From the NCBI GenBank assembly GCA_964479955.1, contig CAYZNK010000003.1:2329-66328 (forward strand): a stretch of 64,000 bases of DNA, read 5' to 3'. The stretch comes from an uncultured Candidatus Saccharibacteria bacterium. GTDB taxonomy: Bacteria; Patescibacteriota; Minisyncoccia; Minisyncoccales; Staskawiczbacteraceae. Under the pieces are notes generated by a model. That model was given only the letters and a program-made list of their open reading frames with translations, had not been told where the DNA came from and did no database searches. The translations under genes were made by a program, and so were the position numbers. Shown here piece by piece: positions 1 to 64,000 of this stretch. Each line of letters starts with the position of its first letter. Positions within the stretch are counted from its first letter, which is position 1.

Positions 1-69
1 GTTTACCGCATAGGGACGGATGACTCAAACGAACTTGAAACCGCAATTAAACGGATTATAAATTTTTAG
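1..69 (+). CDS. 3' end of an unidentified CDS cut by the window edge
   Basis: Frame 1 is open from nt 1 to TAG at 67-69 (..ETAIKRIINF*), followed by a hairpin and T-run. Too short to identify. Confidence 0.25.
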   Translation, partial: VYRIGTDDSNELETAIKRIINF

Positions 70-83
70 TATTGCAAATAAAA

Positions 84-110
84 ACAACGACTTTATGGGT
101 CGCTGTTTTT
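84..110 (+). terminator. Rho-independent terminator candidate
   Basis: acaacgac/gtcgctgt stem (1 mismatch), loop tttatgg, then TTTT at 107-110, right after the partial CDS. Confidence 0.5.
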
Positions 111-158
111 ATTTATGTGATGATAGCTAAAAAACTCTTTTTCATATATAAATAATAT

Positions 159-614
159 ATGAATTCATCACACAAAATTCTTGATGAGGACTTTGTTCAA
201 AAGTGTTTAATTGCTTATTTGGAAAGACAAGGATGGAGTAAATCGTTACAAAGTGCTGAGCTGTGGGAGCACGGTGTTGATATAAAAGTAAGGAACAATA
301 AATTTTCTCGTTATTGGTTAATTGAAGCCAAAGGAGATCCGTCTGAATCTGTAAAAAGCCCCGGTGGTAGTAGAAGTAGCTCTTTAAATTCTGCCTTAGG
401 ACAAATCCTTACAAGAATGCACCGCAACGGAAAAAGAGTTTACAAATATGGATATAAATATGGTATTGCGTTACCACATTCTTTTAGGGGTATGGTGATA
501 AAAAAAATTCCATTTGATGTAATGGACAAGTTAAACTTATTTGTATTTTTTGTAGATTCTAGAGGATCTGTGGAGGAGATTGATTGGAAGACTATGAAAA
601 AACTTCGGTCTTAG
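159..614 (+). CDS. PD-(D/E)xK nuclease-fold (restriction-endonuclease-like) protein, function unknown
   Basis: 151 aa. HGVDIKV...YWLIEAKG fits the D...(E)xK catalytic signature. Lies next to the recombinase gene. Confidence 0.5.
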   Translation: MNSSHKILDEDFVQKCLIAYLERQGWSKSLQSAELWEHGVDIKVRNNKFSRYWLIEAKGDPSESVKSPGGSRSSSLNSALGQILTRMHRNGKRVYKYGYKYGIALPHSFRGMVIKKIPFDVMDKLNLFVFFVDSRGSVEEIDWKTMKKLRS

Positions 615-616
615 TT

Positions 617-1939
617 TTAATCAAGTAGTGTTAGCATTTTATCTTTATAGATTATTCTAGATCTAAGATTCGCTAGTAGCTCTCTCTTCTCCCCAACAGT
701 GCCTTCTTTCAGGATGTATTTGGCGAAGTTTCGTATATCAGTATCCTGATTGTTTTTAATCTTTTCTGTTGCTCCAAGCACTGATCTCTGGAAGATATTA
801 AATCTCGCAATTTCATCTTCCAGTTTTTGTCTCATTCCTAATTCGTTAATATTGACCTTGTCTAATATTTTTAATAATTCGGTTATTAAATCTTCCTCGC
901 GAATATATTTGTTTTTGCAGTTTCTATCTCTCGCTCTGCTACATGAGTAGTAGATATATTTTGCGTGTGTTCCATCTTTGAGTTGTTTCCATTTTTCTTC
1001 GGCGGATATTCCGCTTCCGCAGTATCCGCAGGTAAATAGTTTAGTAAAGGCAAATTCTTTATTTTCTCTTTGTATATTATCTCTCTTTAGTTGTGCCTGA
1101 GCTTTTTCAAATAGTTCTTGGGTTATTATCGGTACGTGTTTTCCCTGATACCAATTACCGCTACCTTTCGGCGATTCAAATGTTCCGTAGTAGAAGTGGT
1201 TATCTAGGATCCTATATATTCCACTCAGTGTCAGGGGCTTGTTTCCTCGGGTATAGAAATTCAACTCGTGCCGTAACCAGTTATATAATTTTCTGCCCGA
1301 GTAATGTTCGTATGCCACCTTTTCAAACATCTTCTTAATCGCTGGCGCGCGTTGTGGATCAATAATTACCTGACACTTTTTATCCATCAAGTTTTGATTT
1401 AGATATCCGAGAGGCGCAACGCCCGGCCATAATCCCATCTCAACTCTTGTTCGCAATCCGCGTTTTACGTTTACACCTCTGTTATCATTCTCAAGTTTGG
1501 CTTGCGATCCAAGAATCATCAGTAAGAATTTTTCATTTGGGTTGTTTGAAAACTTTTGTCCATAAGTTCTGATTTCTTGGAGAAGTCCTGCGTCCATCAA
1601 GTCCACAATCTTTCCTAAGTCGCCAGCATTTCTTGAAATACGATCAGGAGCCCATGTGAGGATAGCGTTGTACTTCTTCGCTTTTATTTCCTCTACAATT
1701 TCATTAAAGATTGGTCTTTGGCCAGTTTCCTTGGCCGAATGGCTTTCTCGCTTCATACAGACTACTTCTAAACATTCTCGTTCAGCGAGCTGGAGCATCT
1801 CTTTTATCTGAGAATCTATGGAAAGTACCTGTCTTTCCTCTGATTCCGTTGATTTACGGGCATACAGGCAATACTTGACTTTGACCGCTTGAGGCTGTAT
1901 TTGGGCCACCTCATAGCCCTTTGGGGCTGTTATTTTCAT
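617..1939 (-). CDS. Large serine recombinase (integrase type)
   Basis: N-terminal YARKSTESEERQ (catalytic Ser), APDRISRN, recombinase domain, and C-terminal zinc ribbon CGYCGS...YYSCS..NC. The track start at 1960 is TTG; the ATG at 1939 is preferred. Confidence 0.9.
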   Translation of the reverse strand: MKITAPKGYEVAQIQPQAVKVKYCLYARKSTESEERQVLSIDSQIKEMLQLAERECLEVVCMKRESHSAKETGQRPIFNEIVEEIKAKKYNAILTWAPDRISRNAGDLGKIVDLMDAGLLQEIRTYGQKFSNNPNEKFLLMILGSQAKLENDNRGVNVKRGLRTRVEMGLWPGVAPLGYLNQNLMDKKCQVIIDPQRAPAIKKMFEKVAYEHYSGRKLYNWLRHELNFYTRGNKPLTLSGIYRILDNHFYYGTFESPKGSGNWYQGKHVPIITQELFEKAQAQLKRDNIQRENKEFAFTKLFTCGYCGSGISAEEKWKQLKDGTHAKYIYYSCSRARDRNCKNKYIREEDLITELLKILDKVNINELGMRQKLEDEIARFNIFQRSVLGATEKIKNNQDTDIRNFAKYILKEGTVGEKRELLANLRSRIIYKDKMLTLLD

Positions 1940-2049
1940 ATATCTAATGAATGACGCCAATCCTCGAAGGAGTCCAGAGCGTCCCGAGTAGATAACTTGT
2001 AGACAAGTAAATTACCCCTATTTTCAAGGTTAAGCTACTATACAGACCT

Positions 2050-3795
2050 ATGAAAACCTATGAACATTTGACTTTATATTTGGAGTCTGATAGACTTAAA
2101 TTACAATATATGAGAAAAGACATCCAAGAAAAACTCAAAGGAATGCCAGAGTTACTCTCTATCGGTCAGGTAGCAGAGATTTTTAGCATCCACCAAGATA
2201 CTTTAAGAAATTGGGAAAAGGACGGCACCCTCGTTCCCCTTAGAGTTGGCCCACGTAAAGATCGCAAATATCGCCCACAGGATATTCAAGCGATCGTGGA
2301 CAAAATGGGTAGCAAACTTACTTTGCCTCAGCTTGAAGCTTTTCTTTGGAAGAGTGCCGACATTCTCCGAGGAAAAATAGACAGCTCGGATTATAAAAAA
2401 TATATCTTCGGGCTTTTGTTTTATAAAAGAATGAGCGATGTGTGGGATGAAGAGTACGAGTCGGTAATGAAAGAGTATAATGATAAGACAATTGCTGGCG
2501 CCGATTACAATCACCGTTTTCAGGTTCCAAAAGATTGCCGATGGAATGTTATTACCGAACAAGCAGAAAGCATCGGTCAAAAGCTAAATGATATTTTTGA
2601 AAAACTCGCTAATGCCAATAGTCCAAAGTTGGACAAGATTTTTGACGATCTTGATTTTTCAAACAGAGATCGTTTTCCAAACGAAACACTTCAGAGACTT
2701 ATAAATCACTTTTCTCAATACAATTTTGGTAATACCTATATTAGCTCTGACCTCTTGGGCGACGCATACGAATATCTCATCAAGCAATTCGCGGCGGATG
2801 CGGGAAAGAAAGGCGGAGAATTCTACACACCTCGTGAAGTTGAAAAAGTCATTATTGGAATTTTAAAACCTCATCAAAAAGATCACATATATGATCCAAC
2901 TGCTGGATCGGGCGGCTTCCTGCTTGAAGCTTATGACTATCTAAAACAAAAGTCTGGCGAAAAGATTGCCAAAACACTTTATCTTTATGGTCAGGAATTA
3001 AATATCAGCACCTTTGCCATTGCAAAAATAAATATGTTTTTGCACGGTCTTGATAGTGCCGATATTCGTCGCGGTGACACAATAGCCAATCCGCAATTCC
3101 TAACACAAAACGGAAATCTACAAACATTTGATATCTGCGTAGCAAATCCACCCTACTCAATTAAAGATTGGGAATCAGAAATTTTTAAGACAAATAAATA
3201 TGGCCGTCTTGAGGGTTACGATATGCCTCCAGAAAAAAATGCCGACTATGCTTTTGTTTTGCATATCATTAAATCAATGAATGTAAACGGCCGAGCTGGT
3301 ATTGTACTTCCGCACGGAGTTCTATTCCGCGGTGGTGCCGAGGGACGTATTCGTGAACAGATTCTTAAAAATGATTTGATTGAAGCTGTAATTGCTTTAC
3401 CATCTAAACTTTTCTACGGTACAGGTATTCCAGCGGCTATTCTTATCCTTAATAAAAACAAGCCAGAAAATAAAAAGAATAAGGTTTTGATTATTGATGC
3501 AGAAAAAGATTTTCTTGAGGGAAAAAATCAAAATTCACTCCGACCACAGGATATAAATAAAATTGTAAAAGCATACGACGGATATTCTGATATTGAAAAA
3601 TATGCTCGCGTGGTAGATATGAAAGAAATTGCAGAAAAAGAACACAACCTAAATATCAGCCAATATATTGATTCTTCCGAACAAGAAGAAGTAATTGATG
3701 TAAAAAAAGTTCGAAAGGAATTAATTGCTCTTGAAAAAGAACGAGAAGAAATAAATAAGAAAGTCGAGAGTTTTCTTTCAGAACTTGATTATTAA
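2050..3795 (+). CDS. hsdM: Type I R-M methyltransferase subunit HsdM with an extra N-terminal excisionase/MerR-type HTH domain
   Basis: HsdM_N-like LEAFLWKSADILRG, motif I DPTAGSGGFL, motif IV NPPY (VANPPYSIKDW). About 90 aa of N-terminal extension carries the HTH SIGQVAEIFSIHQDTLRNWEKDG. Confidence 0.9.
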   Translation: MKTYEHLTLYLESDRLKLQYMRKDIQEKLKGMPELLSIGQVAEIFSIHQDTLRNWEKDGTLVPLRVGPRKDRKYRPQDIQAIVDKMGSKLTLPQLEAFLWKSADILRGKIDSSDYKKYIFGLLFYKRMSDVWDEEYESVMKEYNDKTIAGADYNHRFQVPKDCRWNVITEQAESIGQKLNDIFEKLANANSPKLDKIFDDLDFSNRDRFPNETLQRLINHFSQYNFGNTYISSDLLGDAYEYLIKQFAADAGKKGGEFYTPREVEKVIIGILKPHQKDHIYDPTAGSGGFLLEAYDYLKQKSGEKIAKTLYLYGQELNISTFAIAKINMFLHGLDSADIRRGDTIANPQFLTQNGNLQTFDICVANPPYSIKDWESEIFKTNKYGRLEGYDMPPEKNADYAFVLHIIKSMNVNGRAGIVLPHGVLFRGGAEGRIREQILKNDLIEAVIALPSKLFYGTGIPAAILILNKNKPENKKNKVLIIDAEKDFLEGKNQNSLRPQDINKIVKAYDGYSDIEKYARVVDMKEIAEKEHNLNISQYIDSSEQEEVIDVKKVRKELIALEKEREEINKKVESFLSELDY

Positions 3796-3796
3796 T

Positions 3797-5011
3797 ATGA
3801 CAATAACGGAACAAAAACTAGTACCAAAAGGATGGCAAGTCAAAACAATTGATGATGTTTCTTTGGTGTTTAAGGGTAAGGGATTGTCTAAAGATAAAAT
3901 TAGTCCCTTAGGTAAATATAAATGTATTTTATATGGCCAGCTTTTTACAACTTACAATGAAGTAATAAAAGAAGTTAAAAGTAGAACTGATTTTAATGAG
4001 GGGGTGAAGTCTCAAAGTGGTGATGTTCTTATGCCAGGATCTACAACAACAAAAGCTGAAGATCTTGCGATCGCGTCAACTGTTTTAGAAGATAATGTCT
4101 TACTTGGTGGAGATATTAATATTTTAAGAAATAAAGAAAATACATACGATCCTATTTTTTTAGCTTACTACATAACTAACTATAAAAGACAAGAGATTGG
4201 TAATTTTGGGCAAGGAATAACCATCATACATTTATACGGTCGTGATATAAGAAAGATCAAGCTTATCTTGCCTCCACTTTATGAACAAAGAAGGATAGTG
4301 GAGATTTTATCTAGTGTTGATGAAGAAATTAAAACAACCGATGAAATAATTTTACAGACAGAAAAATTAAAGAAAGGGTTAATTCAGGATTTATTTACAA
4401 AAAATAATAAAATTAAAAAATTAAAAATAAGAGACATCTCAGAAGTTACATCAAGTAAAAGAGTAATGGTTTCTGATTATGTAGAACAAGGAATCCCGTT
4501 TTATCGTTCAACAGAAATTATAAAAAAGTCAAAAAATATTCCTCTTACAGATTTATTATATATTTCTAAAGAGAAATTTAATTTTTTTAAGGATCGTTTT
4601 GGTGCACCAGAAAAAGGAGACATACTTATTACCGCAGTGGGGACGATTGGAGATGTCTATATGGTACAGAATGAGACCTTTTATTTTAAAGATGGGAACT
4701 CCGTTTGGATTAGAAAAATAAAGAATTCGGTTTTACCAGAATATTTAAGAATGATGCTTGGTTCAAAGTTCTATAGAGAAAAGTTGAATAGTATTGCTGG
4801 TGGTTCAAGCCAAAAAGCACTGACTATTCAAAAATTAGAGAATGTAGAAATACCCATACCATCTATAGTAGAACAAAAAAAATTGATCGAGATTATTTTT
4901 GCGGTAGAAAATAAAACAAAAATATACACTTTAATAAAAAATAATCTTAAACAACTTAAAATAGGTCTCGCCCAGGATTTATTGAGTGGCAACAAAAGAG
5001 TAAAAATATGA
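3797..5011 (+). CDS. hsdS: Type I R-M specificity subunit HsdS
   Basis: Two variable target-recognition halves separated by conserved repeats (LPPLYEQRRIVEIL.., IPIPSIVEQKKLIEII..). The ATG lies 1 nt after the hsdM stop; the track start at 3785 is TTG. Confidence 0.85.
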   Translation: MTITEQKLVPKGWQVKTIDDVSLVFKGKGLSKDKISPLGKYKCILYGQLFTTYNEVIKEVKSRTDFNEGVKSQSGDVLMPGSTTTKAEDLAIASTVLEDNVLLGGDINILRNKENTYDPIFLAYYITNYKRQEIGNFGQGITIIHLYGRDIRKIKLILPPLYEQRRIVEILSSVDEEIKTTDEIILQTEKLKKGLIQDLFTKNNKIKKLKIRDISEVTSSKRVMVSDYVEQGIPFYRSTEIIKKSKNIPLTDLLYISKEKFNFFKDRFGAPEKGDILITAVGTIGDVYMVQNETFYFKDGNSVWIRKIKNSVLPEYLRMMLGSKFYREKLNSIAGGSSQKALTIQKLENVEIPIPSIVEQKKLIEIIFAVENKTKIYTLIKNNLKQLKIGLAQDLLSGNKRVKI

Positions 5012-5844
5012 ATTTAAAAGAACGAATGGAAAAATTTAATAAGAGATGGAGTATAACTTCGACGGATTCGTATGAAGAAGCTTTTTCAAAATTCAAGACA
5101 AGAATTTTAAATATTTTTAAGGATATTGATAGACACCTCACAGATAAAAGTATTACAGCTTTTTGTCAGTATTATGGCATTGAAGAAGTGTGGCATTCAC
5201 AACCATACGGAGATTATTCATGGAGTACAAATGTGATTAATCGATTAAATCAAGAAAATGACGAAAAAGAATTTTACAGATTAATAGAACTTATATTTTC
5301 TTTAGATATCACATCTTCAATGGGATATGATCATAGTTATACTTATAGTAGGAATATTCTTTTTAGAGAAATTTCCAATGCTGTCGATTTGTCAGATGTA
5401 AATGTATCAATCACTGCAACCAACGGAGAGGTTATTTTATATCCGAAAGGAGAAAAATTGCTCGACACTGAATTAGTTGATTCACCTTTGTCATTTTTAA
5501 ACAAAGAAAGTGCCGAACACTTCGTCCAAGCTTTACAATTTTATCAAGCGAAGAAGCACATAAAATCAGCTGAAAGCCTAAGACGTTCTCTTGAGGAATT
5601 TTTGAGACATGAACTTAAAAATACAAAAGGATTAAATGCCAACATCCCTGAATTACAAACAAAACTAAAGTCTGATGGTCGTGATGCCCAAGTGCGAAAT
5701 ATTATTGGAACAACTCTAAATTATTTAGATCAATATTTTAACGAAAACAGTAAGCATAATGACGGTGATATTAATGATTCAGAAAATGAGTTCTTAATAT
5801 ATCAGGTTGGGTTATTGATGCGATATGTAAATAAAAATATATGA
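5008..5844 (+). CDS. Restriction-linked hypothetical protein (orf278) embedded between hsdS and hsdR
   Basis: 278 aa with ATGA overlaps at both ends (5008-5011, 5841-5844). No family recognised; the C-terminal helical region only vaguely resembles Abi_C/HEPN-like folds. Confidence 0.6.
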   Translation: MNLKERMEKFNKRWSITSTDSYEEAFSKFKTRILNIFKDIDRHLTDKSITAFCQYYGIEEVWHSQPYGDYSWSTNVINRLNQENDEKEFYRLIELIFSLDITSSMGYDHSYTYSRNILFREISNAVDLSDVNVSITATNGEVILYPKGEKLLDTELVDSPLSFLNKESAEHFVQALQFYQAKKHIKSAESLRRSLEEFLRHELKNTKGLNANIPELQTKLKSDGRDAQVRNIIGTTLNYLDQYFNENSKHNDGDINDSENEFLIYQVGLLMRYVNKNI

Positions 5845-8753
5845 AATTTAACGAACAATATACAATTGAATATCACATCATAAAATTCATACGAGAAAAA
5901 CTCGGCTATGAATATATTCCTGCGGAAGAATTTTCTAAACTCCGTTCTTTTGAAACTGAGTATATTATCACTTCTCATCTTTTGGAAGCGGTAAAGAAAA
6001 TTAACAATATTGACGATGCTGTAGCACAAAGCGTTGTGAGAGAAGTTAAAAAATCAGATACAAACGAAGCATTTCTACTCGTGATGCGAAACGGTATCAA
6101 TTTGAAAGATCCAAATACTGGTAACTTCCGCGATTATAAGATTGTTGATTTTGATAATCCTGAAAATAATCATTTTGTCGTTACTAATCAATTCTATTTT
6201 GAGGGAGCAACTGAAAACATCCGCCCTGATGTGATGATTTTCCTTAATGGTTTACCAGTTTGCGACATAGAGGCCAAAAGCCCTACTGCTTCCAGTAGTG
6301 TAAGTTTTGAAAATGCTATTGATCAGTTAAAGCGATATGAGAAAGTCGCACCTAAGCTTTTCCTACCTAACTGCCTTAATATTGCCACTGATGGTCTTAA
6401 AACCGTCTACGGAGCGACTTATTCCCCAAAGCAATACTTCCTTGCGTGGCGTGAAGACCCACAGGTTAAAGAGAAGAAATTTGAAGAAGAACTTGATTCC
6501 ACGCTTTTCTTTTTGCTGGATCAAAAGCAGATTCTTGATCTTATTAAAAACTTTATAGTTTTTGAGAAAAAGAAAGATGGAGTCACAAAGAAAATCACCA
6601 GATACCAGCAATTTTACGCGGCCAATAAAATAGTGGCTCGTGTTCAAGATGGTGAGAGAAAGAAAGGTTTGATTTGGCACACTCAAGGATCAGGTAAAAC
6701 TCTTACAATGTTTTTCACAGCTTGGAAACTTCGCTATAATCCAGAACTAAAAAATCCTAAAGTATTCATCTTGATTGATCGTATTGATCTTGATGATCAG
6801 GTATATGAAGAATTTGAAAGCTGGGGTGGACAAAATCTCGTCAGAATAGAATCACGAAAAGATCTTGAAAAGAAAATTAAAGGAGCTGACCGAGGTATAT
6901 TTATTTCAACAATTCAGAAATTTAGTGAATTGGAAGATATAGAAAATCTTGAGGGTAATGTGATTGTGCTTTCTGACGAAGCTCACCGAGACAATGAGGG
7001 TATTTCAGCCATTAAAATGCGTAATGCATTTAAGGATGCTTTCTTTTTTGGATTTACTGGAACACCAATTGATAAATTGACCCTCAATACTCACAGAAAC
7101 TTTGGCGAAGAGGGCGAACGCTATCTTGATTACTATTCTATTCAGCAAGCGATTGATGACGGCGCTACTTTGCCAGTTACCTACGAAGCCCGTCTTTCCA
7201 AATTCTTTATTGATGAGGAAAAAGTTGATCAGCAATTTAATGAACTAACTGCTGATTTGAATGATAAACAGAAAGAATTGCTTACTAAAAAATATGGTAA
7301 GAAAGAAGCACTTGTTAAGTTGGATAAAAGAATGGAAGCGGTTGCTCAAGATATTATTGAGCATTACAAGCTTTATGTTTTACCAAATGGATTCAAAGCT
7401 CAGGTTGTTTGTTATGATCGTGAAGCCACAGCTAAATACAAACAGTTGTTTGATAAGTTGATTCCAGTCGAATGGTCTGAAGTTGTTTATTCCCCGGGAG
7501 ATCCAAATAGCGAAAGCGATGATCTGAAAAAATACAATACAAACAAACAGAAGCGAGAGAAAATTATTGAGCAGTTCAAAGATCCAAATCATCCGCTTAA
7601 ATTCTTACTTGTGTGCGATATGCTTTTAACTGGTTTTGATGCACCAGTTGAACAAGTAATGTATTTGGACAAACCGCTTCGTGATCACAACCTGCTTCAA
7701 GCAATTGCCCGTACAAACCGAGTATTCCCAAATAAAGGATGTGGCAAGATTATCGATTACTATGGCGTAACTAAAAATCTCTACGACGCTCTTAACTTTG
7801 ATGAGAGTGTGGTTGATAGTGCCATGGTAGATATTAACCGTCTTAAAGAAGAGTTCTCAAAAGTTATTGGCGAAATAATGGAATTGTTTGTCGGGGTTAA
7901 TATCGAAGACCCATCAATAGATAATCTACGCCGATGCTTAAAGATATTTATTGAAAACCAGAGCAAACAACAATATTTCAAAGACAAGTACAGCCGACTC
8001 AAAATGCTTTTTGAGATTCTTTCACCCGATCCATTCCTGATGGACTATTTGCGCAAGTTTGAGTGGATTACCAGTTTTTATTTGGCTTTTGTAAAAGAAT
8101 TCCAAATCGATGATGTAGATTCTTTTTCTCTTGCCGAATATGGAGAGAAAATAAAAAGTTTAATTCAACAGAAAATTGACTATGAAGGTATTACCAAAAA
8201 CTTCCGAGAACTAAATATCCACGACTTAGCTACTTTAAACAAGCTTGATAAACTTCCCGAAGAAGAGAAGGCTCTTAATCTTGAAAAGATGTTAAAGCGT
8301 GAGATTTCAATTAACATTGATACTCATCCAGCATTCAAGAAATTCAGCGAACGACTTATTGCTATCCGCGTTGAGTTTGAAAAACACCAGATTGATTTAG
8401 CGGAAAGAATAAAACGATACTACGAACTTCTAAACGATATAAAGACAAAGACCGAAGAAGCTAAAGAATTGGGCTACACTCTCCGCGAATACGGCCTATT
8501 TGTAATCTCTGAAGAGTTTGTCAGCGAATCGGACAAAGATGTTGTTAAAGAGTTTGTAAAAGAAATGGCCGCACGACTTGAAGATGTTCTTGATGAAAAT
8601 TGGCAAGATTCATCTAAGAGAGAAGAATTTTTGAAAGAAGCAAAACGAACTCTGCAAGAATTAATCCTCAAAGACTATAAGGATAAAATAAAGGTTTCTG
8701 ATTTCCACAAATATTTAAATAGATTGGTGGATGTGGTAATTAAGCGATTTTAA
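5841..8753 (+). CDS. hsdR: Type I restriction enzyme R subunit HsdR
   Basis: N-terminal nuclease region (DIEAK), SF2 motor motifs HTQGSGKT, DEAH (LSDEAHRDNEG) and QAIARTNR. 970 aa. Confidence 0.92.
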   Translation: MKFNEQYTIEYHIIKFIREKLGYEYIPAEEFSKLRSFETEYIITSHLLEAVKKINNIDDAVAQSVVREVKKSDTNEAFLLVMRNGINLKDPNTGNFRDYKIVDFDNPENNHFVVTNQFYFEGATENIRPDVMIFLNGLPVCDIEAKSPTASSSVSFENAIDQLKRYEKVAPKLFLPNCLNIATDGLKTVYGATYSPKQYFLAWREDPQVKEKKFEEELDSTLFFLLDQKQILDLIKNFIVFEKKKDGVTKKITRYQQFYAANKIVARVQDGERKKGLIWHTQGSGKTLTMFFTAWKLRYNPELKNPKVFILIDRIDLDDQVYEEFESWGGQNLVRIESRKDLEKKIKGADRGIFISTIQKFSELEDIENLEGNVIVLSDEAHRDNEGISAIKMRNAFKDAFFFGFTGTPIDKLTLNTHRNFGEEGERYLDYYSIQQAIDDGATLPVTYEARLSKFFIDEEKVDQQFNELTADLNDKQKELLTKKYGKKEALVKLDKRMEAVAQDIIEHYKLYVLPNGFKAQVVCYDREATAKYKQLFDKLIPVEWSEVVYSPGDPNSESDDLKKYNTNKQKREKIIEQFKDPNHPLKFLLVCDMLLTGFDAPVEQVMYLDKPLRDHNLLQAIARTNRVFPNKGCGKIIDYYGVTKNLYDALNFDESVVDSAMVDINRLKEEFSKVIGEIMELFVGVNIEDPSIDNLRRCLKIFIENQSKQQYFKDKYSRLKMLFEILSPDPFLMDYLRKFEWITSFYLAFVKEFQIDDVDSFSLAEYGEKIKSLIQQKIDYEGITKNFRELNIHDLATLNKLDKLPEEEKALNLEKMLKREISINIDTHPAFKKFSERLIAIRVEFEKHQIDLAERIKRYYELLNDIKTKTEEAKELGYTLREYGLFVISEEFVSESDKDVVKEFVKEMAARLEDVLDENWQDSSKREEFLKEAKRTLQELILKDYKDKIKVSDFHKYLNRLVDVVIKRF

Positions 8754-8755
8754 TT

Positions 8756-9325
8756 ATGAAAAGAAAAATCGAGCTACATAAAAAGAAAGTCGAATACACC
8801 CTCAAGGTGAGCAAGCGAGCTCGAAGAATGAGACTGGCTATCTATTGCGATGGCAACTTTGTGGTCACCGCGCCGCGAAATATGAGTGAGAATATTGTTG
8901 AACAATTCATAATCAGAAAATCGCAGTGGATACTTGATAAGTTGGATTATTTCAAAAGCATCTCTGGGCAGGTATTTGCAAAAGGTACCAAAAAAGATTA
9001 TGCCGAATACAAAGATCAGGCGTTGGCCTTGGCTGAAAAACGAATTGGGTATTTCAATAAGACTTACGGTTTTAAATTCAACAAAATCAACATCAAGAAC
9101 CAAAAGACTCGCTGGGGTAGCTGTTCAAGAAAAGGTAATCTCAATTTTAACTACAAAATCGCCTTACTTCCCGAGAGATTGGCTGACTATATTATCGTCC
9201 ACGAGCTTTGTCACTTGAAAGAATTTAATCACTCACAAAAGTTTTGGAATTTAGTCGCTAAAATTATGCCTGATTATTTAGAAATCAGAAATGAGCTAAA
9301 AAGGAGCGGAATAAAATTTATTTAA
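8756..9325 (+). CDS. DUF45/YgjP-like HExxH metallopeptidase
   Basis: HELCHLKEFNHSQKFW zinc motif near the C-terminus and typical ~190 aa size. Starts 2 nt after the hsdR stop. Confidence 0.8.
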   Translation: MKRKIELHKKKVEYTLKVSKRARRMRLAIYCDGNFVVTAPRNMSENIVEQFIIRKSQWILDKLDYFKSISGQVFAKGTKKDYAEYKDQALALAEKRIGYFNKTYGFKFNKINIKNQKTRWGSCSRKGNLNFNYKIALLPERLADYIIVHELCHLKEFNHSQKFWNLVAKIMPDYLEIRNELKRSGIKFI

Positions 9326-9329
9326 TATT

Positions 9330-11780
9330 ATGGAAACTGCACCATATTCAATTTATATAAACCACAGACCATTTAGAATCGTTTTTTTCTTGAGTCCAAC
9401 TACAGATATTGCTTGGATAGATGCAGTTATTAAGTTCAATCGAGAAAAATGGGGAGGAAGATTTAATCCAATCATTCTTACCGATGGAACGACAATCGCG
9501 GATGATTGGTGGAAATTTCTTCGAGGATACGATCCGGATATTATTTGTTCAACAGTTCCTCTTTCTGATGAATTACGAAAAAAGATACATGTTTTTCTTT
9601 CTCCACTTCGTGTTGAAGAATTAGTTCAAGATCAGGTGTATATAAGAGTTGATGATTATCCGCTCACGATATTACCAACTGGTAGAAATGTATCTAAAAT
9701 TGGCATTCCTAATTTCGACGAGAAGAATAACCTAATTGTCTTTGAAGTTGATGCAAGCACACCGGAGATTATAAAAAGTTTCTTAGATCGAAACTTTGGC
9801 TTGCTCGAACAGGGGCAGATGATGACATATCATCTCAAAAAAGCATTAGAGACGTGCCAAATCAAGAAATACAAGGTAACCGATGAAGAAACACTCAACG
9901 AAGCATTGCTAGATTTGGGTGAATGGCGTACTCGGGCAGTATTCCCATCTCAAATTTGCGCCCTCCCAAACTCAATTAAAGAAGCGCACCATGCCTACAA
10001 TAATGAGGGTTTCGAGCTTGTTATAGGAGACAGCGCGGATGAAATAATTCGTTCTTGGAATCGCACGCTAGAAATGGGATCATGGTTACGCACTTCAATA
10101 ACTAATTTATGGCTTCCAACCGTACTTGCCAACAGCGCATCACTCAAACCTGGACTTGGTAAATTCCTTAATCGTTATACTGGGAGTGCCGCAAATGACC
10201 ACAATCGTCGAGTTAACTTTACCTCATTTACTCTTAGCGAGACTGATCTACAAACAATCGCGAATTCTTTTCAAACAACAATTTGGCACCCGAGACGTAT
10301 AACAAAATTCACAGCACATCCAATGCCAGACTATGAATCTCAAGGATCATATTTTTTCCTTAGACAGGGATTAGATTTTCATAGAGCCCATTCGAACGAA
10401 GAATATCTTGTTCTTGATGAGCCAGATATAGAGCAGGGATTTATGGGCGGAGAGAATTGGTTCACTGATTTATATATTCAATATCGGCCAGAACGTTTCA
10501 AAAACATCATAGGAAAAGACTATTGGTGGCAACTCCCTAAGCGAAACGGTCTATTGCGAGATTTACAGTTTTTTAACAAGCCAGCACGAATTAACGAGCA
10601 CGGCATGTTTAGCGTAATGATGAGGCGCAGAACAAGCATCATTGTCGGTCACGATGACGGAACTTTAGTAGTCAAAATACCTGAAGACAACTCTGTATTT
10701 CATGCATTAATTTGTGGCGAGGGTTTTGATTGTATTGAACGCGGAGATAGAGAAAGGTTTTTATCTCGTCCTTTTTATCATCTGCAACGTTCAGATAAAG
10801 GTATGTATTTATCTGGCGTTCTTGGACTTTTTCCAGATCTTCTAAATGCACATCGACTTTTTGAGGAAAGATACTGGCGTAATCTCTTTGAGCGAATGGC
10901 AAATCATAATCCAGAAAAGGATGACCGAACACAACAAGAACTTTTAAACAAACTCAGTAAAAAGATAGATTCGGGGTTGGATTTTAAGAATGATCGTGCT
11001 AAAGAATGGCTAGCTCATAATGTTTTTAACATTGCAAAAAAGTATAGCAAGGAAGAAATTGATCTCGACTACGAAACTATGATCGACCTTGCCAAAGAAG
11101 AAACTAACCAATATAACAAGAAACCTTCGGGACAAACTATTGAGTTTAATGAAGACTATTTCAGGAATGAGCTGTCAGATCTTGTCGAAATGAATATCCT
11201 ACAACTAGGAATTAAGCCACGATGTCCTAAATGCGGATATCGAATTTGGTATAGAATTGATGATGCAAAACAAGAAATAACTTGTCGTGGTTGCGGATAT
11301 AAATTTTCCGTTCCTGCTGAATCAAAATGGTTTTATCGACTGAATAATCTTATACGAGCAGCTGTTTCATTGCACGGAACGGTACCGCTTCTTATTACGC
11401 TCGGGCAGTTAATGGGAGATTCTCGATCTTCTGCGATGTTTATGCCAAGCCTGGAGCTCTTAAAAAAAGAAGAAGGCGGACAAGGAAAAATGACAATTTA
11501 TGGTGAACTTGATCTGGTTTGTATTAAGGACGGTAAGTTTATTATTGGAGAGATAAAACAATCAACTGGATTATTTGGGCCTGATGATTTTAAACGAATG
11601 AAAGATGTTGCTAGGATGGTCCGCCCTGATGAAATCATTTTTTCATCTTTAGATAAAAAACCGAATGCTTTTGTAACGGAGAATATTGAAAAACTCAAAA
11701 CCGAGTTAGCTGATTTAGAGATAAACGTTGAATGGTACCCGATTCATTATTGGGTATTTGAACCCCATCCTGTCAGATAA
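9330..11780 (+). CDS. 816-aa protein of unknown function with C-terminal zinc ribbon and PD-(D/E)xK-like motif (orf816)
   Basis: Long uninterrupted ORF starting 4 nt after the peptidase gene. CPKC-x16-CRGC at nt 11222-11300; GELDLVCIKDGKFIIGEIKQ at nt 11503-11565. No NTPase motifs seen. Confidence 0.7.
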   Translation: METAPYSIYINHRPFRIVFFLSPTTDIAWIDAVIKFNREKWGGRFNPIILTDGTTIADDWWKFLRGYDPDIICSTVPLSDELRKKIHVFLSPLRVEELVQDQVYIRVDDYPLTILPTGRNVSKIGIPNFDEKNNLIVFEVDASTPEIIKSFLDRNFGLLEQGQMMTYHLKKALETCQIKKYKVTDEETLNEALLDLGEWRTRAVFPSQICALPNSIKEAHHAYNNEGFELVIGDSADEIIRSWNRTLEMGSWLRTSITNLWLPTVLANSASLKPGLGKFLNRYTGSAANDHNRRVNFTSFTLSETDLQTIANSFQTTIWHPRRITKFTAHPMPDYESQGSYFFLRQGLDFHRAHSNEEYLVLDEPDIEQGFMGGENWFTDLYIQYRPERFKNIIGKDYWWQLPKRNGLLRDLQFFNKPARINEHGMFSVMMRRRTSIIVGHDDGTLVVKIPEDNSVFHALICGEGFDCIERGDRERFLSRPFYHLQRSDKGMYLSGVLGLFPDLLNAHRLFEERYWRNLFERMANHNPEKDDRTQQELLNKLSKKIDSGLDFKNDRAKEWLAHNVFNIAKKYSKEEIDLDYETMIDLAKEETNQYNKKPSGQTIEFNEDYFRNELSDLVEMNILQLGIKPRCPKCGYRIWYRIDDAKQEITCRGCGYKFSVPAESKWFYRLNNLIRAAVSLHGTVPLLITLGQLMGDSRSSAMFMPSLELLKKEEGGQGKMTIYGELDLVCIKDGKFIIGEIKQSTGLFGPDDFKRMKDVARMVRPDEIIFSSLDKKPNAFVTENIEKLKTELADLEINVEWYPIHYWVFEPHPVR

Positions 11781-11901
11781 TATTTGTTTTTTCGTGCAAC
11801 TATTCCTTAAACGCATATAAAAAAGGCTGTTGGTAACTCGGACTTCGCAAGCCCCTGTTATTAAGCTAAAGTACAGAGGCCTTTAAATCCTTTGGATTTT
11901 C

Positions 11902-11910
11902 TGGTAAAAT
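11902..11910 (+). promoter_or_regulatory. Possible extended -10 element (TGGTAAAAT)
   Basis: TGn-TAAAAT lies 17 nt downstream of a weak -35-like TTTAAA, just upstream of the structured region. Confidence 0.3.
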
Positions 11911-11916
11911 GTACTT

Positions 11917-12129
11917 AACAATTTAATATTACTGGCCGGAAGGCCAGCGACCTAACCCCTTTGGATTTTCCAAAGGATATGGTCGGGAAACCCAACGAAG
12001 ATACTGAACCCCGCGTTCAGCGACTCTTCGTTGGGTCATATCGGGAAACTGGTATGGGACCGCAAGGTCTAGCTGGCGCGGGGTTCTGTGTATCCAAAAC
12101 TCTATCGCCAGCCACAAAGGTTGGTTTTT
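11917..12129 (+). ncRNA. Candidate structured non-coding RNA, class unknown
   Basis: Locally G+C-rich intergenic stretch with nested hairpins, two of them capped by GNRA loops on the + strand only (GGAA at 11938-11941, GCAA at 12062-12065). Also a 10-bp stem 11991-12000/12026-12035 and a terminal T-run at 12125-12129. Confidence 0.4.
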
Positions 12130-12156
12130 ATTTATTAATTAACATTAAACAAAAAT

Positions 12157-12924
12157 ATGAACAGTCTATTTTTAGTTCTCTTATTACTCTCTTTCGTCGG
12201 TATCATTGTCGGATTAATAAAACCGTCAGTGGTAAAAATGAAATCACGTAAACAATCACTGTTAGTATTCGGTGGCTCAACAGTTTTATTCTTTTTATTA
12301 TTCGGAGTAACAGCCGACCCAGCTCCAGTCACAACTCCAACTCCAGTAGCTCAAGTCGAGCAAGCTGAAAATCAAAAGGTGCCAGAAATTGAAAAGCCAA
12401 TAACGCAGGAAGTAGAACAGCCAAAGCCAGAACCAGTTGCACAATCAAAAACTCTTGAGGAAAAAGTAAGCGATGCCATAAACACCTCTCTCGGTTCAAA
12501 AACAAATACCGACAAACAAAGAGTTGTTGGCGTTGAAATTACCAAGTATGACGCCAGTATGATTTCTGCGTATAAATACAAAAGTGGAGACTCGGTCGTT
12601 TATCTATTGATAAAAATAAATGCCGATGAAAATTTAACAACCAATCTCCAAAAGAACACGATGCACGACGAGGCTGTTAAAATAGCTAAGGCAGTTTTCC
12701 CGGTAGACCAAACAATTGGAGATATAATTATCTACTCACAACTTCCGCTTAAGGATCAATATGGCAATACCGAGGATGGCACAGCTATTACATACTCAAT
12801 GTCGCGATCTTTATTCGATAAAATAAACTGGAGTAATTTTAGTTATCGTGATCTACCGACACTCCTAAAATCAGAGCATAAAATTGACGACAGGAATAAT
12901 TACTCGGAAAGTATCAAGTTTTAA
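12157..12924 (+). CDS. Membrane-anchored hypothetical protein
   Basis: Two N-terminal hydrophobic segments, a Pro/Glu/Gln-rich linker, then a ~150-aa globular C-terminal domain. No family recognised. Confidence 0.55.
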   Translation: MNSLFLVLLLLSFVGIIVGLIKPSVVKMKSRKQSLLVFGGSTVLFFLLFGVTADPAPVTTPTPVAQVEQAENQKVPEIEKPITQEVEQPKPEPVAQSKTLEEKVSDAINTSLGSKTNTDKQRVVGVEITKYDASMISAYKYKSGDSVVYLLIKINADENLTTNLQKNTMHDEAVKIAKAVFPVDQTIGDIIIYSQLPLKDQYGNTEDGTAITYSMSRSLFDKINWSNFSYRDLPTLLKSEHKIDDRNNYSESIKF

Positions 12925-12933
12925 TATCAACTG

Positions 12934-14382
12934 TTATAAGAAAATGATACGCGGTCTTGGCTTATTCGCAAAGATAATAAACTGGTTGACGACAATAGAA
13001 AAGGCATCAGCGAGGTCATCGTGCTTTTCAACACCAAAACCAATCAGTTGGGTAATGAGTTCGTCGGCTCCTTTTTGGGGCAATTTTATCAAACCCTCCT
13101 TAATAGCCGAGGTTGTTAATGCTAATCGCTCTCTTTTATCGCCATGCGGTGATACTCCCTCAACGTGTAAACCACCGCTTTTAAGTTGCTGAATTAAGGC
13201 CTCTTGATAGGCAACTTTTTCGATAAAAATTTTAGGATAGTGATTTGTTCCCTTTGCAGAGGTTGCGATTGCTTTGATCTTATTTACTTGTTCTGGAAAT
13301 GTAATCCGATTATTAAATGGGAACGGTTCTACATAAGCCCATGTTTTATCTTCTTTTCTACAAATTTTTAAAGTTACGATCGACGTGCAATCAGCACCAC
13401 TTTTTTCCGAGATGGCCAGATCAACTCCTATGTAATCAATAAGATGATCGTCTTTCCATGGTCTTTCCTCTGGATCATAGTACTGAATCCATTCGGGGTG
13501 CACGACGCGATCGGTGTCAGAAACAATTCGTAACAAATATTCCCTTTGCCAAGCGGCATCGTTGCCTGATTTTAATTTCTCAGCTTCAACCGCCTCCTGA
13601 TTAGGATATTTTCCTGGCCAAGCAACATTATTATTTTTATCAAAAAGCGGATAGGCTTTAAATATTCCGTCAATTCGTTTTTCTTCTACGTCTGATTTCA
13701 AACGCATAATAAGAGAATCTTCGTGAAGCAGGTTGCCAACTATAACTAATCTGGTACTTCTATCTCCAGCAGGGATAACTTCGCCAGTTAGCCACTGATA
13801 AGTTTTTTGCCGACTCTCGCGAGTCTTTACTGACGCTAAGTCTTCCACATCATCACAAATAATAATATCTGGGCGATATTGGTGATGTCGTATTCCTCGA
13901 ATGCTTTGCTCGCTGGAAGCGGCTGTGATTCTGGCGTTGAGATTTGAAAATACTAACGAAGATGAACCCCATTCGTCACTTTCTTCTTGGAACGGTCCTA
14001 GATCATTTTGGAGTAATTGGTTCCCCTCAAGCTCTCGTTTCAAATTCATCATGTGCTGTTTGGCTTGGGTTCTAGTTTGGCAAAGAATAAGCACAAATTT
14101 CTTTTCCTGTTCGCCAAGAATCGCCCATATCGGATAAGACATGGTTAAAATTGTTGACTTGGCTGAACCACGAAAAGCTACGACGAATAAATTTTTTACG
14201 TCGGTTCTTTCGGAAAGATGGAAAATCTCTTTTTGAAAAGGCGCCGTTTCGTACTTTACATAATGGGCGAAATAAAAGTGAAAAAAGAATAGATGAGATT
14301 GCCTGGTAATGGCAGTACGAATGCTACGATCCTTGAACATCTGTTCCGCCAAGGTCGGAGGCAATATCTTGTTCGTGGTCAT
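12934..14382 (-). CDS. terL: Phage terminase large subunit
   Basis: Walker A-like AFRGSAKST, Walker B IIICDDVED, and a C-terminal RNaseH-like nuclease region (IGVDLA..). The track start at 14412 is GTG; ATGs at 14382 and 14340 are alternatives. Confidence 0.85.
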   Translation of the reverse strand: MTTNKILPPTLAEQMFKDRSIRTAITRQSHLFFFHFYFAHYVKYETAPFQKEIFHLSERTDVKNLFVVAFRGSAKSTILTMSYPIWAILGEQEKKFVLILCQTRTQAKQHMMNLKRELEGNQLLQNDLGPFQEESDEWGSSSLVFSNLNARITAASSEQSIRGIRHHQYRPDIIICDDVEDLASVKTRESRQKTYQWLTGEVIPAGDRSTRLVIVGNLLHEDSLIMRLKSDVEEKRIDGIFKAYPLFDKNNNVAWPGKYPNQEAVEAEKLKSGNDAAWQREYLLRIVSDTDRVVHPEWIQYYDPEERPWKDDHLIDYIGVDLAISEKSGADCTSIVTLKICRKEDKTWAYVEPFPFNNRITFPEQVNKIKAIATSAKGTNHYPKIFIEKVAYQEALIQQLKSGGLHVEGVSPHGDKRERLALTTSAIKEGLIKLPQKGADELITQLIGFGVEKHDDLADAFSIVVNQFIIFANKPRPRIIFL

Positions 14383-14785
14383 AGTTTTTTTCTTGATTAA
14401 CTTCCTCGGCACCCAAGGACGCGAGCCGTAAAGCTTCGGTAACTATCGCTTGCTGTTCTGGCGTTAGCTCATTTTGAGGGGCAGTAATATTTCCGCTAAC
14501 TTCCACTCGATCTCTGAATTTTGGACTGCGTTTTCGGAGCCAGAAAGATATTGCTTGCCAGCTTTTTTCTCGTATCAATGAGATAAGCTGAGACTCGCTC
14601 ATTTCATTGATAAGGGCTTCGCCCTCAGCAAGCGCCTGTTCAAGTTCTTTATTAAATTCTTCATCTTCATCACGCCAGCGGTAAACGGAAGAGCGAGCAA
14701 CACCGACCTTTTCGCAAGCCACTTGAATGATCGGAATTTTACGAATTTGCGCTAAAAATAATTCTTTTGTTCTATCTTTTTTCAT
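14324..14785 (-). CDS. Terminase small subunit-like HTH protein
   Basis: HTH ACEKVGVARSSVYRWRDEDEEF, positioned immediately upstream of terL. The ATG at 14785 forms an ATGA overlap with the upstream gene's stop. Confidence 0.55.
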   Translation of the reverse strand: MKKDRTKELFLAQIRKIPIIQVACEKVGVARSSVYRWRDEDEEFNKELEQALAEGEALINEMSESQLISLIREKSWQAISFWLRKRSPKFRDRVEVSGNITAPQNELTPEQQAIVTEALRLASLGAEEVNQEKNYDHEQDIASDLGGTDVQGS

Positions 14786-16122
14786 AATATTTTCTTTGGC
14801 TTTAGTCCTGTTAGTTTTGACCAACGTTTTAAGATTACTTCGGCATAGATTGGACATTTTTCCATTAAAAAGCATCGACGTCCCATTTTTACGGCCGCGA
14901 TTAAGGTTGAACCGCTTCCACCATAAGGCTCAAAAATTAGATCGTTTCTTTTAGTTAATATTTTGATGTAAGGAATAAGTATCTCTAACGGCTTCGTACC
15001 GAAAATGATTCCTTGCCCTGATGATTTCTCATCGGCCGCAATGTGCTCAATAAAATCCGTTGGACAATATTTTTTACCTTTGCCGTAGCTTTCCCAATGC
15101 GGAGAGCCTGAGGTGGCGAACAATGCTGTCTCGTATTCAGTTTGGAGCAATTCATCTGATTCAGGTTCCGTGTTTAATACAACTTTTCCAGCAGTTCCAA
15201 CTATCGCGAAATCATGTTTATTAAAGAATTTGAACTTCGCGCTAAATCCTTGGACTCTGTTCGGAATATGCCAAATAATTGTGTTGCGATACTTCCAATG
15301 CTTTTCGAGTTCGCTCCAAATGGTTTTAAGATTCTTTGGGTTTTCGTAAACAATTATTGAGAAGTCCGGCTTTTGAATTTTGGTGACGTTATTCATCCAT
15401 AATTCCGTAAAATTATCTGGCAAGGTTTCAGTATCGATATACACACGGTCACGTTTTAATCCAAAGCCTTTTGTCACATCTCCATTTTTCTTTTTCTTGC
15501 CTTTTAAGTAATCAAGTAAATATGGTGGATCTGTAAAAACCATATCTGCTTTATGCTCGCCCATAAGTTTTAAAACGTCTGCTTCAATAGTAGAATTTCC
15601 GACCATTAACCTACTACCGTTCAGGTCATATACATCTCCTGTCTTTGCATTAATTTTTTTAATATCCAACTTTTCCAATTCTTTATTCATATCAAATATT
15701 CCAGGTGTTTCGTCGATTTTGAAAATTTCATCTAAGTCTTCGCTGGAAAAACCGACGTCTTTTAAAAATACTTCGTCAAAATTGGCGAGAAGTTCCCAAT
15801 CAAATGATCCTGTATTTTGGTTCAATCTTAAATTTAAATTTTTCTCCTTTGCTATATCAGGGATATCGATATAAACAACAGGGACTTCTTTTATTCCGAG
15901 TTCTTTAATAGCGGCCAACCGAAAGTGGCCACCAATAACAATGCCTTTGCGATTGGGAGCACAATTTACCAGTAATGGATCGACCAAGCCATACCGCTTA
16001 ATGCTTTCTTTGAGATTGACCATTTGCTCCTTAGTCCAAGTCCGAGGATTATATGGTGCTGGTTTTAATTCCGACACCGCAACATAAACGATATTTAATT
16101 TTTCTGTTTGTGTTTTATTCAT
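14782..16122 (-). CDS. ParB-like nuclease domain fused to a DNA N6/N4 methyltransferase
   Basis: N-terminal ParB/Srx motif (VAVSELKPAPYNPR...GGHFRLAAIKELG). Methylase motifs FTDPPY and FEPYGGSGST. Confidence 0.85.
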   Translation of the reverse strand: MNKTQTEKLNIVYVAVSELKPAPYNPRTWTKEQMVNLKESIKRYGLVDPLLVNCAPNRKGIVIGGHFRLAAIKELGIKEVPVVYIDIPDIAKEKNLNLRLNQNTGSFDWELLANFDEVFLKDVGFSSEDLDEIFKIDETPGIFDMNKELEKLDIKKINAKTGDVYDLNGSRLMVGNSTIEADVLKLMGEHKADMVFTDPPYLLDYLKGKKKKNGDVTKGFGLKRDRVYIDTETLPDNFTELWMNNVTKIQKPDFSIIVYENPKNLKTIWSELEKHWKYRNTIIWHIPNRVQGFSAKFKFFNKHDFAIVGTAGKVVLNTEPESDELLQTEYETALFATSGSPHWESYGKGKKYCPTDFIEHIAADEKSSGQGIIFGTKPLEILIPYIKILTKRNDLIFEPYGGSGSTLIAAVKMGRRCFLMEKCPIYAEVILKRWSKLTGLKPKKIL

Positions 16123-16175
16123 ATGCTTTATTTATATCAGTCAGTACCCGTCCTTCGTCCATAAAGCTGAGCATA

Positions 16176-16202
16176 CAAAAAAGAGGCTATTTTGAAGCCT
16201 CT
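16176..16202 (-). terminator. Rho-independent terminator
   Basis: On the minus strand, a 7-bp agaggct/agcctct stem followed by a T-run, downstream of the 201-aa ORF. Confidence 0.65.
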
Positions 16203-16237
16203 TGATATGAGTTATTAACTTGAGATACGACAGACTA

Positions 16238-16843
16238 TCAATTCTGCGTAATCGGATAAAGCGGATTTATCATATATCCACTATGAGATTTTGAAAGTAT
16301 GAGATTGTTATTTGTACCAGCAGGTAAATTCAAGGCAGTGCGTGCCTTACGATTTATTGAGCCGATTGCATCCCTAAATGATTCCGCACTTTTTGAGGAA
16401 ACATCATCCATTATTTCTTTTGTTTGGCGATAACTAGGATAATCAATTATTGCTCGAAGTATTTTAAGCCTCAATCCCTCACCACGCATCGGATAGCAGT
16501 ATTGTTCCTTTGGTTCTCTGTATAAATCACCCTCGTGCGTAAGAGTAAGTGAAATGCGATTACTCTGTGATAGTTTTGCGGTTTGAAGATATCTCTCGAT
16601 GGTTTTATCTATTGTCATGCTTGTTTGTTCGGCTATACCCATCGGACGCTCTTTGCCCATAAACATTTTTAAAACCTCAAAAGTCTCTTGATTGATTTTT
16701 TCTTTCTTAAGCAATGTCAGCAAATCTTTTTCAAATTTAACAAAAACACCCTGCTTTTTAAAGCCTTCAAATAATTCTTTTTGAAGTTTTTTTATTTGGC
16801 TATAAAGTATGGTTGCTTGTGCATTTGGTCCTAGTTTTTTCAT
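16238..16843 (-). CDS. Hypothetical protein (possible winged-helix C-terminus)
   Basis: 201-aa ORF with an ATG start, divergent from the HTH/HEPN operon. No family recognised. Confidence 0.5.
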   Translation of the reverse strand: MKKLGPNAQATILYSQIKKLQKELFEGFKKQGVFVKFEKDLLTLLKKEKINQETFEVLKMFMGKERPMGIAEQTSMTIDKTIERYLQTAKLSQSNRISLTLTHEGDLYREPKEQYCYPMRGEGLRLKILRAIIDYPSYRQTKEIMDDVSSKSAESFRDAIGSINRKARTALNLPAGTNNNLILSKSHSGYMINPLYPITQN

Positions 16844-16898
16844 AGAGATAATTTACAAAGTGAGTATTGCCATGTAAACTTATAGTAAGTCATATTTT

Positions 16899-17099
16899 AT
16901 GAAAAATCAACTGACGAAATTGAAACAATTGCCAGATATTTTAACACTCCAGCAAGCTTGTGAAGTTTTAAATTGCCACCCCAATACGCTTCGTGGCTGG
17001 GATAATAGAGATGTATTGAAAGCCATTCGTTTTGGCTCAAGAAAAGATAGGAGGTATAAGAAAACCGATATTTTGAAATTTATCGGCGAAAAACAATAA
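16899..17099 (+). CDS. Excisionase/MerR-family HTH DNA-binding protein
   Basis: 66 aa. LTLQQACEVLNCHPNTLRGWDNRDVLKAIRFGSRKDRRYKKTDI is paralogous to the N-terminal extension of HsdM. Confidence 0.75.
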   Translation: MKNQLTKLKQLPDILTLQQACEVLNCHPNTLRGWDNRDVLKAIRFGSRKDRRYKKTDILKFIGEKQ

Positions 17100-17100
17100 T

Positions 17101-17712
17101 ATGGATTATTCAATAGATTTACACGAGACTATAAAAGTTTCTGAGTATATAAAAGCCGAGTCTGAAATTGACGCGGTGATTTATCGACAGGAATTTGAAC
17201 ATCACCGAGCGGAATACTTAAAATCGAAGGCTGAATCAGAGTTAATTTTTACATTTATTTTTCTGCAAATATATACGGAGTGTTTCTTACACCAAAACAT
17301 GAGAAGGGTTGTTATGCTGGAATTCAAACCGCCACGCGACTCAACTTATACAACATGGCTTGCTAGTGAAAAAAGGTATGTTCCAGAAAAAATGGATAAT
17401 TTTATAATTCTATTCTTTTCTCCAGCCCCAGCCCCAATCCAGCAAATGGCGGATATTATTAAAGACCGTTTGGGAAAAATAAGCTCTATTCGTAATCAAT
17501 TTGCTCACGGGCACAAAGCCTCAGCATGGTCTGACTCAGAAGGCAATTCGGGGTCTACTCCTGCTAAATTGCTTCTTACGGAAACACAATTAACGCAGTC
17601 GGTAACTGAAATCAACGAATTGGGAAATGCATGGAACGATTTACTTGATTCAATTATGCCTCAGTGTAAAGCGTTAAAAAGAATAGATGATTTTAAGTTT
17701 CGCAGTATTTAA
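17101..17712 (+). CDS. HEPN-like protein (Rx4H motif)
   Basis: 203 aa. SIRNQFAHGH matches the HEPN RNxxxH(G) catalytic signature. Starts 1 nt after the HTH gene's stop. Confidence 0.55.
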   Translation: MDYSIDLHETIKVSEYIKAESEIDAVIYRQEFEHHRAEYLKSKAESELIFTFIFLQIYTECFLHQNMRRVVMLEFKPPRDSTYTTWLASEKRYVPEKMDNFIILFFSPAPAPIQQMADIIKDRLGKISSIRNQFAHGHKASAWSDSEGNSGSTPAKLLLTETQLTQSVTEINELGNAWNDLLDSIMPQCKALKRIDDFKFRSI

Positions 17713-17717
17713 ACTAT

Positions 17718-18809
17718 ATGGCCGATCAATCGTATATACATCTTAAAGATGAAATTTATTACAATGAACTCTACGACAAATTAACGATTGAGGAATGTCG
17801 ATGCTGGGAGAAAAAAGAATTTTGGGATGTACCAAGTATAAAGGATGAAGATCCTATAAAAATGAAGATTAAGATTAGTTTTGCTGATAAGGTGGTTTTG
17901 CCAGTAGCCTTGTATGCGATTAAGGGTGAACGCTACGCAAAGAAATCTGAAACTATCCGCCAGTGGATGGCACGCGATAAGGCAAAAGATGAACAAGTAG
18001 CTAACGCCGCAGAACCAAAAGGAATTCGCTGTCTGGTATGCAGTTCGCCTATGAGTTGTATTTCTAGGGATTTACATTCCGATACTAAAGATAAAGACAG
18101 GGTTCTTTTTATGTTCGAGTGTCCAAGTAAAGGACATAGACGCAGAGTTTACTGGGAAAATGGCGAAGAATGGGAGCCTCAACCCGACCTCTGTCCCAAA
18201 TGTAAATCTATTACAAATTCATCACACATTCGAGAAGGTAACCTTATTGTCACTACCAATATTTGTCCGCAGTGCGGAAACAAGGAAACTGACACGATTG
18301 ATTTGAATTCAAAAGAAGAAAAAATTGATCCTAATTTTGAAGCCGATCGTAAAAAATATTGCTTATCAGAAAAAGAGGGAGGAGAGTATGTCTCGTGGAT
18401 GGCAAACTCTAAACATTTATTGGATTCATTTAAAGAGCGGGAGCAGAACAAGGATGTTTATGAAGCAGTCGCCAAGATTAAAACGCTGGCAATTATTGAT
18501 CTACAAAATTTACTAAATTCTATAATCGAAAAAGCTGGGTATACCAAGTTGGAACTTGGAAAACCCGAAGTTAAAAAAGACCTGTTTGTAGAATTTACTG
18601 TTCAGGATAACAGGCCGGGCAGAGTTGAATATGATAGTCGCCATGGCCTCGAGAAGTTTATCAAGAAGACCTTGGAGGGCACTAATTGGCGATTGATGAG
18701 TGAGGGTATCTCGTATAAGCTTGGTTTTCTTAACGGACGATTACGAGGAGCGTCTGGCGAAGAAAACCTCAAAGAAATGATAACTGGCAAGGATACTGAT
18801 CAGGAATAA
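17718..18809 (+). CDS. Zinc-ribbon-containing hypothetical protein
   Basis: 363 aa with CLVCSS...ECPSKGH and CPKCKS...CPQCGN cysteine pairs. Lies 5 nt after the HEPN-like gene. Confidence 0.55.
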   Translation: MADQSYIHLKDEIYYNELYDKLTIEECRCWEKKEFWDVPSIKDEDPIKMKIKISFADKVVLPVALYAIKGERYAKKSETIRQWMARDKAKDEQVANAAEPKGIRCLVCSSPMSCISRDLHSDTKDKDRVLFMFECPSKGHRRRVYWENGEEWEPQPDLCPKCKSITNSSHIREGNLIVTTNICPQCGNKETDTIDLNSKEEKIDPNFEADRKKYCLSEKEGGEYVSWMANSKHLLDSFKEREQNKDVYEAVAKIKTLAIIDLQNLLNSIIEKAGYTKLELGKPEVKKDLFVEFTVQDNRPGRVEYDSRHGLEKFIKKTLEGTNWRLMSEGISYKLGFLNGRLRGASGEENLKEMITGKDTDQE

Positions 18810-18905
18810 GACAGTGGGGTGTCCCAATTTTTGAGACAGTCAATAATATCGTTTTCATGTCCGATTTGTCCCATTTAGGAAGATCAGACCCCCGACCCAC
18901 TTACT

Positions 18906-18935
18906 TTGACAGTTGAGCAAAAATAATGCTAAAAT
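18906..18935 (+). promoter_or_regulatory. Near-consensus sigma70-type promoter (TTGACA-18-TGcTAAAAT)
   Basis: TTGACA at 18906-18911 and TAAAAT at 18930-18935, preceded by TG at 18927-18928. Lies ~130 nt upstream of infB. Confidence 0.5.
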
Positions 18936-19064
18936 ACCCTTACAAACATTGAAGTCTCGGGTACTTAACCCGAGTACACCGCTGGATGTATTTTGGCAAA
19001 TAGGTTGAATTTATGTCAAATTTGATTTAATATAATAGATTGCAGTACAATCTGTTTTTTTGAT

Positions 19065-20582
19065 ATGGCAAATAGAAAAGTTCAACAATCAAAAGAAGTT
19101 TTAACAAGGCCTCCTGTGGTGGTTGTTTTAGGTCACGTTGACCATGGAAAATCATCGCTTTTGGAGGCGATTAAGGATTTTAAAATCACCTCAAAAGAGT
19201 CGGGCGGCATTACCCAGCATATCGGGGCTTATGAAGTGTCGCATAATGGAAAAAGCATAACCTTTATTGATACTCCGGGACACGAGGCTTTTTCTGCAAT
19301 GAGGGCAAGAGGCGCCCAAGTGGCCGATATTGCCCTGCTTGTCGTAGATTCTGCCCAGTCTGTCCAACCTCAGACAAAAGAGGCTATAATGGCAATAAAG
19401 AGAGCTGGCATTCCAATGATTGTTGTTTTAAATAAAATTGACCTACCAAATGCAAATCCGCAAAAAATAAAAGGAGAACTGCTTAAGGCTGATGTAATGG
19501 TAGAATCAATGGGAGGAACTGTCCCCTGCGTTGAAGTTTCAGCAAAAGAAAAAACAGGCATAGATGAACTTTTGGAGATGATTTTATTGGTGGCTGATAT
19601 GCAGGATTTAAGGCCGGAAACAGATGTGCCATGCGAAGGCTTGATAATTGAATCATACATGGACAGTTTTAAGGGGCCGGTTGCAACAGCTATTATTCAA
19701 AAGGGAATTTTAGCTAAAAAAGACATTATTGCCACCGATTTAGCATTAGCTAAAGTAAAATCAATAAACAATTTTCAGGGAAAAGAAATTGATAATGCTA
19801 TGCCCTCTCAGCCGGTTATTATTTTGGGTTTTGAAAAAGTTCCTGCTGTTGGCGAAAGATTTAAAAGCTACAAAACAATTGAAGATGCCCAAGCAAAACT
19901 TAAAAAAGAAGAGCCAAAAAGAGAAATCGGCAACAGCGTTATTGAATCTGACCCCAATAAAAAAGTCATAAATATAATTTTGAAAGGAGATGTTTTTGGT
20001 TCCTTGGAAGCAATTGAAGGAATGATAAAAAATTTGCCGCAGGAAAAAGTTAATATTAGGATTTTAAAATCAGAAGTAGGAGATATTAATGAATCTGACG
20101 CAAAATTAGCTGATATGTCCGGAGCTATGATTATTGGATTTAGAGTTAAGACAAGCTCAACTGTTTTACATCTGCTAAAAAAAGATACTGATAAAAAAGT
20201 TAGGATTAAAATTTTTAATATAATTTATGAATTAATCCAGGATATAAGATTAGGTATGGAAAAAAGTTTGGAGCCTGAGACAATAAGAAAAGACATAGGA
20301 AAATTGAAAACATTGCTGGTTTTTTGGGGAGAAAAAAACAGGCAGATTGTAGGCGGAAAAATAACAGAAGGAGAATTAAAAAAAGGGTTAAAACTGGAAG
20401 TTTTTCGCGATAATGAAAAAATAGGACAAGGAAAAATTGTAAATCTGCAAAGGGATAAAAAAGACATTGACATGCTTAAAAAAGGGGATGAGGCGGGAAT
20501 ATTGTTTGAAGGAAATGTAAAAATAGAAAAAGGAGACATTATTGCGGCTTTTTCAGAAGAAAGAAAAAAAGGAGAACTTTAA
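19065..20582 (+). CDS. infB: Translation initiation factor IF-2 (short form)
   Basis: GTPase motifs GHVDHGKSS, DTPGHEAF and NKID, plus C-terminal IF-2 domains. The long N-terminal region is absent. Confidence 0.9.
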   Translation: MANRKVQQSKEVLTRPPVVVVLGHVDHGKSSLLEAIKDFKITSKESGGITQHIGAYEVSHNGKSITFIDTPGHEAFSAMRARGAQVADIALLVVDSAQSVQPQTKEAIMAIKRAGIPMIVVLNKIDLPNANPQKIKGELLKADVMVESMGGTVPCVEVSAKEKTGIDELLEMILLVADMQDLRPETDVPCEGLIIESYMDSFKGPVATAIIQKGILAKKDIIATDLALAKVKSINNFQGKEIDNAMPSQPVIILGFEKVPAVGERFKSYKTIEDAQAKLKKEEPKREIGNSVIESDPNKKVINIILKGDVFGSLEAIEGMIKNLPQEKVNIRILKSEVGDINESDAKLADMSGAMIIGFRVKTSSTVLHLLKKDTDKKVRIKIFNIIYELIQDIRLGMEKSLEPETIRKDIGKLKTLLVFWGEKNRQIVGGKITEGELKKGLKLEVFRDNEKIGQGKIVNLQRDKKDIDMLKKGDEAGILFEGNVKIEKGDIIAAFSEERKKGEL

Positions 20583-20594
20583 TTTAAAGATACA

Positions 20595-20939
20595 ATGCCA
20601 ACCGGCAGAATAGACAAAATTAATTCGCTTTTGAAACGGGAAATTGGGAAAATTCTTTTAAAAGAATTTTATTTTTCTGGGGCAATGGTCAGCATAACTC
20701 GAGTTGAAGCAAGCTCAAATTTAATTGAGGCTAAAGTTTTTGTTTCAGCATATCCTGAGTCCCAATCGGACCAAGTTATAAAGATTTTAAATAACAATGT
20801 TTACGGCATACAAAAGAAGATAGACCGGATGCTGAAAATGAGGCCAGTTCCTAAAATTAAGTTTTTAAAAGACAAAGAAATGGCAAAATCCGGCAGAGTG
20901 GAGGAGCTATTAAGCCAATTGAAAAAAGAAAAAAAATAG
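20595..20939 (+). CDS. rbfA: Ribosome-binding factor A
   Basis: RIDKINSLLKREIGKIL.. RbfA signature, and the conserved infB-rbfA gene order. Confidence 0.85.
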   Translation: MPTGRIDKINSLLKREIGKILLKEFYFSGAMVSITRVEASSNLIEAKVFVSAYPESQSDQVIKILNNNVYGIQKKIDRMLKMRPVPKIKFLKDKEMAKSGRVEELLSQLKKEKK

Positions 20940-20956
20940 GGTAAGCTTATTCTAAC

Positions 20957-21028
20957 GGCACGGTAGCCAAGTGGTAAGGCAAGGGTCTGCAAAACCCTTA
21001 TACGTGGGTTCAATTCCCACCCGTGCCT
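20957..21028 (+). tRNA. tRNA-Cys(GCA)
   Basis: Hand-folded cloverleaf: acceptor ggcacgg/ccgtgcc, anticodon loop ctGCAaa, T-arm gtggg-ttcaatt-cccac. Confidence 0.85.
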
Positions 21029-21117
21029 CAAAAATAAGTGCTAATTTATTTATAGATAATATAGTATACGAATAGTAATTTATTGTTCTTTAGTCTACCA
21101 TATGTTAAAATAAGTTA

Positions 21118-21624
21118 ATGAAGCCAAGAAAATGGACAGAAGAACAATTAAGAGAATCTGCTAAAAAATCAACCAGCGTTAGACAGGTTTTATATTATTT
21201 GGGGCTAAAAGAAGCTGGAGGAAATTACGCTCAGATTAGAAAATATTTGGATTTTTATAAAATTAGTACATCACACTTTACGGGCCCAGGTTGGAGTAAG
21301 GGATTAAAAGGAATCGGAAAACCCCGGATACCGCTAGAAAAAATTTTAGTTAAAAATAGTACATTCCAAAGCTTTAAACTAAAAAATAGATTATTTTCAG
21401 CAGGAATAAAGCAGCCTAAATGCGAAGAATGCGGTTGGGCTGAAAAAAGTTTAAATGGTTATTTGCCACTGGAGTTAGACCATATAAATGGAGATCATTT
21501 TGATAATCGTTTGGAAAATTTAAGAATTCTATGTCCCAATTGTCACAGTTTGAAACCCAATCATAGGGGCAGAAACATTGGTAAATATGCCCGGATGGCG
21601 GAATGGTATACGCGCAACACTTAA
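21118..21624 (+). CDS. HNH homing endonuclease
   Basis: ELDHINGDHFDNRLENLRILCPNCH HNH motif with a CEECG zinc pair. The last 36 nt overlap tRNA-Leu(TAA). Confidence 0.8.
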   Translation: MKPRKWTEEQLRESAKKSTSVRQVLYYLGLKEAGGNYAQIRKYLDFYKISTSHFTGPGWSKGLKGIGKPRIPLEKILVKNSTFQSFKLKNRLFSAGIKQPKCEECGWAEKSLNGYLPLELDHINGDHFDNRLENLRILCPNCHSLKPNHRGRNIGKYARMAEWYTRNT

Positions 21625-21672
21625 AATGTTGTGAGGCTTGTCTTCATGTGGGTTCGACTCCCACTCCGGGCA
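21589..21672 (+). tRNA. tRNA-Leu(TAA), type II with long variable arm
   Basis: Acceptor gcccgga/tccgggc, anticodon stem caaca/tgttg, loop ctTAAaa, T-arm tggg-ttcgact-ccca. Confidence 0.85.
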
Positions 21673-21675
21673 CAA

Positions 21676-21714
21676 CAAAAAAACACCCTTAGTATATACT
21701 AAGGGTGTTTTTTT
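21676..21714. terminator. Bidirectional terminator hairpin
   Basis: 13-bp perfect palindrome acacccttagtat/atactaagggtgt flanked by an A-run and a T-run, between convergent tRNA-Leu and the 3D-domain gene. Confidence 0.75.
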
Positions 21715-21722
21715 GTTACGGA

Positions 21723-22223
21723 TTAGTCTTCTAATATTTCAATTTCTGCTGTTTTGACTCCAAAGTTTATGGCTAATTCTTTGCTTGGAAACCATATGTC
21801 AAAATGGTAGTCGCTCTTTCTTCTATTCATCCTGTCTTCAATGGTAAAGATTTTATCGCCATAAAGTTCAGGAATTCTTACTTCTGTTCCAATAGGCAAC
21901 ATGTTGTTAGCCATTACTCCGTCCTTAACCTCAGAACCAGAGGCTGTTATAAATGGAGTATCATCTGTTTCTTCAGGAGTGCTTGAATATGCTGTTACAA
22001 TAACCTTTATTGTCTGGGCCACCTTTTTTGCTTCTTTTGTGCTTTCTTTGGCAACAAAGGAAGCACAGGAAATATCCATATGGTCAGCGTCGGTTATTTT
22101 TGGCATAAACATTCCCAAAAGGCAAATGCCGATTATTGCGCCCGCTATTATGGAGCTCAATACGGGGGTTTTTTCTCTTAAAATAGCTATGTTTTTTAAT
22201 ATATTCATATTTAAAATACTCAT
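21723..22223 (-). CDS. 3D domain-containing (RlpA/MltA-like fold) secreted protein
   Basis: N-terminal TM/signal segment. VTAYSSTPEETDDTPFITASGSEVKDGVMANN is typical of 3D domains. Confidence 0.7.
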   Translation of the reverse strand: MSILNMNILKNIAILREKTPVLSSIIAGAIIGICLLGMFMPKITDADHMDISCASFVAKESTKEAKKVAQTIKVIVTAYSSTPEETDDTPFITASGSEVKDGVMANNMLPIGTEVRIPELYGDKIFTIEDRMNRRKSDYHFDIWFPSKELAINFGVKTAEIEILED

Positions 22224-22346
22224 ATATTTTTCTTTTTAATAAAAAAACTCCCTCTCAGGAGTATGTATTAATCTTAGCATTTTTAAAGCCCTTTGTCAAT
22301 AGTTAGAACATAGAAAATATCCCTTGTCAAGATAGCCGGATTTTAA

Positions 22347-22372
22347 CAAAAAAAGCCCTTTTGTAAGGCTTT
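22347..22372 (-). terminator. Terminator candidate after the tRNA cluster
   Basis: On the minus strand: agcctt-acaa-aagggct hairpin (one bulge) followed by a T-run, just 3' of tRNA-Gly. Confidence 0.45.
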
Positions 22373-22379
22373 TTATATG

Positions 22380-22450
22380 AGCGGGACACGAGAATTGAAC
22401 TCGCGCCTCGATCTTGGCAAGATCGTGTACTACCACTATACTAGTCCCGC
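22380..22450 (-). tRNA. tRNA-Gly(GCC)
   Basis: Acceptor gcgggac/gtcccgc, anticodon stem cgatc/gatcg, loop ttGCCaa, T-loop ttcaatt. Confidence 0.85.
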
Positions 22451-22525
22451 CTACGCTTGCGAGCTTCGGCGGGCAAAGCCCGCTTTGCATTTTTGTGCTT
22501 TGCACACCGAAGCTTTAGCGAAAGT

Positions 22526-22599
22526 GTGCCGCGGGGCAGATTTGCACTGCCGACCCCAGCTTTTTCAGAGCTGTGCTCTGCTACCTGAGCTACCGCGGC
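22526..22599 (-). tRNA. tRNA-Phe(GAA) with unusual T-loop TGCAAAT
   Basis: Acceptor gccgcgg/ccgcggc, D-arm tagctcaggtagcagagc, loop ctGAAaa, T-arm ggcag-tgcaaat-ctgcc. Confidence 0.8.
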
Positions 22600-22617
22600 T
22601 TGTTATACTTACTGTGT

Positions 22618-22676
22618 ATTTTTCCATAATACATAAAAGCATTATAGAAAAATATGTGGACGATGTAGGGCTCGAA
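22618..22676. repeat. 59-bp perfect direct repeat, copy A (tRNA-Val 3' 20 nt + 39 nt of 3' flank)
   Basis: Identical to 22791-22849: atttttccataatacataaaagcattatagaaaaatatgtggacgatgtagggctcgaa. Confidence 0.95.
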
Positions 22677-22790
22677 AAGTTGCCCGAAGGCATTGCCGCC
22701 TCGCCCCTCGTCGCTTTACTCCTCGGGGTCTGCTGACCTGCGGGCTCGGCGCAATTCGGGAGGTAGGTTCTCGCTACATACATCCATAAT

Positions 22791-22849
22791 ATTTTTCCAT
22801 AATACATAAAAGCATTATAGAAAAATATGTGGACGATGTAGGGCTCGAA
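22791..22849. repeat. 59-bp perfect direct repeat, copy B (overlaps the real tRNA-Val 3' end)
   Basis: Identical to 22618-22676. Positions 22830-22849 are the 3' 20 nt of tRNA-Val(TAC). Confidence 0.95.
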
Positions 22850-22902
22850 CCTACGACCTTCTCGGTGTAAACGAGACGCTCTGCCAGCTGAGCTAATCGT
22901 CC
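22830..22902 (-). tRNA. tRNA-Val(TAC)
   Basis: Acceptor ggacgat/atcgtcc, D-arm tagctcagctggcagagc, loop ttTACac, T-arm gtagg-ttcgagc-cctac. Confidence 0.85.
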
Positions 22903-22908
22903 ATGTAG

Positions 22909-22990
22909 TGCGGACGGTGGGAGTCGAACCCACATGCCTTTCGGCGCCACCACCTCAAGATGGTGCGGATACCAATTTCGCCACGTCCGC
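22909..22990 (-). tRNA. tRNA-Leu(GAG), type II
   Basis: Acceptor gcggacg/cgtccgc, anticodon stem ccatc/ggtgg (one G-U), loop ttGAGgt, long variable arm, T-arm gtggg-ttcgact-cccac. Confidence 0.8.
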
Positions 22991-23641
22991 TCGGCTATTA
23001 TTACTGTCAATTCTTAGTATGTCTTGTATTTTTTTAAGCTTTCTGTATAAACAAGGTACGTCTTTTTTGTAATACATTTTTGAGACCAAAATTTTGGATT
23101 CTTTTTTAGCATATCTCAATTGGAAAAAATTATTTTTTTTCGTTTTGCTTATAAATCCATTTACCCTCGCAAATAATTTAATTTTTTTTCTCAACCAATC
23201 AATATGTTTTTTGCTTGCGGATGTAAATGTTATATAAAACATAAAACTGCTACGCCATCTTTTATCCCAATAACTATAACAGCATCCGTCTCCATCAAAA
23301 TGGCCCCTTAAAAAATCAAAAAAATATTTGTCTGGAATATTTATTTTACCTATGGTTTTACTTTTGTGAGGTCCTATGCCGATTATTAAGAGCCACTTAT
23401 AAAACGCAATATCTCCAAATTGTACGTGTGGACATTTTTTTGCCGAATATCCGCTTGTTTTAAATCCGATTTTATTTTTTATTCCTAAGCACTCTCGAAA
23501 TGTTTTGATAAGCTGAATATCTTGAGATGTAAAGTCTATATGTCGTCCATCATTATATAAACATCCGTCTGTTGCTAATAGCCCGATAGCATACGCTAAT
23601 TTTGTGCTCCATTTTATTAATATTTTAGATTGAGGTTTCAT
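22955..23641 (-). CDS. LAGLIDADG homing endonuclease (two-motif, monomeric type)
   Basis: LAYAIGLLATDGC and FLRGHFDGDGC motifs; 228 aa. The last 36 nt overlap tRNA-Leu(GAG). Confidence 0.8.
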   Translation of the reverse strand: MKPQSKILIKWSTKLAYAIGLLATDGCLYNDGRHIDFTSQDIQLIKTFRECLGIKNKIGFKTSGYSAKKCPHVQFGDIAFYKWLLIIGIGPHKSKTIGKINIPDKYFFDFLRGHFDGDGCCYSYWDKRWRSSFMFYITFTSASKKHIDWLRKKIKLFARVNGFISKTKKNNFFQLRYAKKESKILVSKMYYKKDVPCLYRKLKKIQDILRIDSNNSRADVAKLVSAPS

Positions 23642-23685
23642 TTTTTATTATACCTCAAACATAAAGCGTATACCAATGTTTAATT

Positions 23686-24144
23686 TTAATTGTCTGTATT
23701 TTCTTTGGGAGTTTGTTCTGGTGCGGATTGTTCCTCTGTTGTTGTTTCTTGGTCTTCGTTAGGTGTTTCTTCAACGGGCTCTTCTGTTACAGCCTCTTGT
23801 AATCCTTTTTTCTTTAATTTGGCCTTTTTACCTTTTGCTGTCCTTAAATAGTAAAGCTTGGCTCTTCTTACCTTTCCTTTTTGTACAACCTCTATTTTTT
23901 CTATTGACGGAGAATGTATTGGAAAAATTCTTTCAATTCCTATTCCATCGGTTATTTTTCTCACAGTAATTGTTGCGGGAATTCCCCCTCCATGTTTTTT
24001 GGCGATAATAATCCCTTCAAAAATTTGTATTCTCTCTTTATCTCCCTCTTTTATTTTTTGGTACACTTTAACAGTATAGCCAGGCCTTAAATCGGGCATA
24101 TTTTTTAATTGTAGCGCATCAAATTGGTTTAATATTTTGTTCAT
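23686..24144 (-). CDS. rplS: 50S ribosomal protein L19 with acidic C-terminal tail
   Basis: [51 protein letters not shown] is the bL19 signature. Confidence 0.9.
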
Positions 24145-24218
24145 TTATTTTGCGAATTTCTAATTTCTAATTTTAAATTTCTATTAAATTTATAATTTTA
24201 AAAAATTAGTTAATTGAA

Positions 24219-24917
24219 TTATTTTAATTTGTCTAAAACTTTTTGCAGTTCCTCGGGCAATTCTGAATTAAATTCTTTGTATTGGCCTGAGGGTAATTGG
24301 ATTTTTAAATAAGATGCGTGCAGAAATTGTCTTGATAGTCCTTCCAGTATAATTTGATCTTTAAATCCGTACAATTTATCCCCTGCTACAGGATGGCGCA
24401 AATAAGATAAATGGCACCTTATCTGGTGTCGTCTTCCTGTTTTTATTTTTATTTCCAACAGAGTAAAATCATTAAATCTTTTAATTGTTGTAAATTCAGT
24501 GATAGCTTCCCTTTTCCCTTTTTCTTCGGTATCTGACAAAGGGTATACTTTTTGTTTTCTTTTGTCTGTTTTTGCTCTTCCTATAAGTGTTTTTATTTCC
24601 CCAAAACCCTCTTTTATTATTCCTGTCGCTAAGGCTGTATATTTTTTATCTACCCTTCTATTTATAAACTGTTTTTGCAGAAAAATCAAGGATTCTGTGT
24701 TTTTGGCAATCAATAAAATTCCCGAAGTATCTTTGTCTAATCTGTGGACAATTCCGTATCTTGGGGACTCTCCTGCACTTTTTAATTCGGGATATTCTTC
24801 AATCAGCGCGTCAATAATTGTATTGTCTTTTGTCTGCCCTTCCGGAAACACAACCATGCCCGATGGCTTATTAATAACCAATAAATCTTTGTCTTCGTAG
24901 ATTATCTTAAAATTCAT
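24219..24917 (-). CDS. RluA-family pseudouridine synthase
   Basis: HRLDKDTSGILLIAKN catalytic motif and RHQIR motif. No S4 domain. Confidence 0.85.
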   Translation of the reverse strand: MNFKIIYEDKDLLVINKPSGMVVFPEGQTKDNTIIDALIEEYPELKSAGESPRYGIVHRLDKDTSGILLIAKNTESLIFLQKQFINRRVDKKYTALATGIIKEGFGEIKTLIGRAKTDKRKQKVYPLSDTEEKGKREAITEFTTIKRFNDFTLLEIKIKTGRRHQIRCHLSYLRHPVAGDKLYGFKDQIILEGLSRQFLHASYLKIQLPSGQYKEFNSELPEELQKVLDKLK

Positions 24918-25038
24918 AAAAAATTTTCAGCCAACTTTTATTGCCTATAAATTTTTATGTGGGCGGTATATTTAAAATATATCGCCACCTCGTTCATAAA
25001 AATATACAAAAATTTTTGTATATTTTTTACTCTCTCGG

Positions 25039-25111
25039 TGGGCGGTATAGGATTCGAACCTATGACCCTTTACACGTCAAGTAAATGCTCTACCAACTGA
25101 GCTAACCGCCC
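25039..25111 (-). tRNA. tRNA-Val(GAC)
   Basis: Acceptor gggcggt/accgccc, loop ttGACgt, T-arm atagg-ttcgaat-cctat. Confidence 0.85.
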
Positions 25112-25129
25112 TTTTAAAATTTTGCTATG

Positions 25130-25201
25130 TGGTCCTGGCAGGGATCGAACCTGCGACGGCCGTCTTATAAGGGCGGTGCTCTACCACTGAGCTACAGGAC
25201 C
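25130..25201 (-). tRNA. tRNA-Ile(TAT) (AUA decoder)
   Basis: Acceptor ggtcctg/caggacc, D-arm gctc-agtggta-gagc, anticodon stem ccgcc/gacgg (one C-A mismatch), loop ctTATaa, T-arm gcagg-ttcgatc-cctgc. Confidence 0.7.
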
Positions 25202-25231
25202 GTGTCTGTTATAAAAACAGACAATAGCCAA

Positions 25232-27073
25232 TTATCTGGCTTTTATGATTTTTTCAAAATCTTCCCTTTCTATAATCTCTTTTTCTATTAAATTTTTAGC
25301 CAGTTTGTCAAGCAAATTTTTGTGTTTTTGCAAAATTAATTCGGAATTTTTTTGACAATTTCTGATAATGACTTCAACTTCTTGGTCGATTTTTTCAGCG
25401 ATTTTTTCAGAATAATTCCTTTGCTCAGAAATTCCTTTTCCCAAAAATACCAGCTCGTCTTTTTCTCCAAATGAAATCGGTCCCAATGAAGACATTCCAA
25501 ATTCTTTGACCAGCTTTCTTGCCAGCTCCGAAGCTCTTGATAAATCGTTTGAAGCCCCCGTTGTTATTTCTTCAAATTTTATTTTTTCAGCAGAATAACC
25601 GCCAAGCAATATTGATATTTCAGATAAAAATGCTGTCTTGGTTTTCATCTTTCTTTCTTCCGAAGATACCTGTAAAGTATAACCTGCGGCCATTCCCCTG
25701 GCAATAATTGAAATTTTTCTTACTGGCTCAGACTGCGGGGAAAATGTTGAAACCAATGCGTGTCCTGCTTCATGGTAGGCAGCAATCTCCTTTTCTTTTT
25801 TAGACAGAATATGGGATTTTCTTTCAGGACCAAGCATAACTTTTTCAATAGCTTCCAAAAAATCTTTTTGAAAAATCTGAGTTTTATTTTCTCTGGCCGC
25901 CAACAGAGCTGCTTCGTTTGCAATATTAGCCAAATCAGCTCCCGAGAACCCTGGAGTTCTTTCTGCTATTTCTTTAAAATTTATGTTTTCTGCCAAGGGT
26001 TTTCCTTTAGCGTGGATTTTTAGGACTTCTTCCCTGTCATGGATATCTGGCGGGTCTAAAACAATTTTTCTGTCAAATCTTCCTGGCCTAAGCAAAGCTG
26101 GGTCTAAGATATCCCCCCTGTTGGTGGCGGCCATTATTATCACATTTGTTTCTCTTTCAAATCCGTCCATTTCCACTAATATCTGATTCAGCGTTTGTTC
26201 TCTTTCATCGTGTCCTCCGCCAATTCCAGAACCTCTGTGCCTTCCTATTGCATCAAGCTCGTCAATAAAAATTATTGAAGGGGCTGATTTTTTTGCCATG
26301 GAAAACAAATCTCTTACGCGGGCAGAACCAACGCCAACAAACATTTCAACAAATTCTGAGCCAGAAATTGAAAAGAACGGCACGTTGGCCTCGCCTGCAA
26401 CAGCTCTTGCCAGTAAAGTTTTTCCTATTCCCGCAGACCCCAAAAGCAAAACCCCTCTTGGAATCTTTGCTCCCATTTGCAGATACTTTTTAGGAAACTT
26501 CAAAAAGTCAACAATTTCAACTAGCTCTTCCTTTGCCTCTTTAAGGCCGGCGACATCTTTGAAAGTTATTTTTTCTTTCCCATGTCCTTCTGACCCAAAA
26601 ATTCTTGCTTTTGCTTTTGTAAAGTCAAATGCCTGCGTTGCTCCGGTTCTTGCCTGCTTTATCATTATCCAGAAGAAATATCCAAAAACAATTAGGGGTA
26701 ATATTCCAAAAATTAAAATAGGCGTTAGCCATGACCAGACACTTTCTTTTTCTAATTGTATGTCAATTGCAACGTTCTGCAGCTTTTCCTTGTTTACTCC
26801 CAAATTTGTCAGCAGGTCGGTTATGCTTGTGTTTGATTCTTTCATTGAGGAAGCTTTTTTGTCGTCATTGTAAACAATAAAAAGAGAATCTCCTGACACT
26901 GTTATTGTCTTAACTTTGTTTTCATTTATATCGTTCACCAGTTGTGTGGCTGATATTTGTGATACATCTGCGGCAGGATAATAAAGCAAGCTGAAAATTC
27001 CGCCGATTGAAAGGAGTATCAGCACCACAAGTATAAAATTTTTATAAAGCGAAGTGATTTTTGTTTTTTTCAT
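25232..27073 (-). CDS. ftsH: ATP-dependent zinc metalloprotease FtsH
   Basis: Two TM segments, AAA+ Walker A GSAGIGKT, and HEAGHAL zinc motif. The track start at 27109 is TTG; the ATG at 27073 is preferred. Confidence 0.92.
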
Positions 27074-27184
27074 ATAGATAACAATAGCATTATTTTTTGG
27101 ATATTTCAACTATTTTTTAAATCAAAACAAGCAGGCAAAACCCGTTTAAATTCATTTTTTGTGCGTCTTAGTTTATATTTCTGT

Positions 27185-27421
27185 TTACTGGGTTTTCTTT
27201 TTTGAGAAAAAGAAAATATATATTATTTCCAGCAGTCCTGCGGTGTTTATAAAAAGCATTGGAATATACCAATACATATGGTTATTCCTGGCAGCTTTCC
27301 AAAGAGCGATTCCCTTCCAAACAATAGACCATATGGTCAAAAGAACAAATAAGGTTACAAAGCCTCCGGACATAGAAGAAAATCCCATTAAATTCATATA
27401 TTGCTGATAAAATTCTTGCAT
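27185..27421 (-). CDS. Small two-TM membrane protein (DUF5652-like, from memory)
   Basis: 78 aa with WKGIALWKAARNN between hydrophobic segments. Confidence 0.5.
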   Translation of the reverse strand: MQEFYQQYMNLMGFSSMSGGFVTLFVLLTIWSIVWKGIALWKAARNNHMYWYIPMLFINTAGLLEIIYIFFFSKKKTQ

Positions 27422-27426
27422 ATTTT

Positions 27427-27894
27427 TTATTTATTTTTACGAAATAAATTTAAATAGTAGCCTGCGACCCCAAAAGCTACAGAAACATTTAAGGACTCTT
27501 TTTTTCCCTGCATTGGCAAAAAAATAATCCTGTCTGCCTTTTTTAATATTGTTTTTGAAATTCCCTTTACTTCGTTTCCTAAAACCAGAGCCATTGGGAA
27601 ATCGGGTTTGAAATTTTCATAGGAAACAGCATTTTTTTCCTGCTCCAATGCAATAATTTTGATTTTTTGTTTTTTTAATTTATCTATTAGCCGGCCCGTT
27701 TGTTTATAGTGCTCAAACGGGATTGCCTCTTCTGCGCCCAAGGCTGTTTTTGATATCTTGCTATGCGGAGGCTTTCCTGAAATACCGCACAAAAATATTT
27801 TTGAAACACCTATTGCATCTGCTGTCCTGAAAATTGAGCCAATATTTTCCAAACTTCTTATGTTATCGCAAATGACATAAATTTCTCCTTTCAT
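27427..27894 (-). CDS. SpoU/TrmH-family RNA 2'-O-methyltransferase
   Basis: NIGSIFRTADA and LVLGNEVKGIS..SLNVSVA SPOUT motifs. Confidence 0.8.
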   Translation of the reverse strand: MKGEIYVICDNIRSLENIGSIFRTADAIGVSKIFLCGISGKPPHSKISKTALGAEEAIPFEHYKQTGRLIDKLKKQKIKIIALEQEKNAVSYENFKPDFPMALVLGNEVKGISKTILKKADRIIFLPMQGKKESLNVSVAFGVAGYYLNLFRKNK

Positions 27895-27895
27895 T

Positions 27896-28558
27896 TTATA
27901 ATAACCTGAATTTGTTTATCACGAGGCCAAAATCATACCCCAAAAACTGCGCTGCTTTTCTGCAAAATACCATTCTTTCTGTAAAAATTTCAAAATACTC
28001 TATTATTGGGCAGAAATTCGTGTCAATTTTAAGGGTTAGCGTGATTCTTTTTTTATTCCTATCAATTTTTATTTTGCTTTCTCTGGTTGCATAATTTACC
28101 CTGTCATGTATATCTTTTTTGATTTTTTCAATGTTTGTTTCTGTTACTCTTGACCTGTCAACATCGGATTTATCAGCTAAAACAACTATGGCAGAAATAG
28201 CATGAGTGAAGTTCATTTCTTCTTTGTCATGATTTGATATTGCCTGCATTATTGCGGTCATTTCTTCGGGAGAAAATTTTTCCTGGAATACCTGATGAAA
28301 CAGCAAGGCGGCATAATAATAATGATAAGTCCTTGTCATGAAGTTTCCCATATCATGGCAAAATCCTGCGATTGCGGCAAGTTCTCCTTCTCTTTTTGAA
28401 AAGCCAAGGTTTTTTGCAGTCTGCATTGCCCGTTGGGCAACTAAATTAACGTGTCTTAACCCATGATTTGTATAATCTATGGCCATCATTGAGCTTTCGG
28501 TTTGTTTTATAAAGTTTAAAATCTGTGGGTTATTTTTTACATCTTCAAAGCCAAACAT
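27896..28558 (-). CDS. HD-domain phosphohydrolase
   Basis: GLRHVNLVA ... FCHDMGN (H..HD) motifs. Confidence 0.75.
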   Translation of the reverse strand: MFGFEDVKNNPQILNFIKQTESSMMAIDYTNHGLRHVNLVAQRAMQTAKNLGFSKREGELAAIAGFCHDMGNFMTRTYHYYYAALLFHQVFQEKFSPEEMTAIMQAISNHDKEEMNFTHAISAIVVLADKSDVDRSRVTETNIEKIKKDIHDRVNYATRESKIKIDRNKKRITLTLKIDTNFCPIIEYFEIFTERMVFCRKAAQFLGYDFGLVINKFRLL

Positions 28559-28660
28559 AATTTTGTTTAATGTTTTTAATATTCAATAATTCTATAATTT
28601 TTTATGGCACAACGCAAATTATATTAAAAAATACAGGGCATTTTTCCCTGTATTTTTAAT

Positions 28661-28831
28661 TTATCTTTGCTGGTTTCTTGAGCAAGCCGGACAATATTTG
28701 AAAAAATGTCCGTTAATCTTTTCCTTTCTTTCTTCGCTTGCTCTTAAATCTCCTAGCCAGATTTCAAAGTTTGCCGAGCAAACTCCGCACTGTTGGTTTA
28801 ATTGTTTTTCTTTTTTCTTTATTATTCTCAT
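28661..28831 (-). CDS. Small zinc-ribbon protein (56 aa, below the track cutoff)
   Basis: Hand-translated: MRIIKKKEKQLNQQCGVCSANFEIW...FFKYCPACSRNQQR*. The ATG lies 5 nt after the upstream stop, and a hairpin/T-run terminator follows (28628-28660). Confidence 0.4.
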   Translation of the reverse strand: MRIIKKKEKQLNQQCGVCSANFEIWLGDLRASEERKEKINGHFFKYCPACSRNQQR

Positions 28832-28835
28832 AATT

Positions 28836-29174
28836 TTAACAGCAGGATTTTCCAGGCATTAAAAATTCTCTTCTTTCATCATACTCCTGTTTTTTTCCTT
28901 TGTGCCACTGGCCAACCGGCCTTATGTAGCCCACAACTCTTGAATATACTTCACATTTTTGAAAGTTGGTTAATCCTGCATTTTTTGAATAGCATTCATT
29001 GCATTTAAATATGTTTATCTTGGCGCCATTGTAGTCATAGGTGAGGAAAACGCCGTTTTGTATGTCTTGCCCCTCTATTTCTATTGTTTTTCCGCAGTCA
29101 TGGCATTTTGCATCCATTTGTTCTGGCAATTTTTCCCCGACACTTTTATTTTTTGCATTTTGAACAGATTCCAT
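28836..29174 (-). CDS. Stand-alone NrdD C-terminal-like (zinc site + glycyl-radical motif) protein
   Basis: CHDCG...CNEC, then CEVYSRVVGYIRPVGQWHKGKKQEYDERREF, resembling the class III RNR C-terminus (RVxGY). An alternative ATG lies at 29117. Confidence 0.6.
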   Translation of the reverse strand: MESVQNAKNKSVGEKLPEQMDAKCHDCGKTIEIEGQDIQNGVFLTYDYNGAKINIFKCNECYSKNAGLTNFQKCEVYSRVVGYIRPVGQWHKGKKQEYDERREFLMPGKSCC

Positions 29175-29529
29175 AAAAGTTTATTTTATAATTTTTAATT
29201 TTTCCGACCTTTGTTTTTTTATTTTTTATCTTTATCAATTCGTTTCTAATATCAAAAACATCATATACACAGCCGCACTTCTCGCAGATAAAATGAGCAT
29301 GGTCTGAAGTATCTGCGTCAAAATGAACCGCATTTTTTGTTTCAATTGTTTGCAATTCTCCTTTTTGCTCAAAGCTCCCCAAAACCCTGTAAACTGTTCC
29401 CTGGCTTATACAAGGGACTTTTTTTCTTACTTCAATAAGGACGGCCTCTGCAGTAGGGTGGGTTTTTGTGTTTTTAAGATAGTCCATTATTATAAGCTTT
29501 TGGGCAGTGTTTCTTTCTTGTATTGTCAT
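29146..29529 (-). CDS. Fur-family metalloregulator
   Basis: Winged-helix N-terminus (ISQGTVYRVL), HAHFICEKCG..., and a C-terminal CSKC pair. Confidence 0.85.
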   Translation of the reverse strand: MTIQERNTAQKLIIMDYLKNTKTHPTAEAVLIEVRKKVPCISQGTVYRVLGSFEQKGELQTIETKNAVHFDADTSDHAHFICEKCGCVYDVFDIRNELIKIKNKKTKVGKIKNYKINFYGICSKCKK

Positions 29530-29556
29530 AAATTATTAATATTAATTCCTAATTAG

Positions 29557-29585
29557 ATTTTATTATTGTTAAGAACTATTGTCAA
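29557..29585 (-). promoter_or_regulatory. Near-consensus promoter for the fur operon (TTGACA-17-TAAAAT on the minus strand)
   Basis: The reverse complement of 29580-29585 is TTGACA and of 29557-29562 is TAAAAT, with a 17-nt spacer. Confidence 0.55.
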
Positions 29586-29607
29586 TCCCCCGTTATCCAC
29601 AGCCATT

Positions 29608-29635
29608 TAAAAATCCCGTTTTGCGCGGGATTTTT
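29608..29635. terminator. Terminator hairpin after tgt
   Basis: atcccg/cgggat stem with a 7-nt loop, flanked by an A-run and a T-run. Confidence 0.6.
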
Positions 29636-29647
29636 AAATGTATATTT

Positions 29648-30781
29648 TTAAATTTGGCCTTTTTTGATTTTTTCTCTTATCTTTTCTATATAAGAATTAA
29701 AAAAATAGAGATTGTGAAAAGTCAGAAACTTTAAAGCTGTTATTTCTTTTGCTCTTAAAAGATGGGAGATATAATTTTTTTTGTAATTTTGACATACATA
29801 ACACATGCAGTTTTCATCTAAGGGCTTTCTGTCTTTTAAAAATTTTGGCTTATTTAAATCCAGTCTCCCCTGGCTTGTAAAGGCAACACCGTGCCTGGCA
29901 TAATGTGTTGGAACAGTGCAGTCAAAAGTGTCAACACCAGATTTTATTATTTTTTCAATGTCTTCTAAATGCCCTATTCCAAGAAGATGTCTGGGTTTTT
30001 TTTCCGGCAATTCTTTTACTGTCCAGTTTATCATATTAACCATTGTTTTTTTGTCATCTCCAAATTCTCCGCCAATTCCAAATCCCTCAAAATCCAAAGA
30101 GCCTATGAACTTTGCGCTTTCTTGTCTTAAGTCTTTAAATTTTCCGCCTTGTACAATTCCATAAAGCGCCTGATTCGTTTTTTTTAATTTTAAGCATACT
30201 TTTGCCCATTTATGGGTTTTTTCCAGAGATTTTTTGGTATATTGGCGGTCTGCCAAGGGCGGCGTGCATTCATCAAAATTAAAAATAATATCTGCCCCAA
30301 GGCTTTCCTGTATTTTTATTGATTCCTTCGGCCCCATAAAAAGTTCTGAACCGTCTACGGGGGATTTAAAATAAACTCCGTCTTCTGTAATTTTAACCCT
30401 GTTGGGCTGAGAATTTTCCTTTATTGATTTTTGATTTGACGACTTTAATATTTTGCCAATTCCGTAGTCTGTTCCAAATCCCAGTGAAAAAACCTGAAAT
30501 CCTCCTGAATCTGTCATTAGCGGCTTTTTCCAATTCATAAATTTATGCAGTCCACCCGATTTTTCAACCAATTTCTCCCCCGGCTTTAAATGCAAATGAA
30601 AAGTATTGCAGATTAAAATTTGTGATTTTGTTTTTTCAACTTCTTCTGATTCTAATGTTTTTATAACGGCTTGAGTTGCAACCGGAACAAGACATGGAGT
30701 TTCTATTACTTTGTGCTCTATTTCCAAAAAGCCAATTCTGGCATTGCTATTTTTTGATTTTTTTGAAATTCTGAATTGCAT
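29648..30781 (-). CDS. tgt: tRNA-guanine transglycosylase
   Basis: TPCLVPVAT, MTDSGGFQVFSL, DCTVPTHYARHG, and the zinc motif CMCYVC. Confidence 0.9.
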   Translation of the reverse strand: MQFRISKKSKNSNARIGFLEIEHKVIETPCLVPVATQAVIKTLESEEVEKTKSQILICNTFHLHLKPGEKLVEKSGGLHKFMNWKKPLMTDSGGFQVFSLGFGTDYGIGKILKSSNQKSIKENSQPNRVKITEDGVYFKSPVDGSELFMGPKESIKIQESLGADIIFNFDECTPPLADRQYTKKSLEKTHKWAKVCLKLKKTNQALYGIVQGGKFKDLRQESAKFIGSLDFEGFGIGGEFGDDKKTMVNMINWTVKELPEKKPRHLLGIGHLEDIEKIIKSGVDTFDCTVPTHYARHGVAFTSQGRLDLNKPKFLKDRKPLDENCMCYVCQNYKKNYISHLLRAKEITALKFLTFHNLYFFNSYIEKIREKIKKGQI

Positions 30782-30820
30782 TATGCGTTTACAATTTAAG
30801 ATTTTTAAAATTCTGCGGTT

Positions 30821-31618
30821 TTACGGCTGAAGTATGTCTTCTGTTCTACCGTTGATTGAAATTACAACCTCATCAATTGTTGGAAACTGTTTTAAGGTTT
30901 CTGTAATCTGAGCCCTTATTGCTGAAACCCGGCAAGACCCCCCAACGCCGCTTTCTAATTGTTCGTCAAAATCAACATAAGCTATTCCATCTTTGATTGC
31001 AAGGCTTTTCATTTTTACTCCCTGGTTGATGTTTGTAAAAAATCCGTCTGTTTGCTCTGACTGTGTGGGTCCTTTTAAAAGCTCTTGTATTGCCGAGGAC
31101 CCAACAGCCTCTATTTTAAGTATTTCCCTCTCAGCTGGGAAAACTTTGCTGCAGGAAATCTCCGGGTCTAATTTATTGTTGTTAAAATAAACCTTAATAT
31201 TCATCATTCCGGTTGGCTTTAGTGTGACAGGAAATTTTATTTCTTTATCGTATTCTGGAAGGCCCGAGGGATTGTCTTTTGCAAAAATTAAATATCCCTT
31301 GCCCTCTGTTTTTGTTGCAAAGCTAAGCTGAACTGTAAAATCAACATAGTCTTCTGTCATCCAGTCAGACTGTGCCTTAGCATAAGAGGTTCCTAAAACA
31401 TTTCCTGCTTGGTCTGTAATTTTAACGGGAAAACTTGCTTCAAAAAAATATGTTCCCTTTGCCCTGCCTTCAATTATAAGGGGGCTTGTTACTTCTTGGT
31501 TTTCTGTTAAGTTATAAATTTCTACGTCTTTGCTTTCTTTTTTAAAAAAAATCAGAGCAGAAGCCAGTATTATAATTATTATTGCTAAAACTATTATGAG
31601 CCAAATTTGTTTTTTCAT
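30821..31618 (-). CDS. Secreted Ig-like (Gmad2-type) + GerMN domain protein
   Basis: N-terminal TM segment. C-terminal AIQELLKGPT..GFFT.I..GVK..S..I.DGIAYVDF is GerMN-like. Confidence 0.55.
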   Translation of the reverse strand: MKKQIWLIIVLAIIIIILASALIFFKKESKDVEIYNLTENQEVTSPLIIEGRAKGTYFFEASFPVKITDQAGNVLGTSYAKAQSDWMTEDYVDFTVQLSFATKTEGKGYLIFAKDNPSGLPEYDKEIKFPVTLKPTGMMNIKVYFNNNKLDPEISCSKVFPAEREILKIEAVGSSAIQELLKGPTQSEQTDGFFTNINQGVKMKSLAIKDGIAYVDFDEQLESGVGGSCRVSAIRAQITETLKQFPTIDEVVISINGRTEDILQP

Positions 31619-31748
31619 ATAATTTTGATAAATTATTAATTTTTATAACTAATAAACACGATTCGTAAAATATTGACAATAATTCTTAAATATGATATGA
31701 TAAATATATAGACTCAATTTGCACATTTCCAATTGAAGGGGATAAGGG

Positions 31749-32069
31749 ATGAGATACGTTTTTCACGAAGAGGGCGTAGATTTATCTTATTGCGAGATAG
31801 ATTGCGCAGAACTGTCTGACGAAGAAGTTTGGCAATTGGTGCTGAGTTTCTTTAGAAAGCTTGACCCGCCAAGTAACGATTATCTGTGGATTAGGTGGAA
31901 GGACGACATCCTTAAATCTTACTATCCGCAACCAGTGCTTTGTGAAGGGTGTTTGGATATTCACCTTGACCGCGGGAAGCTTATAATACGCACCCACCAT
32001 AATAGGTGTGACCAGGGCGTACTCGATCGTTTCAAGAAAGCAGTTGAGCAAATCCTCGGAAACCCGTAG
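31749..32069 (+). CDS. Hypothetical protein (G+C-richer islet)
   Basis: 106-aa ORF preceded by a purine-rich gaaggggataaggg. No family recognised. Confidence 0.45.
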   Translation: MRYVFHEEGVDLSYCEIDCAELSDEEVWQLVLSFFRKLDPPSNDYLWIRWKDDILKSYYPQPVLCEGCLDIHLDRGKLIIRTHHNRCDQGVLDRFKKAVEQILGNP

Positions 32070-32097
32070 GCAGCTATGCTGCAAGGAGAGAAAATTT

Positions 32098-32340
32098 ATG
32101 TTGCGATTTGAGCCAAGGATCTGTTCTGGCCAAGAAGATGAAGCTTTTGCTAAAACCTGTCGAGTTTGTCTTGCCAAAATCAAGCAAGGCGATGAAGTGG
32201 TGAAACTTTACAGGGGCAAATATCGTCATTTTCAATGCAAAAAGCCACCGAGAACCAACGAATTGAAATTACCCGTAGGTCTACCCCATGATTATTCACA
32301 CGGCGGCAGAGTAATCAGAAAAGGAGAAACTTTCTCTTGA
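32098..32340 (+). CDS. Hypothetical Cys-rich small protein (G+C-richer islet)
   Basis: 80 aa starting at an internal ATG with a canonical SD aaggaga 8 nt upstream. CSG..CRVC..HFQC residues. Confidence 0.5.
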   Translation: MLRFEPRICSGQEDEAFAKTCRVCLAKIKQGDEVVKLYRGKYRHFQCKKPPRTNELKLPVGLPHDYSHGGRVIRKGETFS

Positions 32341-32356
32341 AGCTAATCTGGATATG

Positions 32357-32392
32357 CCCCGCGATTGTAATTCGCAATCGTCGGGGTTTTTT
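32357..32392 (+). terminator. Rho-independent terminator
   Basis: ccccgcgattg/caatcg(t)cgggg stem followed by TTTTTT. Confidence 0.7.
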
Positions 32393-32572
32393 GTTACAAA
32401 TTTTCAAATTGCTTAATATTTGCTACTTAATACAAATTTCAAATGGGAGTTTGCTGTTTTCATTATTACAGGAAAGCTTCAAAAAGAAAAGAGAAGGTAG
32501 GTCGCATTTCTATTGCATTTTTGGCAAAAATAGCGTAAAATTAAAAATTATTACAAAGCATCAGAATTGAAA

Positions 32573-33307
32573 ATGGAAGAAATTTCATTGAAAGCCCAGC
32601 AAATATTCAGCATAGGAAATTTTGAGGTAACCAACTCTTTTTTTTTAACGTTGGTTGTTTGTTTTGTTCTTTTAGCTTTTGCAATTTTGATAAATAGAAA
32701 GATTAAAACAATTCCCGGGAGAATTCAGTCTGCGGTTGAATTGGGAATAGAAGGTTTTTTGGGATTGATGCAGACAACCCTTGGAAATAGAGAAAACGCA
32801 AAAAAATATTTCCCTTTGGTTGCCACGATTTTCATTTTTATAATGATATGCAACTGGTTTGGACTGTTGCCCGGAGTTGGTTCGGCCTGGATAGAGCATA
32901 ACGGCCATGAAGTTCCGCTTTTCCGCTCCCCTGCCGCTGACCTTAATTTTACTTTGGCGTTTGCTGTAATATCTGTAATAGTGACAAATATAATAGGAAT
33001 GACAGCTGCCGGATTTTTTAACCACCTTGGAAAATATTTTAACTTCAAGGGACCTATAGATTTTTTTGTTGGAATTTTGGAAATGGTTTCAGAGGTCGCA
33101 AAAATTGTCTCTTTGACATTCAGGTTGTTTGGAAATGTTTTTGCAGGAGAGGTTTTGCTTACGATTGTTTCATTTTTGGCGCCTTATTTTATCCCTTTGC
33201 CTTTTATGTTTTTGGAATTGTTTGTGGGCGCGATTCAGGCATTTATTTTTGCAATGATAACACTGGTTTCAATAAGTCTTTTTACAGCCGAGGGAGGACA
33301 CCACTAA
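32573..33307 (+). CDS. atpB: F0F1 ATP synthase subunit a
   Basis: Polytopic membrane protein with the conserved [10 protein letters not shown] motif. The track start at 32567 is TTG. Confidence 0.9.
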
Positions 33308-33445
33308 AATTGAAAATATTAAAATATTATTAAAAGCCTTTTTAAATCTTTTTTCTTAAAATGCCGGATGGTAAACGGCAAAAACTTCCATAAAAAAAAT
33401 ACAAAATAGTTTTTAAGAACTAAGAGCCTAAAAAAGCAAAATAAA

Positions 33446-33676
33446 ATGGAAATAGAAGCAATTAAAGCAATCGCGGTTGCCGCCACAATCAGCTTGGGAA
33501 CAATCTTCCCGGTTATATCAATTGGATGGATTGGCTCTACCGGATTAAAATCAATTGGGAGAAATCCTGAGGCAGCTTCAAAAGTGCAGACAGCCATGAT
33601 TTTGGCTATTGCGTTTGCTGAAGCAGTTGCTATTTACGCATTGGTGGTCGCATTGATTATCAAATTCGTTGCATAG
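33446..33676 (+). CDS. atpE: F0F1 ATP synthase subunit c
   Basis: 76-aa hairpin proteolipid with GRNPEA loop and the carboxylate E in AFAEAVAIY. Confidence 0.9.
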   Translation: MEIEAIKAIAVAATISLGTIFPVISIGWIGSTGLKSIGRNPEAASKVQTAMILAIAFAEAVAIYALVVALIIKFVA

Positions 33677-33748
33677 TTTGAAAATTAACCTGGAACATAA
33701 AAATTATGTTTCAGGATTAGTTTTTAAAATTATTTTACATATCAAAAG

Positions 33749-34258
33749 ATGGAAAACGAATTATTGTTTCAATTAGGGATAAACTGGAAACTTTTTTTAA
33801 GTCAGGCATTTAACTTTGCAATTCTTTTGGGTGCCCTTACTTTTCTTGTTTACAAACCCTTGATTAAATTGCTTGACACAAGAAGCAAAAAAATAAAAGA
33901 AGGCTTAGAAAAAGCACAAGAAGCAGATACAAGGTTAAAAGAAGTTGACAACATAGGAAAGGAAAAAATAAAGGAAGCCGAACAAAAAGGTATTGAGATT
34001 ATAAAATTAACAGAACAAAAAGCTAAAGTTTTGGATAAGGAGATACAGGACAAAGCGGAGCAAAAACAAAAGGAAATAAATGATTTGTTGAGGCAGAATT
34101 TTTTAAAACAGCAGGAAGAAAGCAAAAGCAAAATTTTAGCAGAAGCCGGCGAATTAGTGAAAAAAGCTATTATAAAAACAGTTGAGCTAAAGCCCGAATC
34201 AGTTGATGATGCTCTTATTAAAAAAGCAGTTGACCAATTAAAACATGAAAAGAAATAA
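33749..34258 (+). CDS. atpF: F0F1 ATP synthase subunit b
   Basis: One N-terminal TM segment plus a long charged coiled coil, at the correct position in the operon. Confidence 0.8.
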   Translation: MENELLFQLGINWKLFLSQAFNFAILLGALTFLVYKPLIKLLDTRSKKIKEGLEKAQEADTRLKEVDNIGKEKIKEAEQKGIEIIKLTEQKAKVLDKEIQDKAEQKQKEINDLLRQNFLKQQEESKSKILAEAGELVKKAIIKTVELKPESVDDALIKKAVDQLKHEKK

Positions 34259-34622
34259 GGTTAAAATTTATGCTAAGGCCTTAGCGGACTTTTTGCTTGA
34301 AACCAAAAAAAGTAGAGAAAAAGTCTCTGAGGGGTTTTTAAAACTGCTTGAAAAGAACGGATTAATGGGAAAGGCCAAAGAGATTGTCAGTCTTGCAGAA
34401 GACTATATTTTGCAAAAAAAGGGAAACAAAAAAATTGTTTTTGAATCAGCTCGTAAAGTTTCACAAAGCCAGAAAAAACTGTTGGAAAGCTATGTCAAAG
34501 AGGGAGATATTATAAAAGAGAATATAAACCCCGAATTAATAGCTGGAGTAAAAATAATCGTAAATGGAGAAAAACAAATTGATTATTCTTTAAATAAAAA
34601 ATTACAAGAAATATTTAAATAA
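34245..34622 (+). CDS. atpH: F0F1 ATP synthase subunit delta (short, 125 aa)
   Basis: C-terminal [27 protein letters not shown] is the OSCP signature; operon position agrees. Confidence 0.7.
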
Positions 34623-34630
34623 AACCATAT

Positions 34631-36154
34631 ATGTCAAATGAGATTATAGAGAAAATAAAACAAGCAATTGAAGGATATAAAGATAATGCCCAATGGGAAG
34701 AAGTTGGCAAGGTTATTGAAATTGGAGACGGAATTTTAAAAATTTCAGGGCTTACAAATGTGCAGTCTCAGGAAGTTTTAATTGTTGAATCTGGAAAAAA
34801 AGAAATAAAGGCAGTTGCCTTAAACCTTGAGGAGGATTCGGTGGGAGCTTTGGTTCTGGGAGAGTCAGAGCTTATCAAGGCAGGACAAACCGTGAAAAGA
34901 ACAAAACAATTGCTGTCATTGCCTGTTGGAGAACAGCTTTTGGGCAGGGTTGTTGACCCATTGGGAAATGTTTTGGACGGTAAGGGACCAATATTTTCTG
35001 AAAAAGAAAAAGCAGAATTTTATTTTTTGGAAAATGATGCGCCAAATGTTTTAGCTAGAGAATCCGTAAATTATCCATTGCATACGGGAATTAAGGCCAT
35101 TGACTCTATGATTCCGGTTGGCAGGGGCCAGAGAGAATTGATTATCGGAGACAGACAGACAGGAAAAACAGCCATTGCCCTGGATGTGATTATAAATCAA
35201 TTAAAAGAGGAAAATAGGCCTGTTTGTATTTATGTTGCGGTTGGGCAAAAAGAATCAAAAACAGCAAAAATAGTACAGACATTAAAAGAACAAGGGGCCT
35301 TGGATTACACAATTGTAGTTTCAGCTTCAGCTTCCAGTCCTGCTTCATTTTGGTATTTGGCGCCTTTTGCAGGATGCGCTATTGGAGAATATTTCAGAGA
35401 CAAGGGAAAAGACGCTGTTGTAATTTACGACGACTTGTCAAAGCATGCATGGGCATACAGGCAGATTTCATTGCTTTTAAGAAGGCCGCCGGGACGAGAA
35501 GCGTATCCTGGAGACGTATTTTATTTGCACTCAAGGCTTTTGGAAAGGTCAGCCAAGCTTTCAAAAGAAAAAGGAGGAGGCAGTTTAACTGCTTTGCCAA
35601 TTATTGAAACTCAATTAGGAGACGTTACAGCATATATTCCAACAAACGTAATTTCAATTACAGATGGGCAGATTTATTTGGAATCTGATTTGTTTTACCA
35701 GGGAACAAGGCCGGCTGTTAACGTTGGTTTATCTGTTTCCAGGGTTGGGTCTTCAGCCCAAACAAAAGCAATGAAAAAGGTTGCAGGGAAACTAAGGCTT
35801 GAGTTAGCTCAGTTTAGAGAGCTGCAGACATTTGTACAGTTTGCATCTGATGTTGACCAAGCCACAAAGCAAAGAATAAACAAAGGGAAAATTATAACAG
35901 AAGTTTTAAAACAACCTGATTTGGCTCCAATTCCTTTTGAAAAGCAGGTTTTGGTTTTGTACGCGGCATTGAACGGATATTTTGACAAAATACAACCAGA
36001 GCATATGCCAGAAACTGAAAAGAAGTTTTTAGAATACTTTGATAATTTACACAAGGATTTAGTTGAAAAAATTAAAAAAGAAAGAGCAATTTCGGACGAA
36101 ACAGAAATAGAAATCAAAGCAGTAATAACTAAGTTCGTTGAATCAGTAAAATAA
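34631..36154 (+). CDS. atpA: F0F1 ATP synthase subunit alpha
   Basis: GDRQTGKT P-loop and highly conserved alpha-subunit blocks. Confidence 0.95.
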
Positions 36155-36248
36155 AAAACCGCGCAAACCCTTTTATAGGATACGCGGTATGAGCCGTGCG
36201 TTGGATCGGATTTAGTCGAGAAAAGAGAGTAGCTTTAAGGTTGTGATA

Positions 36249-36440
36249 CTAGGGTTTTGTCAGTGGACAGATGTTAGCAAGAATTTTTTCATTGCCTCTT
36301 TTTCGCCAGAATCCGCAAAGCAGCTCCCAACCATTACGCTTTAGGTATTTGTTAGCGGCTCTTTTGCCAAAGGGTCCTACAAACTTTCCCGTGATTTGGC
36401 CGTCGTTCGCATGTGTAAACGCTATGATATATTCTTTCAT
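36249..36440 (-). CDS. Hypothetical 63-aa protein, antisense insert inside the atp operon
   Basis: ATG preceded by the SD aaggaga at 7-nt spacing. Local G+C is visibly higher than in the flanks. No family recognised. Confidence 0.5.
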   Translation of the reverse strand: MKEYIIAFTHANDGQITGKFVGPFGKRAANKYLKRNGWELLCGFWRKRGNEKILANICPLTKP

Positions 36441-36543
36441 AATTTTCTCCTTGTAGCGTGGCTGCTTATGGGTTTACAAATTAGTAAACAACTAATAATA
36501 TCATATCATAATAAATAATTAGTGTCAATAACAAAAATATAAA

Positions 36544-37500
36544 ATGGAATCACCACAGAATTTAAAAAAGAGGTTAAAATCAGTCTCAAATATCGGACAA
36601 ATTACCAAGGCAATGGAGCTGGTTTCGGCTACAAAAATGAGAAAATCTCAACAAATAGCTTTGGATTCCAGGCCATACGCTTTTTCTGCAATGGAATTGC
36701 TTGCCAAATTGACCGTTTTAGAAAATATAAAAAAAGAAGAGTTGCCTCCCCTGTTTGAGGTTAGAAAAAATATTAAAAAAGTTTTGTTTGTTTTAATAGC
36801 TTCAGATAAGGGATTGGCAGGAGCCTTTAATAGTTCTGTTTTTAAAAAATTTGAAAAGCATTTTGCAGAAGACGCAAGCCACCAAGGAGAAGAAAAATTA
36901 TTTTTGGCTGTTGGCGAAAAAGCTTTTGCATATTTGCAGAAAAAGAATTTAAAAGTTGTTAAAAAGATTATTCAGGCCGGAGATTTTACAACTCCGGAGC
37001 AAGCAAAGCCAATTGCGGATTTTATAACACAAGGATATTTAAATAAAGACTGGGACAGGGTTATTATTATTTCTACGCACTTTAAGTCAGCTTTGAAGCA
37101 GGAGCCCCATGTTAGAAGAGTTTTGCCAATTGACTTTGAGCATATTTCAGATACAATTGCAGAAATTATTCCGGAGCGCGGGAAGTTTGCAGAGCTTATA
37201 AAAGAAAACAATATCAGTTTTGTGCCAGATAAACTGAAAATAAAAGAAAATATAATTGAGCCTTCCGCAAAAGTTGTTTTGGAAAAGCTGGCAAGCCATT
37301 TGTTTTTTATGCAGATTTATCACTTGATATTGGAAGCCAATGCCTCAGAACATTCAGCGCGTAGGATGGCAATGAAAACAGCATCTGACAATGCAAAAGA
37401 CTTGGAAGAAAAATTGAATTTGCAATATAACAAATCCCGTCAGCAGAAAATCACAACGGAAATTTCAGAAATATCAGCGGGAGCGGAAGCATTAAACTAA
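36544..37500 (+). CDS. atpG: F0F1 ATP synthase subunit gamma
   Basis: N-terminal KSVSNIGQITKAMELVSATKMRK and C-terminal ITTEISEISAGAEAL signatures. Confidence 0.9.
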   Translation: MESPQNLKKRLKSVSNIGQITKAMELVSATKMRKSQQIALDSRPYAFSAMELLAKLTVLENIKKEELPPLFEVRKNIKKVLFVLIASDKGLAGAFNSSVFKKFEKHFAEDASHQGEEKLFLAVGEKAFAYLQKKNLKVVKKIIQAGDFTTPEQAKPIADFITQGYLNKDWDRVIIISTHFKSALKQEPHVRRVLPIDFEHISDTIAEIIPERGKFAELIKENNISFVPDKLKIKENIIEPSAKVVLEKLASHLFFMQIYHLILEANASEHSARRMAMKTASDNAKDLEEKLNLQYNKSRQQKITTEISEISAGAEALN

Positions 37501-37508
37501 AATTTTAA

Positions 37509-38924
<1,416 letters not shown>

Positions 38925-38986
38925 TTAATTGGAAATTTATAAATTGATTTTTTCCGCCGTTATTTGACAGTGGAAATGACAGTAAA

Positions 38987-39229
38987 ATGAAGCTTTCTAT
39001 ATATTCATTAAAAAAAATATTATTCCAGGGACAGGCCTCTCTTTTGAATTGCAAGACTCTTGAAGGAGAGATTACAGTTTTGGATAATCATCATCCTTTA
39101 ATGGGCGTTTTGACGCAAGGAACCATGAAGGTTTTAGACAAAGAAGGCAAAGAGCGTTTTTTTCAGATAAGGTCTGGATTTATTGAAGTTAAGTCGGAAA
39201 ACGAAACAAGGTGTCTTGTAGAAGAATAA
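38987..39229 (+). CDS. atpC: F0F1 ATP synthase subunit epsilon (N-terminal beta-sandwich only, 80 aa)
   Basis: GEITVLDNHHPLMGVL..G is epsilon-like. Last gene of the operon, followed by a terminator. Confidence 0.75.
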   Translation: MKLSIYSLKKILFQGQASLLNCKTLEGEITVLDNHHPLMGVLTQGTMKVLDKEGKERFFQIRSGFIEVKSENETRCLVEE

Positions 39230-39231
39230 AA

Positions 39232-39254
39232 AATTCCGCTAAGCGGAATTTTTT
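39232..39254 (+). terminator. Rho-independent terminator of the atp operon
   Basis: aattccgc-taa-gcggaatt perfect 8-bp stem followed by a T-run. Confidence 0.8.
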
Positions 39255-39295
39255 ACTGCAGTTGTTTATTTTTTTTGAAATGTTAAAATTAAAAC

Positions 39296-39415
39296 ATGAG
39301 CAACAATAAATTAGATTTGTTTATAACAATCATAATAACTTTACTAGTCATTGCCGTAATTATAATTTTGGCGCTTTTATTTTTTTACTACACATTGAAA
39401 GTCAGGTCCATGTAG
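39296..39415 (+). CDS. Possible 39-aa single-TM peptide
   Basis: Hand-translated MSNNKLDLFITIIITLLVIAVIIILALLFFYYTLKVRSM*. No other support. Confidence 0.25.
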   Translation: MSNNKLDLFITIIITLLVIAVIIILALLFFYYTLKVRSM

Positions 39416-39429
39416 CCGCGGAGCCCAAG

Positions 39430-40122
39430 ATGAATTTCCAGGAAATATTAAAAAAATTTAAATCTCTTGGAAGCCAAAAGAATATTGATGGAATGGCCCG
39501 TTTTGGCATAAAACCAAAAGCAAAAGTTTTTGGCGTGCCTGTGCCAGAAGCAAGAAAGCTGGCAAAGCAGATAAAAAAGGACCATAAACTAGCTTTAGAA
39601 CTTTTTGATTCGGGATTTCATGAAGCAAGGCTTTTGGCAACAATGATAGCAAACCCCGAAGAAATTACAGAACGGCAGTTTGAAAAATGGGTAAAATTAT
39701 TTGATTCTTGGGACATTGTTGACCAGGCCTGCATGAACCTTTTTTGCAAGTCAAAAATTGCTGTTAAAAAAATTCCAGAATTAGCAAAAGCTGACGGAGA
39801 ATTTGAAAGACGCACTGCTTTTTCATTGATGGCTGCTTTGGCTGTTCACAATAAAGAAATGAAAGACAAAGATTTTATAAATTTTTTTCAACTAATTAAA
39901 ATAGCTTCAAATGACGAAAGAAATTTTGTGAGAAAAGCAGTAAATTGGGCTTTGCGCCAAATCGGAAAAAGAAACAAAAATTTAAATAGAGAATCAGTAA
40001 TACAGGCAAAGGAAATTTTAAAAATAGCAGAAAAAACAGGTTCAAAATCCGCCAAATGGGTTGCAAGCAATGCTATTATTGAGCTGACAGGCAAAATCGT
40101 CCGTGAAAGATTAAAACTTTAA
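39430..40122 (+). CDS. DNA alkylation repair (AlkD-like HEAT-repeat) protein
   Basis: MARFGI..KVFGVPVPEARKLAKQI, HEARLLA, FVRKAVNWALRQIGKRN. Confidence 0.8.
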   Translation: MNFQEILKKFKSLGSQKNIDGMARFGIKPKAKVFGVPVPEARKLAKQIKKDHKLALELFDSGFHEARLLATMIANPEEITERQFEKWVKLFDSWDIVDQACMNLFCKSKIAVKKIPELAKADGEFERRTAFSLMAALAVHNKEMKDKDFINFFQLIKIASNDERNFVRKAVNWALRQIGKRNKNLNRESVIQAKEILKIAEKTGSKSAKWVASNAIIELTGKIVRERLKL

Positions 40123-40125
40123 AGC

Positions 40126-40593
40126 ATGAAGCTGTCTATAAGAAGTTTTTTATTTACTGGTTTCTTTTTTTTATTCCTGTCTTTTTCTAATATTTTGCAA
40201 GCCCCCGATTTTATTTTTGAAAAAGAAAATTTTATTAAGGTGTGTTTTAAGGAAAATTGTTTTTTTGCAGAAAGCGCAAAAACCAAGGAAGAACTTTTAC
40301 GGGGATTGATGTTTCGCCAAAAATTGGATGAAGACAGGGGGATGATATTTATTTTTGAAAAAGATGGCGTTTATTCTTTTTGGATGAAAAACACTTTGAT
40401 TTCCCTGGATATAATATGGATTAACAGCGAAAACAAAGTTGTTTATATCAAAAAAAGCGCAGAGCCTTGTTCTGAATCAGAATGTTCATATATAAAACCA
40501 GACAAAAAAGCAAAATATGTTTTGGAAATAAATGCTGGAATTTCTGAAAAAATAAATCTGCAGGCAGGGGACACAGTGGTTTTCTCATATTGA
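40126..40593 (+). CDS. DUF192 domain protein
   Basis: GLMFRQKLDEDRGMIFIF....FWMKNTLISLDIIWI signature, plus a signal/TM N-terminus. Confidence 0.75.
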   Translation: MKLSIRSFLFTGFFFLFLSFSNILQAPDFIFEKENFIKVCFKENCFFAESAKTKEELLRGLMFRQKLDEDRGMIFIFEKDGVYSFWMKNTLISLDIIWINSENKVVYIKKSAEPCSESECSYIKPDKKAKYVLEINAGISEKINLQAGDTVVFSY

Positions 40594-40656
40594 CAAAAAA
40601 ATGTGATATAATAAAAAAAAGGTCGATTCTAATAATTAAAGTATTTTATATTTAAT

Positions 40657-40860
40657 ATGAAATTAAACACAGTAGATTTAATTGCCCTTGTTTTGTTGAT
40701 TGTAGGCGGATTAAATTGGGGTTTAGTTGGATTATTAAGTTTTGACCTGGTGGCAACTCTTTTTGGAGCAGGTTCTATGTTGTCCAATACGGTTTATATT
40801 TTAGTTGGAGTTGCGGCTGTATATATAGCAATAATTTTCCCGAAATTGGAAAGAAGATAA
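40657..40860 (+). CDS. DUF378 small membrane protein
   Basis: GGLNWGLVGLLSFDLV motif; 67 aa with two TM segments. Confidence 0.7.
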   Translation: MKLNTVDLIALVLLIVGGLNWGLVGLLSFDLVATLFGAGSMLSNTVYILVGVAAVYIAIIFPKLERR

Positions 40861-40877
40861 TATTAGGGCATTAAAAA

Positions 40878-40906
40878 ATCCCTCTATAAAACAGGGGGAT
40901 TTTTTT
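40878..40906 (+). terminator. Rho-independent terminator
   Basis: atccctc/gggggat stem (one G-U) followed by TTTTTTT. Confidence 0.55.
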
Positions 40907-41009
40907 GGCTTTTAAATTTAATAAAATTTTTCCTTGTTATTGGGAATTGAACCTGCCTACCCTGCCTACCGTCAGGCAGACGGCAGACAGGAAATTTAAA
41001 ATTAGAAAT

Positions 41010-42326
41010 TTAGTATAGGTATCCCCAAGTTTGGAGCTTATCAGAATCTTCTGACCATTTTAAGCCTATATCTGTTCTGTAAAACATATTTTGCAGTAAT
41101 ATGTTTTCTATTCTGCTGTAGGCCTGTTTTCTAGCATCTTCAACGGTTATTCCAGAACCTGTGACAACGAGAGTATACCCTGATTCTCCCGCAACAGTCC
41201 AGTTCCCGTTAATCAGTTTTACATCTCCTAAATGCACTCCGTCAATGTTTGGTTTTTTAAAAATAATTGATAAATCTTTATAAATTGCCATTTCTGCTTT
41301 GTCATAATAGGGAAACGGAGGCGTTACACAGCATACTCCCAATTGAAATCCCCTTTTAGTTTTTAAGTCATAGTTATTTCCAGATGCTATGTTGTATAGA
41401 AAGTCTCCCAATGGACTCGTAATGCCCTCCATTGCAATTGAAATGTGAGGATATCCAAATCTGCAGGTAAATTCCAAAGGATAAATTCCCCTTCCGTTTG
41501 CAATGCAATTTATATCAATGTATCCCACATACCCTGATTTTTTTATCTCCTCTTTCATTTTTTCGAGGGTTGTTTTGAAGATTGTGTTGGGGCCGGACCA
41601 ATACATTAAAGTCCCCATTTCTCCTGTAAACGGCCCTATGTCCCCGGGAAACAATTTTTTATGCTCAAGATTGACGTTTATAGGGTAAACAAAATCGTTT
41701 CCGTTAAAAAATGCGCCGACAGCAACCTCAACACCCTGAGCAAATTTTTGCAGCTGAAATTGCCTTGCTCTTTTTTCCAAAACAGATTTGTTTGATTTTA
41801 AAATTTCATGAATATCTTTTCCGTCCTCGTCTTTTCCCAGAAATAAAATTCCTTTTGCTTCAGATGTTATAAAACCAGAAGGCTTGTAAACATATCTGCC
41901 GGGATTTTCTTCAATAAATTTTAAGGCCGAGTCATAATCCGAAAAGTCCCAATGGGGCAAAATAATCATTCCCATTCTTTTCATTTCAGCCTGCCCAAAT
42001 TCGCGGCTTTCCTCAAGCTTATCGGTATACTCGCTTCCGCCAACAACCAGTTTCCCGTTTTTTCTTAGTTCATCGGCCTCTTTTCCAAAACCCACGTCGT
42101 CAAAAATGACAACATCTGCCCAGTCAATAAATTTTTTGTAGTCGTCAACTTTTTCCAAAAAACCGTCATAAACATCTTTATCAGTTTCTGCTTTAATATA
42201 TATTTTAACTTCATGCCCCTCTTTTTTTATTTGCACAGCCACGTCTCCCGATAAGCTCTCCCAACTTACAAATAAAAATTTTTTGGGACTTGTCGATAGA
42301 TTATTGTTTCCATTTTGTCCGTTCAT
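41010..42326 (-). CDS. ATP-grasp enzyme, PurD (phosphoribosylamine-glycine ligase)-like
   Basis: Overall layout and blocks (..VVIFDDVGFG.., ..YVYKPSG.., ..GYVGYIDINCI..) resemble the PurD-type ATP-grasp fold. Substrate not assignable. Confidence 0.6.
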   Translation of the reverse strand: MNGQNGNNNLSTSPKKFLFVSWESLSGDVAVQIKKEGHEVKIYIKAETDKDVYDGFLEKVDDYKKFIDWADVVIFDDVGFGKEADELRKNGKLVVGGSEYTDKLEESREFGQAEMKRMGMIILPHWDFSDYDSALKFIEENPGRYVYKPSGFITSEAKGILFLGKDEDGKDIHEILKSNKSVLEKRARQFQLQKFAQGVEVAVGAFFNGNDFVYPINVNLEHKKLFPGDIGPFTGEMGTLMYWSGPNTIFKTTLEKMKEEIKKSGYVGYIDINCIANGRGIYPLEFTCRFGYPHISIAMEGITSPLGDFLYNIASGNNYDLKTKRGFQLGVCCVTPPFPYYDKAEMAIYKDLSIIFKKPNIDGVHLGDVKLINGNWTVAGESGYTLVVTGSGITVEDARKQAYSRIENILLQNMFYRTDIGLKWSEDSDKLQTWGYLY

Positions 42327-42340
42327 TTTTATATCTTGCT

Positions 42341-42769
42341 TTACTTATATTTTTCGTCGTATGTTGAATATGAGACAGTCAATTCCTCCCCCTTTTTAAT
42401 CTTTTTTATTGTTTTAAAATTAAGAGCTTCGTTTTTTCCGTCTTCAATAATTTTTAGATTTGGATTTTTTGAATTATTAACGAAGAAAGAAACATCAACC
42501 CCGTTGAGGCCAGACTCCGGAATGTAAACAGTTTCGTCTTTTTCAATAACAAAAAAATCATCTATCATTTTTAAAATTTCTTTGTCTAGTCTTTTTAATT
42601 CTTTGGTTTTAAACTTGAGCCACTTGTTGTTTTTTATTCCCCAAAACGGGTTTTTGCCTTTTGGAATATCTCTAATTGCGAAAACTCCAACCCCTTCTAT
42701 TTTAGAAGGCATCAGCCTGCAGTAAGTACTTTTTAAATAATTCAAAGTTGTATTTTTTTTGTTTGACAT
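42341..42769 (-). CDS. SET-domain protein (putative lysine methyltransferase)
   Basis: IEGVGVFAIRDIPKG at the N-terminus and KGEELTVSY near the C-terminus. Confidence 0.55.
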   Translation of the reverse strand: MSNKKNTTLNYLKSTYCRLMPSKIEGVGVFAIRDIPKGKNPFWGIKNNKWLKFKTKELKRLDKEILKMIDDFFVIEKDETVYIPESGLNGVDVSFFVNNSKNPNLKIIEDGKNEALNFKTIKKIKKGEELTVSYSTYDEKYK

Positions 42770-42852
42770 ATTTTATTGCAATTTTAAAATCATTATATCA
42801 TCAAAAAAATTTTATGCAAAAATTTTTCGCATAGCGTAGTGTTTTTAAATGC

Positions 42853-42889
42853 AAAAAAACACCCTTCGCGTATAGCAAAGGGTGTTTTT
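42853..42889. terminator. Bidirectional terminator hairpin
   Basis: cacccttcgc/gcaaagggtg stem flanked by an A-run and a T-run, downstream of the minus-strand zinc-ribbon gene. Confidence 0.7.
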
Positions 42890-42902
42890 AAATTCCAGAA
42901 AA

Positions 42903-43085
42903 TTATCTGCTGAAATTTCTTGGGGGCCTTTTCTTCTGCCAGCATTCTCGGCAGTAAATTGGCCTGTCAGGGGCTGGCTCAAAAGGAAGTTCTGTAATTT
43001 CTACTCCGCATTCGGAGCATTTCCAGTTTCCTTTTACCATTTCTCTTGGAGCAAAGCCTCCCCTATTTTGGTTTCTGTCAAACAT
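42903..43085 (-). CDS. CxxC-x17-CxxC zinc-ribbon protein with RGG-like tails
   Basis: WKCSECGVEITELPFEPAPDRPIYCRECW; 60 aa. Confidence 0.6.
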   Translation of the reverse strand: MFDRNQNRGGFAPREMVKGNWKCSECGVEITELPFEPAPDRPIYCRECWQKKRPPRNFSR

Positions 43086-43223
43086 TTTTGTGTTTTTTAT
43101 AAATAATAAAACGACCTTTCTAATAGTCGTTTTATTGCACGCGATCTATTAGCTTGATTATATTATACTTTTTTCCACAATCAAAGTCAAGATAGTGGCC
43201 AAAATTATTTCCCCAGTCAATTT

Positions 43224-44324
43224 TTATGCTTTTTCTTTACCTGCCAGTCTCAAGCTCATTCTATGCTCTTTCAGCTCAATTAATAATATCTGAAAATCGT
43301 ATGTTTCGTTTATTTTAAGGGTGTTTTCCATTTCTTCTTTTGATGCGAATTCAGAAATATGGCAAAGTCCTCTTATTTTTGGCATAATTTCCACAAAAGC
43401 CCCAAAGGGAGAAAATTTTATTACTTTTCCCTTTACAATATCCCCCTTTTTAAATTTTTTCTCAATGTCTTCCCATGGATTTGTCTTTAAAGATTTTAAA
43501 GAAAGAGAAACCTGATTGTTGCTTATATCAATAATTTGAGCCTTTACAATGTCGCCCACTTTTACAACATCCGAAGGATTTTCAACCAATTGCCAGTCCA
43601 ATTCTGAAATATGTATAAGCCCCTCAATTTGAGATATTTTATTCTCGTCTTCTTTAGAATTTTCCAAAGGAAATTTTATAAACGCACCAAAATCAGCAAT
43701 ACCTGTTATTTCTCCCTCAACAATGCCCCCCTTTTCATAGTCTTTTAAAATTTCTTTTATTTTTTCTTCAGACTTTATTTTTTCAGAGAGAATAAGTTTG
43801 TTTTCTGAAGGTGTTAAATCAAGAATTTTTACTTCAAAAGATTTTCCAATGAATTTTTGGAGTTCTTTTAATATTTTTTGTTTGTCAGCATCTTCAACTC
43901 TTGGATAATGGTCCGGAGACAATTGGGAAACAGGCAAAAATGCTTGTATGCCATTTATGTTTGTAAGAAGCCCGCCCTTGTTCACACCGGAAATTTTTAC
44001 ATTCAAAACTTCTCCTGATTCTTTGGCATCTTTTAATTTTTTCCATCCAATTTCCTTTGTTGCATCTTTTAATGAAAGTTCTCTGTATCCGTCGTCATTT
44101 TCCAGCTCAACTATTTTTGCAAATATTTTGTCTCCTATTTCAAGGTCTTTTATCATATTTTTTACGCTGTAAAATTCCTTGCCGTAGATTACTCCTGTGC
44201 CATAAATTCCAAGGTCAACAAAAAGAGAAGATCTGTCTCTGGCAACAATTTTCCCCTCAATAGTGGCTCCCACCGTAAGGGGGTTTGCCAAATTTTTATT
44301 TTCACTGATAATATTTTTTTCCAT
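43224..44324 (-). CDS. rpsA: 30S ribosomal protein S1 (four S1 domains)
   Basis: Repeated S1 OB-fold blocks (G.I.EG.V..I..FGAF..). The track start at 44336 is GTG; the ATG at 44324 is preferred. Confidence 0.85.
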   Translation of the reverse strand: MEKNIISENKNLANPLTVGATIEGKIVARDRSSLFVDLGIYGTGVIYGKEFYSVKNMIKDLEIGDKIFAKIVELENDDGYRELSLKDATKEIGWKKLKDAKESGEVLNVKISGVNKGGLLTNINGIQAFLPVSQLSPDHYPRVEDADKQKILKELQKFIGKSFEVKILDLTPSENKLILSEKIKSEEKIKEILKDYEKGGIVEGEITGIADFGAFIKFPLENSKEDENKISQIEGLIHISELDWQLVENPSDVVKVGDIVKAQIIDISNNQVSLSLKSLKTNPWEDIEKKFKKGDIVKGKVIKFSPFGAFVEIMPKIRGLCHISEFASKEEMENTLKINETYDFQILLIELKEHRMSLRLAGKEKA

Positions 44325-44518
44325 AATAAAAAACACCTGTTTATTTTTTCTCTCCCCAAGATTTATCGGGGCATCTGCTGCAGGTCACCCCACTAAGGCA
44401 GGGTCAGCAGTATTAATTATTAATAATTTAATATATACTATTATATGAAATTTTGCAAGCATTGAAAGCGCGACTGTTTTATGATAAAATAATATAATAT
44501 ATAAAAAGAATTTTAAAT

Positions 44519-45175
44519 ATGGCAAAAGTTTATTTTGCAGGAAATTCCTGTTTTCAAATTTCGGTTTCAAATTCAAAAGACCATTCTGCTGACATTGTTA
44601 TTGACCCTTTTGACCAGGAAACCGGTTTAAAGCTGCCGAATTTGTCGGCAGATATTTTATTGATTACTCACCAGCATCATGACCATAACAACGTAAAAGG
44701 GGTTAAGGGATACCCTTTTGTTGCAGACAGTCCGGGAGAATATGAGATTAAAGAAGTTTTCATACGGGGAATTCCCGCTTTTCATGATGATAAAGAAGGC
44801 AAAGAAAAGGGCAGAAATACAATTTACACAATAGAGGCAGAGGGATTAAAGTTTTGCCATTTGGGGGATTTGGGCCAGAAAGAGCTCACAGACGAGCAAT
44901 TGGAAAAAATTGGCGCAGTTGATGTTTTAATGATTCCCGTGGGAGGAGAATATACAATTTCTTGCAATGAAGCAGGGAAAATAATCTCCCAGATTGAGCC
45001 AAAGATTGTAATTCCCATGCATTATGCTTTGCCAAAACTAAAATCCGACCTAGACGATGTTTCAAAATTTTTAAAGGCAATGGGAAAACCGTCTGTTGTT
45101 CCACAGGATAAATTAATTGTAAAAATTTCAACAATGCCAAAAGACGGGATGGAAATAGTTGTGTTGCAACCATAA
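44519..45175 (+). CDS. MBL-fold metallo-hydrolase
   Basis: LLITHQHHDHNN (HxHxDH) motif. Confidence 0.8.
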   Translation: MAKVYFAGNSCFQISVSNSKDHSADIVIDPFDQETGLKLPNLSADILLITHQHHDHNNVKGVKGYPFVADSPGEYEIKEVFIRGIPAFHDDKEGKEKGRNTIYTIEAEGLKFCHLGDLGQKELTDEQLEKIGAVDVLMIPVGGEYTISCNEAGKIISQIEPKIVIPMHYALPKLKSDLDDVSKFLKAMGKPSVVPQDKLIVKISTMPKDGMEIVVLQP

Positions 45176-45226
45176 TTCTTAATTCTCGCCTGTCGGTAGG
45201 CAGACGGGTCTAATTTACGATTTTTA

Positions 45227-45469
45227 ATGTTTGTAAATTTAAAATTAAAAGTCAAAGATTTTGTAGATAAATTACGGGATTTGCCGGAAAATAAAAAGAA
45301 AATTATTCTTTGGGCAATAGTTGTTGTTTTGGGGTTTATAATGGGATATTTCTGGGTTAAAAGCGTGATTTATAAGCTGAATAATTTGGAATCAATAAAT
45401 CTAAATATAGAGTTGCCGGAAAGTTTTGAGAATAATCTGCAAAATTTAGAAAATAATCAAATTCAATAA
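45227..45469 (+). CDS. Small single-TM hypothetical protein
   Basis: 80-aa ORF with one hydrophobic segment, immediately upstream of gyrA. Confidence 0.4.
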
Positions 45470-45479
45470 CTCAATAAAA

Positions 45480-48005
45480 ATGGCAGAAGAATCAAAATCA
45501 AAGTCGCCCCAACAGGGAAAAGTTGATAAAAGAGAAATTGTAACAGAGTTAAAAGAGTCATACATTGCTTATGCAATGTCTGTTATTGTCGCAAGAGCTT
45601 TGCCGGATGTAAGAGACGGATTTAAACCTGTTCACAGAAAAATTTTGTATTCTATGAATGAATTAGGGTTGTCAGCAGGAGGAAAATTCAGGAAATCAGC
45701 GGCAGTAACGGGAGATGTCTTGGCAAAATATCATCCGCACGGAGATGCGGCTGTTTATGATTCTATGGTAAGAATGGCTCAAGATTTTAACATGAGATAT
45801 CCGTTAATAAATGGGCAGGGAAATTGGGGTTCAATTGACGGAGACGGAGCTGCTGCAATGAGGTATACAGAGTGCAAGCTTACAAAAATAGGGGAAGAAA
45901 TGTTAAGGGATATTGAAAAAGACACTGTAAACTTTACAGATAACTATGACGGTACAAGACAGGAGCCGGTTGTTTTGCCTTCCCCATTTCCCCAGCTTCT
46001 TTTGAATGGAACCCTTGGAATTGCCGTTGGAATGGCTACAAACATACCGCCCCACAATATGACAGAGGTTTTGGACGCTTGTATATATATGTTAGACCAT
46101 CCAAAAGCTCAAACAGAAGACTTGTTTGAATTTATACAAGGCCCGGATTTTCCAACAGGCGGGATAATATACGACCAAAAAGAAATAATAACAGCCTACT
46201 CGCAGGGAAAGGGCTCAATTTTGATGCGCGGTAAAGCAGATGTTGTTGAAAAAAAAGACGGCTCTGAAAGGATTGTAATAACTGAAATCCCTTATCAGGT
46301 TTTAAAGTCCAGTCTTGTTGAGCAAATAGCCGATTTGGTTTCCGAAAAGAAAATAGAGGGCATAAAGGACATCAGAGATTTGTCCGACAGGGAAGGTATG
46401 AGAATTGTAATTGATGTTAAAAAAGGATTTCAACCCCAAAGGATTTTGAACAGGCTTTATAAGTTTACAAATTTGCAAAAAACTTTCCATTTAAATATGC
46501 TATCATTGGTTGGAGGAATACAGCCCGAAACCCTTTCCCTGACAGATGTTTTGAAATACTTTATTGAACACAGAAGAGAGGTTGTGACCCGCAGGACAAA
46601 GTTTGATTTGGAAAAGGCAAAAGACAGGGCCCATATTTTGGAAGGATTAATGATTGCCCTTAAAAATATTGATGAGGTAATACAGACAATTAAAAAATCA
46701 GCCGACAAAGAAGAGGCGAAAGCCAATTTGATTAAGAAGTTTAAGCTTACCGAAAGGCAGGCTTTAGCTATTTTGGAAATGAGGCTTCAGACATTGGCCG
46801 GCCTTGAAAGAAAAAAAATTGAAGATGAATTAAAGGAACTTTTGGAAAAGATTAAAGAGTTGACCGCAATTTTAAAAAGTCCGGAAAAACTATTTGCGAT
46901 TATTAAAAAAGAGTTTATAGAGCTTAAGGAAAAATTCGGTGATAAAAGGAAAACAAAAGTCATAAAGGGAAAACTTGGAGAAATCACAGAGGTTGATTTG
47001 GTGCCTTTGGAGGAGACTATAGTCACATTGACAACAGGCGGATATGTAAAGAGAATAAACCCGGCAACCTATAAAATACAGAAAAGGGGTGGAAAAGGAA
47101 TTATGGGAATGAAAACAATGGGAGACGACATTGTTGAGCATTTTTTATGCGCTTCAACGCACGACAACCTGATGTTTTTTACTGATTCGGGAAAAGTTTT
47201 TCAAACGCAGGTTTATGAAATACCGGAAGGGACAAGAGTTGCCAGGGGAAGGGGTCTTTTAAACTTTTTGGAACTGTCAACAGAAGAAAAAGTTTTGTCG
47301 CTAGTTCCAACAGCGTCTTCTCTTTCTAAGGCAAAAGACAATAAAGTTGATGCGGAAAAGTCAAAATATCTGGTGATGGTAACAAAAAACGGCAGGATTA
47401 AGAAAACATCCCTGGAAGAGTTTGACAATGTGAGAAAGTCAGGAATTATAGCAATAAAACTGGAAAAAGGAGACTTGTTAAAAAAGGTTGTCAAAACATC
47501 TGGAGAAGATGACATAATTTTAACTACAAAAAACGGGATTGCAATAAGGTTTAAGGAAAAAGATATAAGGCCAATGGGAAGGTCAGCTGCAGGAGTCAAA
47601 GGTATAAGAATCAAAAAAGGAGACGAGGTTGTTGGAATGGATGTGATAGAAAAAAATCCGCCGATAGATGAAAAAACAAAAAAGCCGGTAAAACAGTATC
47701 TGCTTGTTGTAATGGAAAACGGCTATGGAAAGCGCACTGACATTTCGCAGTACAAAATTCAGGGCAGAGGCGGTTCAGGAATTAAAACAGCAAAAATTAC
47801 CTCAAAAACAGGAGGTATAGTCTTGGCCTCAAAATTGGAAGATATAGCTGACGAAGAAGATTTGATTGTCATTTCAAGAAAAGGTCAGGTTATAAGGACA
47901 AGTGTAAAATCAATATCTTTGCTTGGAAGGGATACTCAGGGAGTCAGGATTATGAGATTGGAAGACGGTGACAGAGTTGCATCCGGAGCTTGCTTAAAAG
48001 ATTAA
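45480..48005 (+). CDS. gyrA: DNA gyrase subunit A
   Basis: [14 protein letters not shown] (catalytic Tyr), and C-terminal beta-pinwheel repeats. Confidence 0.95.
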
Positions 48006-48008
48006 TTG

Positions 48009-48038
48009 TTGCAATCTTTTTTGCATATTTGGTATAAT
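48009..48038 (+). promoter_or_regulatory. Promoter candidate for the pilin-like cluster (TTGCAA-18-TGgTATAAT)
   Basis: TTGCAA at 48009-48014 and an extended -10 TGGTATAAT at 48030-48038. Confidence 0.5.
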
Positions 48039-48065
48039 AAAGAAAGAAGTTTTTTGCTACACATC

Positions 48066-48410
48066 ATGAATCAAAAGAAGTCTTTATTATTTTTAAAATG
48101 TATTCTATTAGGCATAGTTGTCTTTTTTCCCTTTTTTGCAAGTGCAGCAGTAACCCTTGTAAATCCGATAGGATATAATGACTTCCCTTCTTTGCTCACT
48201 GCAATAGCGCAGGGAGTAGCTGTTTTAATCGGTTCTCTATCTGTTATAATGATTATATGGTCTGGAATTTTATTCCTTGTTTCTGCCGGAGACCCTGCAA
48301 AGATACAAAAAGCAAAAAGCTCTTTAACTTGGGCAATAATTGGAATAGCGATTGCAATATCAGCAGAAGTTATAATAGAAACAATAAAAGGAATTCTTGG
48401 AGCCAAATAA
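48066..48410 (+). CDS. TrbC/VirB2-like (T4SS-type) pilin paralogue 1
   Basis: Signal peptide ending ASAA, then TM1, LVSAGDPAKIQKAK, TM2. The track start at 48006 is TTG. Confidence 0.65.
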   Translation: MNQKKSLLFLKCILLGIVVFFPFFASAAVTLVNPIGYNDFPSLLTAIAQGVAVLIGSLSVIMIIWSGILFLVSAGDPAKIQKAKSSLTWAIIGIAIAISAEVIIETIKGILGAK

Positions 48411-48472
48411 CAATTTAAAAGGTCGAGTTTAATTGATTATAAGTTTATTTAATAAAAGTAATCACTAATAAA

Positions 48473-48796
48473 ATGAAAAAAACTTTATTAAATTTAGCAT
48501 TGTTGGGAATGTTGGTTTTACCAGTTGCAGCTGCAGCCCAAGTGGGGGGACAGCCTCCAGATGTAAGCGGACTTGACCTTGAGGGCATTGGAAACATTAT
48601 TGCTGACGCCGCATGGGTTGTATTTACAATACTTGCAGTTGTTATGTTTGTTGTTGCCGGTATTATGTTTTTAACAGCCCAGGGAGACGCAGAAAAGGTA
48701 AAAAATGCGAGAAACGCATTTTTATGGGGAGTTGCCGGAATTGTTGTTGCAATTTTAGCCTTTGGAATAATAACAATTGTAGGGAGCGTATTCTAA
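48473..48796 (+). CDS. TrbC/VirB2-like pilin paralogue 2
   Basis: Signal peptide (..VAAAAQ), then TM1, FLTAQGDAEKVKNAR, TM2. Confidence 0.7.
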   Translation: MKKTLLNLALLGMLVLPVAAAAQVGGQPPDVSGLDLEGIGNIIADAAWVVFTILAVVMFVVAGIMFLTAQGDAEKVKNARNAFLWGVAGIVVAILAFGIITIVGSVF

Positions 48797-48872
48797 GAAT
48801 TGAGCTTGATTTTTTGCCGGGCATTGTTTTTTTGATAATGCCCGGCAAATAAAATTATTTTAAAAAACGATT

Positions 48873-49205
48873 ATGGAAAAAAATAAATTGACAGGACTAA
48901 AAATTTTATTTGTTTCTGCCTCGATTCTATCTGGCGCCCAATTAGCATCAGCCCAAGTTTCTTCTGATATTACAATCACCGGATTGGCCGCAAACGTTGC
49001 AAATGTTATTTGGATTGTTGCCACGGTTATTGTAGTTGTTTTTTGGGTTATTACAGGAGTCGCTTTTTTAACAGCCCAGGGAGACCCCTCAAAAATGCAA
49101 AAAGCAAAATTAGCCTTGTTTACTGCAGTGGGGGGAACAGTGATAGTTGTGTTAGCATATTCAGTAATGAGTATTATTTCTAATGCCATATTTTTGGGCA
49201 CATAA
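48873..49205 (+). CDS. TrbC/VirB2-like pilin paralogue 3
   Basis: Signal peptide (..LASAQ), then TM1, FLTAQGDPSKMQKAK, TM2. Confidence 0.7.
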   Translation: MEKNKLTGLKILFVSASILSGAQLASAQVSSDITITGLAANVANVIWIVATVIVVVFWVITGVAFLTAQGDPSKMQKAKLALFTAVGGTVIVVLAYSVMSIISNAIFLGT

Positions 49206-49208
49206 CAT

Positions 49209-49520
49209 ATGAATAAAAAAACATTATATTTTTTAATTTTTATATCTGGAATTATATTTTTTCCTCTTGCGGCGTCAGCAACAGTTCCAGAGATAGTGAC
49301 TAGTGTTCAAAATGCATTTGTAACTGTTGGCGGGTCTATAGTGGTTATTGGATGGGTAATAGCGGGTATTTTGTATTTGACTGCGGCAGGCAACGCCACC
49401 AAACTTGAAATAGCAAAAAAAGCTTTATTTGCTTGTGTGATAGGGACTGCTTTAATAGTATTAGCTGGAGTAGCAGAAGAATTAATAGATGCTTTGTTGA
49501 ACAATCCGTTTGGAAACTAG
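49209..49520 (+). CDS. TrbC/VirB2-like pilin paralogue 4
   Basis: Signal peptide (..AASAT), then TM1, YLTAAGNATKLEIAK, TM2. Confidence 0.65.
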   Translation: MNKKTLYFLIFISGIIFFPLAASATVPEIVTSVQNAFVTVGGSIVVIGWVIAGILYLTAAGNATKLEIAKKALFACVIGTALIVLAGVAEELIDALLNNPFGN

Positions 49521-49561
49521 AGTATAAATACCGTTTACATAAATCTATATTTAAAATAAAA

Positions 49562-49596
49562 ATGGCATAACAATTGGCTTTTAGTGCCATTTTTTT
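49562..49596 (+). terminator. Rho-independent terminator after the pilin cluster
   Basis: atggca/tgccat stem followed by TTTTTT. Confidence 0.6.
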
Positions 49597-49638
49597 GTAT
49601 AATTTATAGTGATGCCTTACAGGCAGAGAGCTGAAATT

Positions 49639-49721
49639 GCGGGTATGGCGAAACAGCAGACGCGCCAGCCTTAGGAGCTGGTGGGAGAAATCCCGTGAGG
49701 GTGCAAATCCTTCTACCCGCA
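49639..49721 (+). tRNA. tRNA-Leu(TAG), type II, with T-loop TGCAAAT
   Basis: Acceptor gcgggta/tacccgc, anticodon stem gccagc/gctggt, loop ctTAGga, T-arm gaggg-tgcaaat-ccttc. Confidence 0.8.
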
Positions 49722-49731
49722 CAAATAAAAA

Positions 49732-49760
49732 AATTGCCCCGCTTTAGCCGGGGCAATTTT
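49732..49760. terminator. Bidirectional terminator hairpin
   Basis: ttgccccg/c(c)ggggcaa stem flanked by an A-run and a T-run, between tRNA-Leu (+) and hsp20 (-). Confidence 0.7.
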
Positions 49761-49772
49761 AGTTTTTAATTT

Positions 49773-50177
49773 TTATGCCGATTTTATGCCGATTTTTCCT
49801 TTTCCATTAATATCTGTTTTGGGAATCTTTATTGTCAGCACTCCTTTGTCCATCTGCGCATCGGCGCTATCTATGTCAATGTTTTCAGGCAGAACAATTT
49901 TCCTTGAAAACGGACCCCAATAGCACTCTTGATAAAAATATTTCCTGCCGCTGTTGTCGTGCGGGTCGCACCTGTTTCCTTTTATAATCATCATATCTTT
50001 TTCTAAAGATATATCAATGTCTTTTATTTGGGTTCCAGCTATTGCCGTTAAAACCACAAAATCAGAGTTTGTTTCATATACATCTACTACCAATTCTCCA
50101 TCTTGGTCAAAAAGTTCTGACGATGCTCCTTCTTTCTCCTCATATGAAAGGTTTTTAGGATTTAATTTTTTTGCCAT
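49773..50177 (-). CDS. Hsp20/alpha-crystallin small heat-shock protein
   Basis: Alpha-crystallin domain ending GVLTIKIPK. The ATG at 50177 avoids overlap with the upstream gene. Confidence 0.85.
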   Translation of the reverse strand: MAKKLNPKNLSYEEKEGASSELFDQDGELVVDVYETNSDFVVLTAIAGTQIKDIDISLEKDMMIIKGNRCDPHDNSGRKYFYQECYWGPFSRKIVLPENIDIDSADAQMDKGVLTIKIPKTDINGKGKIGIKSA

Positions 50178-50212
50178 AAAATAAATAAATTTTAATGATT
50201 TTTTTGTTTTTT

Positions 50213-50947
50213 CTAATTGTCCTGCTTCAAATTGCAAATACTTCTAATTTCTTTTAATTTTTCAAATCCAAAAGATGTTAGAATAGCAAGTATAATTAAA
50301 ATTGATATGGGAACAACTGTTTTTAAACTGCCCTCTAATGCTATTATAGAAAAATCATAAAGCCCGTGCAAGGTTGTGGCAATAAATAATCCTAAAAACA
50401 TATAAATAAACCTGTTTTTTAATTTACAAAGGGAAAGAGCTAGGACATATCCAATTATGGCAGAGCATAATGTATGCAAAAATGTTGCCCCTACAAATCT
50501 TATAAAGCTCAAAATCAATGTCCTGTTTATTATATCTGTAAAAGAAAATGAAGACGGCGCAAATAGATAAAGAGTATTTTCCACTGCCGCAAATCCAAGT
50601 GCAGAAATTACCATATATATCATAACATCTATTGGTTCGTCTAAATGAGGGCTGTTTATAACCTTTAGTTTTATTACAAAGTATTTAAAAATTTCTTCCG
50701 TAAAAGATATTACCAAAAACCAATATATCAGGCTTGCAAAAAATGGGTTTATATCAATATTTTTCAGTAATGATGTCATTCCCATCTGTAAAAATAATAC
50801 AGGAATGGTCATAAAGGCTCCCCAGAAAAATATTTTTAAAATCATTGTTTTGGATTCAGGAAGGTTGTCTTTTTTAAGATAATAAAAAAGCCAAGTCAAA
50901 CTAGGAATCAATCCGAAAACTATATATAAAATGATAATAAAATCCAT
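50213..50947 (-). CDS. PrsW-family intramembrane metalloprotease
   Basis: Polytopic membrane protein with FTEEIFKY (EExxK) and HGLYD motifs. Confidence 0.75.
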   Translation of the reverse strand: MDFIIILYIVFGLIPSLTWLFYYLKKDNLPESKTMILKIFFWGAFMTIPVLFLQMGMTSLLKNIDINPFFASLIYWFLVISFTEEIFKYFVIKLKVINSPHLDEPIDVMIYMVISALGFAAVENTLYLFAPSSFSFTDIINRTLILSFIRFVGATFLHTLCSAIIGYVLALSLCKLKNRFIYMFLGLFIATTLHGLYDFSIIALEGSLKTVVPISILIILAILTSFGFEKLKEIRSICNLKQDN

Positions 50948-50982
50948 TTTAAATTTAAAATTGAAAGGTAAATTTTAAAGAA

Positions 50983-53112
50983 TTAGAAATTCCAATCTTC
51001 TATTATCAGCAAACTGTTTTTATTGTCGGGTAAATCTTGCCAGATTCTTTCTGTTACGAAAGGCATAAAAGGATGCATAATTTTTAGCGAGCCGGATAGA
51101 ATTTCCAAAAGCATTTTTTGTGTTGATGTCCTTGTTTTTTCATCGGATTCCGGCAAAAGATTCTTTTTACTTTCTTCTATGATTCTGTCGCAAAATGTAT
51201 GCCAAAAATAATGGTATATTTTTTCAGAAGCCATGTAGAATCTGAAGTTATCCATATCTTTGGTTATCTCCTTTGCTATTTTTTGGAAATCTTTTATATT
51301 TTTTTTGTCCTTGGAGCCTAAAGCAATTTTAGTATTTTTATTGTAGCCGTTTAAATTCATTAAAACAAACCGCGAAGCATTCCAAATTTTTGTTGAAAAA
51401 TTTCTGTATCCCCTGATTTTATTTTCATCCAGCGGAAGAGATGTTCCGGGAGTATTTCCAACAACCAGTCCCATTCTCAAAGAATCTGTGCCATATTTTT
51501 CAGTCAAATCAAGCGGATTTATGACATTCCCTTTTGACTTTGACATTTTTTGACCCTTTGCATCTAAAACCAATCCATGCATATAAACATTTTTAAATGG
51601 AACTTTTTTGGTATTATAAAGAGAAAACATTATCATCCTTGATACCCAAAAGAAAATTAAATCTCCACCGGTTTCCATAATGTCTGTGGGATAAAACGTT
51701 TTAAAATCTTTTGATTTAGGGTATCCCAATGAAGCATAAGGCCATTGCCCGGAAGAAAACCATGTATCAAAAGTGTCCGTTTCTTTTTTAAATTCCCCAT
51801 TGCATTTTTTGCATTTTTTTATTTTGTCATTTATATCAATAAAGGTTTCTCCGCACTTTTTACATGTTTTTGCCGGAATGCTTATACCCCAGACAATTTG
51901 GCGGGAAATATTCCAGTCTATTATGTTGTTTAACCAATGCAGAGCTATTTTTTTATAATGCCCTGGTATAAATTTAACATCACTATTTTTAATTGCTTTT
52001 ATTGCGGGAGCAGCCAAGGGCTTCATTTTTAAAAACCACTGGGTTTTTATTTGAGGCTCAATAAGTGTTCCGCACTTGTAGCATACTTTAATAATGTGCT
52101 TGTAGTCCTGTTCTATCTTTTCAACAAGCCCCTTTGCCTGTAATTTTTCAATTATTTTTGGCCTTGCTTCCATAATTTTCATTCCCGAAAATTCTCCTGC
52201 AATTGGTAAAAGCCTACCCATAAAGTCTATTATCTGTTCTTTTTCCAAATTATGCCTTTCTGCTATTTCAAAATCTGTTTGGTCATGCCATGGTGTTATT
52301 GTCATTACACCTGTTCCAAAATCCATATCAATTGCTTCATCTTTAATGACAGTGGCTATTATAGGGCCGTTGATCCATTCCAGTTCAATTTTTTGTCCGT
52401 GTTTGTAGTCTTTATACCTTTTGTCTTTTGGGTGCATTACAACATATTTATCTCCAAACTTTGTTTCAGGTCTGGCTGTTGCAATTGTAAAAGGGCCGTA
52501 TTTCAAATAATAAAATTTATCCGATTTTTCTTCATCTTTTGTTTCCAGGTCAGAGAGAGATGTTTGATGCTTTGGGCACCAGTTGACTATTTTTTTTCCT
52601 TTATAAACCAAGCCGTCTTTATAAAATTTTTCAAAAGTATTATAAACCGTTTTTACGATATCGGCGTCCAATGTAAATTTTTCCCTTGACCAATCGCACG
52701 AAGCTCCCATTTTTTTAACTTGGTTTTTTATATTTTTTTTGTTTTCTTCCGTAAAGTTCCAGATTTCTTTGTAAAGTTCTTCTGGGGTCATTTTAAATCT
52801 TGACCTCTCTTCTTTCTCCAATTTTTTTTCGTAAACAACTTGAGTTTCAAATCCTGCATGGTCAAGGCCAGGCAACCATAGAGCTTTAAATCCTCTCATT
52901 CTTTTGTATCTTGTCATTATATCCTCAATCGTCATAACCAAAGCATGGCCTGCGTGCAGGTTTCCGTTTGCATTTGTTGGGGGCATTATTATACAAAAAG
53001 GTTTTTTGTGGCGGGGAGGCAGTTTGTCTGGATTAAAAAAACCAGACTCTTCCCAGAGCTTGTAAATTTTTTCTTCTGTTTCTTTTGCATTGTACTGCGC
53101 GGGGAGTTCCAT
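50983..53112 (-). CDS. valS: Valyl-tRNA synthetase (short, no C-terminal coiled coil)
   Basis: PPTNANGNLHAGHAL (HIGH region), TWFSSGQWPYASLGYP, KMSKSKGN. Confidence 0.88.
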   Translation of the reverse strand: MELPAQYNAKETEEKIYKLWEESGFFNPDKLPPRHKKPFCIIMPPTNANGNLHAGHALVMTIEDIMTRYKRMRGFKALWLPGLDHAGFETQVVYEKKLEKEERSRFKMTPEELYKEIWNFTEENKKNIKNQVKKMGASCDWSREKFTLDADIVKTVYNTFEKFYKDGLVYKGKKIVNWCPKHQTSLSDLETKDEEKSDKFYYLKYGPFTIATARPETKFGDKYVVMHPKDKRYKDYKHGQKIELEWINGPIIATVIKDEAIDMDFGTGVMTITPWHDQTDFEIAERHNLEKEQIIDFMGRLLPIAGEFSGMKIMEARPKIIEKLQAKGLVEKIEQDYKHIIKVCYKCGTLIEPQIKTQWFLKMKPLAAPAIKAIKNSDVKFIPGHYKKIALHWLNNIIDWNISRQIVWGISIPAKTCKKCGETFIDINDKIKKCKKCNGEFKKETDTFDTWFSSGQWPYASLGYPKSKDFKTFYPTDIMETGGDLIFFWVSRMIMFSLYNTKKVPFKNVYMHGLVLDAKGQKMSKSKGNVINPLDLTEKYGTDSLRMGLVVGNTPGTSLPLDENKIRGYRNFSTKIWNASRFVLMNLNGYNKNTKIALGSKDKKNIKDFQKIAKEITKDMDNFRFYMASEKIYHYFWHTFCDRIIEESKKNLLPESDEKTRTSTQKMLLEILSGSLKIMHPFMPFVTERIWQDLPDNKNSLLIIEDWNF

Positions 53113-53138
53113 ATTATTCTTTATATTAACATTTTTCT

Positions 53139-54299
53139 TTATATCCGTAAATTTGCGTCAGCTTTTATATTCTTATATAAAGTTTTTTTGTTGCGATAGA
53201 ACCATGCAGTTATGGCTGTCATTAGTCCGTTGTCGGTTGAGAGGTTGGCTTCAGGTACCAAAAGTTCGGTTTTTGGCAATTCTTTTTGTATTTTTTCTAT
53301 AAATTGTTTTTTAAGTTCTTGATTGGCTGAAACCCCTCCTCCCAAAATTATTGTTTTAACGTTAAAATCTTTTGCAGCTTTTATGGTTTTTTTGACTAAG
53401 ACATCAATTACGGCCTGTTGGATTTCTTTTGCAAAAACAATTTTTTGGCCCTCTGTTTTTTTAGATTTTTTCCAGGCGTAAAGTATAGCAGTTTTTAGCC
53501 CCGAGAAAGAAAAATCATAATCTTTTGTGTTTATCATTGGTCGCGGAAGATTTACGGAGGTCAGACCTCCGTAAGGTTTTTGGGCTAATTTAGAAATTTC
53601 TGGGCCTCCGGGGTATTCAAGTCCTAAAATTTTTGCGGCTTTGTCAAAGCATTCTCCTGCAGCATCGTCACATGTCTCTCCCAGAATTTTATATTTGCCA
53701 ATAGCTTTTGCCAGAATTATTTGCGTATGCCCGCCGGATACAACCAAAGCAATTGCCGGAAAATTTATTTTTTTGGCAGATAATAAGTTAACTAAAATAT
53801 GGCCTTCTATGTGGTTGGTTGCAACAATAGGGATATCCCAAAAATATGAAATTGCCCTTGCAAAATTTACCCCAACCCACAAACAGGGCTCAAGACCCGG
53901 GCCATTTGTAACAGCGATTAAATCAACGTTTGGTTTTTTGTATTTTTGAAAAAATGGGATTAGATTTTTTAACAGTTCCGGCTCTCTTTCTAAAATGGAG
54001 TTTAGGGTTTTAATTTTAAAGTTTGGGATTTTATTGGTTTTTGGTCCGCCGACTGGCGGATTGGTTTTGGGATTTAATGCTTCGGCCTCATTTAAAGCAT
54101 CGGTTAGAACGGGAATCAAATTACGCTGGTGCTCTCTTTTTGCCATTGCAGGAAAAACTCCGCCATATTTTTTATGAACTTCTGTCTGCGAAGAAACAAT
54201 ATTTGAAAGAACATTAAAAGAAGGGGTTTTATTCCCTTTTGCTTCCAAAATCGCAATTCCTGTGTCGTCGCAGGATGTTTCTATAGCTAACATCTTCAT
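53139..54299 (-). CDS. tsaD: tRNA N6-adenosine threonylcarbamoyltransferase TsaD
   Basis: LAIETSCDDTG, NHIEGHIL, and GGVSAN motifs, with a ~45-aa internal insertion. Confidence 0.9.
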   Translation of the reverse strand: MKMLAIETSCDDTGIAILEAKGNKTPSFNVLSNIVSSQTEVHKKYGGVFPAMAKREHQRNLIPVLTDALNEAEALNPKTNPPVGGPKTNKIPNFKIKTLNSILEREPELLKNLIPFFQKYKKPNVDLIAVTNGPGLEPCLWVGVNFARAISYFWDIPIVATNHIEGHILVNLLSAKKINFPAIALVVSGGHTQIILAKAIGKYKILGETCDDAAGECFDKAAKILGLEYPGGPEISKLAQKPYGGLTSVNLPRPMINTKDYDFSFSGLKTAILYAWKKSKKTEGQKIVFAKEIQQAVIDVLVKKTIKAAKDFNVKTIILGGGVSANQELKKQFIEKIQKELPKTELLVPEANLSTDNGLMTAITAWFYRNKKTLYKNIKADANLRI

Positions 54300-54361
54300 A
54301 AGATTATTTTTAGCTTAAAACTTGAAAAAAATCAATTTTTGCAGTATTGTAATCTTATATT

Positions 54362-54436
54362 GGTCCTATCGTCTAGCCTGGTCTAGGACATTTGGTTTTC
54401 ATCCAAAAAACTCGGGTTCAAATCCCGATAGGACCA
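54362..54436 (+). tRNA. tRNA-Glu(TTC)
   Basis: Acceptor ggtccta/taggacc, anticodon stem tttgg/ccaaa, loop ttTTCat, T-arm tcggg-ttcaaat-cccga. Confidence 0.85.
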
Positions 54437-54464
54437 CTTTTCTACTAAGGCAAATCTTTAAAAT

Positions 54465-56009
54465 ATGGATAAAAAAGAATATTTAGAAATTTCAAAAGCC
54501 AGCGACATTAAAGATGCAAAAGACAGAATTGTATATCGCATTTTAGAAATTATTCCTGGCGCCATGAGCCTGGGAACTCTTTTTGGAGTTCTTGTTTTTT
54601 CTTATTTAATTCCATCTTGGATTGCGATTTTTATAATTGTTTTTTGTTTTTTTTATTTAATAAGAATTTTATACTTTTCAATCCATCAGATTATTGGGTA
54701 CTTTAGGGTTAAGAGCAATTTGAAGGTAGATTGGCTAAAAAGATTAAAGAAAACAAAAGGAAAAAAATGGAAAGATATCTATCATATAGTTATCTTGCCA
54801 ACATATAAAGAAGAAAAACAGATAGTAAAAGATAGCATAGAAGCGATACTGAACTGTAATTACCCAAAAGAAAAATTGATAGTTGTTTTAGCAATTGAGG
54901 GCAGGGCAAAGGAGGTTGCTGTTAAAATGGCAAAAGAGATTGAAAATGAGTATAAAGATAAATTTTATAAATTTTTTGTATCAAAACATCCAGATAACAT
55001 TGCAGGAGAAATAGGAGGAAAAGGGTCTAATGTTGCATGGGCAGGCAAAGAAGTCAAAAAAATGGTTGATGAATTAAAAATTCCATACAAAAACATTTTA
55101 GTTTCTGCTTTTGACATTGACACCAAAGTCTATCCGCAATATTTTTCCTGCGTTACATGGCACTATCTGACAGAGCAAAATCCTGAAAATGCCAGTTATC
55201 AGCCAATTCCCATTTATAATAACAATATTTGGTCAGCGCCGGCTTTTTCCCGCGTTGTTTCCACATCAAATACTTTTTGGCAGATGATTCAACAGGAAAG
55301 GTCCGAGAAGCTTACAACTTATTCTTCCCACTCAATGCCAGCCAAAGTATTTTTTGAAGTTGGTTATCCTAATAACATAGTTTCCGATGATTCCAGAATT
55401 TTTTGGAAGGCTTATCTTTATTACGATGGAAATTATAAGGTTGTGCCGATTTATTATCTGGTTTCAATGGACGCTGTTATGGCAAAGAATTTTTGGCTGA
55501 CAGGAATTAACCAATACAAACAACAGAAGCGCTGGGCATGGGGATGTGTTGAAATTCCTTACATAATTTTTGGTTTTTTAAAAAACAAACAAATTCCAAA
55601 ATATAAAAAGATTTTGCACACAATAACAATTTTAGACGGATATTGGTCATGGGCAACAGCTGCTTTATTGCTATTCTTGCTTGGCTGGCTACCAATTTTG
55701 CTTGGGGGAAAAAGCTTTAACTTTACTGTCTTATCTTTTAATCTGCCTATTTTAACGGGCAGGATTATGACTATTTCTATGTTTGGAATGTGCATTTCCG
55801 CAATTTTAAGCACGGTTCTTTTACCGCCTTTGCCTAAAAACATGAGCTTGATTAAAAAATTAAAAAAGAGGTCTTTTATTCTTCTGCAATGGATGCTTTT
55901 GCCAATAACTTTAATTTTATTTGGGTCTTTGCCTGCAATTGATGCTCAAATCAGGCTGATGATTGGAAAGTATATGGGATTTTGGGTAACAGAAAAAATA
56001 AGAAAGTAA
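54465..56009 (+). CDS. Membrane-embedded processive family-2 glycosyltransferase
   Basis: ILPTYKEE.., FDIDT (D,D,D pattern), and QQKRWAWG (QxxRW), with TM segments at both ends. Confidence 0.75.
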   Translation: MDKKEYLEISKASDIKDAKDRIVYRILEIIPGAMSLGTLFGVLVFSYLIPSWIAIFIIVFCFFYLIRILYFSIHQIIGYFRVKSNLKVDWLKRLKKTKGKKWKDIYHIVILPTYKEEKQIVKDSIEAILNCNYPKEKLIVVLAIEGRAKEVAVKMAKEIENEYKDKFYKFFVSKHPDNIAGEIGGKGSNVAWAGKEVKKMVDELKIPYKNILVSAFDIDTKVYPQYFSCVTWHYLTEQNPENASYQPIPIYNNNIWSAPAFSRVVSTSNTFWQMIQQERSEKLTTYSSHSMPAKVFFEVGYPNNIVSDDSRIFWKAYLYYDGNYKVVPIYYLVSMDAVMAKNFWLTGINQYKQQKRWAWGCVEIPYIIFGFLKNKQIPKYKKILHTITILDGYWSWATAALLLFLLGWLPILLGGKSFNFTVLSFNLPILTGRIMTISMFGMCISAILSTVLLPPLPKNMSLIKKLKKRSFILLQWMLLPITLILFGSLPAIDAQIRLMIGKYMGFWVTEKIRK

Positions 56010-56053
56010 ATTTGACTAAAATAAAAATAACCGCTTTTAATCCAGCGGTTTTT

Positions 56054-58288
56054 TTATTCAAAGTGAATGCGCTTTTCAAAATTTTTAAGCCTTTCCTGCA
56101 AATTTGGATAATTTTTCAACTCAGGGTCTTTTTCCAAGATTTCTTTTGCAGAGGCCCTTGTTTTTTCAACCAAAAAAATATTTGAAAGCCCCTCCATTGC
56201 AATATCGGGTACTCCCCACTGTTGGGTTCCATAAAGAGAGCCAGGCCCGCGTATTTCCAGGTCTTTTTGGGCCAGTTCAAATCCGTTATTTGACTCAACC
56301 AGGGCTTTTAATCTTTTTCTGTTAAGTTGGCTTGGGTCTGTTGTAAAAAGAAAGCAATATGACTGCATATCGCTTCTTCCCACCCTGCCCCTGAATTGGT
56401 GCAACTGAGAAAGACCAAAGCGTTCTGCTCCCTCAATCATCATAATTGTGGCCCTTGGAACATCAACGCCAACTTCAACAACTGAAGTTGACAGCAAAAT
56501 ATCAATTTCTCCTTTTTTAAAATCAAGCATTATCCTTTCTTTTTCAGGGGCTTTCATTTTTCCGTGAAGCATTGTAATCCTTAAATCAGGAAAGACGTCT
56601 CTTGAAAGCCTTTCATATTCTTCTTTTAATGCCTTTGTTTCATTGATTGCCAGCTGGCTTAAGCTTTTGACGCTATAATTTTGCGGGACAAAATTGGCGG
56701 ATTGCATAACAGATCCGTTTTTACTTATAGATTCTTTTAGTTTGCTTGCAGAAGATTCAATTTTGGGGAAAATAACAAAAACTCCCTTGCCCTCTGCAAC
56801 CTCTTTTTTTATAAATTCATAGGCATCCCTTCTCTGACTTGGCTCTACAATAATTGTTTTTACTTTTTTTCTGTTTTTTGGCATTTCGTCAATTAGGCAT
56901 AAATCCAAGTCTCCATAAACAGTCAAGGCCAAAGTTCTTGGAATTGGAGTGGCTGTCATAGAAAGCAAATGAGGAACTAATTTTTTTTTGCCTGCTGGAC
57001 TTTTTAAAAGATAGTCTCTCTGCTCCACTCCAAACCGGTGCTGTTCATCTAAAACCACCAATGCTAAATCTTTAAATTTTATTCCTTTTTGTATTAAAGA
57101 ATGAGTTCCTACGGCAATGTCAATCAGCCCGTTTTCCAGGTCGCCCAAAAAGCTTTTTTTTGAAATTTCAAAAGTTTCTTTGTCTTTGCAGATTCTTGCG
57201 TCTTTTCCGGTAAGCAATCCAACCCTAACATCAAATGGCAGAAGCAAATCAGAGATTGTTTTAAAATGCTGTTTTGCCAGAATCTCTGTTGGCGCCATAA
57301 AAGCAACCTGCCTGGCGGTTATTTTTTTAGAAGAATCGGCAGGCGACCCTTTTATAGCATTAAGAGCCGCCATTGCGGCCACAACTGTTTTCCCGGACCC
57401 AACATCTCCCTCAAGCAGTCTTGACATTGGAGTTGTTTTTTCCAAATCCTTTAGAATCGCATAAGCGCATTTTTTTTGGGAATCAGTCAACTTAAAGGGC
57501 AGGGAATCTGTGAATTTTTTCATTAAATCTGCGTCCATGGGAAAATTGTGGGCAGATTTTTTCATAAGTTTTATTTTTTGTTTTAGAACATTCAGTTGTA
57601 TTAAAAAAAGTTCTTCAAATGAAAACCTGGATTTGGCGGCGTCAGCAGCCTCAAAGGAATCGGGAAAATGAAGTTGCCAAATTGCCTCTGTTATTGGCAA
57701 AAATTTGTGTTTTCTGATAATTTCATTTGGCAATGACTCTGGAATTTGTTCTGAAAATCTGCAAAGCAAAGACCTTATGACATATCTTAGCCATCTTGAA
57801 GTGATTCCTTTTGTTTCAGGATATATTGGCACAATTCTACCTGTGTGGGTTAAATATTCGTTTTCTCCGATGTTGTTTATTCTTTCATAACTTGGATTAT
57901 TCAAATAAACACCTTCTTTAAAAAGGCTGATTTTTCCTGCCAGGCACATAAAATCATCTTCCTTAAAACTTTTTGCTATATATGGCTGGTTAAACCATAT
58001 TGCCTTGACCTGGCCTGTTGCGTCTTCAATTATAGCCTCTGTGATAGAGAGCCATTTTTTAAAACTGCGCTTATTTTCAATTTCCAGAATTTTTCCTTGT
58101 ACACAAACAATCTCGCCCAAATTTTGCCGGGCTTCTTTTATCGTGATTATGTTTGAGAAGTCATCATATCTTGAAGGAAAATGAAAAAGCAGGTCCTGCA
58201 CTGTTCTAATGCCAAACTTTTTTAGTCTTTTCTGATAAGTCTCTCCTACTTTTGGAAGCTCTACTATTGGAGTTGATAACGTTGTCAT
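56054..58288 (-). CDS. recG: ATP-dependent DNA helicase RecG
   Basis: Wedge/OB N-terminus, GDVGSGKT, DEQHRFGV, QLHQFRGRVGR. Confidence 0.9.
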   Translation of the reverse strand: MTTLSTPIVELPKVGETYQKRLKKFGIRTVQDLLFHFPSRYDDFSNIITIKEARQNLGEIVCVQGKILEIENKRSFKKWLSITEAIIEDATGQVKAIWFNQPYIAKSFKEDDFMCLAGKISLFKEGVYLNNPSYERINNIGENEYLTHTGRIVPIYPETKGITSRWLRYVIRSLLCRFSEQIPESLPNEIIRKHKFLPITEAIWQLHFPDSFEAADAAKSRFSFEELFLIQLNVLKQKIKLMKKSAHNFPMDADLMKKFTDSLPFKLTDSQKKCAYAILKDLEKTTPMSRLLEGDVGSGKTVVAAMAALNAIKGSPADSSKKITARQVAFMAPTEILAKQHFKTISDLLLPFDVRVGLLTGKDARICKDKETFEISKKSFLGDLENGLIDIAVGTHSLIQKGIKFKDLALVVLDEQHRFGVEQRDYLLKSPAGKKKLVPHLLSMTATPIPRTLALTVYGDLDLCLIDEMPKNRKKVKTIIVEPSQRRDAYEFIKKEVAEGKGVFVIFPKIESSASKLKESISKNGSVMQSANFVPQNYSVKSLSQLAINETKALKEEYERLSRDVFPDLRITMLHGKMKAPEKERIMLDFKKGEIDILLSTSVVEVGVDVPRATIMMIEGAERFGLSQLHQFRGRVGRSDMQSYCFLFTTDPSQLNRKRLKALVESNNGFELAQKDLEIRGPGSLYGTQQWGVPDIAMEGLSNIFLVEKTRASAKEILEKDPELKNYPNLQERLKNFEKRIHFE

Positions 58289-58291
58289 GAT

Positions 58292-58777
58292 TTAAATAAG
58301 AATTTCTATTATTGCAATCAGTGCTACCCAAAAAATTGCCATTAAATAAAATGGCCAAGCCCACGCGTCGGAAAACCCATTGATTTTAAGCTTGAACGGA
58401 TAAAATACTTTTATTGCCCATTCGCCCTTGTGGCTGAAAATATCCATTGCTATATGTGCCAAATATGCGATAAAAACAAGATTGGGCAAGTTTAAGATTT
58501 TTGTTGCAGGATAAATTATTATAACCAAAAAAAACAAGCTGTGAGTTATATTGTATAATGCAGCCAGAAATGGATATTTTGATGTTTCTCCTGGCCAGTC
58601 TTTATTTTTTGCTATCCATAAAAATCTCTTATTTTCTCTACCCAGTTTTATATAAGCAGGGATTAAGACAATGTCAGGAATTATTGAAAACAAAATAATC
58701 CATAATTTTTCTTGTCCAGACACGCCTGCTATCAAACATATTATCCAGCCGATTAATGCGTGGCTTATTATATCCAT
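58292..58777 (-). CDS. Membrane-bound metal-dependent hydrolase (YdjM/DUF457-like)
   Basis: MDIISHALIGW start; polytopic; His-rich motifs (ITHS, HIAMDIFSH). Confidence 0.6.
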   Translation of the reverse strand: MDIISHALIGWIICLIAGVSGQEKLWIILFSIIPDIVLIPAYIKLGRENKRFLWIAKNKDWPGETSKYPFLAALYNITHSLFFLVIIIYPATKILNLPNLVFIAYLAHIAMDIFSHKGEWAIKVFYPFKLKINGFSDAWAWPFYLMAIFWVALIAIIEILI

Positions 58778-58930
58778 AGATTTATATTATCAACGCCACA
58801 AGGTAAAATCAAATACAAAAGGTATATCTGTCTGTCTTTAATAAAAAAACAGATATTGACTTTTACCGATGATTTTTAGTATTCTTGTTATAAGAATTTT
58901 ACTATTGTTCTTTAACAGGAGGGTCTCCAA

Positions 58931-59326
58931 ATGGCCACTAAAAGAAGACTTGCAAAAACAGAACGTATTATTGCTAAATCCAGGGACGCAACCGCATTTT
59001 CCAAAAAATGCATTATTTGGCTTTTGCGCCAAAGCAACAATGGAGAGAAAAATGTTTGTTTGAGTCTTGAGGGGGAAATGGGCAGAGATTTGGCTCATGC
59101 TTCCCATGACATGCAAAGTAGTTGCTCTAAAACACGTTTGGATTTTAGAGCAACAGGATTGGCTAAGCACTTATCTCATCATTCTGGCATATATATAGAC
59201 GGAGAATTTGTCGGAGATGCTGACGGAGGAACCGTCTGGTTTTCAGATAAACTTTATGATAGCAGTGCGGAAAAGCTTTCCCCTGATATGGCTGCCATAA
59301 AAGCCATAAAGTTAAGAAAGCTCTAA
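58931..59326 (+). CDS. Hypothetical protein (G+C-richer islet)
   Basis: 131-aa ORF with the canonical SD aggagg 8 nt upstream and its own terminator. No family recognised. Confidence 0.5.
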   Translation: MATKRRLAKTERIIAKSRDATAFSKKCIIWLLRQSNNGEKNVCLSLEGEMGRDLAHASHDMQSSCSKTRLDFRATGLAKHLSHHSGIYIDGEFVGDADGGTVWFSDKLYDSSAEKLSPDMAAIKAIKLRKL

Positions 59327-59351
59327 TATAGCTCCAAGATATAAGTGAGCA

Positions 59352-59384
59352 AAACCCGCGGCACAAAACAAGCTGCGGTTTTTT
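59352..59384 (+). terminator. Rho-independent terminator
   Basis: aacccgcggc/gctgcggttt stem (8/10 pairs) followed by TTTTTT. Confidence 0.6.
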
Positions 59385-59390
59385 ATTTTG

Positions 59391-59462
59391 TGCCCCCAGC
59401 TGGATTTGAACCAGCATTTGAAGATCCGCAATCTTCTGTCCTATCCATTGAACGATGGGGAC
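59391..59462 (-). tRNA. tRNA-Arg(GCG)
   Basis: Acceptor gtcccca/tgggggc (one U-G), anticodon stem gaaga/tcttc, loop ttGCGga, T-arm gctgg-ttcaaat-ccagc. Confidence 0.75.
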
Positions 59463-59483
59463 TTCTGTCGTGTCTGTTTTGTC

Positions 59484-60230
59484 CTAACGGGGCATTTCAA
59501 CTTTAAAGTCGCCAATTGCGTAAGCGGCCACCTGATACTGGGCAAAATAAAACACAATACTGTTTTCTTTTATCATAAATATAGAAAAATTTTCTTCTTT
59601 TGGACCCGCTCCCTCTTGGACCCATCCAGAATACTGTCCTTCTGTCCTTTCTGAAATTTGTTGTTTTAAGTCAGGAATACAGTGGTCTGAAATTTTTTTT
59701 ACATAATCTGTTTGCCCCGCAAAAACATCCGCTAGTTTTATTTCCTTTTTATTTTCAATATTGTAGTTTAATGTCGCATAATAGCTCGCCCCGTGCGCTC
59801 CACCGGTAAATGAATAAATACTAAAAACAATGCTTATTATTTTGCTGTCAACCAGCCCAGTTTCATAACCTATTGCCAGAGAATATTCTCTTGGGTATGC
59901 AGCATAGCTTTCAGGGTCAACTGCTTTTACTGCCTGGTCGTTTTCTAAAGATATTTTTTTAAATTCTTCCAGTTCATTTTTTATCAGGCTTTCCGCCCTT
60001 TGGTTAAAGTCATCAAGGCCTGAAACAAACGGATAATTTATTTCTATTTTAAGCGGGCTTGTTGAATCCTCTATTTTTTTATTTTCAATAACGGGAAGCT
60101 GCAATGCCTGATTTTTTTCCGGTATATATTTTAAAAATATATTTTCTTTTTGCCAGAAAATAAAATAGCAAATCACAAATAAGAAAATTATAAAAATCGC
60201 GTATATGATTATTTTTGTTTTACTTTCCAT
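59484..60230 (-). CDS. DUF4163/DUF3298 (RsiV/PdaC N-terminal-like) lipoprotein-type protein
   Basis: N-terminal TM segment and the ..YSFTGGAHGASYYATLNYN.. signature. Confidence 0.7.
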   Translation of the reverse strand: MESKTKIIIYAIFIIFLFVICYFIFWQKENIFLKYIPEKNQALQLPVIENKKIEDSTSPLKIEINYPFVSGLDDFNQRAESLIKNELEEFKKISLENDQAVKAVDPESYAAYPREYSLAIGYETGLVDSKIISIVFSIYSFTGGAHGASYYATLNYNIENKKEIKLADVFAGQTDYVKKISDHCIPDLKQQISERTEGQYSGWVQEGAGPKEENFSIFMIKENSIVFYFAQYQVAAYAIGDFKVEMPR

Positions 60231-60262
60231 GATTTTTACTTAGAGGTTTGCATATAAAGTAG

Positions 60263-60348
60263 CGGAGGAGGTGGGACTCGAACCCACAAGACCCATAACA
60301 GGTCAGAGTTTAGCAAACTCTCGCATTAACCATTGATGCTACTCCTCC
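60263..60348 (-). tRNA. tRNA-Ser(GCT), type II
   Basis: Acceptor ggaggag/ctcctcc, anticodon stem agagt/actct, loop ttGCTaa, long variable arm, T-arm tggg-ttcgagt-ccca. Confidence 0.85.
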
Positions 60349-60367
60349 TTTTTGATTTAATAATGCC

Positions 60368-61354
60368 TTATTTTAGATACCTTTTCAAGTGTTTGGGGTT
60401 ATGAGAACCTATTATTTTAAAATATAATTTCATATCTTTTTGACTATCAATTCTTATATCTCGATAGTTAAAAAGTCGTGACCTTATTCCTAATGAATTT
60501 AGAATGTTATATACTGATTTGCGCATCGGATACGAATAGCACGCAAAACATAGTTTTTTATAAGTATAAAATTTATTATTGATCTGATATCGATGATCAA
60601 AAATACACCCATCTGTATCGATTAATCCGCGCACACATGAAATTGAGTAGGACGTATTATTTTTTATCCAACTAGGGATATCAACCTGCAATTTAATTTT
60701 GTTTCCCTTCTTTAAGCCTAATTTGACTAAATAATCAACCAAATTGACACTTGAAATAGATATCCTTGAAGCATTAACCCCTTTTATGTTCAATATACTT
60801 GGCCTTTTATCAAAAAGTTTATGAATTAAATTATATACGAATTTTATATATTCTTTGTCATCTATATTATTCAAGGTTATCTGAATTTGTCTATTTTTTG
60901 AAGTAAATCCTCCGTCTCCAAGCATTATTCCGATGAATTCCGCTAATTTTTTGCTTTTTTTCGCTTTTTTTATTGGTTTTCTTTTAAATAAAGGGTTGTC
61001 CAAAAATTTACCCGTTTTATTCCACCATTTGTTCCATGCCATTTTTCTATTTTGTCCGCCAACACAGCCATATTTTTTGATGCAAGCAGCCGACCCCATG
61101 ATTCCTCCAAGTTTTGCGCCCTTAATAGTATACCAATAATTATTTTTTTCTATAAAATTTTTAGGGACTGATACGTTAGTTTTTTCGCATAATTTTAACA
61201 TTGCATCTTTGTTTATCAAAAATTTTTCTCGTCTCCAGTCTCTTATGGTTCTTTCGGAAAGACCACAAATATTTGCCGCTTTTGCAACGGTAACTTTGGT
61301 GAGGATTTTCTCTATAAATTTTTGTTGGCCGCCCTTTTTAAATAGAATTCTCAT
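60368..61354 (-). CDS. LAGLIDADG homing endonuclease with N-terminal HTH domain
   Basis: FIGIMLGDGG and VRGLIDTDGC motifs. N-terminal HTH AANICGLSERTIRDWRREK. The longer track ORF (to 61453) runs into tRNA-Ser and is rejected. Confidence 0.8.
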   Translation of the reverse strand: MRILFKKGGQQKFIEKILTKVTVAKAANICGLSERTIRDWRREKFLINKDAMLKLCEKTNVSVPKNFIEKNNYWYTIKGAKLGGIMGSAACIKKYGCVGGQNRKMAWNKWWNKTGKFLDNPLFKRKPIKKAKKSKKLAEFIGIMLGDGGFTSKNRQIQITLNNIDDKEYIKFVYNLIHKLFDKRPSILNIKGVNASRISISSVNLVDYLVKLGLKKGNKIKLQVDIPSWIKNNTSYSISCVRGLIDTDGCIFDHRYQINNKFYTYKKLCFACYSYPMRKSVYNILNSLGIRSRLFNYRDIRIDSQKDMKLYFKIIGSHNPKHLKRYLK

Positions 61355-61440
61355 AACGATTAACCCATACCTCCATAATATCATATTTAAAATTAAATAA
61401 AAAGTTGATTTATAAAAAAAATATGATAAAATAAACAACT

Positions 61441-61528
61441 GGAGGAGTCGCATAGCGGCAATTGCAATAGTTTTGAAAACTATGACCCCTTACGGGGTTC
61501 GTGGGTTCGAGTCCCACCTCCTCCGCCA
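61441..61528 (+). tRNA. tRNA-Ser(TGA), type II, CCA encoded
   Basis: Acceptor ggaggag/ctcctcc, anticodon stem atagt/actat, loop ttTGAaa, variable-arm hairpin, and a genomic CCA at 61526-61528. Confidence 0.85.
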
Positions 61529-61628
61529 TCCTTCGCCAAGGCTTCAGAATGGCATGGCAATTTAAATATAAGTAACGCGATAAGTTACGTAATTAGTTAC
61601 GTAACTTGTTAAGTAACTAGTAAAAAAA

Positions 61629-62021
61629 ATGACAGCAGAAAATAAATTTGCGTGCGCAATAAATTGTATGGACGGCAGAGTCCAGGATGTAGTTAAGGGT
61701 TATATAAAAGAAAACTATGGGGTTGACTGGGTTGATATGATAACAGAACCAGGCCCCAATAAAATTTTGTGCGAATGCAGGGATTGCGACAAAGCAATTA
61801 TTGAAGACATTAAAAAAAGGGTTGATATTTCAGTAAGTCACCACGGTTCAAATGTAATAGCAATTGTGGGTCACGCTGGATGCGCGGGAAACCCTGCAGG
61901 AAAAGATGAGCAGATAGAACAGCTCAAAAAATGCAAGAAGCTGGTTGAATCTTTTGGCTTTTCTGCAGAAATTATTCTTTTGTGGGTTGAAGACGACTGG
62001 AAAACAGTAAAGAGAATATAA
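61629..62021 (+). CDS. Small protein with beta-carbonic-anhydrase-like CxDxR/HxxC motifs
   Basis: CMDGR at the N-terminus and GHAGCAGNP centrally; 130 aa. The assignment is tentative. Confidence 0.4.
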   Translation: MTAENKFACAINCMDGRVQDVVKGYIKENYGVDWVDMITEPGPNKILCECRDCDKAIIEDIKKRVDISVSHHGSNVIAIVGHAGCAGNPAGKDEQIEQLKKCKKLVESFGFSAEIILLWVEDDWKTVKRI

Positions 62022-62023
62022 TT

Positions 62024-62782
62024 TTATTCTTCGCGGGATAGTGAAATCCCCCAGACTTGTTTTGCGCCTGCTTCTTTTAAGATTTTTGCGCATTCTTCCA
62101 TTGTTGACCCTGTTGTATAAACATCATCAACAAGAAAAACTTTTTTATTATGTAGTTGGGCAACGTCCGACGTTGCCCGATTATTGATTGAAAAAGCGCC
62201 TATTAGATTATTTTCTCTTTCTTGTTTTGACAGTTCCATTTGAGGCGCTGTTTTTTTGATTTTGATTAAAATATCGGAAACAACGGGAACTTTTAATGTT
62301 TTTGAAAGTTCTTCTGCTAATTCTTCCGATTGGTTGTACCCTCTGATTTTTAATTTTTTACTGTCTATCGGGGCTGGAATCAAAATTGAGTTTTCCCAGA
62401 TTTCATCTGTGTTTTTTTTGGTTTTGACAAAATGTTCAATTAAAATTCCGGCCAATGTTGATTTTAAATCTTTTAAATAAGGTTCGTATTTAAACTGGCG
62501 TATAATCCTTTTTGCCAGAATATTTTTGTAAGAAAGAGCAAAATAAAGCCCGGATAATTTTTTTGCCTGGCAGGCTTGGCACTTTCCATTTTTTTGGCCG
62601 GGTAAAATTCTTAGAGGCTTATTGCAGAGGCAATAATCAAATTCGCCTATTTCCAAAAGCTCTCTGCAGTCATTGCATAAAAAAGTTCCTTCTTTTTGGC
62701 ATCCAAGGCAGAACTTTGGAAAAAACAGGTCTGTTAAAAATTCACTATAATTCTTACCTTTTATTTTAAATTCAAAATTCAT
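62024..62782 (-). CDS. comFC: ComF-family phosphoribosyltransferase-fold protein (ComFC)
   Basis: N-terminal zinc finger CLGCQ..CNDC and PRT motif VFLVDDVYTTGSTM. Confidence 0.8.
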   Translation of the reverse strand: MNFEFKIKGKNYSEFLTDLFFPKFCLGCQKEGTFLCNDCRELLEIGEFDYCLCNKPLRILPGQKNGKCQACQAKKLSGLYFALSYKNILAKRIIRQFKYEPYLKDLKSTLAGILIEHFVKTKKNTDEIWENSILIPAPIDSKKLKIRGYNQSEELAEELSKTLKVPVVSDILIKIKKTAPQMELSKQERENNLIGAFSINNRATSDVAQLHNKKVFLVDDVYTTGSTMEECAKILKEAGAKQVWGISLSREE

Positions 62783-62884
62783 TTTTATTTATCCACAGTG
62801 TTGTTGCGCTGGTTTTAGTATATAATAAAGAAAGGATTTTTGCCTAATCATTCTAAATTGTCTGCACGGCAAAAACCTTTTGAT

Positions 62885-64000
62885 ATGAATCCAAATCTTC
62901 TGGCAAATTTTAATATAGAAAAACTGAAAAAATTGAATATTTTTTCAAGTCCAGCAAAAATGTTTTTCCCTAAAAAAATGGTTGGGATTGACATAGGCAC
63001 AGCTTCAATAAAAATTGTTGAATTGTCGCGTTGGGGACAGGGGAAAACCCTTGAAAATTATGGAGAAATAAAGTCGTCTTCTCTTTATAAAGAGCCCTTC
63101 AGGTCTGTTGAAAAAGGAAGTTATCTGCTTTCCAATTATTTTGTTTCCAGGGCAATAAGGGCTGTTTTGGAGGAGGCTAAAATAAGGACAAAGTCAGTCA
63201 TATTTTCAATTCCCGATTTTTCAACATTCTGCGTTTCCTTTGAGCTGCCGCCAATGACAAAAAAAGAAGTCCCCGAGGCGGTTTACTATAATGCCCCTCA
63301 ATTTATACCCTTACCGATTACGGAAACTACGCTGGATTGGAAAATAATAGGAGGTGTTCCTGACGGCAAGTCTTCGATTCAAATATTTTTGATTGCAATT
63401 CCCAATCAAACAATACAAGATTATCAAAAAGTTGCCCAGCTCGCCGGCCTTGAGCTCTACGCTGTGGAGCCAGAAGTTTTTGGGATAGCAAGGGCTTTAT
63501 CTTTGGGCCAGAAGAACTGCGTATGTATGATAGATATAGGAGTCCAAAGCACAACAATAAACATAGTTGACAAAGGGATTATTAAAAAGAGCTATAGCTT
63601 TGAGTTTGCCGGGAGCCAGTTGACTTATGCGATTTCAGCTGCAATGGGTTTAGAGAATATGGAAGCAGAAGAAATAAAAAAGAAACAAGGTCTTATTAAT
63701 TCTCAGGAAAACATTGCTAAAACTTTGTATTTGCTTATTGACCCACTCTTGCTTGAAGTAAAAAAGATTTTATCAAATTTTTATATTGAATCAAACAAAG
63801 ATATAGATGCAATATATCTTACTGGGGGCACATCCAATCTGCCTGGATTAAAAGAATATTTTTCACAGGTTTTAAACAAGAAGACAGAAATTCCAAACTG
63901 TTTTTCAGATATTTTATACCCGCCGATTTTAGGCCAAACTATTGAAAAAATGGCTCCAAGTTTTTCTGTGGCAACCGGAGTTGCGCTGGGAGGGCTGGAA
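62885..64000 (+). CDS. pilM: Type IV pilus assembly ATPase-fold protein PilM (3' end beyond the window)
   Basis: Frame is open from the ATG at 62885 to the window end. MVGIDIGTASIKIVELS actin-like phosphate-1 motif and ..LTGGTSNLPGL... Confidence 0.8.
   Translation, partial: MNPNLLANFNIEKLKKLNIFSSPAKMFFPKKMVGIDIGTASIKIVELSRWGQGKTLENYGEIKSSSLYKEPFRSVEKGSYLLSNYFVSRAIRAVLEEAKIRTKSVIFSIPDFSTFCVSFELPPMTKKEVPEAVYYNAPQFIPLPITETTLDWKIIGGVPDGKSSIQIFLIAIPNQTIQDYQKVAQLAGLELYAVEPEVFGIARALSLGQKNCVCMIDIGVQSTTINIVDKGIIKKSYSFEFAGSQLTYAISAAMGLENMEAEEIKKKQGLINSQENIAKTLYLLIDPLLLEVKKILSNFYIESNKDIDAIYLTGGTSNLPGLKEYFSQVLNKKTEIPNCFSDILYPPILGQTIEKMAPSFSVATGVALGGLE

Follow-up and report, generated by a model that had tools for sequence, protein, structure and literature searches.

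Several described systems bear on the RNA analysed here. The output of the cobalamin riboswitch is set by the L5-L13 kissing loop, and the putL and putR RNAs of HK022 comprise two simple stem-loops of roughly 70 nt. Group I and group II introns and RNase P contain the 11-nt GAAA-tetraloop receptor (CCUAAG...UAUGG). Large serine recombinases rely on protein domains to recognise their sites, and we know of none that uses an RNA. The Patescibacteria (CPR) are episymbionts with small genomes, largely uncultured. The LOOT RNA motif is said to originate with Weinberg and co-workers in 2017; Rfam files it as type 'Gene; sRNA', a stand-alone sRNA gene, and no published function or host for it was found in the searchable literature. 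A further set of RNAs, ROOL, GOLLD, OLE, manA and EGFOA, comprises ornate or self-assembling bacterial and phage RNAs (PMC12286853; bioRxiv 10.64898/2026.07.01.735769).

We analysed a stretch of 64,000 nt (the window) from an uncultured Candidatus Saccharibacteria bacterium, in which positions 11918-12131 (+) encode a member of the LOOT RNA family (RF03000), an RNA gene of about 215 nt. The window RNA shares with the Rfam model its six helices, the CCUAA/AUGG and GAAA signatures and the strand logic. The model ends at helix P4, whereas the window RNA, like every relative examined, runs on into a 3′ tail of about 20 nt, and the window's subfamily adds a 5′ hairpin with a GNRA loop and a terminator. 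Although Rfam files LOOT as an sRNA, the context here points to a 5′ leader. Like cobalamin-type riboswitches, LOOT appears to combine a conserved core rich in tertiary contacts with variable platforms (terminator/antiterminator or start-site sequestration), and a loop of the core pairs with a downstream strand that the platform shares. It differs from them in having no known ligand, in lying in mobile elements ahead of genes without a common pathway, and in that its conserved bases are mostly explained by tetraloop/receptor contacts. With ROOL, GOLLD, OLE, manA and EGFOA it shares its origin as an orphan RNA in similar discovery work, its linkage to mobile elements or prophages, its wealth of GNRA loops with a receptor motif, and a covarying helix that is possibly intermolecular; it is, however, much smaller than ROOL, GOLLD and OLE (about 145-215 nt) and is linked to the beginning of a transcription unit.

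A compact RNA with a covarying fold

LOOT is a compact multi-helix RNA (P0-P4) with a GAAA loop, receptor-like CCUAA/AUGG elements and a 3′ tail that pairs with the apical part of P2b. An earlier note, made from the letters of this DNA, had proposed that the + strand carries a structured RNA of about 210 nt and could not assign it to any known class. The RNA itself is upheld by an Rfam match, by covarying helices and by promoter- and terminator-like sites, and the class was supplied by the search against Rfam that the note had recommended: RF03000 matches 11949-12070 (+) over model positions 1-121 of 121 with 84.3 bits, against a gathering score of 46.4 (E = 1.8e-14, whole window searched). 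The gathering score was reached by 20 of 20 sampled LOOT homologues, and a search of 11700-12300 at E <= 1 returned, besides LOOT, only a chance match to SCARNA7 (E = 0.53). Because LOOT is an already catalogued family, the window RNA is a new member and not a new class.

The 230-nt stretch folds at -96.7 kcal/mol, compared with -64.5 +/- 4.9 for shuffles (z = -6.6), and its G+C content rises from 0.30-0.39 in the flanks to 0.50-0.55 at 11950-12099. With z = -6.5 for the minus strand, folding energy alone cannot choose between strands; the + strand is fixed by the full-length Rfam match together with the G-U pairs and GNRA loops, the promoter-like site and the terminator-like site. The elements of the fold are as follows.

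11949-12070 (+): LOOT RNA core (RF03000), from the covariance model match and covariation
11949-52/11981-84 (+): helix P0, drawn in the earlier note as 11948-52/11981-85; 92% of cells paired
11957-64/11970-77 (+): helix P1, enclosed by P0; 92.5% of cells paired
11991-12001/12025-35 (+): helix P2a, a stem of 10/11 bp; 97% of cells paired
12004-09/12015-20 (+): helix P2b, enclosed by P2a; 76% of cells paired, the weakest helix
12037-44/12049-56 (+): helix P3, with GAAA loop at 12045-48; 98.5% of cells paired
12057-61/12066-70 (+): helix P4, GGACC-GCAA-GGUCU; 84-100% of cells paired
11932-47 (+): extra 5′ hairpin CUGGCC-GGAA-GGCCAG with GNRA loop, subfamily-specific and outside the Rfam model

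Homologues were collected with a DNA pattern that included the tail, which gave 147 distinct LOOT sequences and, for neighbourhood counts, 154 loci. A pattern of the 5′ consensus only returned 105 loci, two of them true LOOTs; with a second pattern, one of three matches on viral contigs was a coding-region false positive, and LOOT is rare in IMG/VR. A Patescibacteria/CPR label is carried by 37 of the 47 genome matches listed with titles, and BLASTN of 9330-13000 and 11902-12131 found no similarity in 50,697 phage records.

On an alignment of 102 homologues, the one used for the per-helix fractions above, the six helices (about 43 bp) are paired in 91.5% of cells and 40 of 43 pairs change on both sides, a result matched by 0 of 500 shuffles. 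All Rfam helices covary, with controls far lower, and compensatory changes fill more than 1000 alignment cells. Every hairpin and stem listed in the earlier note lies where it was drawn and corresponds to a LOOT helix or a flanking element; its list was incomplete in that P3 was overlooked. The 5′ hairpin, which is confined to the window's subfamily, varies in compensatory fashion (CUGGUC/GACCAG, CUGGC-GUAA-GCCAG). A closing helix of 4 bp between 5′ ACAA and 3′ UUGU is possible; both of its sides are invariant, so the alignment speaks neither for nor against it.

The receptor-like elements of the window are CCUAAC (11951-56), UAUGG (11978-82) and GAAA (12045-48). The arrangement CCUAA...AUGG matches the pattern of the 11-nt GAAA-tetraloop receptor, CCUAA being present in 99 of 101 LOOTs and the GAAA loop of P3 in 100 of 101. 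Exact CCUAAG...UAUGG occurs in 10 of the 101, and others carry CCUAAA...CAUGG or CCUAAC...UAUGG. In contrast to the G-U wobble of the 11-nt receptor, the dominant LOOT variant has A opposite C, and docking, be it within one molecule or between two, is putative; the position covaries, with A and C combined in 61 sequences and G or C with U in 33.

The 3′ tail and its predicted outputs

Outside the Rfam core, or across its helices, the following elements were located.

11882-11910 (+): predicted RNA promoter with -35-like TTTAAA at 11882-87, TG at 11902-03 and -10 TAAAAT at 11905-10, from motif match and homologue alignment
11885-11899 (no strand): palindrome AAATCC-TTT-GGATTT over the -35 region, kept in relatives and containing the upstream copy of a 13-mer
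11918-11931 (+): 5′ leader ACAAUUUAAUAUUA, with conserved ACAAYUNAAUA 6-7 nt past the -10 box
12006-12015 (+): 5′ strand of the long-range helix, GAACCCCGCG, made up of the 5′ half of P2b, the loop and the first base of the 3′ half
12072-12091 (+): conserved 3′ tail GCUGGCG-CGGGGUUC-UGUGU (GCUGGCG-N8-UGUGU), beyond the Rfam model; 12077-86 is the 3′ strand of the long-range helix
12098-12112 (+): 3′ strand of the antiterminator hairpin, CGCCAGC (12106-12) with GCUGGCG (12072-78), from the minimum-free-energy fold
12107-12129 (+): predicted intrinsic terminator GCCAGCC-ACAAA-GGUUGGU, then UUUUAUUU; seven pairs, four of them G-C, and a T-run

The long-range helix had been pointed out in the earlier note as a 10-bp long-range or alternative pairing of 12006-15 with 12077-86, and covariation in 142 homologues now backs it. 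The helix is paired in 95.7% of cells, with changes on both sides in 204 cells; 0 of 500 shuffles equal this, slid controls reach at most 58% paired, and on a model-based alignment the value is 94.8%. Conservation of GCUGGCG and UGUGU in the tail is overstated, since both were fixed by the search pattern. Nonetheless, five LOOTs came to light without the tail in the search (L001, L103, L370, L360 and L365), and all of them have it; two show compensatory tail changes: GCCGGCG with GUCGG in L360, and AG:CU replacing CG:CG in L365. A sample reached through the recombinase described below, comprising nine recombinase proteins and three contexts with LOOT within 5 kb, argues that the tail is not a product of the pattern, and is too small to address covariation of GCUGGCG. 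GCUGG (12072-76) may extend the long-range helix by pairing with UCAGC (12017-21); this extension is pairable in 89.9% of cells of the pattern-selected set, with L360 as its single compensatory case. The gene model should be corrected accordingly: LOOT includes a 3′ tail, absent from the current Rfam model, that forms a covarying helix with the apex of P2b. This helix could be one state of a switch, a static pseudoknot or an intermolecular contact, and the covariation fits all three.

At its 5′ end the RNA lies directly behind its own promoter. The promoter-like site has a 17-nt spacer and a 9/12 match plus the TG extension, and it incorporates the extended -10 element TGGTAAAAT (11902-10) noticed earlier. 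In an anchored alignment of homologues TAnAnT ends 7 nt ahead of the conserved ACAA motif, and 107 of 147 homologues have ACAA no more than 40 nt from P0; transcription probably starts near 11918. The start, end and read-through of the window transcript are predictions from sequence features. The palindrome, whose variants in relatives stay palindromic (AAATCCACGGGATTT, AAATCCCTTGGATTT), is operator-like and a putative protein-binding site. Both copies of the 13-nt repeat reported in the earlier note (11889-11901 and 11958-11970) were found, two matches against 0.05 expected, and among 151 loci the repeat occurs in the window only. As the upstream copy is unchanged when P1 changes, repeat and RNA fold show no functional link, and we rejected the repeat as a guide/target pair.

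At the 3′ end, the terminal T-run (12125-29) follows a terminator-like hairpin (12107-12125). We propose that LOOT is a cis-acting conformational switch gating orf255, the gene downstream, a reading that we hold about as firmly as we doubt it. With the tail (12072-86) held by the P2b region, CGCCAGCC (12106-13) would be free to form the terminator (12107-25); transcription would then stop, leaving an RNA of about 214 nt. With P2b folded as a local hairpin, the tail would instead pair with 12098-12112 as an antiterminator, and RNA polymerase would read on into orf255. In the minimum-free-energy fold the antiterminator region also pairs AACUCU with GGGGUU. Predicted energies for the window are -5.1 kcal/mol for the P2b hairpin, -19.5 for the 10-bp long-range helix, -28.5 for its extended form, -13.9 for the antiterminator and -9.6 for the terminator, and no more than 2 kcal/mol separates the whole-molecule alternatives (-76.8, -78.1 and -78.7). 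Mutually exclusive pairings tied to a terminator or start site, as found in riboswitches, are therefore predicted here in the form of long-range helix versus antiterminator versus terminator and, in relatives, of copies of P2a.

These relatives would couple the same core to other outputs, namely a tail hairpin or a start codon sequestered by the 3′ strand of P2a. An intrinsic terminator stands between LOOT and the next ORF in 23 of 140 loci (16%). A tail-derived helix of at least 7 bp onto the 5′ arm of the terminator was found in 17 of 22 terminator-bearing homologues, compared with 17% of shuffles, and covariation links the partners in the arm to the leading bases of N8. Of the loci, 20% have a tail hairpin of 10 bp or more, versus 4% in shuffles. 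At 12 of 108 loci, and at L365, the 5′ strand of the local P2a recurs as a copy that ends at the start codon, so this region is sequestrable by the P2a 3′ strand; the copy differs between loci in step with P2a, and the duplexes are predicted at -15 to -24 kcal/mol, against -12.2 at the 1% tail of the controls. None of the three modules (terminator, tail hairpin or start-codon copy) was seen in about half of the loci. The idea that the tail controls translation throughout the family by pairing with the ribosome-binding site was rejected, as the unpaired values were 0.60 with the tail free and 0.58 with it sequestered.

LOOT in a CPR integrative element

LOOT sits in an integrative element of CPR (Patescibacteria) that encodes a large serine recombinase, small and large terminase and a ParB-methylase, and the RNA stands ahead of a variable accessory gene. 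The surrounding features are these.

12157-12924 (+): orf255, the presumed regulated gene, encoding a membrane-anchored protein; co-oriented and downstream of the RNA
617-1960 (-): large serine recombinase (Pfam Resolvase, Recombinase, Zn_ribbon_recom)
11827-11883 (no strand): left edge of the conserved LOOT block, CTGTTGGTAAC...TTAAGCTAAAGTACAGAGGCC, a recurrent breakpoint that also repeats window 1997-2049

The product of orf255 matches PHROG families of function unknown and belongs to a family with a shared N-terminal anchor and variable C-terminal domains, which is the commonest downstream neighbour of LOOT (first ORF in 24 loci, present in 33). The first downstream ORF is co-oriented with LOOT in 135 of 139 loci (97%) and starts at a median of 40 nt past the tail, while upstream neighbours show no orientation bias (74 on the opposite strand, 52 on the same). 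Given the promoter directly ahead, this placement is consistent with action in cis, and co-orientation at so short a distance, combined with a terminator in only 16% of loci, favours a leader over an independent sRNA. Among 128 downstream ORFs 50 Pfam families were found, the largest being SNase with 9 ORFs; the genes include nucleases, proteases, restriction-modification enzymes, DUF4352, DUF4145 and membrane proteins. They have no common function and do not belong to one ligand-related pathway, unlike the genes behind a classical metabolite riboswitch.

The protein most consistently linked with LOOT is the large serine recombinase. Its homologues are present at 62 of 154 LOOT loci, and at 12 of the 13 whose flanks each span 4 kb or more. 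The gene lies upstream on the opposite strand at 50 of the 62, and at about 17 of these it starts 97-200 nt from P0. Six of nine recombinase contexts lack a LOOT within 5 kb, and in some of them it may lie further off. BLASTN alignments of six relatives begin at 11816-11828, which places a breakpoint about 120 nt upstream of P0, and the left-edge repeat was aligned with the intergenic regions between recombinase and LOOT in two relatives (L277 and L333). A 9.8-kb cargo insertion, missing in close relatives, is bracketed by diverged direct repeats with TTGT/TGT junctions, and variable DNA flanks the LOOT block of about 310 nt on both sides. A search for attachment-site repeats found nothing convincing at the right end of the element (18810-19064) or among direct repeats in 1-20000.

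The earlier note had proposed to check whether the RNA co-occurs with homologues of orf816, the gene upstream of it in the window. No homologue was found in any of the 154 LOOT loci. The gene lies inside the 9.8-kb insertion, has no Pfam, NCBIfam, PADLOC or PHROG match and no exact record in assemblies, and we read it as unrelated cargo and not as a functional partner.

The arrangement recalls an integron (intI, attI, Pc), in which a recombinase gene likewise diverges from a fixed promoter block followed by exchangeable cargo; repeats also bracket the cargo that lies on the side of the recombinase. The recombinase is, however, a large serine and not a tyrosine enzyme, its role in cargo exchange is putative, attC-like sites were not identified, and the fixed block encodes a folded RNA. 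On the most far-reaching reading, an integron-like capture and expression platform would be made up of the recombinase, LOOT, its operator-bearing promoter and the repeat site that lies some 120 nt ahead of the RNA; it would have spread horizontally across the CPR, with defence and other cassettes dropped either side of the block of about 310 nt. LOOT would then represent an RNA sensor of a new class, in which tetraloop and receptor clamp a junction and a pseudoknot controls a terminator or start codon, and it would decide when captured cargo is expressed. We consider this composite picture rather unlikely as a whole.

Alternative roles and significance

LOOT may instead serve the mobile element as a free-standing RNA, trans-acting or structural, with the terminated RNA of about 214 nt as its product. 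The long-range helix would then be a permanent pseudoknot or an intermolecular contact that, with the GAAA loop and receptor, builds a dimer or larger assembly for packaging, integration or host manipulation, and the downstream genes would exploit a strong promoter. A predicted promoter of its own precedes the RNA, in the window a predicted terminator follows it, and the RNA is tightly linked with recombinase and terminase genes. Its conserved bases are mostly tertiary-contact motifs (receptor, GAAA, GNRA), with no obvious ligand pocket. On geometric reasoning, a helix of 14-15 bp beside the 11-bp P2a, joined by a 4-nt linker, would be strained within one molecule and easy between two. Phage-associated RNAs, small and large, do self-assemble (PMC12286853; bioRxiv 10.64898/2026.07.01.735769). 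However, the scarcity of terminators (23 of 140 loci) means that in most loci LOOT would be the 5′ part of an mRNA; the near-uniform co-orientation at a median of 40 nt exceeds what use of a nearby promoter would need; and the terminator/antiterminator design and the start-codon copies of P2a would serve no purpose. We regard a stand-alone role as somewhat unlikely.

A third possibility, which we judge quite improbable, is processive antitermination of the HK022 put or Bacillus EAR type, in which nascent LOOT would bind the polymerase and override the following and later terminators, so that cargo is expressed only from the LOOT promoter. As with put and EAR, a structured RNA follows the promoter directly in a phage-like element and is itself followed by a terminator and functionally unrelated, variable genes, as expected of a device that acts on the polymerase. 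The Rfam search of 11700-12300 nonetheless gave no match to these families, with LOOT as the sole match and E = 0.53 for the next best, and no sequence or structure similarity was found. Most LOOT loci have no terminator to overcome, and the downstream units look short, the window's being a single gene before a convergent terminase. The complementarity between tail and terminator arm, which sets LOOT apart from put and EAR, points to classical attenuation.

It is very improbable that LOOT is an RNA partner of the serine recombinase, whether as guide, directionality factor, regulator or part of the attachment site, within an integron-like platform of recombinase, site and RNA. The linkage and divergent orientation of the two genes, the recurrent breakpoint, the repeat-bracketed cargo and the variable DNA around the LOOT block would all suit such a role, as would one locus with two LOOT copies and another with a partial copy. 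Against it stand the protein-based site recognition of these enzymes, for which use of an RNA is not known, and the recombinase contexts without a nearby LOOT, although in some of them one may lie further away. In the window's subfamily, moreover, the breakpoint sequence CTGTTGGTAAC is constant while P1 and P2a vary, and the 13-mer, the only repeat shared by RNA and DNA, does not covary with P1. The same two observations, together with a neighbour that is a large serine recombinase, led us to reject an IS110-type bridge or guide RNA. A phi29-type pRNA was rejected too, there being no Rfam pRNA match, no similarity to the phage records and a CPR chromosome as host.

Finally, overlapping ORFs of 96 and 62 aa (11961-12251 on the + strand and 11929-12117 on the - strand) and the equal folding of both strands might suggest a protein-coding region or a chance G+C-rich palindromic stretch, the likelihood of which is negligible: as the earlier note had judged, the ORFs lack coding character, since core lengths are spread evenly over the three classes modulo 3 (45/44/58) and stop-free stretches are scattered over five frames among 147 homologues, so that no frame is kept, and the compensatory changes and full-length Rfam match stand against both readings.

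LOOT has been an orphan family, and this locus and its relatives give it a host, the Patescibacteria/CPR, and a vehicle, a very widely shared serine-recombinase element with terminase genes and restriction-modification or Gabija-like cargo. The proposed switch offers a concrete mechanism, in which pairing of the tail with the P2b apex competes with an antiterminator and the antiterminator with a terminator, and P2a elsewhere competes for the start codon. Should LOOT instead prove to be a static structural RNA, it would be a compact candidate for assembly mediated by tetraloop and receptor. If the switch is real, LOOT would be a sensor that controls defence and accessory genes in the CPR, organisms whose regulatory RNA is almost not understood.

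Identity and structure of the RNA

A scan against Rfam 15 matched window positions 11949–12070 (+) over the full length of LOOT RNA (RF03000) at 84.3 bits (gathering score 46.4), and the only other match in the region at E ≤ 1 was a chance one (E = 0.53). The segment, which the earlier note could assign to no class, is thus a member of a known family. Inspection of positions 11600–12500 recovered every pairing that note had described; its hairpins are P0, P1, P2a, P2b and P4 of the Rfam model, and the helix it missed is P3.

Features of the LOOT locus in the window
11882–11910, promoter-like site: TTTAAA, 17 nt, TAAAAT with a preceding TG (TGGTAAAAT at 11902–11910); the sole such site in a simple scan
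11885–11899, palindrome AAATCC-TTT-GGATTT over the −35 region of the LOOT promoter
11932–11947 (+), GGAA hairpin
11948–11952/11981–11985 (+), outer stem around CCUUUGG-AUUUU-CCAAAGG
11991–12001/12025–12035 (+), long stem around CUGAAC-CCCGC-GUUCAG
12006–12015/12077–12086 (+), perfect 10-nt complementarity (long-range helix)
12037–12056 (+), P3, CAUAUCGG-GAAA-CUGGUAUG
12057–12070 (+), GGACC-GCAA-GGUCU
12072–12091 (+), tail, GCUGGCG-N8-UGUGU
12073–12078/12106–12111 (+), CUGGCG/CGCCAG pairing
12107–12125 and T-run (12125–12129), intrinsic terminator; the sole + strand terminator in a simple scan

The segment is richer in G+C than its flanks (0.50–0.55 versus 0.30–0.39), and the predicted folding energy of the 230-nt stretch is −96.7 kcal/mol, where shuffles give −64.5 ± 4.9 (z = −6.6). 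Because the reverse strand folds nearly as well (z = −6.5), stability alone does not decide the strand. A protein-coding reading was excluded by a coding-potential test on homologues. The region is a genuine RNA gene, accurately described from its sequence. In the searchable literature LOOT appears just twice: a structure-prediction paper gives it ~43 base pairs, six helices and many "cross-covariations", and the Rfam 15 paper carries it in a table. No LOOT function or host was found in that literature.

Relatives were collected with two patterns. The first, a 5′ consensus, yielded two genuine family members from IMG/VR, L001 and L103; like the window, both run on 3′ of the Rfam model with the tail. 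The second, P3 + P4 + tail, was scanned in metagenome and genome collections, and a filter for CCTAA upstream kept at least 155 LOOTs with at least 147 distinct cores. On re-scanning with Rfam, 20 of 20 sampled relatives scored at or above the LOOT gathering score (53–99 bits). A covariance model made from a MAFFT alignment was then used to align 102 LOOTs. Double-sided changes were present in 40 of 43 pairs, and the observed values were reached by none of 500 shuffles.

Cells paired in each helix among 102 LOOTs
P0, 92%
P1, 92.5%
P2a, 97%
P2b, 76%
P3, 98.5%
P4, 84–100%

The complementarity that the earlier note had offered as a "long-range or alternative pairing" is the best-supported feature missing from the Rfam model. 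In the MAFFT alignment it is paired in 95.7% of cells, with 204 cells changed on both sides (examples of pair types: CG 73 and UA 57; UG 56, AU 39, GC 22, GU 10, CG 7 and UA 7); slid controls there gave no more than 58% pairing and 9 double-sided cells. In the model-based alignment it is paired in 94.8% of cells. The helix takes the 5′ half and the loop of the P2b stem, and so an intact P2b and the long-range helix are mutually exclusive. It may be extended by 4–5 pairs, (U)CAGC with GCUGG, which are pairable in 89.9% of cells in alignments whose GCUGGCG was fixed by the search pattern. The tail also occurs in LOOTs found without that pattern (L001, L103, L370, L360 and L365), and two of these carry compensatory changes: GCCGGCG faces GUCGG in L360, and AG:CU replaces the otherwise invariant CG:CG in L365.

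From what is established about the classical 11-nt GAAA-tetraloop receptor, the internal loop CCUAA(N)...(N)AUGG fits that motif's pattern and is a putative receptor. Of 101 sequences, 10 have the exact form CCUAAG/UAUGG. There is covariation at the variable position, where 61 sequences combine A with C and 33 combine G or C with U. GAAA caps P3 in 100 of the 101, and P4 invariably ends in a GNRA loop.

A TAnAnT box, in many cases with TG in front of it, is common to the homologues 5′ of the RNA; 6–7 nt further on comes ACAAYUNAAUA, which we take as the probable transcription start. The palindrome at 11885–11899, which houses the upstream copy of the 13-nt repeat described in the earlier note, is kept in relatives regardless of P1 sequence, its variants remaining palindromic, and looks like a putative operator for a dimeric repressor. 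The exact 13-nt repeat was found in the window alone, where it is statistically unusual.

Output modules and candidate functions

Three kinds of module recur 3′ of the constant core. First, 23 of 140 loci, the window included, have an intrinsic terminator 3′ of the tail. A helix of at least 7 bp running from the G of GCUGGCG onto the terminator 5′ arm can form in 17 of 22, compared with 17% of shuffled controls; in helices of 10–12 bp the partner follows the first N8 bases (UGUGG with CUACA; UGGGG with UUCCA, UUUCA or UUCCG). Second, a tail hairpin of at least 10 bp, formed by the tail and the sequence right after UGUGU, is found in 20% of loci versus 4% of shuffles. Third, in 12 of 108 loci (L125, L146, L175, L179, L180, L196, L281, L292, L299, L313, L332 and L336) the start-codon region copies the locus's own J0/2 and P2a 5′ strand, as does L365 (560–620, −), found independently via its recombinase. 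The copy is an exact 10–18 nt ending at the start codon (e.g. AAAACCCATCCCTG or AAAACTATCCCTAGTA), varies among loci exactly in step with P2a, and often lies within a small ATG-holding hairpin, GGCATAG...CTATGCC. Its duplexes with the P2a 3′ strand are predicted at −15 to −24 kcal/mol, where the 1% tail of controls lies at −12.2. It may serve to sequester the start codon, or it may be what recombination within LOOT left behind. An effect on how accessible the ribosome-binding site is was looked for across the family, and none was found.

Predicted energies of competing elements in the window
P2b hairpin, −5.1 kcal/mol
10-bp long-range duplex, −19.5 kcal/mol
Extended long-range duplex, −28.5 kcal/mol
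Antiterminator (tail with 12098–12112), −13.9 kcal/mol
Terminator, −9.6 kcal/mol

These energies are comparable, and whole-molecule alternatives lie within 2 kcal/mol of each other. From the modules and the energies we read LOOT as a cis-acting switch for the gene behind it, a proposal to which we give an even chance. The data establish the pairings and that they exclude one another; that these take turns in living cells and govern expression is our inference. While P2b holds the tail, the terminator would form and an RNA of ~214 nt would be released; with the tail bound to 12098–12112, transcription would read through into orf255 (12157–12924, +).

A rival reading is an RNA that acts in trans, as a static pseudoknot or by self-assembly. 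It has in its favour that tertiary motifs make up the conserved bases, that the 14–15-bp helix beside P2a seems strained within one molecule, and that oligomers are now known among small phage-linked RNAs (PMC12286853; bioRxiv 10.64898/2026.07.01.735769). We regard this as plausible, if rather unlikely. A processive antitermination RNA is improbable and an RNA role in recombination very improbable; little speaks specifically for either.

Neighbouring genes, mobile element and hosts

In 135 of 139 loci the first ORF 3′ of LOOT lies on the same strand, starting a median of 40 nt past the tail. Genes on the 5′ side have no preferred orientation (74 opposite, 52 same). The downstream proteins are mutually unrelated, with 50 Pfam families among 128 ORFs, including SNase nucleases, DUF4352, DUF4145, HsdR-N, DNA methylases, trypsin-like and subtilisin proteases and zinc-ribbon membrane proteins. 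The window's orf255 belongs to the commonest downstream family, whose members are anchored proteins with swappable heads sited just 3′ of LOOT. Its N-terminal membrane anchor (motif ...GLIKPS...) is common to proteins with different C-terminal domains, staphylococcal nuclease among them.

When window proteins were compared with 154 LOOT loci by tBLASTN, the suggested co-occurrence with orf816, the gene 5′ of the RNA, fell away (0 of 154). The large serine recombinase (617–1960, −) had a homologue in 62 loci, in 50 of them upstream and on the opposite strand, and in 12 of the 13 loci flanked by 4 kb or more on each side. In a tight class of ~17 loci the recombinase starts 97–200 nt from P0; in five it is co-oriented and ends ~45 nt 5′ of the RNA. 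The next commonest neighbours were the ParB-methylase (46), small terminase (30) and large terminase (18), a trio present in the window, L001 and L103. The recombinase family has at least 8000 homologues, and its top 120 clusters (at 90% identity) are 83–98% identical and annotated from many CPR classes, which suggests recent spread by horizontal transfer. As its 3′ side adjoins ordinary host genes in several contigs (L360, L365, L373), the recombinase marks one end of the element. tRNA genes near that end in L001 (41–127, +) and L109 (3167–3238, −) are possible integration landmarks.

Comparison with close relatives revealed a recurrent breakpoint at 11826–11828. In L277 and L333, window position ~2000 is joined directly to 11828, and 2001–11827 is therefore an insertion between recombinase and LOOT block.

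Features of the insertion
2001–11827 (9.8 kb), cargo block, missing from L277 and L333
1997–2049 and 11827–11883, diverged direct repeats of ~55 nt (...TTAAGCTAnnnTACAGAnnCCT) flanking the cargo

The cargo comprises type I hsdM/hsdS/hsdR, a 278-aa ORF with a PADLOC PDC-S32 match, a YgjP-like metallopeptidase and orf816, which is unannotatable. Other relatives carry other cargo in this slot: L365 (855–4510, −) has an OLD-family AAA/TOPRIM ATPase and a UvrD-like helicase, a pair resembling the Gabija defence system, and L373, L377, L380 and L384 have type I or type III-like restriction-modification genes beside the recombinase. The first 50 nt of the insertion (1997–2049) are a diverged copy of 11827–11883, and, relative to the uninterrupted site in L277 and L333, its junctions fall at TTGT/TGT: GATAA(C/G)TTGT^ and GGCTGT^TGGTAAC (junction at ^). 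Repeats and junctions would fit an insertion event in which site-specific recombination acted at a short core.

On the other side of LOOT, 12934–16122 (−) and 16238–18809 encode the large terminase, small terminase and ParB-N6/N4 methylase. The stretch from LOOT to the host IF-2 gene contained no recognisable capsid, portal or tail gene, and three of its ORFs had no Pfam, PHROG or PADLOC match; the element could be a satellite or a prophage in decay. No DNA similarity to cultured phages was found. A 125-nt non-coding stretch (18858–18982) lies between the last element ORF and IF-2 and recurs at 76–77% identity in the corresponding place of L160 and L219; it could be the other element end or a host regulatory region. 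LOOT-headed units can also be tandem, as L166 holds two full, diverged copies 3.2 kb apart (877–1021 and 4054–4180, −) and L138 a partial copy (790–914, +; only P0, P1 and junction, 23.5 bits) 1.1 kb upstream of its full copy.

The window is a CPR chromosome. Its host genes include a short 505-aa IF-2, RbfA, L19, FtsH, Tgt, ATP synthase and scattered tRNA genes, and the named relatives of its IF-2 at 76–79% identity are Candidatus Staskawiczbacteria. The tRNA genes number 13, among them one for tRNA-Ile (anticodon TAT), and two ORFs, an HNH endonuclease and a LAGLIDADG one, are interspersed with them (20957–25201, 21118–21624, 22955–23641). Among the 47 genome matches listed with a record title, 37 carry a Patescibacteria/CPR label (Saccharibacteria, Parcubacteria, Paceibacteria, Magasanik-, Doudna-, Uhr-, Nealson-, Adler- and Kerfeldbacteria), 4 are labelled only "bacterium" and 6 are MAGs with other labels.

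As its RNA belongs to a known family, the locus itself offers little that is new. What the analysis brings to LOOT is a range of hosts, a setting in a mobile element, a longer gene model and a proposed mechanism open to testing, none of which the family had before.

Follow-up and report, generated by a model that had tools for sequence, protein, structure and literature searches.

Do three genes packed end to end at one edge of a genomic island form a dedicated toxin or abortive-infection system, or does their adjacency reflect cargo that comes and goes beside a fixed neighbour? The genes lie in a 64,000-nucleotide stretch of DNA from an uncultured Candidatus Saccharibacteria bacterium (contig CAYZNK010000003.1; hereafter the window). 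As the sequence-only reading had it, the three ORFs share the + strand and are tightly packed, with gaps of 1 nt between the genes for the 66-aa and 203-aa proteins and 5 nt between those for the 203-aa and 363-aa proteins. The features are as follows.

617-18975, no strand: island bearing the three genes, ~18 kb; the right edge is the end of homology with sister islands at 18975, and the left edge is provisional.
16844-16898, no strand: divergent intergenic region of 55 bp between a 201-aa minus-strand gene and the HTH gene; likely operon promoter region.
16899-17099, + strand: 66-aa HTH_17/MerR-type DNA-binding protein (Pfam HTH_17 above cut-off), probable leader gene of the cargo operon.
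17101-17712, + strand: 203-aa stand-alone HEPN-superfamily protein and predicted RNase (from motif conservation, helix layout and sub-threshold Pfam matches), an exchangeable cargo gene.
17491-17508, + strand: codons for R131-N-Q-F-A-H136 (Rx4H), the predicted catalytic site (from conserved motif columns).
17718-18809, + strand: 363-aa double zinc-ribbon protein, anchor gene of the island family (from homologue synteny).

All three genes are real. Their homologues number 36, more than 215 (for the 363-aa protein) and several, and each gene shows a dN/dS of ~0.05 in comparison with an island that is ~82% identical in DNA, demonstrating purifying selection. Promoter-like matches at 16852-16896, within the divergent intergenic region, are weak (9/12), and a 10/12 match lies at 17073-17100, immediately ahead of the HEPN start codon. 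Promoter-like sites (14, versus 10.9 ± 3.4 in shuffled sequence) and terminator-like sites (3, versus 2.1 ± 1.4) both fall within the range expected by chance. A search for RNA antitoxin candidates turned up neither an Rfam family above threshold nor a tandem array, and none of the repeats was convincing.

The middle protein had been called HEPN-like from the sequence SIRNQFAHGH, which spans its residues 129-138 and includes R131, N132 and H136. We aligned 32 members of its family, down to ~17% identity and with a mean column identity of 27%, and found that no column is invariant except those of R131 and H136; conservation is at least 90% at N132, G137 and E60. An AF2 model of the protein (pLDDT 85.9) is all-alpha, with predicted helices at residues 25-42 (helix 1), 45-74 (helix 2, containing E60), 111-135 (helix 3) and 161-188 (helix 4), and an insert at 80-105. 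[quoted passage not shown] In HEPN domains the motif ends helix 3, an acidic residue sits in helix 2, and an insert separates helices 2 and 3 (PMC3710099), and the predicted helices of the 203-aa protein match this layout, including the conserved acidic E60 within helix 2.

Profile searches pointed the same way when the whole family was scanned. The window protein alone had no match in Pfam, PADLOC, PHROGs or NCBIfam, and the HEPN signal in Pfam came only from scans of all family members, where HEPN families were the top recurrent matches. HEPN_Apea was matched by 12 of 36 members (best 23.0 bits, cut-off 24.4) and HEPN_RiboL-PSP by 6/36 and 6/32 (best 25.7 bits, E 1.3e-5, cut-off 28.4), and one family member carries a precomputed PF18735 match. 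Sub-threshold matches to Swt1, HepT-like (two members), Cthe2314, MAE_28990, LA2681 and Csx1 bring the total to eight HEPN models, none of which reached its curated gathering score in any member scanned. Foldseek comparison of the model with the PDB gave no fold match (best E 0.5, to unrelated helical proteins), and profile searches of PDB sequences with close and extended family alignments found no HEPN chain. Taken together, the sole invariant R and H, the placement of the motif, the helix-2 glutamate and the recurrent sub-threshold matches argue that the HEPN assignment stands, and that the 203-aa protein is probably a real, previously unclassified member of the superfamily. Its family consists of small proteins of ~200 aa, and every homologue with a named source comes from a Patescibacteria/CPR assembly.

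We then asked where genes of this family are found. The recurrent partners are restriction-modification (R-M) genes, not an HTH or zinc-ribbon protein. Six independent lineages share the order mod-HEPN-res (L002-4, L014, L017/L102, L103/4, L105/6 and L107/8), with gaps of 4-6 nt where coordinates were read; in L002, PADLOC recognizes the flanking genes as MTase_III (2e-112) and REase_III (5e-22). The HEPN gene is flanked by hsdS and hsdR in L013 and by an hsdM-like gene and hsdS in L110, and is found beside MmeI-like (L010), type ISP (L113) and MvaI/BcnI (L112) systems. In L011, the only fusion found, the HEPN domain forms the C-terminus of a 1161-aa ORF downstream of hsdR and YgjP; the N-terminal region of this ORF has no family match, and its 960 aa are unrelated to the KAP NTPase of locus L024 discussed below. 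Three copies, those of the window, L001 and L009, lack any mod or res gene. The window copy lies ~8 kb from the island's type I R-M system, outside the R-M operon, and the 323-aa protein encoded downstream of the L001 copy is unrelated to the 363-aa protein. The genes directly upstream of most HEPN homologues encode Mod, HsdS, a 91-aa protein, a membrane protein, or NYN, PIN or GIY-YIG proteins, and no HTH protein. The reading from sequence had also remarked that the usual MNT partner is missing, and this proved correct: there is no nucleotidyltransferase domain among the window neighbours, and no MNT gene adjoins the HEPN gene in the window or in the ~20 contexts examined. The family's usual home is thus between type III mod and res genes, or in or beside type I, IIG and ISP systems, with no conserved partner.

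The 363-aa protein has a different distribution. As first noticed, it contains two zinc ribbons, one C3H (C105-x2-C108...C135-x4-H140) and one C4 (C159-x2-C162...C183-x2-C186); the seven cysteines are invariant in 36 homologues, in which position 140 is mostly Cys. We identified more than 215 homologues, and at least 275 loci in GTDB species-representative genomes, several per genome. Its gene typically comes last, at the end of a variable stretch of cargo divergent from the ParB-methylase, TerS and TerL genes. Pfam and PDB sequence searches returned generic zinc ribbons only, the sole Foldseek match in the PDB was a weak, S24e-like one in the C-terminal domain (E 0.03, TM 0.35-0.5), and BFVD gave no significant match. 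The 363-aa protein is the conserved anchor, or core, gene of a widespread Patescibacteria island family, and is probably no dedicated partner of the HEPN protein.

These distributions bear directly on the original proposal, a toxin or abortive module of HTH, HEPN and zinc-ribbon proteins in which the 363-aa protein would replace MNT as sensor or neutralizer. The short spacing with no predicted internal terminator would suit such a module, as would the identical three-gene order in L005/L022, an 85%-identical HEPN homologue that lies beside its own 363-aa gene by consecutive locus tags, and HEPN/363-aa adjacency in L008 and in L009/L059, which are more distant lineages. Across 80 loci of the 363-aa family, however, the gene directly upstream of the anchor belongs to at least 33 families and the HEPN gene adjoins it in only three. 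Seen from the other side, 3 of ~15 distinct HEPN contexts have the two genes side by side and ~12 of 15 lack the 363-aa gene; in L008 their order is reversed. This adjacency is no more than expected if cargo lands beside an anchor gene. The sister island L024 (~75% identical DNA) carries a KAP NTPase exactly in the HEPN position: DNA homology with the window spans the ParB-methylase gene, the HTH gene and the 363-aa gene, and is absent from 17065-17729, essentially the HEPN gene. The three genes are not syntenic elsewhere as a set, and synteny largely refutes the dedicated module, which we now regard as very unlikely. The HEPN gene is instead exchangeable cargo in a mobile island. A narrower pairing, in which the HTH protein is the antitoxin and autoregulator of a type II toxin-antitoxin system and the HEPN RNase a toxin stabilizing the island, draws on the classic layout of a small HTH gene directly upstream of its toxin with a 1-nt gap, on an HTH-HEPN order kept in L005/L022 and L016, where the HTH homologues belong to family F12, and on the frequency of HEPN toxins in toxin-antitoxin systems (PMC3710099). 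The 66-aa protein does have an excisionase-type HTH fold: it matches Pfam HTH_17 at 36.9 bits (cut-off 27, E 4.5e-9) and also MerR_1, reaches 23.8 bits against the excisionase family TIGR01764 (below the cut-off of 28.8), and in PHROG matches both HTH DNA-binding and excisionase families (the latter at 5e-4 to 2e-3). Yet F12 genes also stand ahead of other cargo, namely the KAP NTPase gene of L024 and the gene for a 1015-aa protein of L050, most HEPN homologues lack an upstream HTH, and the island's own HsdM begins with a paralogous domain (window 2131-2286; 42% identity, E 4e-13). The sequence-only reading offered a further possible role for the 66-aa protein, as the recombination directionality factor of the serine recombinase; its gene lies ~15 kb from the recombinase gene (617-1960), and it is the HsdM-fused paralogue that adjoins the latter. 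The HTH protein is more plausibly a generic leader or regulator of cargo operons than a dedicated HEPN partner, and we judge the toxin-antitoxin pairing unlikely.

Two further readings concern what the HEPN protein does. It might be an RNase that does not kill its host but works for the R-M system or for the island, for instance by processing the mod-res transcript to time res expression after transfer. Post-transcriptional control of res would fit a gene placed exactly between mod and res, as it is in six lineages; the absence of a conserved antitoxin argues against a constitutively toxic enzyme; and cells can survive the action of ApeA, a HEPN RNase encoded by a single gene with no antitoxin (bioRxiv 10.64898/2026.03.20.713152). 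Nevertheless, the gene also occurs without mod and res, next to R-M systems of unrelated type, and fused to the C-terminal end of a large protein. Such a spread typifies effector domains, not regulators tied to one system, and makes this role improbable. The alternative that the protein is a helical bundle mimicking the HEPN motif, a structural or adaptor subunit with no nuclease activity, could appeal to Pfam scores below cut-off and to the lack of a Foldseek match to solved HEPN structures, but the invariant R and H, the near-invariant N, G and helix-2 Glu, and the weak matches to eight HEPN models leave it extremely unlikely. On balance, we favor the interpretation that the 203-aa protein represents a new small family of R-M-associated, predicted HEPN RNases, carried in the window as swappable island cargo.

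We also compared the protein with known systems. The RiboL-PSP-HEPN family (PF18735), which is typified by RNA-repair or PSP neighbors, gave the best single score, in an alignment to the C-terminal half of the model that takes in the motif region; this score is under the cut-off, however, and none of the HEPN loci examined has such neighbors. HEPN_Apea (PF18739) is the commonest weak Pfam match, and the ApeA family is embedded in R-M operons in some bacteria (PMC3710099). ApeA, though, has its own ~300-aa beta-rich sensor, ApeA-NTD1, whereas the 203-aa protein consists of a HEPN-like domain only, and no PADLOC model, ApeA included, matched it. Abi2/AbiD/AbiF-type HEPN proteins are stand-alone and helical, carry R[ND]xxxH, often lie in R-M operons and lack an MNT partner (PMC3710099). 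The 203-aa protein is likewise stand-alone and helical, with Rx4H and no MNT; its family differs in being smaller (~200 aa) and, by its named sources, from Patescibacteria/CPR, and the Abi_2 profile matched in no scan of the family. HepT-MntA also includes a small HEPN protein with Rx4H, and two family members have weak HepT-like matches, but in HepT-MntA the MNT antitoxin gene is adjacent.

The anticodon nucleases PrrC and RloC offer a parallel in genomic context. PrrC is a HEPN anticodon nuclease embedded in a type Ic hsdMSR locus (PMC3710099), and the 203-aa family similarly places a predicted HEPN Rx4-6H gene inside R-M operons (L013, L110 and the six type III lineages). The best available model is that of a second-line nuclease kept silent under the guard of the R-M complex (PMC3710099). 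The ~200-aa family lacks the N-terminal ABC/Rad50-like ATPase domain of PrrC/RloC and has no sequence match to these proteins, its main host system is type III instead of type Ic, and the window copy lies outside any R-M operon. We propose that the 203-aa protein is a minimal stand-alone HEPN protein and a predicted metal-independent endoribonuclease, with an active site that would be built from Rx4H motifs (R131 and H136) with help from E60, probably in a homodimer as in other HEPN RNases. Its likeliest role would be that of an accessory second-line defense nuclease, silent until infection, the logic ascribed to PrrC/RloC and other HEPN proteins embedded in R-M operons. The window copy appears to have been uncoupled from its usual R-M partners and to sit as a cassette in an operon of HTH, cargo and zinc-ribbon genes at one island end. 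This minimal ~200-aa family, which Pfam, PADLOC, PHROGs and NCBIfam do not include, adds to the HEPN nucleases of R-M operons, and in the recurrent mod-HEPN-res order type III systems have a simple equivalent of the PrrC/EcoprrI arrangement. That a tight three-gene CPR operon is a scaffold with exchangeable cargo matters for defense prediction from adjacency alone.

Mobile elements and immunity of Patescibacteria are poorly known, and the locus directs attention to a large family of terminase-bearing islands in this group that has yet to be described; our literature search found no description of either the island or the 203-aa family. The window island encodes, in order, a serine recombinase, the type I R-M system, a YgjP-like protein, 816-aa and 255-aa proteins, TerL, a TerS-like protein, a ParB-methylase, a 201-aa protein, and the HTH, HEPN and zinc-ribbon proteins. 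TerL, TerS and ParB-methylase genes, and usually a large serine recombinase gene, mark the family; the window copy has no capsid or portal genes. The hypervariable position by the zinc-ribbon anchor holds defense genes, including R-M systems, the KAP NTPase, the HEPN gene and others. The island is more novel than the three-gene set, and a tentative possibility, to which we give less weight than to swappable cargo, is that these elements constitute a new family of phage-satellite-like CPR defense islands. On that view, the 363-aa protein would help to maintain the element, for instance as a regulator or by serving the serine recombinase as its recombination directionality factor, and the mod-HEPN-res cassettes would represent a new, three-gene version of type III restriction that includes its own RNase. 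Neither the 203-aa nor the 363-aa protein has a homologue among 50,697 phage records; IMG/VR holds one locus for each, both on island-like contigs. Between the two island ends, att-like repeats were limited to 10-mers. The island is inserted upstream of infB, and infB also follows the 363-aa gene in L048 and L038.

The three genes form the right-hand end of an ~18-kb island (617-18975), with infB, rbfA and tRNA genes downstream:

617-1960, - strand: large serine recombinase
2050-3795: hsdM of a type I restriction-modification (R-M) system, followed by hsdS, a 278-aa insert and hsdR
after the R-M system: YgjP-like protein
9330-11780, + strand: 816-aa Zn-ribbon protein
between the 816-aa gene and TerL: 255-aa protein
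12934-16122, - strand: TerL, TerS-like protein and ParB-methylase fusion
16238-16843, - strand: 201-aa protein, divergent from the HTH gene
16899-17099, + strand: HTH gene (66 aa)
17101-17712, + strand: HEPN-like gene (203 aa)
17718-18809, + strand: zinc-ribbon gene (363 aa)

The three + strand ORFs are arranged as the sequence-only reading had described, with 1 nt (TAA-T-ATG) between the HTH and 203-aa genes and 5 nt before the 363-aa gene. All three are under strong purifying selection (dN/dS ~0.05 each, measured against an island ~82% identical in DNA). A Pfam scan of their neighbours in the window found no MNT-type gene, in agreement with the earlier remark that the usual partner of a HEPN toxin is absent.

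The 203-aa protein of the window, searched alone, has no match in Pfam, PADLOC, PHROGs or NCBIfam. Its family comprises 36 clusters in a 5.8-billion-sequence collection, and when 1.84 billion representatives were searched exhaustively with a profile, only 61 proteins reached E <= 1e-3; full-length members are ~200 aa and the others are shorter fragments. The HEPN-type motif noticed in the sequence, SIRNQFAHGH, occupies residues 129-138. R131, N132, H136 and G137 are all invariant in the close family alignment, and in a wider alignment reaching ~17% identity R131 and H136 are the only invariant columns, with N132, G137 and E60 at least 90% conserved. The motif thus withstands the conservation check suggested along with the original reading. 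An AF2 model is confident and all-alpha (pLDDT 85.9, pTM 0.80), with helices at 25-42, 45-74, 80-88, 94-105, 111-135 and 161-188 and a beta hairpin at 142-152. HEPN domains carry their motif at the end of helix 3, conserve an acidic residue in helix 2 and commonly have inserts between helices 2 and 3 (PMC3710099). The model fits this layout point by point: R131 and N132 close helix 111-135, H136 is the first loop residue, E60 lies within the second helix, and 80-105 forms the insert.

When every family member was scanned against Pfam, HEPN families topped the recurrent matches, all of them sub-threshold: HEPN_Apea, the family of ApeA (12/36 members), HEPN_RiboL-PSP (6/36 and 6/32 in two member sets), and further the Swt1, HepT-like, Cthe2314, MAE_28990, LA2681 and Csx1_HEPN models. 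The alignments to HEPN models cover the motif region, and one member has a precomputed match to PF18735 (HEPN_RiboL-PSP). The sole other recurrent family, Glyco_hydro_39 (4/36, best E 0.023), was set aside as weak and unrelated. Motif conservation, predicted structure and profile matches therefore place the protein, with high probability, in the HEPN superfamily as a new family outside every curated one, upholding the original identification. The family is new and small, and has so far been found in CPR-type assemblies; homologues with a named source are labelled Patescibacteria/CPR.

We recovered ~15 distinct genomic contexts of the HEPN gene among loci compared with the window (L-numbers). 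In six independent lineages (L002-4, L014, L017/L102, L103/104, L105/106, L107/108) it sits between mod and res of a type III R-M system, with gaps of 4-6 nt where coordinates were read. The L002 neighbours match PADLOC MTase_III (2.4e-112) and REase_III (5e-22), and the other res genes of these cassettes encode the same ResIII and RE_endonuc domains. Elsewhere, the gene has hsdS on one side and a trypsin-like gene plus hsdR on the other (L013), abuts an MmeI-like enzyme (L010), accompanies RelA/SpoT, RNase T and GmrSD genes in a defence island, or stands between grpE and dnaK. Among distant members, the L110 gene is flanked by an hsdM-like gene plus NYN on one side and by hsdS on the other. 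The L112 copy neighbours an MvaI/BcnI R-M system together with a PIN protein and an SMC-like ATPase, and the L113 copy neighbours a GIY-YIG protein as well as a type ISP enzyme. Across the ~15 contexts and these three distant members we found no MNT and no single conserved neighbour; the recurrent association is with restriction-modification.

In L011, the HEPN domain forms residues 963-1156 of a 1161-aa ORF (2677-6162, + strand) downstream of hsdR and a YgjP-like gene, and its final ~195 residues share 56% identity with the 203-aa protein. This ORF is an apparent fusion; a frameshift or assembly error is also conceivable. Scans of its 960-aa N-terminal part against Pfam and PADLOC gave no match, and this part proved unrelated to the KAP NTPase of L024, a sister island.

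Small nuclease-type genes lie directly upstream of several HEPN members: PIN_12 plus a 91-aa protein (L002, 6807-7956), NYN (L110, 5182-5688), PIN_3 (L112, 5373-5921) and GIY-YIG (L113, 2058-2372). A small nuclease gene beside a HEPN gene may thus be a recurring two-nuclease pairing in R-M-linked loci. The type III mod is split into two ORFs in L103 (4733-6999, 417+338 aa) and L105 (4737-6999, 434+281 aa). In both, the second ORF corresponds to the C-terminal part of PADLOC's MTase_III model. The split could stem from phase variation, from decay or from a sequencing artefact.

The 363-aa protein belongs to a large family, with >215 clusters, 275 loci in GTDB species representatives and several copies in some genomes. 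We mapped gene families over 79 loci of this family and the window. The 363-aa gene is typically the last of a + strand block diverging from the ParB-methylase, TerS and TerL genes, at 246 bp to 4.2 kb from the ParB-methylase gene in 23 loci. Directly upstream of it we found at least 33 families across the 80 loci, a one-off gene in 26 of them; the position is filled, among others, by hsdR/M/S, YgjP-like, KAP NTPase or DUF2130 genes and by many genes for large unknown proteins. The HEPN gene holds this position in just three loci. Between the window and L024, DNA is shared at 73-78% identity over the ParB-methylase (14401-16151), the HTH gene (16873-17064) and the 363-aa gene with its tail (17730-18975). 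Nothing is shared over 17065-17729, where L024 encodes a 1087-aa KAP NTPase with similarity to QatA. Depending on the island, the gene downstream of the HTH family (F12) is the HEPN gene, that of the KAP NTPase or one for a 1015-aa protein. The anchor role of the 363-aa gene, the variable position upstream of it, the swap at the DNA level and the non-specific HTH therefore define a scaffold of HTH, cargo and anchor, in which the HEPN gene is cargo. The dedicated three-gene module proposed from sequence is not supported.

Both ribbons seen in the 363-aa protein are real features of its family: one is C3H (C105, C108, C135, H140) and one C4 (C159, C162, C183, C186), with Cys positions invariant in 36 homologues. 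Its model (pLDDT 84, pTM 0.56) has four parts, from the N-terminus a helical hairpin, a two-ribbon beta domain, a helical domain and a small alpha/beta domain bearing a near-invariant TNWRLMS...YRLGFLxGRLRG motif; apart from generic Zn-ribbon matches, fold and sequence searches gave a single weak one, S24e-like. The gene lies at the island edge, often near a recombinase or chromosomal junction, and infB follows it in the window, L048 and L038. From this position we speculate that the protein has an element-maintenance or regulatory role. The 66-aa protein scores above the Pfam HTH_17 cut-off and also matches MerR_1, with weaker excisionase-family matches. The N-terminus of HsdM (window 2131-2286), whose gene starts 90 bp from the divergent serine recombinase gene, is HTH_17-like and paralogous to it (42% identity over 52 aa, E 4e-13), and both island cargo operons therefore begin with the same DNA-binding module. 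The HTH could be a cargo-operon regulator or an excision factor.

HEPN domains act as RNases that need no metal and have composite Rx4-6H sites; members of several HEPN families serve as second-line effectors within R-M operons (PMC3710099). PrrC is kept inactive by the EcoprrI complex and freed when phage T4 blocks restriction (PMC3710099). ApeA illustrates that defence by a HEPN RNase can spare the cell (bioRxiv 10.64898/2026.03.20.713152). We infer RNase activity for the 203-aa protein, which by analogy may be a latent RNase backing up restriction. In the mod-HEPN-res cassettes it would probably be restrained by, or responsive to, the R-M complex; the window copy may work by itself or together with the type I system of the island. 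The HEPN family follows a known principle, that of R-M-linked HEPN nucleases on mobile defence islands.

The tight HTH-HEPN spacing would suit a toxin-antitoxin pair, with the HTH as partner; that HTH also precedes unrelated cargo, and we consider such a pair unlikely. Searches of Rfam, tandem arrays and repeats gave no RNA antitoxin candidate. A role for the HEPN protein as regulator of res expression would match its place just before res in the type III cassettes; the family also occurs beside other enzyme types, and the odds of this role are somewhat poorer still. The sub-threshold Pfam scores would fit a non-catalytic HEPN look-alike, and the invariance of the motif's R and H speaks for a working site; this reading is very improbable. 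A latent RNase linked to restriction is the account we prefer.

The island family (window 617-18975; loci L022-L102) combines TerL, TerS and ParB-methylase genes, often with a large serine recombinase, in at least 275 loci of species-representative genomes, with two copies on one contig (JBAXYM010000008.1). Against annotated phage terminases, the window TerL shows 24-28% identity. The island ORFs include no recognised capsid or portal gene, and IMG/VR classes two contigs with this island type as viral. The family is possibly a satellite-like element of CPR bacteria; our literature searches found no description of it. Island-bearing contigs titled Methanoregula, Bdellovibrionales, Gammaproteobacteria or Woesearchaeota MAGs (L022, L027, L035, L066, L067, L078 and others) probably reflect mis-binning or mislabelling, not true host range. 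A terminase-bearing island family with a hypervariable defence position is a more unusual lead than the three genes.

Several further features of the island and its downstream flank were noted. The 278-aa gene between hsdS and hsdR (5008-5844, + strand), in a PrrC-like position within the type I operon, matches the PADLOC defence candidate PDC-S32 (E 6e-18). The 201-aa protein has no family match. It is conserved among the closest islands: the L005/L022 copies are 78% identical, the L024 copy 32%, and L031 has a fragment. The 816-aa protein, without a family match in PADLOC, PHROGs or NCBIfam scans, combines a CxxC...CxxC ribbon with a C-terminal stretch, ELDLVCIKDGKFIIGEIKQ, that by eye resembles a PD-(D/E)xK nuclease motif; in L042 (1120-3522) and L043 (3571-5973) the gene immediately before the 363-aa gene encodes a homologue of 50% identity. 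A perfect 7-bp hairpin, CTCGGGT-ACTTA-ACCCGAG (18955-18973), lies where DNA homology with the sister islands stops (18975), before the infB promoter region, and is a candidate island boundary or terminator that lacks a following T-run. Within the downstream tRNA cluster, we read two homing-endonuclease-like ORFs: an HNH-type one (21118-21624, + strand) containing ELDHINGDHFDNRLENLRILCPNCH, whose 3' end overlaps tRNA-Leu(taa) (21589-21673), and a LAGLIDADG-like one (22955-23641, - strand; ...LLATDGC...FDGDGC...), which overlaps tRNA-Leu(gag) (22908-22990).

Follow-up and report, generated by a model that had tools for sequence, protein, structure and literature searches.

Partial copies of tRNA genes are usually read as scars of phages or genomic islands. 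What, then, accounts for a locus in which the 'island' amounts to ~170 bp of hairpins and whose arrangement recurs, with two different cores, in several Patescibacteria? The locus lies in a 64-kb stretch of DNA (64,000 nt, the whole of which is referred to as the window), whose host is placed in the Patescibacteria by its L19 protein. A perfect direct repeat sits here within a Leu-Val-Phe-Gly tRNA operon on the minus strand. Genes near the repeat encode L19, an RluA-like protein, FtsH, IF-2, RbfA, and HNH and LAGLIDADG endonucleases; within ~5 kb of the insert that separates the two repeat copies, only housekeeping or endonuclease genes are present. A phage origin of the window itself was considered and rejected: megablast returned no match, the genes include those for IF-2, RbfA, L19, FtsH and ATP synthase, and the L19 is that of Patescibacteria. 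An exact look-up of the L19 protein sequence returned no record.

A tRNA-Val tail repeated around a G+C-rich insert

The features of the locus are listed in the order of the tRNA strand, followed by the endonuclease genes.

22997..23025, minus strand: promoter-like site AAGACA-17-AATAAT, 7 nt upstream of tRNA-Leu(gag), a consensus scan match only
22908..22990, minus strand: tRNA-Leu(gag), first gene of the operon (ARAGORN, Rfam)
22829..22902 (ARAGORN) or 22830-22902 (Rfam), minus strand: intact tRNA-Val(tac), 69.4 bits
22790..22849, minus strand: direct repeat copy B, tRNA-Val positions 54-73, the next base and a 39-nt trailer (repeat search, 100%)
22790..22828, minus strand: A+T-rich trailer hairpin 1, stem of 15-17 bp, 15% G+C
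22763..22786, minus strand: 5′ arm rcX, UGGAUGUAUGUAGCGAGAACCUAC, a degenerate inverted tRNA-Val T-arm and acceptor 3′ strand
22677..22762, minus strand: G+C-rich core 'type W', 86 nt, 66% G+C
22617..22676, minus strand: direct repeat copy A, orphan tail X2 (22656-22676) and trailer hairpin 2 (22617-22655)
22526..22599, minus strand: tRNA-Phe(gaa), downstream operon gene (ARAGORN, Rfam), 97% identical to that of relative L081
22451..22525, minus strand: G+C-rich hairpin spacer of 75 nt between tRNA-Phe and tRNA-Gly, fold z = -3.29
22379..22450, minus strand: tRNA-Gly(gcc), last gene of the operon (ARAGORN, Rfam)
22955-23641 and 60368-61453, strand not given: LAGLIDADG genes (ORF scan)
21118-21624, strand not given: HNH endonuclease gene (ORF scan)

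The two copies of the repeat (22617-22676 and 22790-22849) are identical at 60 of 60 positions and differ in their flanking bases; the first-pass annotation had rightly called the repeat perfect and made it one nucleotide too short, at 59. Copy B does hold the 3′ end of tRNA-Val with its 39-nt trailer, the tRNA portion—the last 21 nt, 22829-22849, here termed X1—being likewise longer by one than the 20 nt given before. Copy A is an orphan tail, as had been proposed, and neither ARAGORN nor the Rfam tRNA model calls a tRNA in it. The 20-nt tail of tRNA-Val occurs twice in the 64 kb, both times in the repeat, where shuffles predict 0 occurrences, and no further duplicated tRNA tail was found in the window. 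The duplicated segment begins at T54 of the T-loop, which is the position at which integrations of the T-loop type begin. Because the 60-nt copies are identical, the resident tail cannot be distinguished from its duplicate.

Between the copies lie 113 nt (22677-22789) rather than 114, and their G+C richness stands, at 60.2% where the window as a whole has 35.9%. Along the tRNA strand one meets, in turn, X1, A+T-rich hairpin, rcX, 86-nt G+C-rich core, X2 and hairpin. The arms of trailer hairpin 1 (22789-22803 and 22814-22828) are 93% complementary and form a 17-bp stem in the minimum-free-energy fold. The motif gtaggttctcgctacatacatcc at 22763-22785 aligns in inverted orientation to the T-arm and acceptor of tRNA-Val, and the 24-nt 5′ arm matches the reverse complement of this tRNA at 20 positions. 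The inverted, degenerate T-arm/acceptor suspected on first reading is therefore real; moreover, the arm is contiguous with hairpin 1, and the palindrome runs on into it to give a 92-nt quasi-palindrome (22763-22854) in which 34 of 45 aligned columns match. The core carries the conserved blocks CCCGAAUUGCG, CGAGCCCG, GGCGAGGC and CAAUGCCUUCGGGCAACU as well as a GCC-UUCG-GGC hairpin on the minus strand (22682-22691), which had been noticed correctly. In X2, TTCGAGCCCTAC and the acceptor strand are preserved; a 12-bp helix joins X2 to the 5′ arm, and the 5′ strand of the T-stem is absent beside it.

Co-transcription of the insert with the tRNAs is plausible, since a promoter-like site precedes tRNA-Leu and no terminator is predicted inside the operon. 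A stem-loop and T run follow tRNA-Gly(gcc), around 22345-22372. The consensus scan did not call a promoter in the trailer hairpin (TATAAT). Two open reading frames over the region (22565-22933 on the minus and 22377-22736 on the plus strand) overlap tRNAs and were dismissed as not credibly coding. The 75-nt spacer between tRNA-Phe and tRNA-Gly is separate from the repeat unit and varies among relatives.

Empty sites and two families of cores

The proposal that something was inserted at the 3′ end of tRNA-Val and duplicated its tail has been borne out by empty sites: the insert is missing from the three closest relatives, in which the gap between tRNA-Val and tRNA-Phe measures 13 nt (L081), 22 nt (L094) and 10 nt (L097). 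L081 is ~88% identical to the window in DNA and 90% in the L19 protein. The Val-Phe spacer is 4-70 nt long in most of 35 patescibacterial loci. As only 10-22 nt lie between tRNA-Val and tRNA-Phe in close relatives, the block 22617-22828 is a lineage-specific insertion, and the insertion in the window is recent; an empty-site allele would join tRNA-Val directly to CACAGTAAG. The tRNA-Val allele is ~86% identical to those of the three relatives, and its acceptor and T stems differ from theirs by compensated changes. The tRNA-Leu(gag) allele is common to the window, L094 and L097, and is ~75% identical to that of L081 (invariant alignment columns counted by hand).

The core is not confined to the window. 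About 50 nt of it recur, nearly identical and with the same boundaries, in inserts after tRNA-Lys(ctt) in L086 and L088, whose arms match their own tRNA-Lys. The shared blocks GCGAGAACC, CCGAATTGCG, CGAGCCCG and GAGGCAATGCCTTCGGGCAACT lie between the antisense arm and a tRNA tail that starts from T54; they are nearly invariant between distant lineages, and the surrounding spacer is unalignable. With nhmmer the window core scores E = 1.8e-17 against a profile that was built from the window, L086 and L088 and so includes the query itself. These three are the clear members of type W, all of them co-oriented with the tRNAs; a divergent copy after tRNA-Val(gac) in L030 is marginal in the profile (E = 0.06). 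The distribution is patchy, since close relatives of L088 (S15 85-90% identical) have no element at that locus and the distant L086 (S15 ~58% identical, by eye) has one. The window element is single-copy in the 64 kb. Alignment revealed no similarity of the core to the local tRNA-Val, and searches for phage, plasmid and IMG/VR counterparts found none; two IMG/VR matches to an 18-mer were set aside as chance, the other blocks being missing. That the core arose from an inverted tRNA-Lys anticodon arm has weak support (9 of 500 shuffles) and is kept as a lead. A pattern scan of metagenomes gave 7 matches, 5 of which are chance matches in contigs of 56-70% G+C.

A second core, type P, is present in 19 copies in four genomes (L020, L025, L029 and L052), with the layout of the window element. 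These copies stand after Leu(taa), Ile(tat), Leu(gag) and Val(tac) genes, 19 of 19 on the tRNA strand. Their three-helix structure is paired in 92.6% of cells and shows double changes in 21 of 27 pairs, a result that is equalled in 0 of 500 shuffles, slid controls reaching 27-47%. Helices P2 and P3 comprise 302 Watson-Crick pairs, 4 G·U and 5 A·C (317 pairs being listed elsewhere as the total). Loops and junctions are conserved and stems variable: the GACG loop sequence is invariant, and tandem G·A/A·G mismatches are kept at three positions in the helices, on the tRNA-sense strand. In L029, the 5′-arm palindrome is complementary in 35 of 50 columns; L052 has a tandem of two full units and one without core. 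Homology of the window element to type P was rejected: the type P covariance model (R1) did not recognise window 22600-22850, and CGAGAA, the 19-nt spacing and CGAGCC are shared as architecture only. The link between types P and W rests on architecture, not on alignment. The window block very probably belongs to a recurrent class of gene-less hairpin mini-insertions in Patescibacteria, and this class of gene-less inserts next to tRNA genes is previously undescribed.

Mobile element, RNA gene or rearrangement

The reading that we tentatively prefer—plausible, though short of an even chance—is that of a miniature non-autonomous element which recombines at the T-loop by way of a folded hairpin that mimics its target. 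The unit would move or regenerate by recombination in the T-loop at position 53/54, catalyzed by a recombinase encoded elsewhere. The tail and its inverted copy would fold into a hairpin imitating the double-stranded target, as in CTX attP(+) and integron attC; this folded-hairpin step is somewhat more doubtful than the reading as a whole. X1-spacer-rcX-core-X2 would then be the topology left by such an integration. The tRNA stays intact, as the unit supplies its own copy of the tail, and the orphan tail downstream would be the displaced or duplicated end, like an attR. In the transcript, rcX would pair with X2 in the 12-bp helix, which ends at the discriminator base, and excision of the unit by RNase P and RNase Z could leave the flanking tRNAs unharmed and so make the insertion tolerable.

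In CTX attP(+), two inverted att sites with ~90 bp between them fold up in DNA that is single-stranded; replication brings the integration to completion, and propagation relies on tandem copies (PMC4246890). The points of likeness to CTX attP(+) and integron attC are two inverted target-like sites with a short spacer and an imperfect hairpin, a recombinase in trans, tandem arrays, and the topology of site, spacer, inverted site, rest and site. In the window, X1 and rcX are a 39-nt hairpin apart (34/45 complementary), and rcX and X2 are 86 nt apart. The known systems differ in that Xer or IntI acts on dif or attI, whereas the candidate target in the window is a tRNA T-loop and acceptor and its unit of 150-175 nt carries no gene. 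The R″/R′ boxes of attC have the consensus RYYYAAC/GTTRRRY; CGAGAAC/GTTCGAG is found here instead, at the inner and not the outer end of the stem.

The preferred reading has weak sides. A unit of 173 bp can neither replicate nor transfer by itself, and the arms track each adjoining tRNA, which a fixed attP would not do without re-templating. As an extra assumption, the arms may be re-templated by gene conversion or palindrome correction. The type P copies stand at the same tRNAs in four genomes, which vertical inheritance under selection, as of an RNA gene, fits as well as mobility does. Conserved tandem G·A pairs and invariant GACG loops suggest that selection acts on a folded single strand, possibly an RNA. 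Over 14 elements compared, the 5′ arm finds its better complement in X1 in 9 and in X2 in 1, and fits the two equally in 4; X2 is often reduced to CGAGUCC. This tracking of X1 by the arm, the lack of a G·U excess and the tandem units of L052 are evidence pointing to a DNA rather than an RNA closing stem.

A bolder version, to which we give little credence, regards the 173-nt unit as the integrated form of a rod-shaped, gene-less mini-circle propagated as single-stranded DNA or RNA, so that Patescibacteria would host a family of minimal tRNA-gene parasites, the nested tRNAs of L100 and L012 included. The circle would be a dumbbell in which 41 bp of tail and trailer pair with the inverted copy and the core forms the other end. 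On the single-stranded DNA route, a host tyrosine recombinase would act on the hairpin mimicking a tRNA T-arm, as in a CTX reduced to its att site. On the RNA route, RNase Z would cut at two successive tRNA tails and leave a 5′-phosphate and a 3′-hydroxyl adjacent on a built-in splint, a geometry suited to ligation into a circle.

Among the alternatives, a small structured RNA, which the first-pass annotation had already allowed for and which is possible, comes first, although we judge it rather unlikely. The inserts would be a family of RNA genes in tRNA operons whose closing helix mimics a tRNA acceptor and T stem; RNase P and RNase Z would free a stable hairpin RNA of ~130 nt that would have a function of its own, perhaps protein binding through its tandem G·A pairs. 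In support of this view, the insert lies inside the tRNA transcription unit and on its strand, type P (19 copies) and type W (3 copies) sharing the orientation of the tRNAs without exception; the closing helix stops at the discriminator base; type P covariation is strong, with invariant loops and sense-strand tandem G·A pairs kept; and the core blocks stay near-invariant across distant lineages while the spacer does not align. A precedent is offered by the t-elements and acceptor-like stem-loops of plant mitochondria, partial tRNA mimics within longer transcripts, where they steer the cuts made by RNase P and RNase Z (PMC1920247). Such an element would carry the T-arm motif GGTTCRANYCC and an acceptor-like helix that closes on a discriminator base. 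At its end the window element has T-loop, T-stem and acceptor sequence set in a 12-bp helix with discriminator base, a partial resemblance, as the 5′ strand of the T-stem is missing beside X2 and no tRNA is called there. t-elements, however, keep the T-arm hairpin and adjoin mRNAs, whereas the window T-loop pairs with the antisense arm and the body is a long G+C-rich hairpin. The 134-nt RNA with arms paired folds at -50.5 kcal/mol, moderately better than shuffles (z = -2.5), and the 173-nt unit reaches z = -4.8 against mononucleotide shuffles; for the elements of L086 and L088, z is -0.3 and -0.6, no improvement on shuffled sequence. Searches of Rfam—the HDV-like, theta, twister, hammerhead, hatchet and pistol families included—returned only tRNAs and weak chance matches, at the gathering threshold and at E <= 10, and HDV-like, hammerhead and twister cores threaded onto the sequence by eye did not fit. 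Further against an RNA gene are the missing excess of G·U pairs (4 against 5 A·C in 317), a 5′ arm that follows the tRNA's own tail over its partner X2, the decay of X2 in many copies, the absence from the three closest relatives and the patchy distribution.

Unlikely, too, is a purely local event in the manner of tandem inversion duplications, without mobility or function: at the trailer hairpin the polymerase would have snapped back, copied the tail backwards and then switched forward again. Such duplications are reported, by Kugelberg et al. in 2010, to arise by snap-back at quasi-palindromes in Salmonella. They share with the window the direct-inverted-direct order (X, rcX, X) and a first junction at a palindrome, here the quasi-palindrome centred on the hairpin loop. 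That the arms match the local tRNA in every case fits this explanation, as do the near-perfect Watson-Crick helices, expected with templated palindrome correction, and the frequency of partial, nested and inverted tRNA pieces at the tRNA genes of these bacteria. The second junction, however, holds a conserved foreign core: its 86 nt do not derive from the local tRNA-Val, ~50 near-invariant nucleotides of it are shared with tRNA-Lys elements in other lineages, and the tRNA-Lys anticodon arm is a weakly supported source. In type P, moreover, loops and junctions are kept and stems vary, which is the reverse of neutral palindrome drift.

A classical form of the scar reading put forward at first, in which a kb-sized phage or integrative element entered tRNA-Val through its integrase and was later almost wholly deleted between attL and attR, is quite improbable. 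The repeat does begin in the T-loop, and the identity block left by integration is said, after Williams in 2002, to start in the T-loop and to run past the tRNA end. Integrative elements that target tRNA genes leave, as their standard footprint, a direct repeat in which one tRNA copy is complete and the other partial (PMC9897764). Likeness to these elements (phages, ICEs, tycheposon-like elements) extends to the tRNA 3′ direct repeat and the empty sites, and a 330-nt insert bounded by a 17-nt tRNA-Lys tail repeat in L102 would agree with it. They are, however, 3-100 kb long and carry an integrase, whereas in the window 113 nt without a gene separate the repeats and an inverted att copy is present that they do not leave and that the scar leaves unexplained. 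No integrase or phage gene lies beside the insert, no tyrosine recombinase was found among the 20 ORFs scanned (~1/3 of window ORFs), and similarity to phage, plasmid or IMG/VR contigs is lacking. Independent deletions would not leave the same ~50-nt core with the same boundaries in three lineages, two of them after tRNA-Lys, and the second core type with its 19 copies repeats the architecture.

An origin as a side effect of the neighbouring LAGLIDADG homing endonuclease, through cut repair or co-conversion for example, is very improbable. Such genes do crowd the tRNA spacers here (one HNH, two LAGLIDADG), and this one is tied to a distinct tRNA-Leu allele, but L094 and L097 largely refute the idea: they have the same Leu allele and, at the same place, endonucleases 85% and 81% identical to that of the window, without the insert. 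Seven insert-bearing loci (L020, L025, L029, L052, L030, L086 and L088), conversely, have no adjacent endonuclease gene. The link suspected in the first-pass annotation has accordingly been dropped, and the LAGLIDADG gene is, by these comparisons, unlinked to the insert. A 221-aa ORF of L081 was examined as a homologue of the LAGLIDADG protein and rejected.

Hardly credible, finally, is an assembly artefact, whether a spurious duplication or two strains fused into a chimera. Mis-joins can yield perfect repeats, and the source is a MAG, but the same architecture appears in independent assemblies of other organisms and the reads speak for the repeat. A Logan k=31 contig from SRR8925719 corresponds to window 24431..22820 and stops 30 nt (k-1) inside copy B, precisely where a contig should break at a genuine repeat boundary; since the contig breaks there, the reads must contain the repeat with each of its two left contexts. 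The repeat does not collapse on this re-assembly, and collapse by one assembler is excluded, by a run that may be the MAG's own data and is no long-read substitute.

Other hairpin elements and consequences

Yeast mitochondrial GC clusters, Rickettsia palindromic elements and REP/BIME sequences resemble the window insert as short, gene-less, G+C-rich hairpins of patchy distribution in A+T-rich DNA. Their ends are fixed, their target duplications are short or missing, and they show no tie to tRNA tails, whereas the arms in the window copy the adjoining tRNA. MITEs carry terminal inverted repeats that do not vary, a short target duplication of constant length, and occur in many near-identical copies; the arms described here differ by tRNA, the duplication spans 17-60 nt, and the window holds a single copy in 64 kb.

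If mobile, these inserts would rank with the smallest known site-specific elements, and a folded target copy would stand in for both an element-encoded att site and an integrase. If they are RNAs, they would add new structured RNA families to tRNA operons, in a phylum from which very few non-coding RNAs have been characterised. Either reading would account for the variable spacers in otherwise conserved tRNA operons. The inserts also bear on tRNA annotation and on MAG assembly, perfect repeats of this kind breaking de Bruijn graphs. Other fragments of tRNAs, whether partial, nested or inverted, are frequent at the tRNA genes of Patescibacteria, and in L100 and L012 one tRNA is nested within another.

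Duplication and insertion in a tRNA operon

The direct repeat carrying the 3′ end of tRNA-Val, given as 59 bp in the first-pass annotation, is borne out at slightly greater length: positions 22617-22676 (copy A, orphan) and 22790-22849 (copy B, the tail of the intact tRNA with its trailer) are identical at 60/60 nt, while the bases flanking the two copies differ. Nowhere else in the window is the 20-nt tRNA tail found, and shuffled sequences predict no copy at all. The repeat is part of a tRNA cluster with the following features in operon order.

22990-22908, minus strand: tRNA-Leu(gag)
22902-22829, minus strand: tRNA-Val(tac)
directly after tRNA-Val, minus strand: A+T hairpin, 39 nt, 15% G+C
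after this first hairpin, minus strand: 113 nt, 60% G+C
after the 113 nt, minus strand: second copy of the last 21 nt of tRNA-Val
between this orphan tail and tRNA-Phe, minus strand: second copy of the 39-nt hairpin, then 17 nt
22599-22526, minus strand: tRNA-Phe, following the 17-nt stretch
22451-22525, minus strand: G+C hairpin of 75 nt in the tRNA-Phe/tRNA-Gly spacer (z = -3.3)
22450-22379, minus strand: tRNA-Gly, last in the operon

Given a promoter-like site directly ahead of tRNA-Leu and, behind tRNA-Gly, a stem-loop with a T run, the repeat block likely lies within a single transcription unit. Throughout the Portnoy-, Staskawicz- and Nealsonbacteria group, the genes keep the order L19, Leu(gag), Val(tac), Phe, Gly. 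The Val-Phe spacer measures 13 nt in L081 (DNA ~88% and L19 90% identical to the window), 22 nt in L094 and 10 nt in L097, the three closest relatives, and 4-70 nt in most of 35 loci; by this comparison of sequences, the block is therefore an insertion. The tRNA-Val allele of the window is only ~86% identical to that of the relatives, where Phe reaches 97% and Gly 100%, and it carries compensated stem changes. Its divergence suggests that tRNA-Val and the insert came in as one block.

A phage origin of the window was rejected: megablast against phages gave no match, and the neighbouring genes are those for IF-2, RbfA, L19, an RluA-type pseudouridine synthase, FtsH, Tgt, ATP synthase and TsaD. 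The nearest L19 matches, at ~70% identity, are Portnoy-, Staskawicz- and Nealsonbacteria MAGs of the Patescibacteria. The LOOT RNA family (RF03000) is matched over its full length at 11949-12070 (+), between ORFs 9330-11780 and 12157-12924, with 84 bits (gathering score 46).

Architecture of the insert and its relatives

The inverted, degenerate T-arm recognized earlier is correct and reaches further than described. A stretch of 41 nt that runs from the T-stem over the acceptor and takes in the first 16 nt of the trailer aligns with the reverse complement of 43 nt ending at 22763 (34 of 45 columns match), yielding a 92-nt quasi-palindrome with a hairpin loop at its centre. The layout is thus X1 (tail of the intact tRNA), hairpin, rcX (the inverted tail or 5′ arm), G+C-rich core, X2 (orphan tail), hairpin. 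In the predicted RNA, rcX and X2 close the core through a 12-bp helix, interrupted by one bulge, and six further pairs beyond it (-50.5 kcal/mol, z = -2.5). On their own, the 113 nt do not surpass shuffles in folding (z = -0.2); in the fold of the 173-nt unit, a hairpin abuts the rcX:X2 helix (z = -4.8, mononucleotide shuffles).

Duplicated tRNA tails downstream of tRNAs were found at eight loci, and two core types are prominent among the inserts. Type W comprises the window element and those of L086 and L088, both located downstream of tRNA-Lys(ctt) and ahead of rpsO. They have the blocks GCGAGAACC, CCGAAUUGCG, CGAGCCCG and GAGGCAAUGCCUUCGGGCAACU in common, while arms and hairpins fit the tRNA beside them and otherwise cannot be aligned; a divergent relative follows tRNA-Val(gac) in L030. 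The distribution of type W is patchy, as the element is absent from this locus in the close relatives of L088 (S15 85-90% identical) and present in L086, whose S15 is only ~58% identical by eye. Type P occurs in four genomes (L020, L025, L029, L052) in the order 5′ arm, GAAGG, hairpin with GACG loop, CGAGCC, second hairpin, GGCGAGUCC, tail. An alignment of 12 sequences has 92.6% of its cells paired and changes on both sides in 21 of 27 pairs; none of 500 shuffles attains this, and slid controls reach 27-47%. A covariance model retrieves 19 copies, frequently two in series, and all 19 lie downstream of, and on the same strand as, a tRNA: Leu(taa), Ile(tat), Leu(gag) or Val(tac); L052 harbors a tandem array of two full units and one without the core. 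Run on the window, the model does not match the window element; the kinship of the two types is one of architecture only. Tail-flanked insertions at tRNA genes are a known kind; new here is a gene-less, hairpin-built and recurrent one.

Origin of the insert

The favoured reading is a miniature non-autonomous element that would recombine at the tRNA T-loop by means of a recombinase encoded elsewhere and acting in trans. It is favoured by the start of the duplication at T54, by arms that are forked and mismatched over the T-loop, and by the L052 array. A parallel is phage CTX, whose attP(+) consists of two inverted att sequences ~90 bp apart; its recombinase is host-supplied, integration is finished by replication and tandem copies serve propagation (PMC4246890). 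The order seen in the insert (site, short spacer, inverted site, remainder, site) is the one to expect after a folded single-stranded att hairpin has integrated. The inserted unit would be co-transcribed with the tRNAs, and RNase P and RNase Z could remove it by way of its tRNA-like helix, in the manner of the t-elements and acceptor-like stem-loops of plant mitochondria (PMC1920247). Three points are weak: no recombinase turned up in the 20 window ORFs scanned, the arms track each tRNA, which calls for re-templating, and the four type P genomes have their copies at the same tRNAs.

The leading rival, a structured small-RNA gene, is possible but unlikely. Covarying stems with invariant loops and junctions in type P, and three helix positions at which Watson-Crick pairs are exchanged for tandem G.A/A.G pairs, the latter purine-purine on the tRNA-sense strand in every case, favour a selected folded single strand. 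An RNA closing stem is opposed by the pair counts in helices P2 and P3 (302 Watson-Crick, four G.U, five A.C), by the perfect trailer hairpins and by the 5′ arm, which complements X1 better than X2 in nine of 14 elements; four show no difference and one the reverse. In many elements X2 is reduced to CGAGUCC. This agrees with X1 and rcX being partners and X2 being a displaced end in decay. The Rfam search suggested earlier matched no family, and the insert had no match in phages, plasmids or IMG/VR.

A local snap-back or template-switch duplication ranks next and is likewise unlikely, as the core is foreign and shared with other lineages. Large-element scars at tRNA genes are well known (PMC9897764), and the first-pass annotation, right about the insertion and the inverted arm, had a scar or miniature remnant as one of its readings. 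A large-element scar is quite improbable here: element genes are absent, boundaries are identical in three lineages and the inverted tail copy is left unexplained. An assembly artefact is very improbable; a Logan contig (k = 31) from SRR8925719, which may itself be the data source of the MAG, carries the window sequence and ends exactly 30 nt into copy B, the effect of a true repeat on a de Bruijn graph. Equally remote is a by-product of the adjacent LAGLIDADG endonuclease, refuted by L094 and L097, which have the gene and only short Val-Phe spacers; the suspected link between endonuclease and insert thus falls.

Endonucleases and further structures at tRNA genes

The LAGLIDADG gene (22955-23641, minus), of a family with >3000 database members, lies between L19 and tRNA-Leu, also in L094 (3001-3687; 85% identical) and L097 (3001-3651; 81%), with its stop codon inside tRNA-Leu(gag). 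These three carriers share a tRNA-Leu allele with ~75% identity to the allele of L081, a genome without the endonuclease; judged from the alleles, this looks like co-conversion during homing. An HNH endonuclease ORF (21118-21624, +) between tRNA-Cys (20957-21029) and tRNA-Leu(taa) (21589-21673) overruns into the latter at its 3′ end; in L081, 4 nt without an ORF separate these tRNAs. A second LAGLIDADG-domain ORF (361 aa, 60368-61453, minus) separates tRNA-Ser(gct) from tRNA-Ser(tga); these two tRNA genes are convergent and agree in 18 nt at their 3′ ends.

The tRNA-Phe/tRNA-Gly spacer holds 15 nt in L094, a different 60-nt hairpin in L097 and a 221-aa ORF in L081. In the window (22451-22525), its start, CACUUUCGCU...GCUUCGGUGUGCAAAGCAC, resembles tRNA trailers in L025, L012, L027, L100 and L102, and these may form another small family. 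A perfect 22+22-nt palindrome directly after tRNA-Leu(taa) (21674-21717) and a similar sequence, 82% complementary, after tRNA-Gly (22344-22365) are probably bidirectional terminators.

Nested tRNAs were seen in L100 (~1100-1400, upstream of rpsO), L105 and L012 (7460-7640). In L100, an intact tRNA-Lys(ctt), with complementary 14-17-nt G+C stems on both sides, splits a second tRNA-Lys into two pieces at its D-loop; in L105, the same stem is closed as a hairpin within a truncated piece of tRNA-Lys. In L012, an intact tRNA-Val(tac) stands between a 5′ and a 3′ fragment, again with complementary flanks. A 330-nt A+T-rich insert after tRNA-Lys(ctt) in L102 (~1075-1420) ends in two G+C hairpins and has on either side a 17-nt copy of the tRNA tail, in direct orientation and beginning in the T-loop. 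At L029 6820-6890, CGAGUCCC tail starts occur three times in succession, with GACAUAGUUUUAAGAAGG after each of the first two and the tRNA-Val acceptor strand after the last, a pattern that suggests repeated events or slippage at one junction. Finally, L025, L029 and L020 carry a short pseudo-copy of the tRNA-Phe 5′ end (GGCCGAGGAAA vs GCCGAGGUAGCC) 40-60 nt upstream of tRNA-Phe and downstream of a promoter-like TTGAAA/TTGATA-N17-TAAAAT, so partial 5′ duplications occur too.
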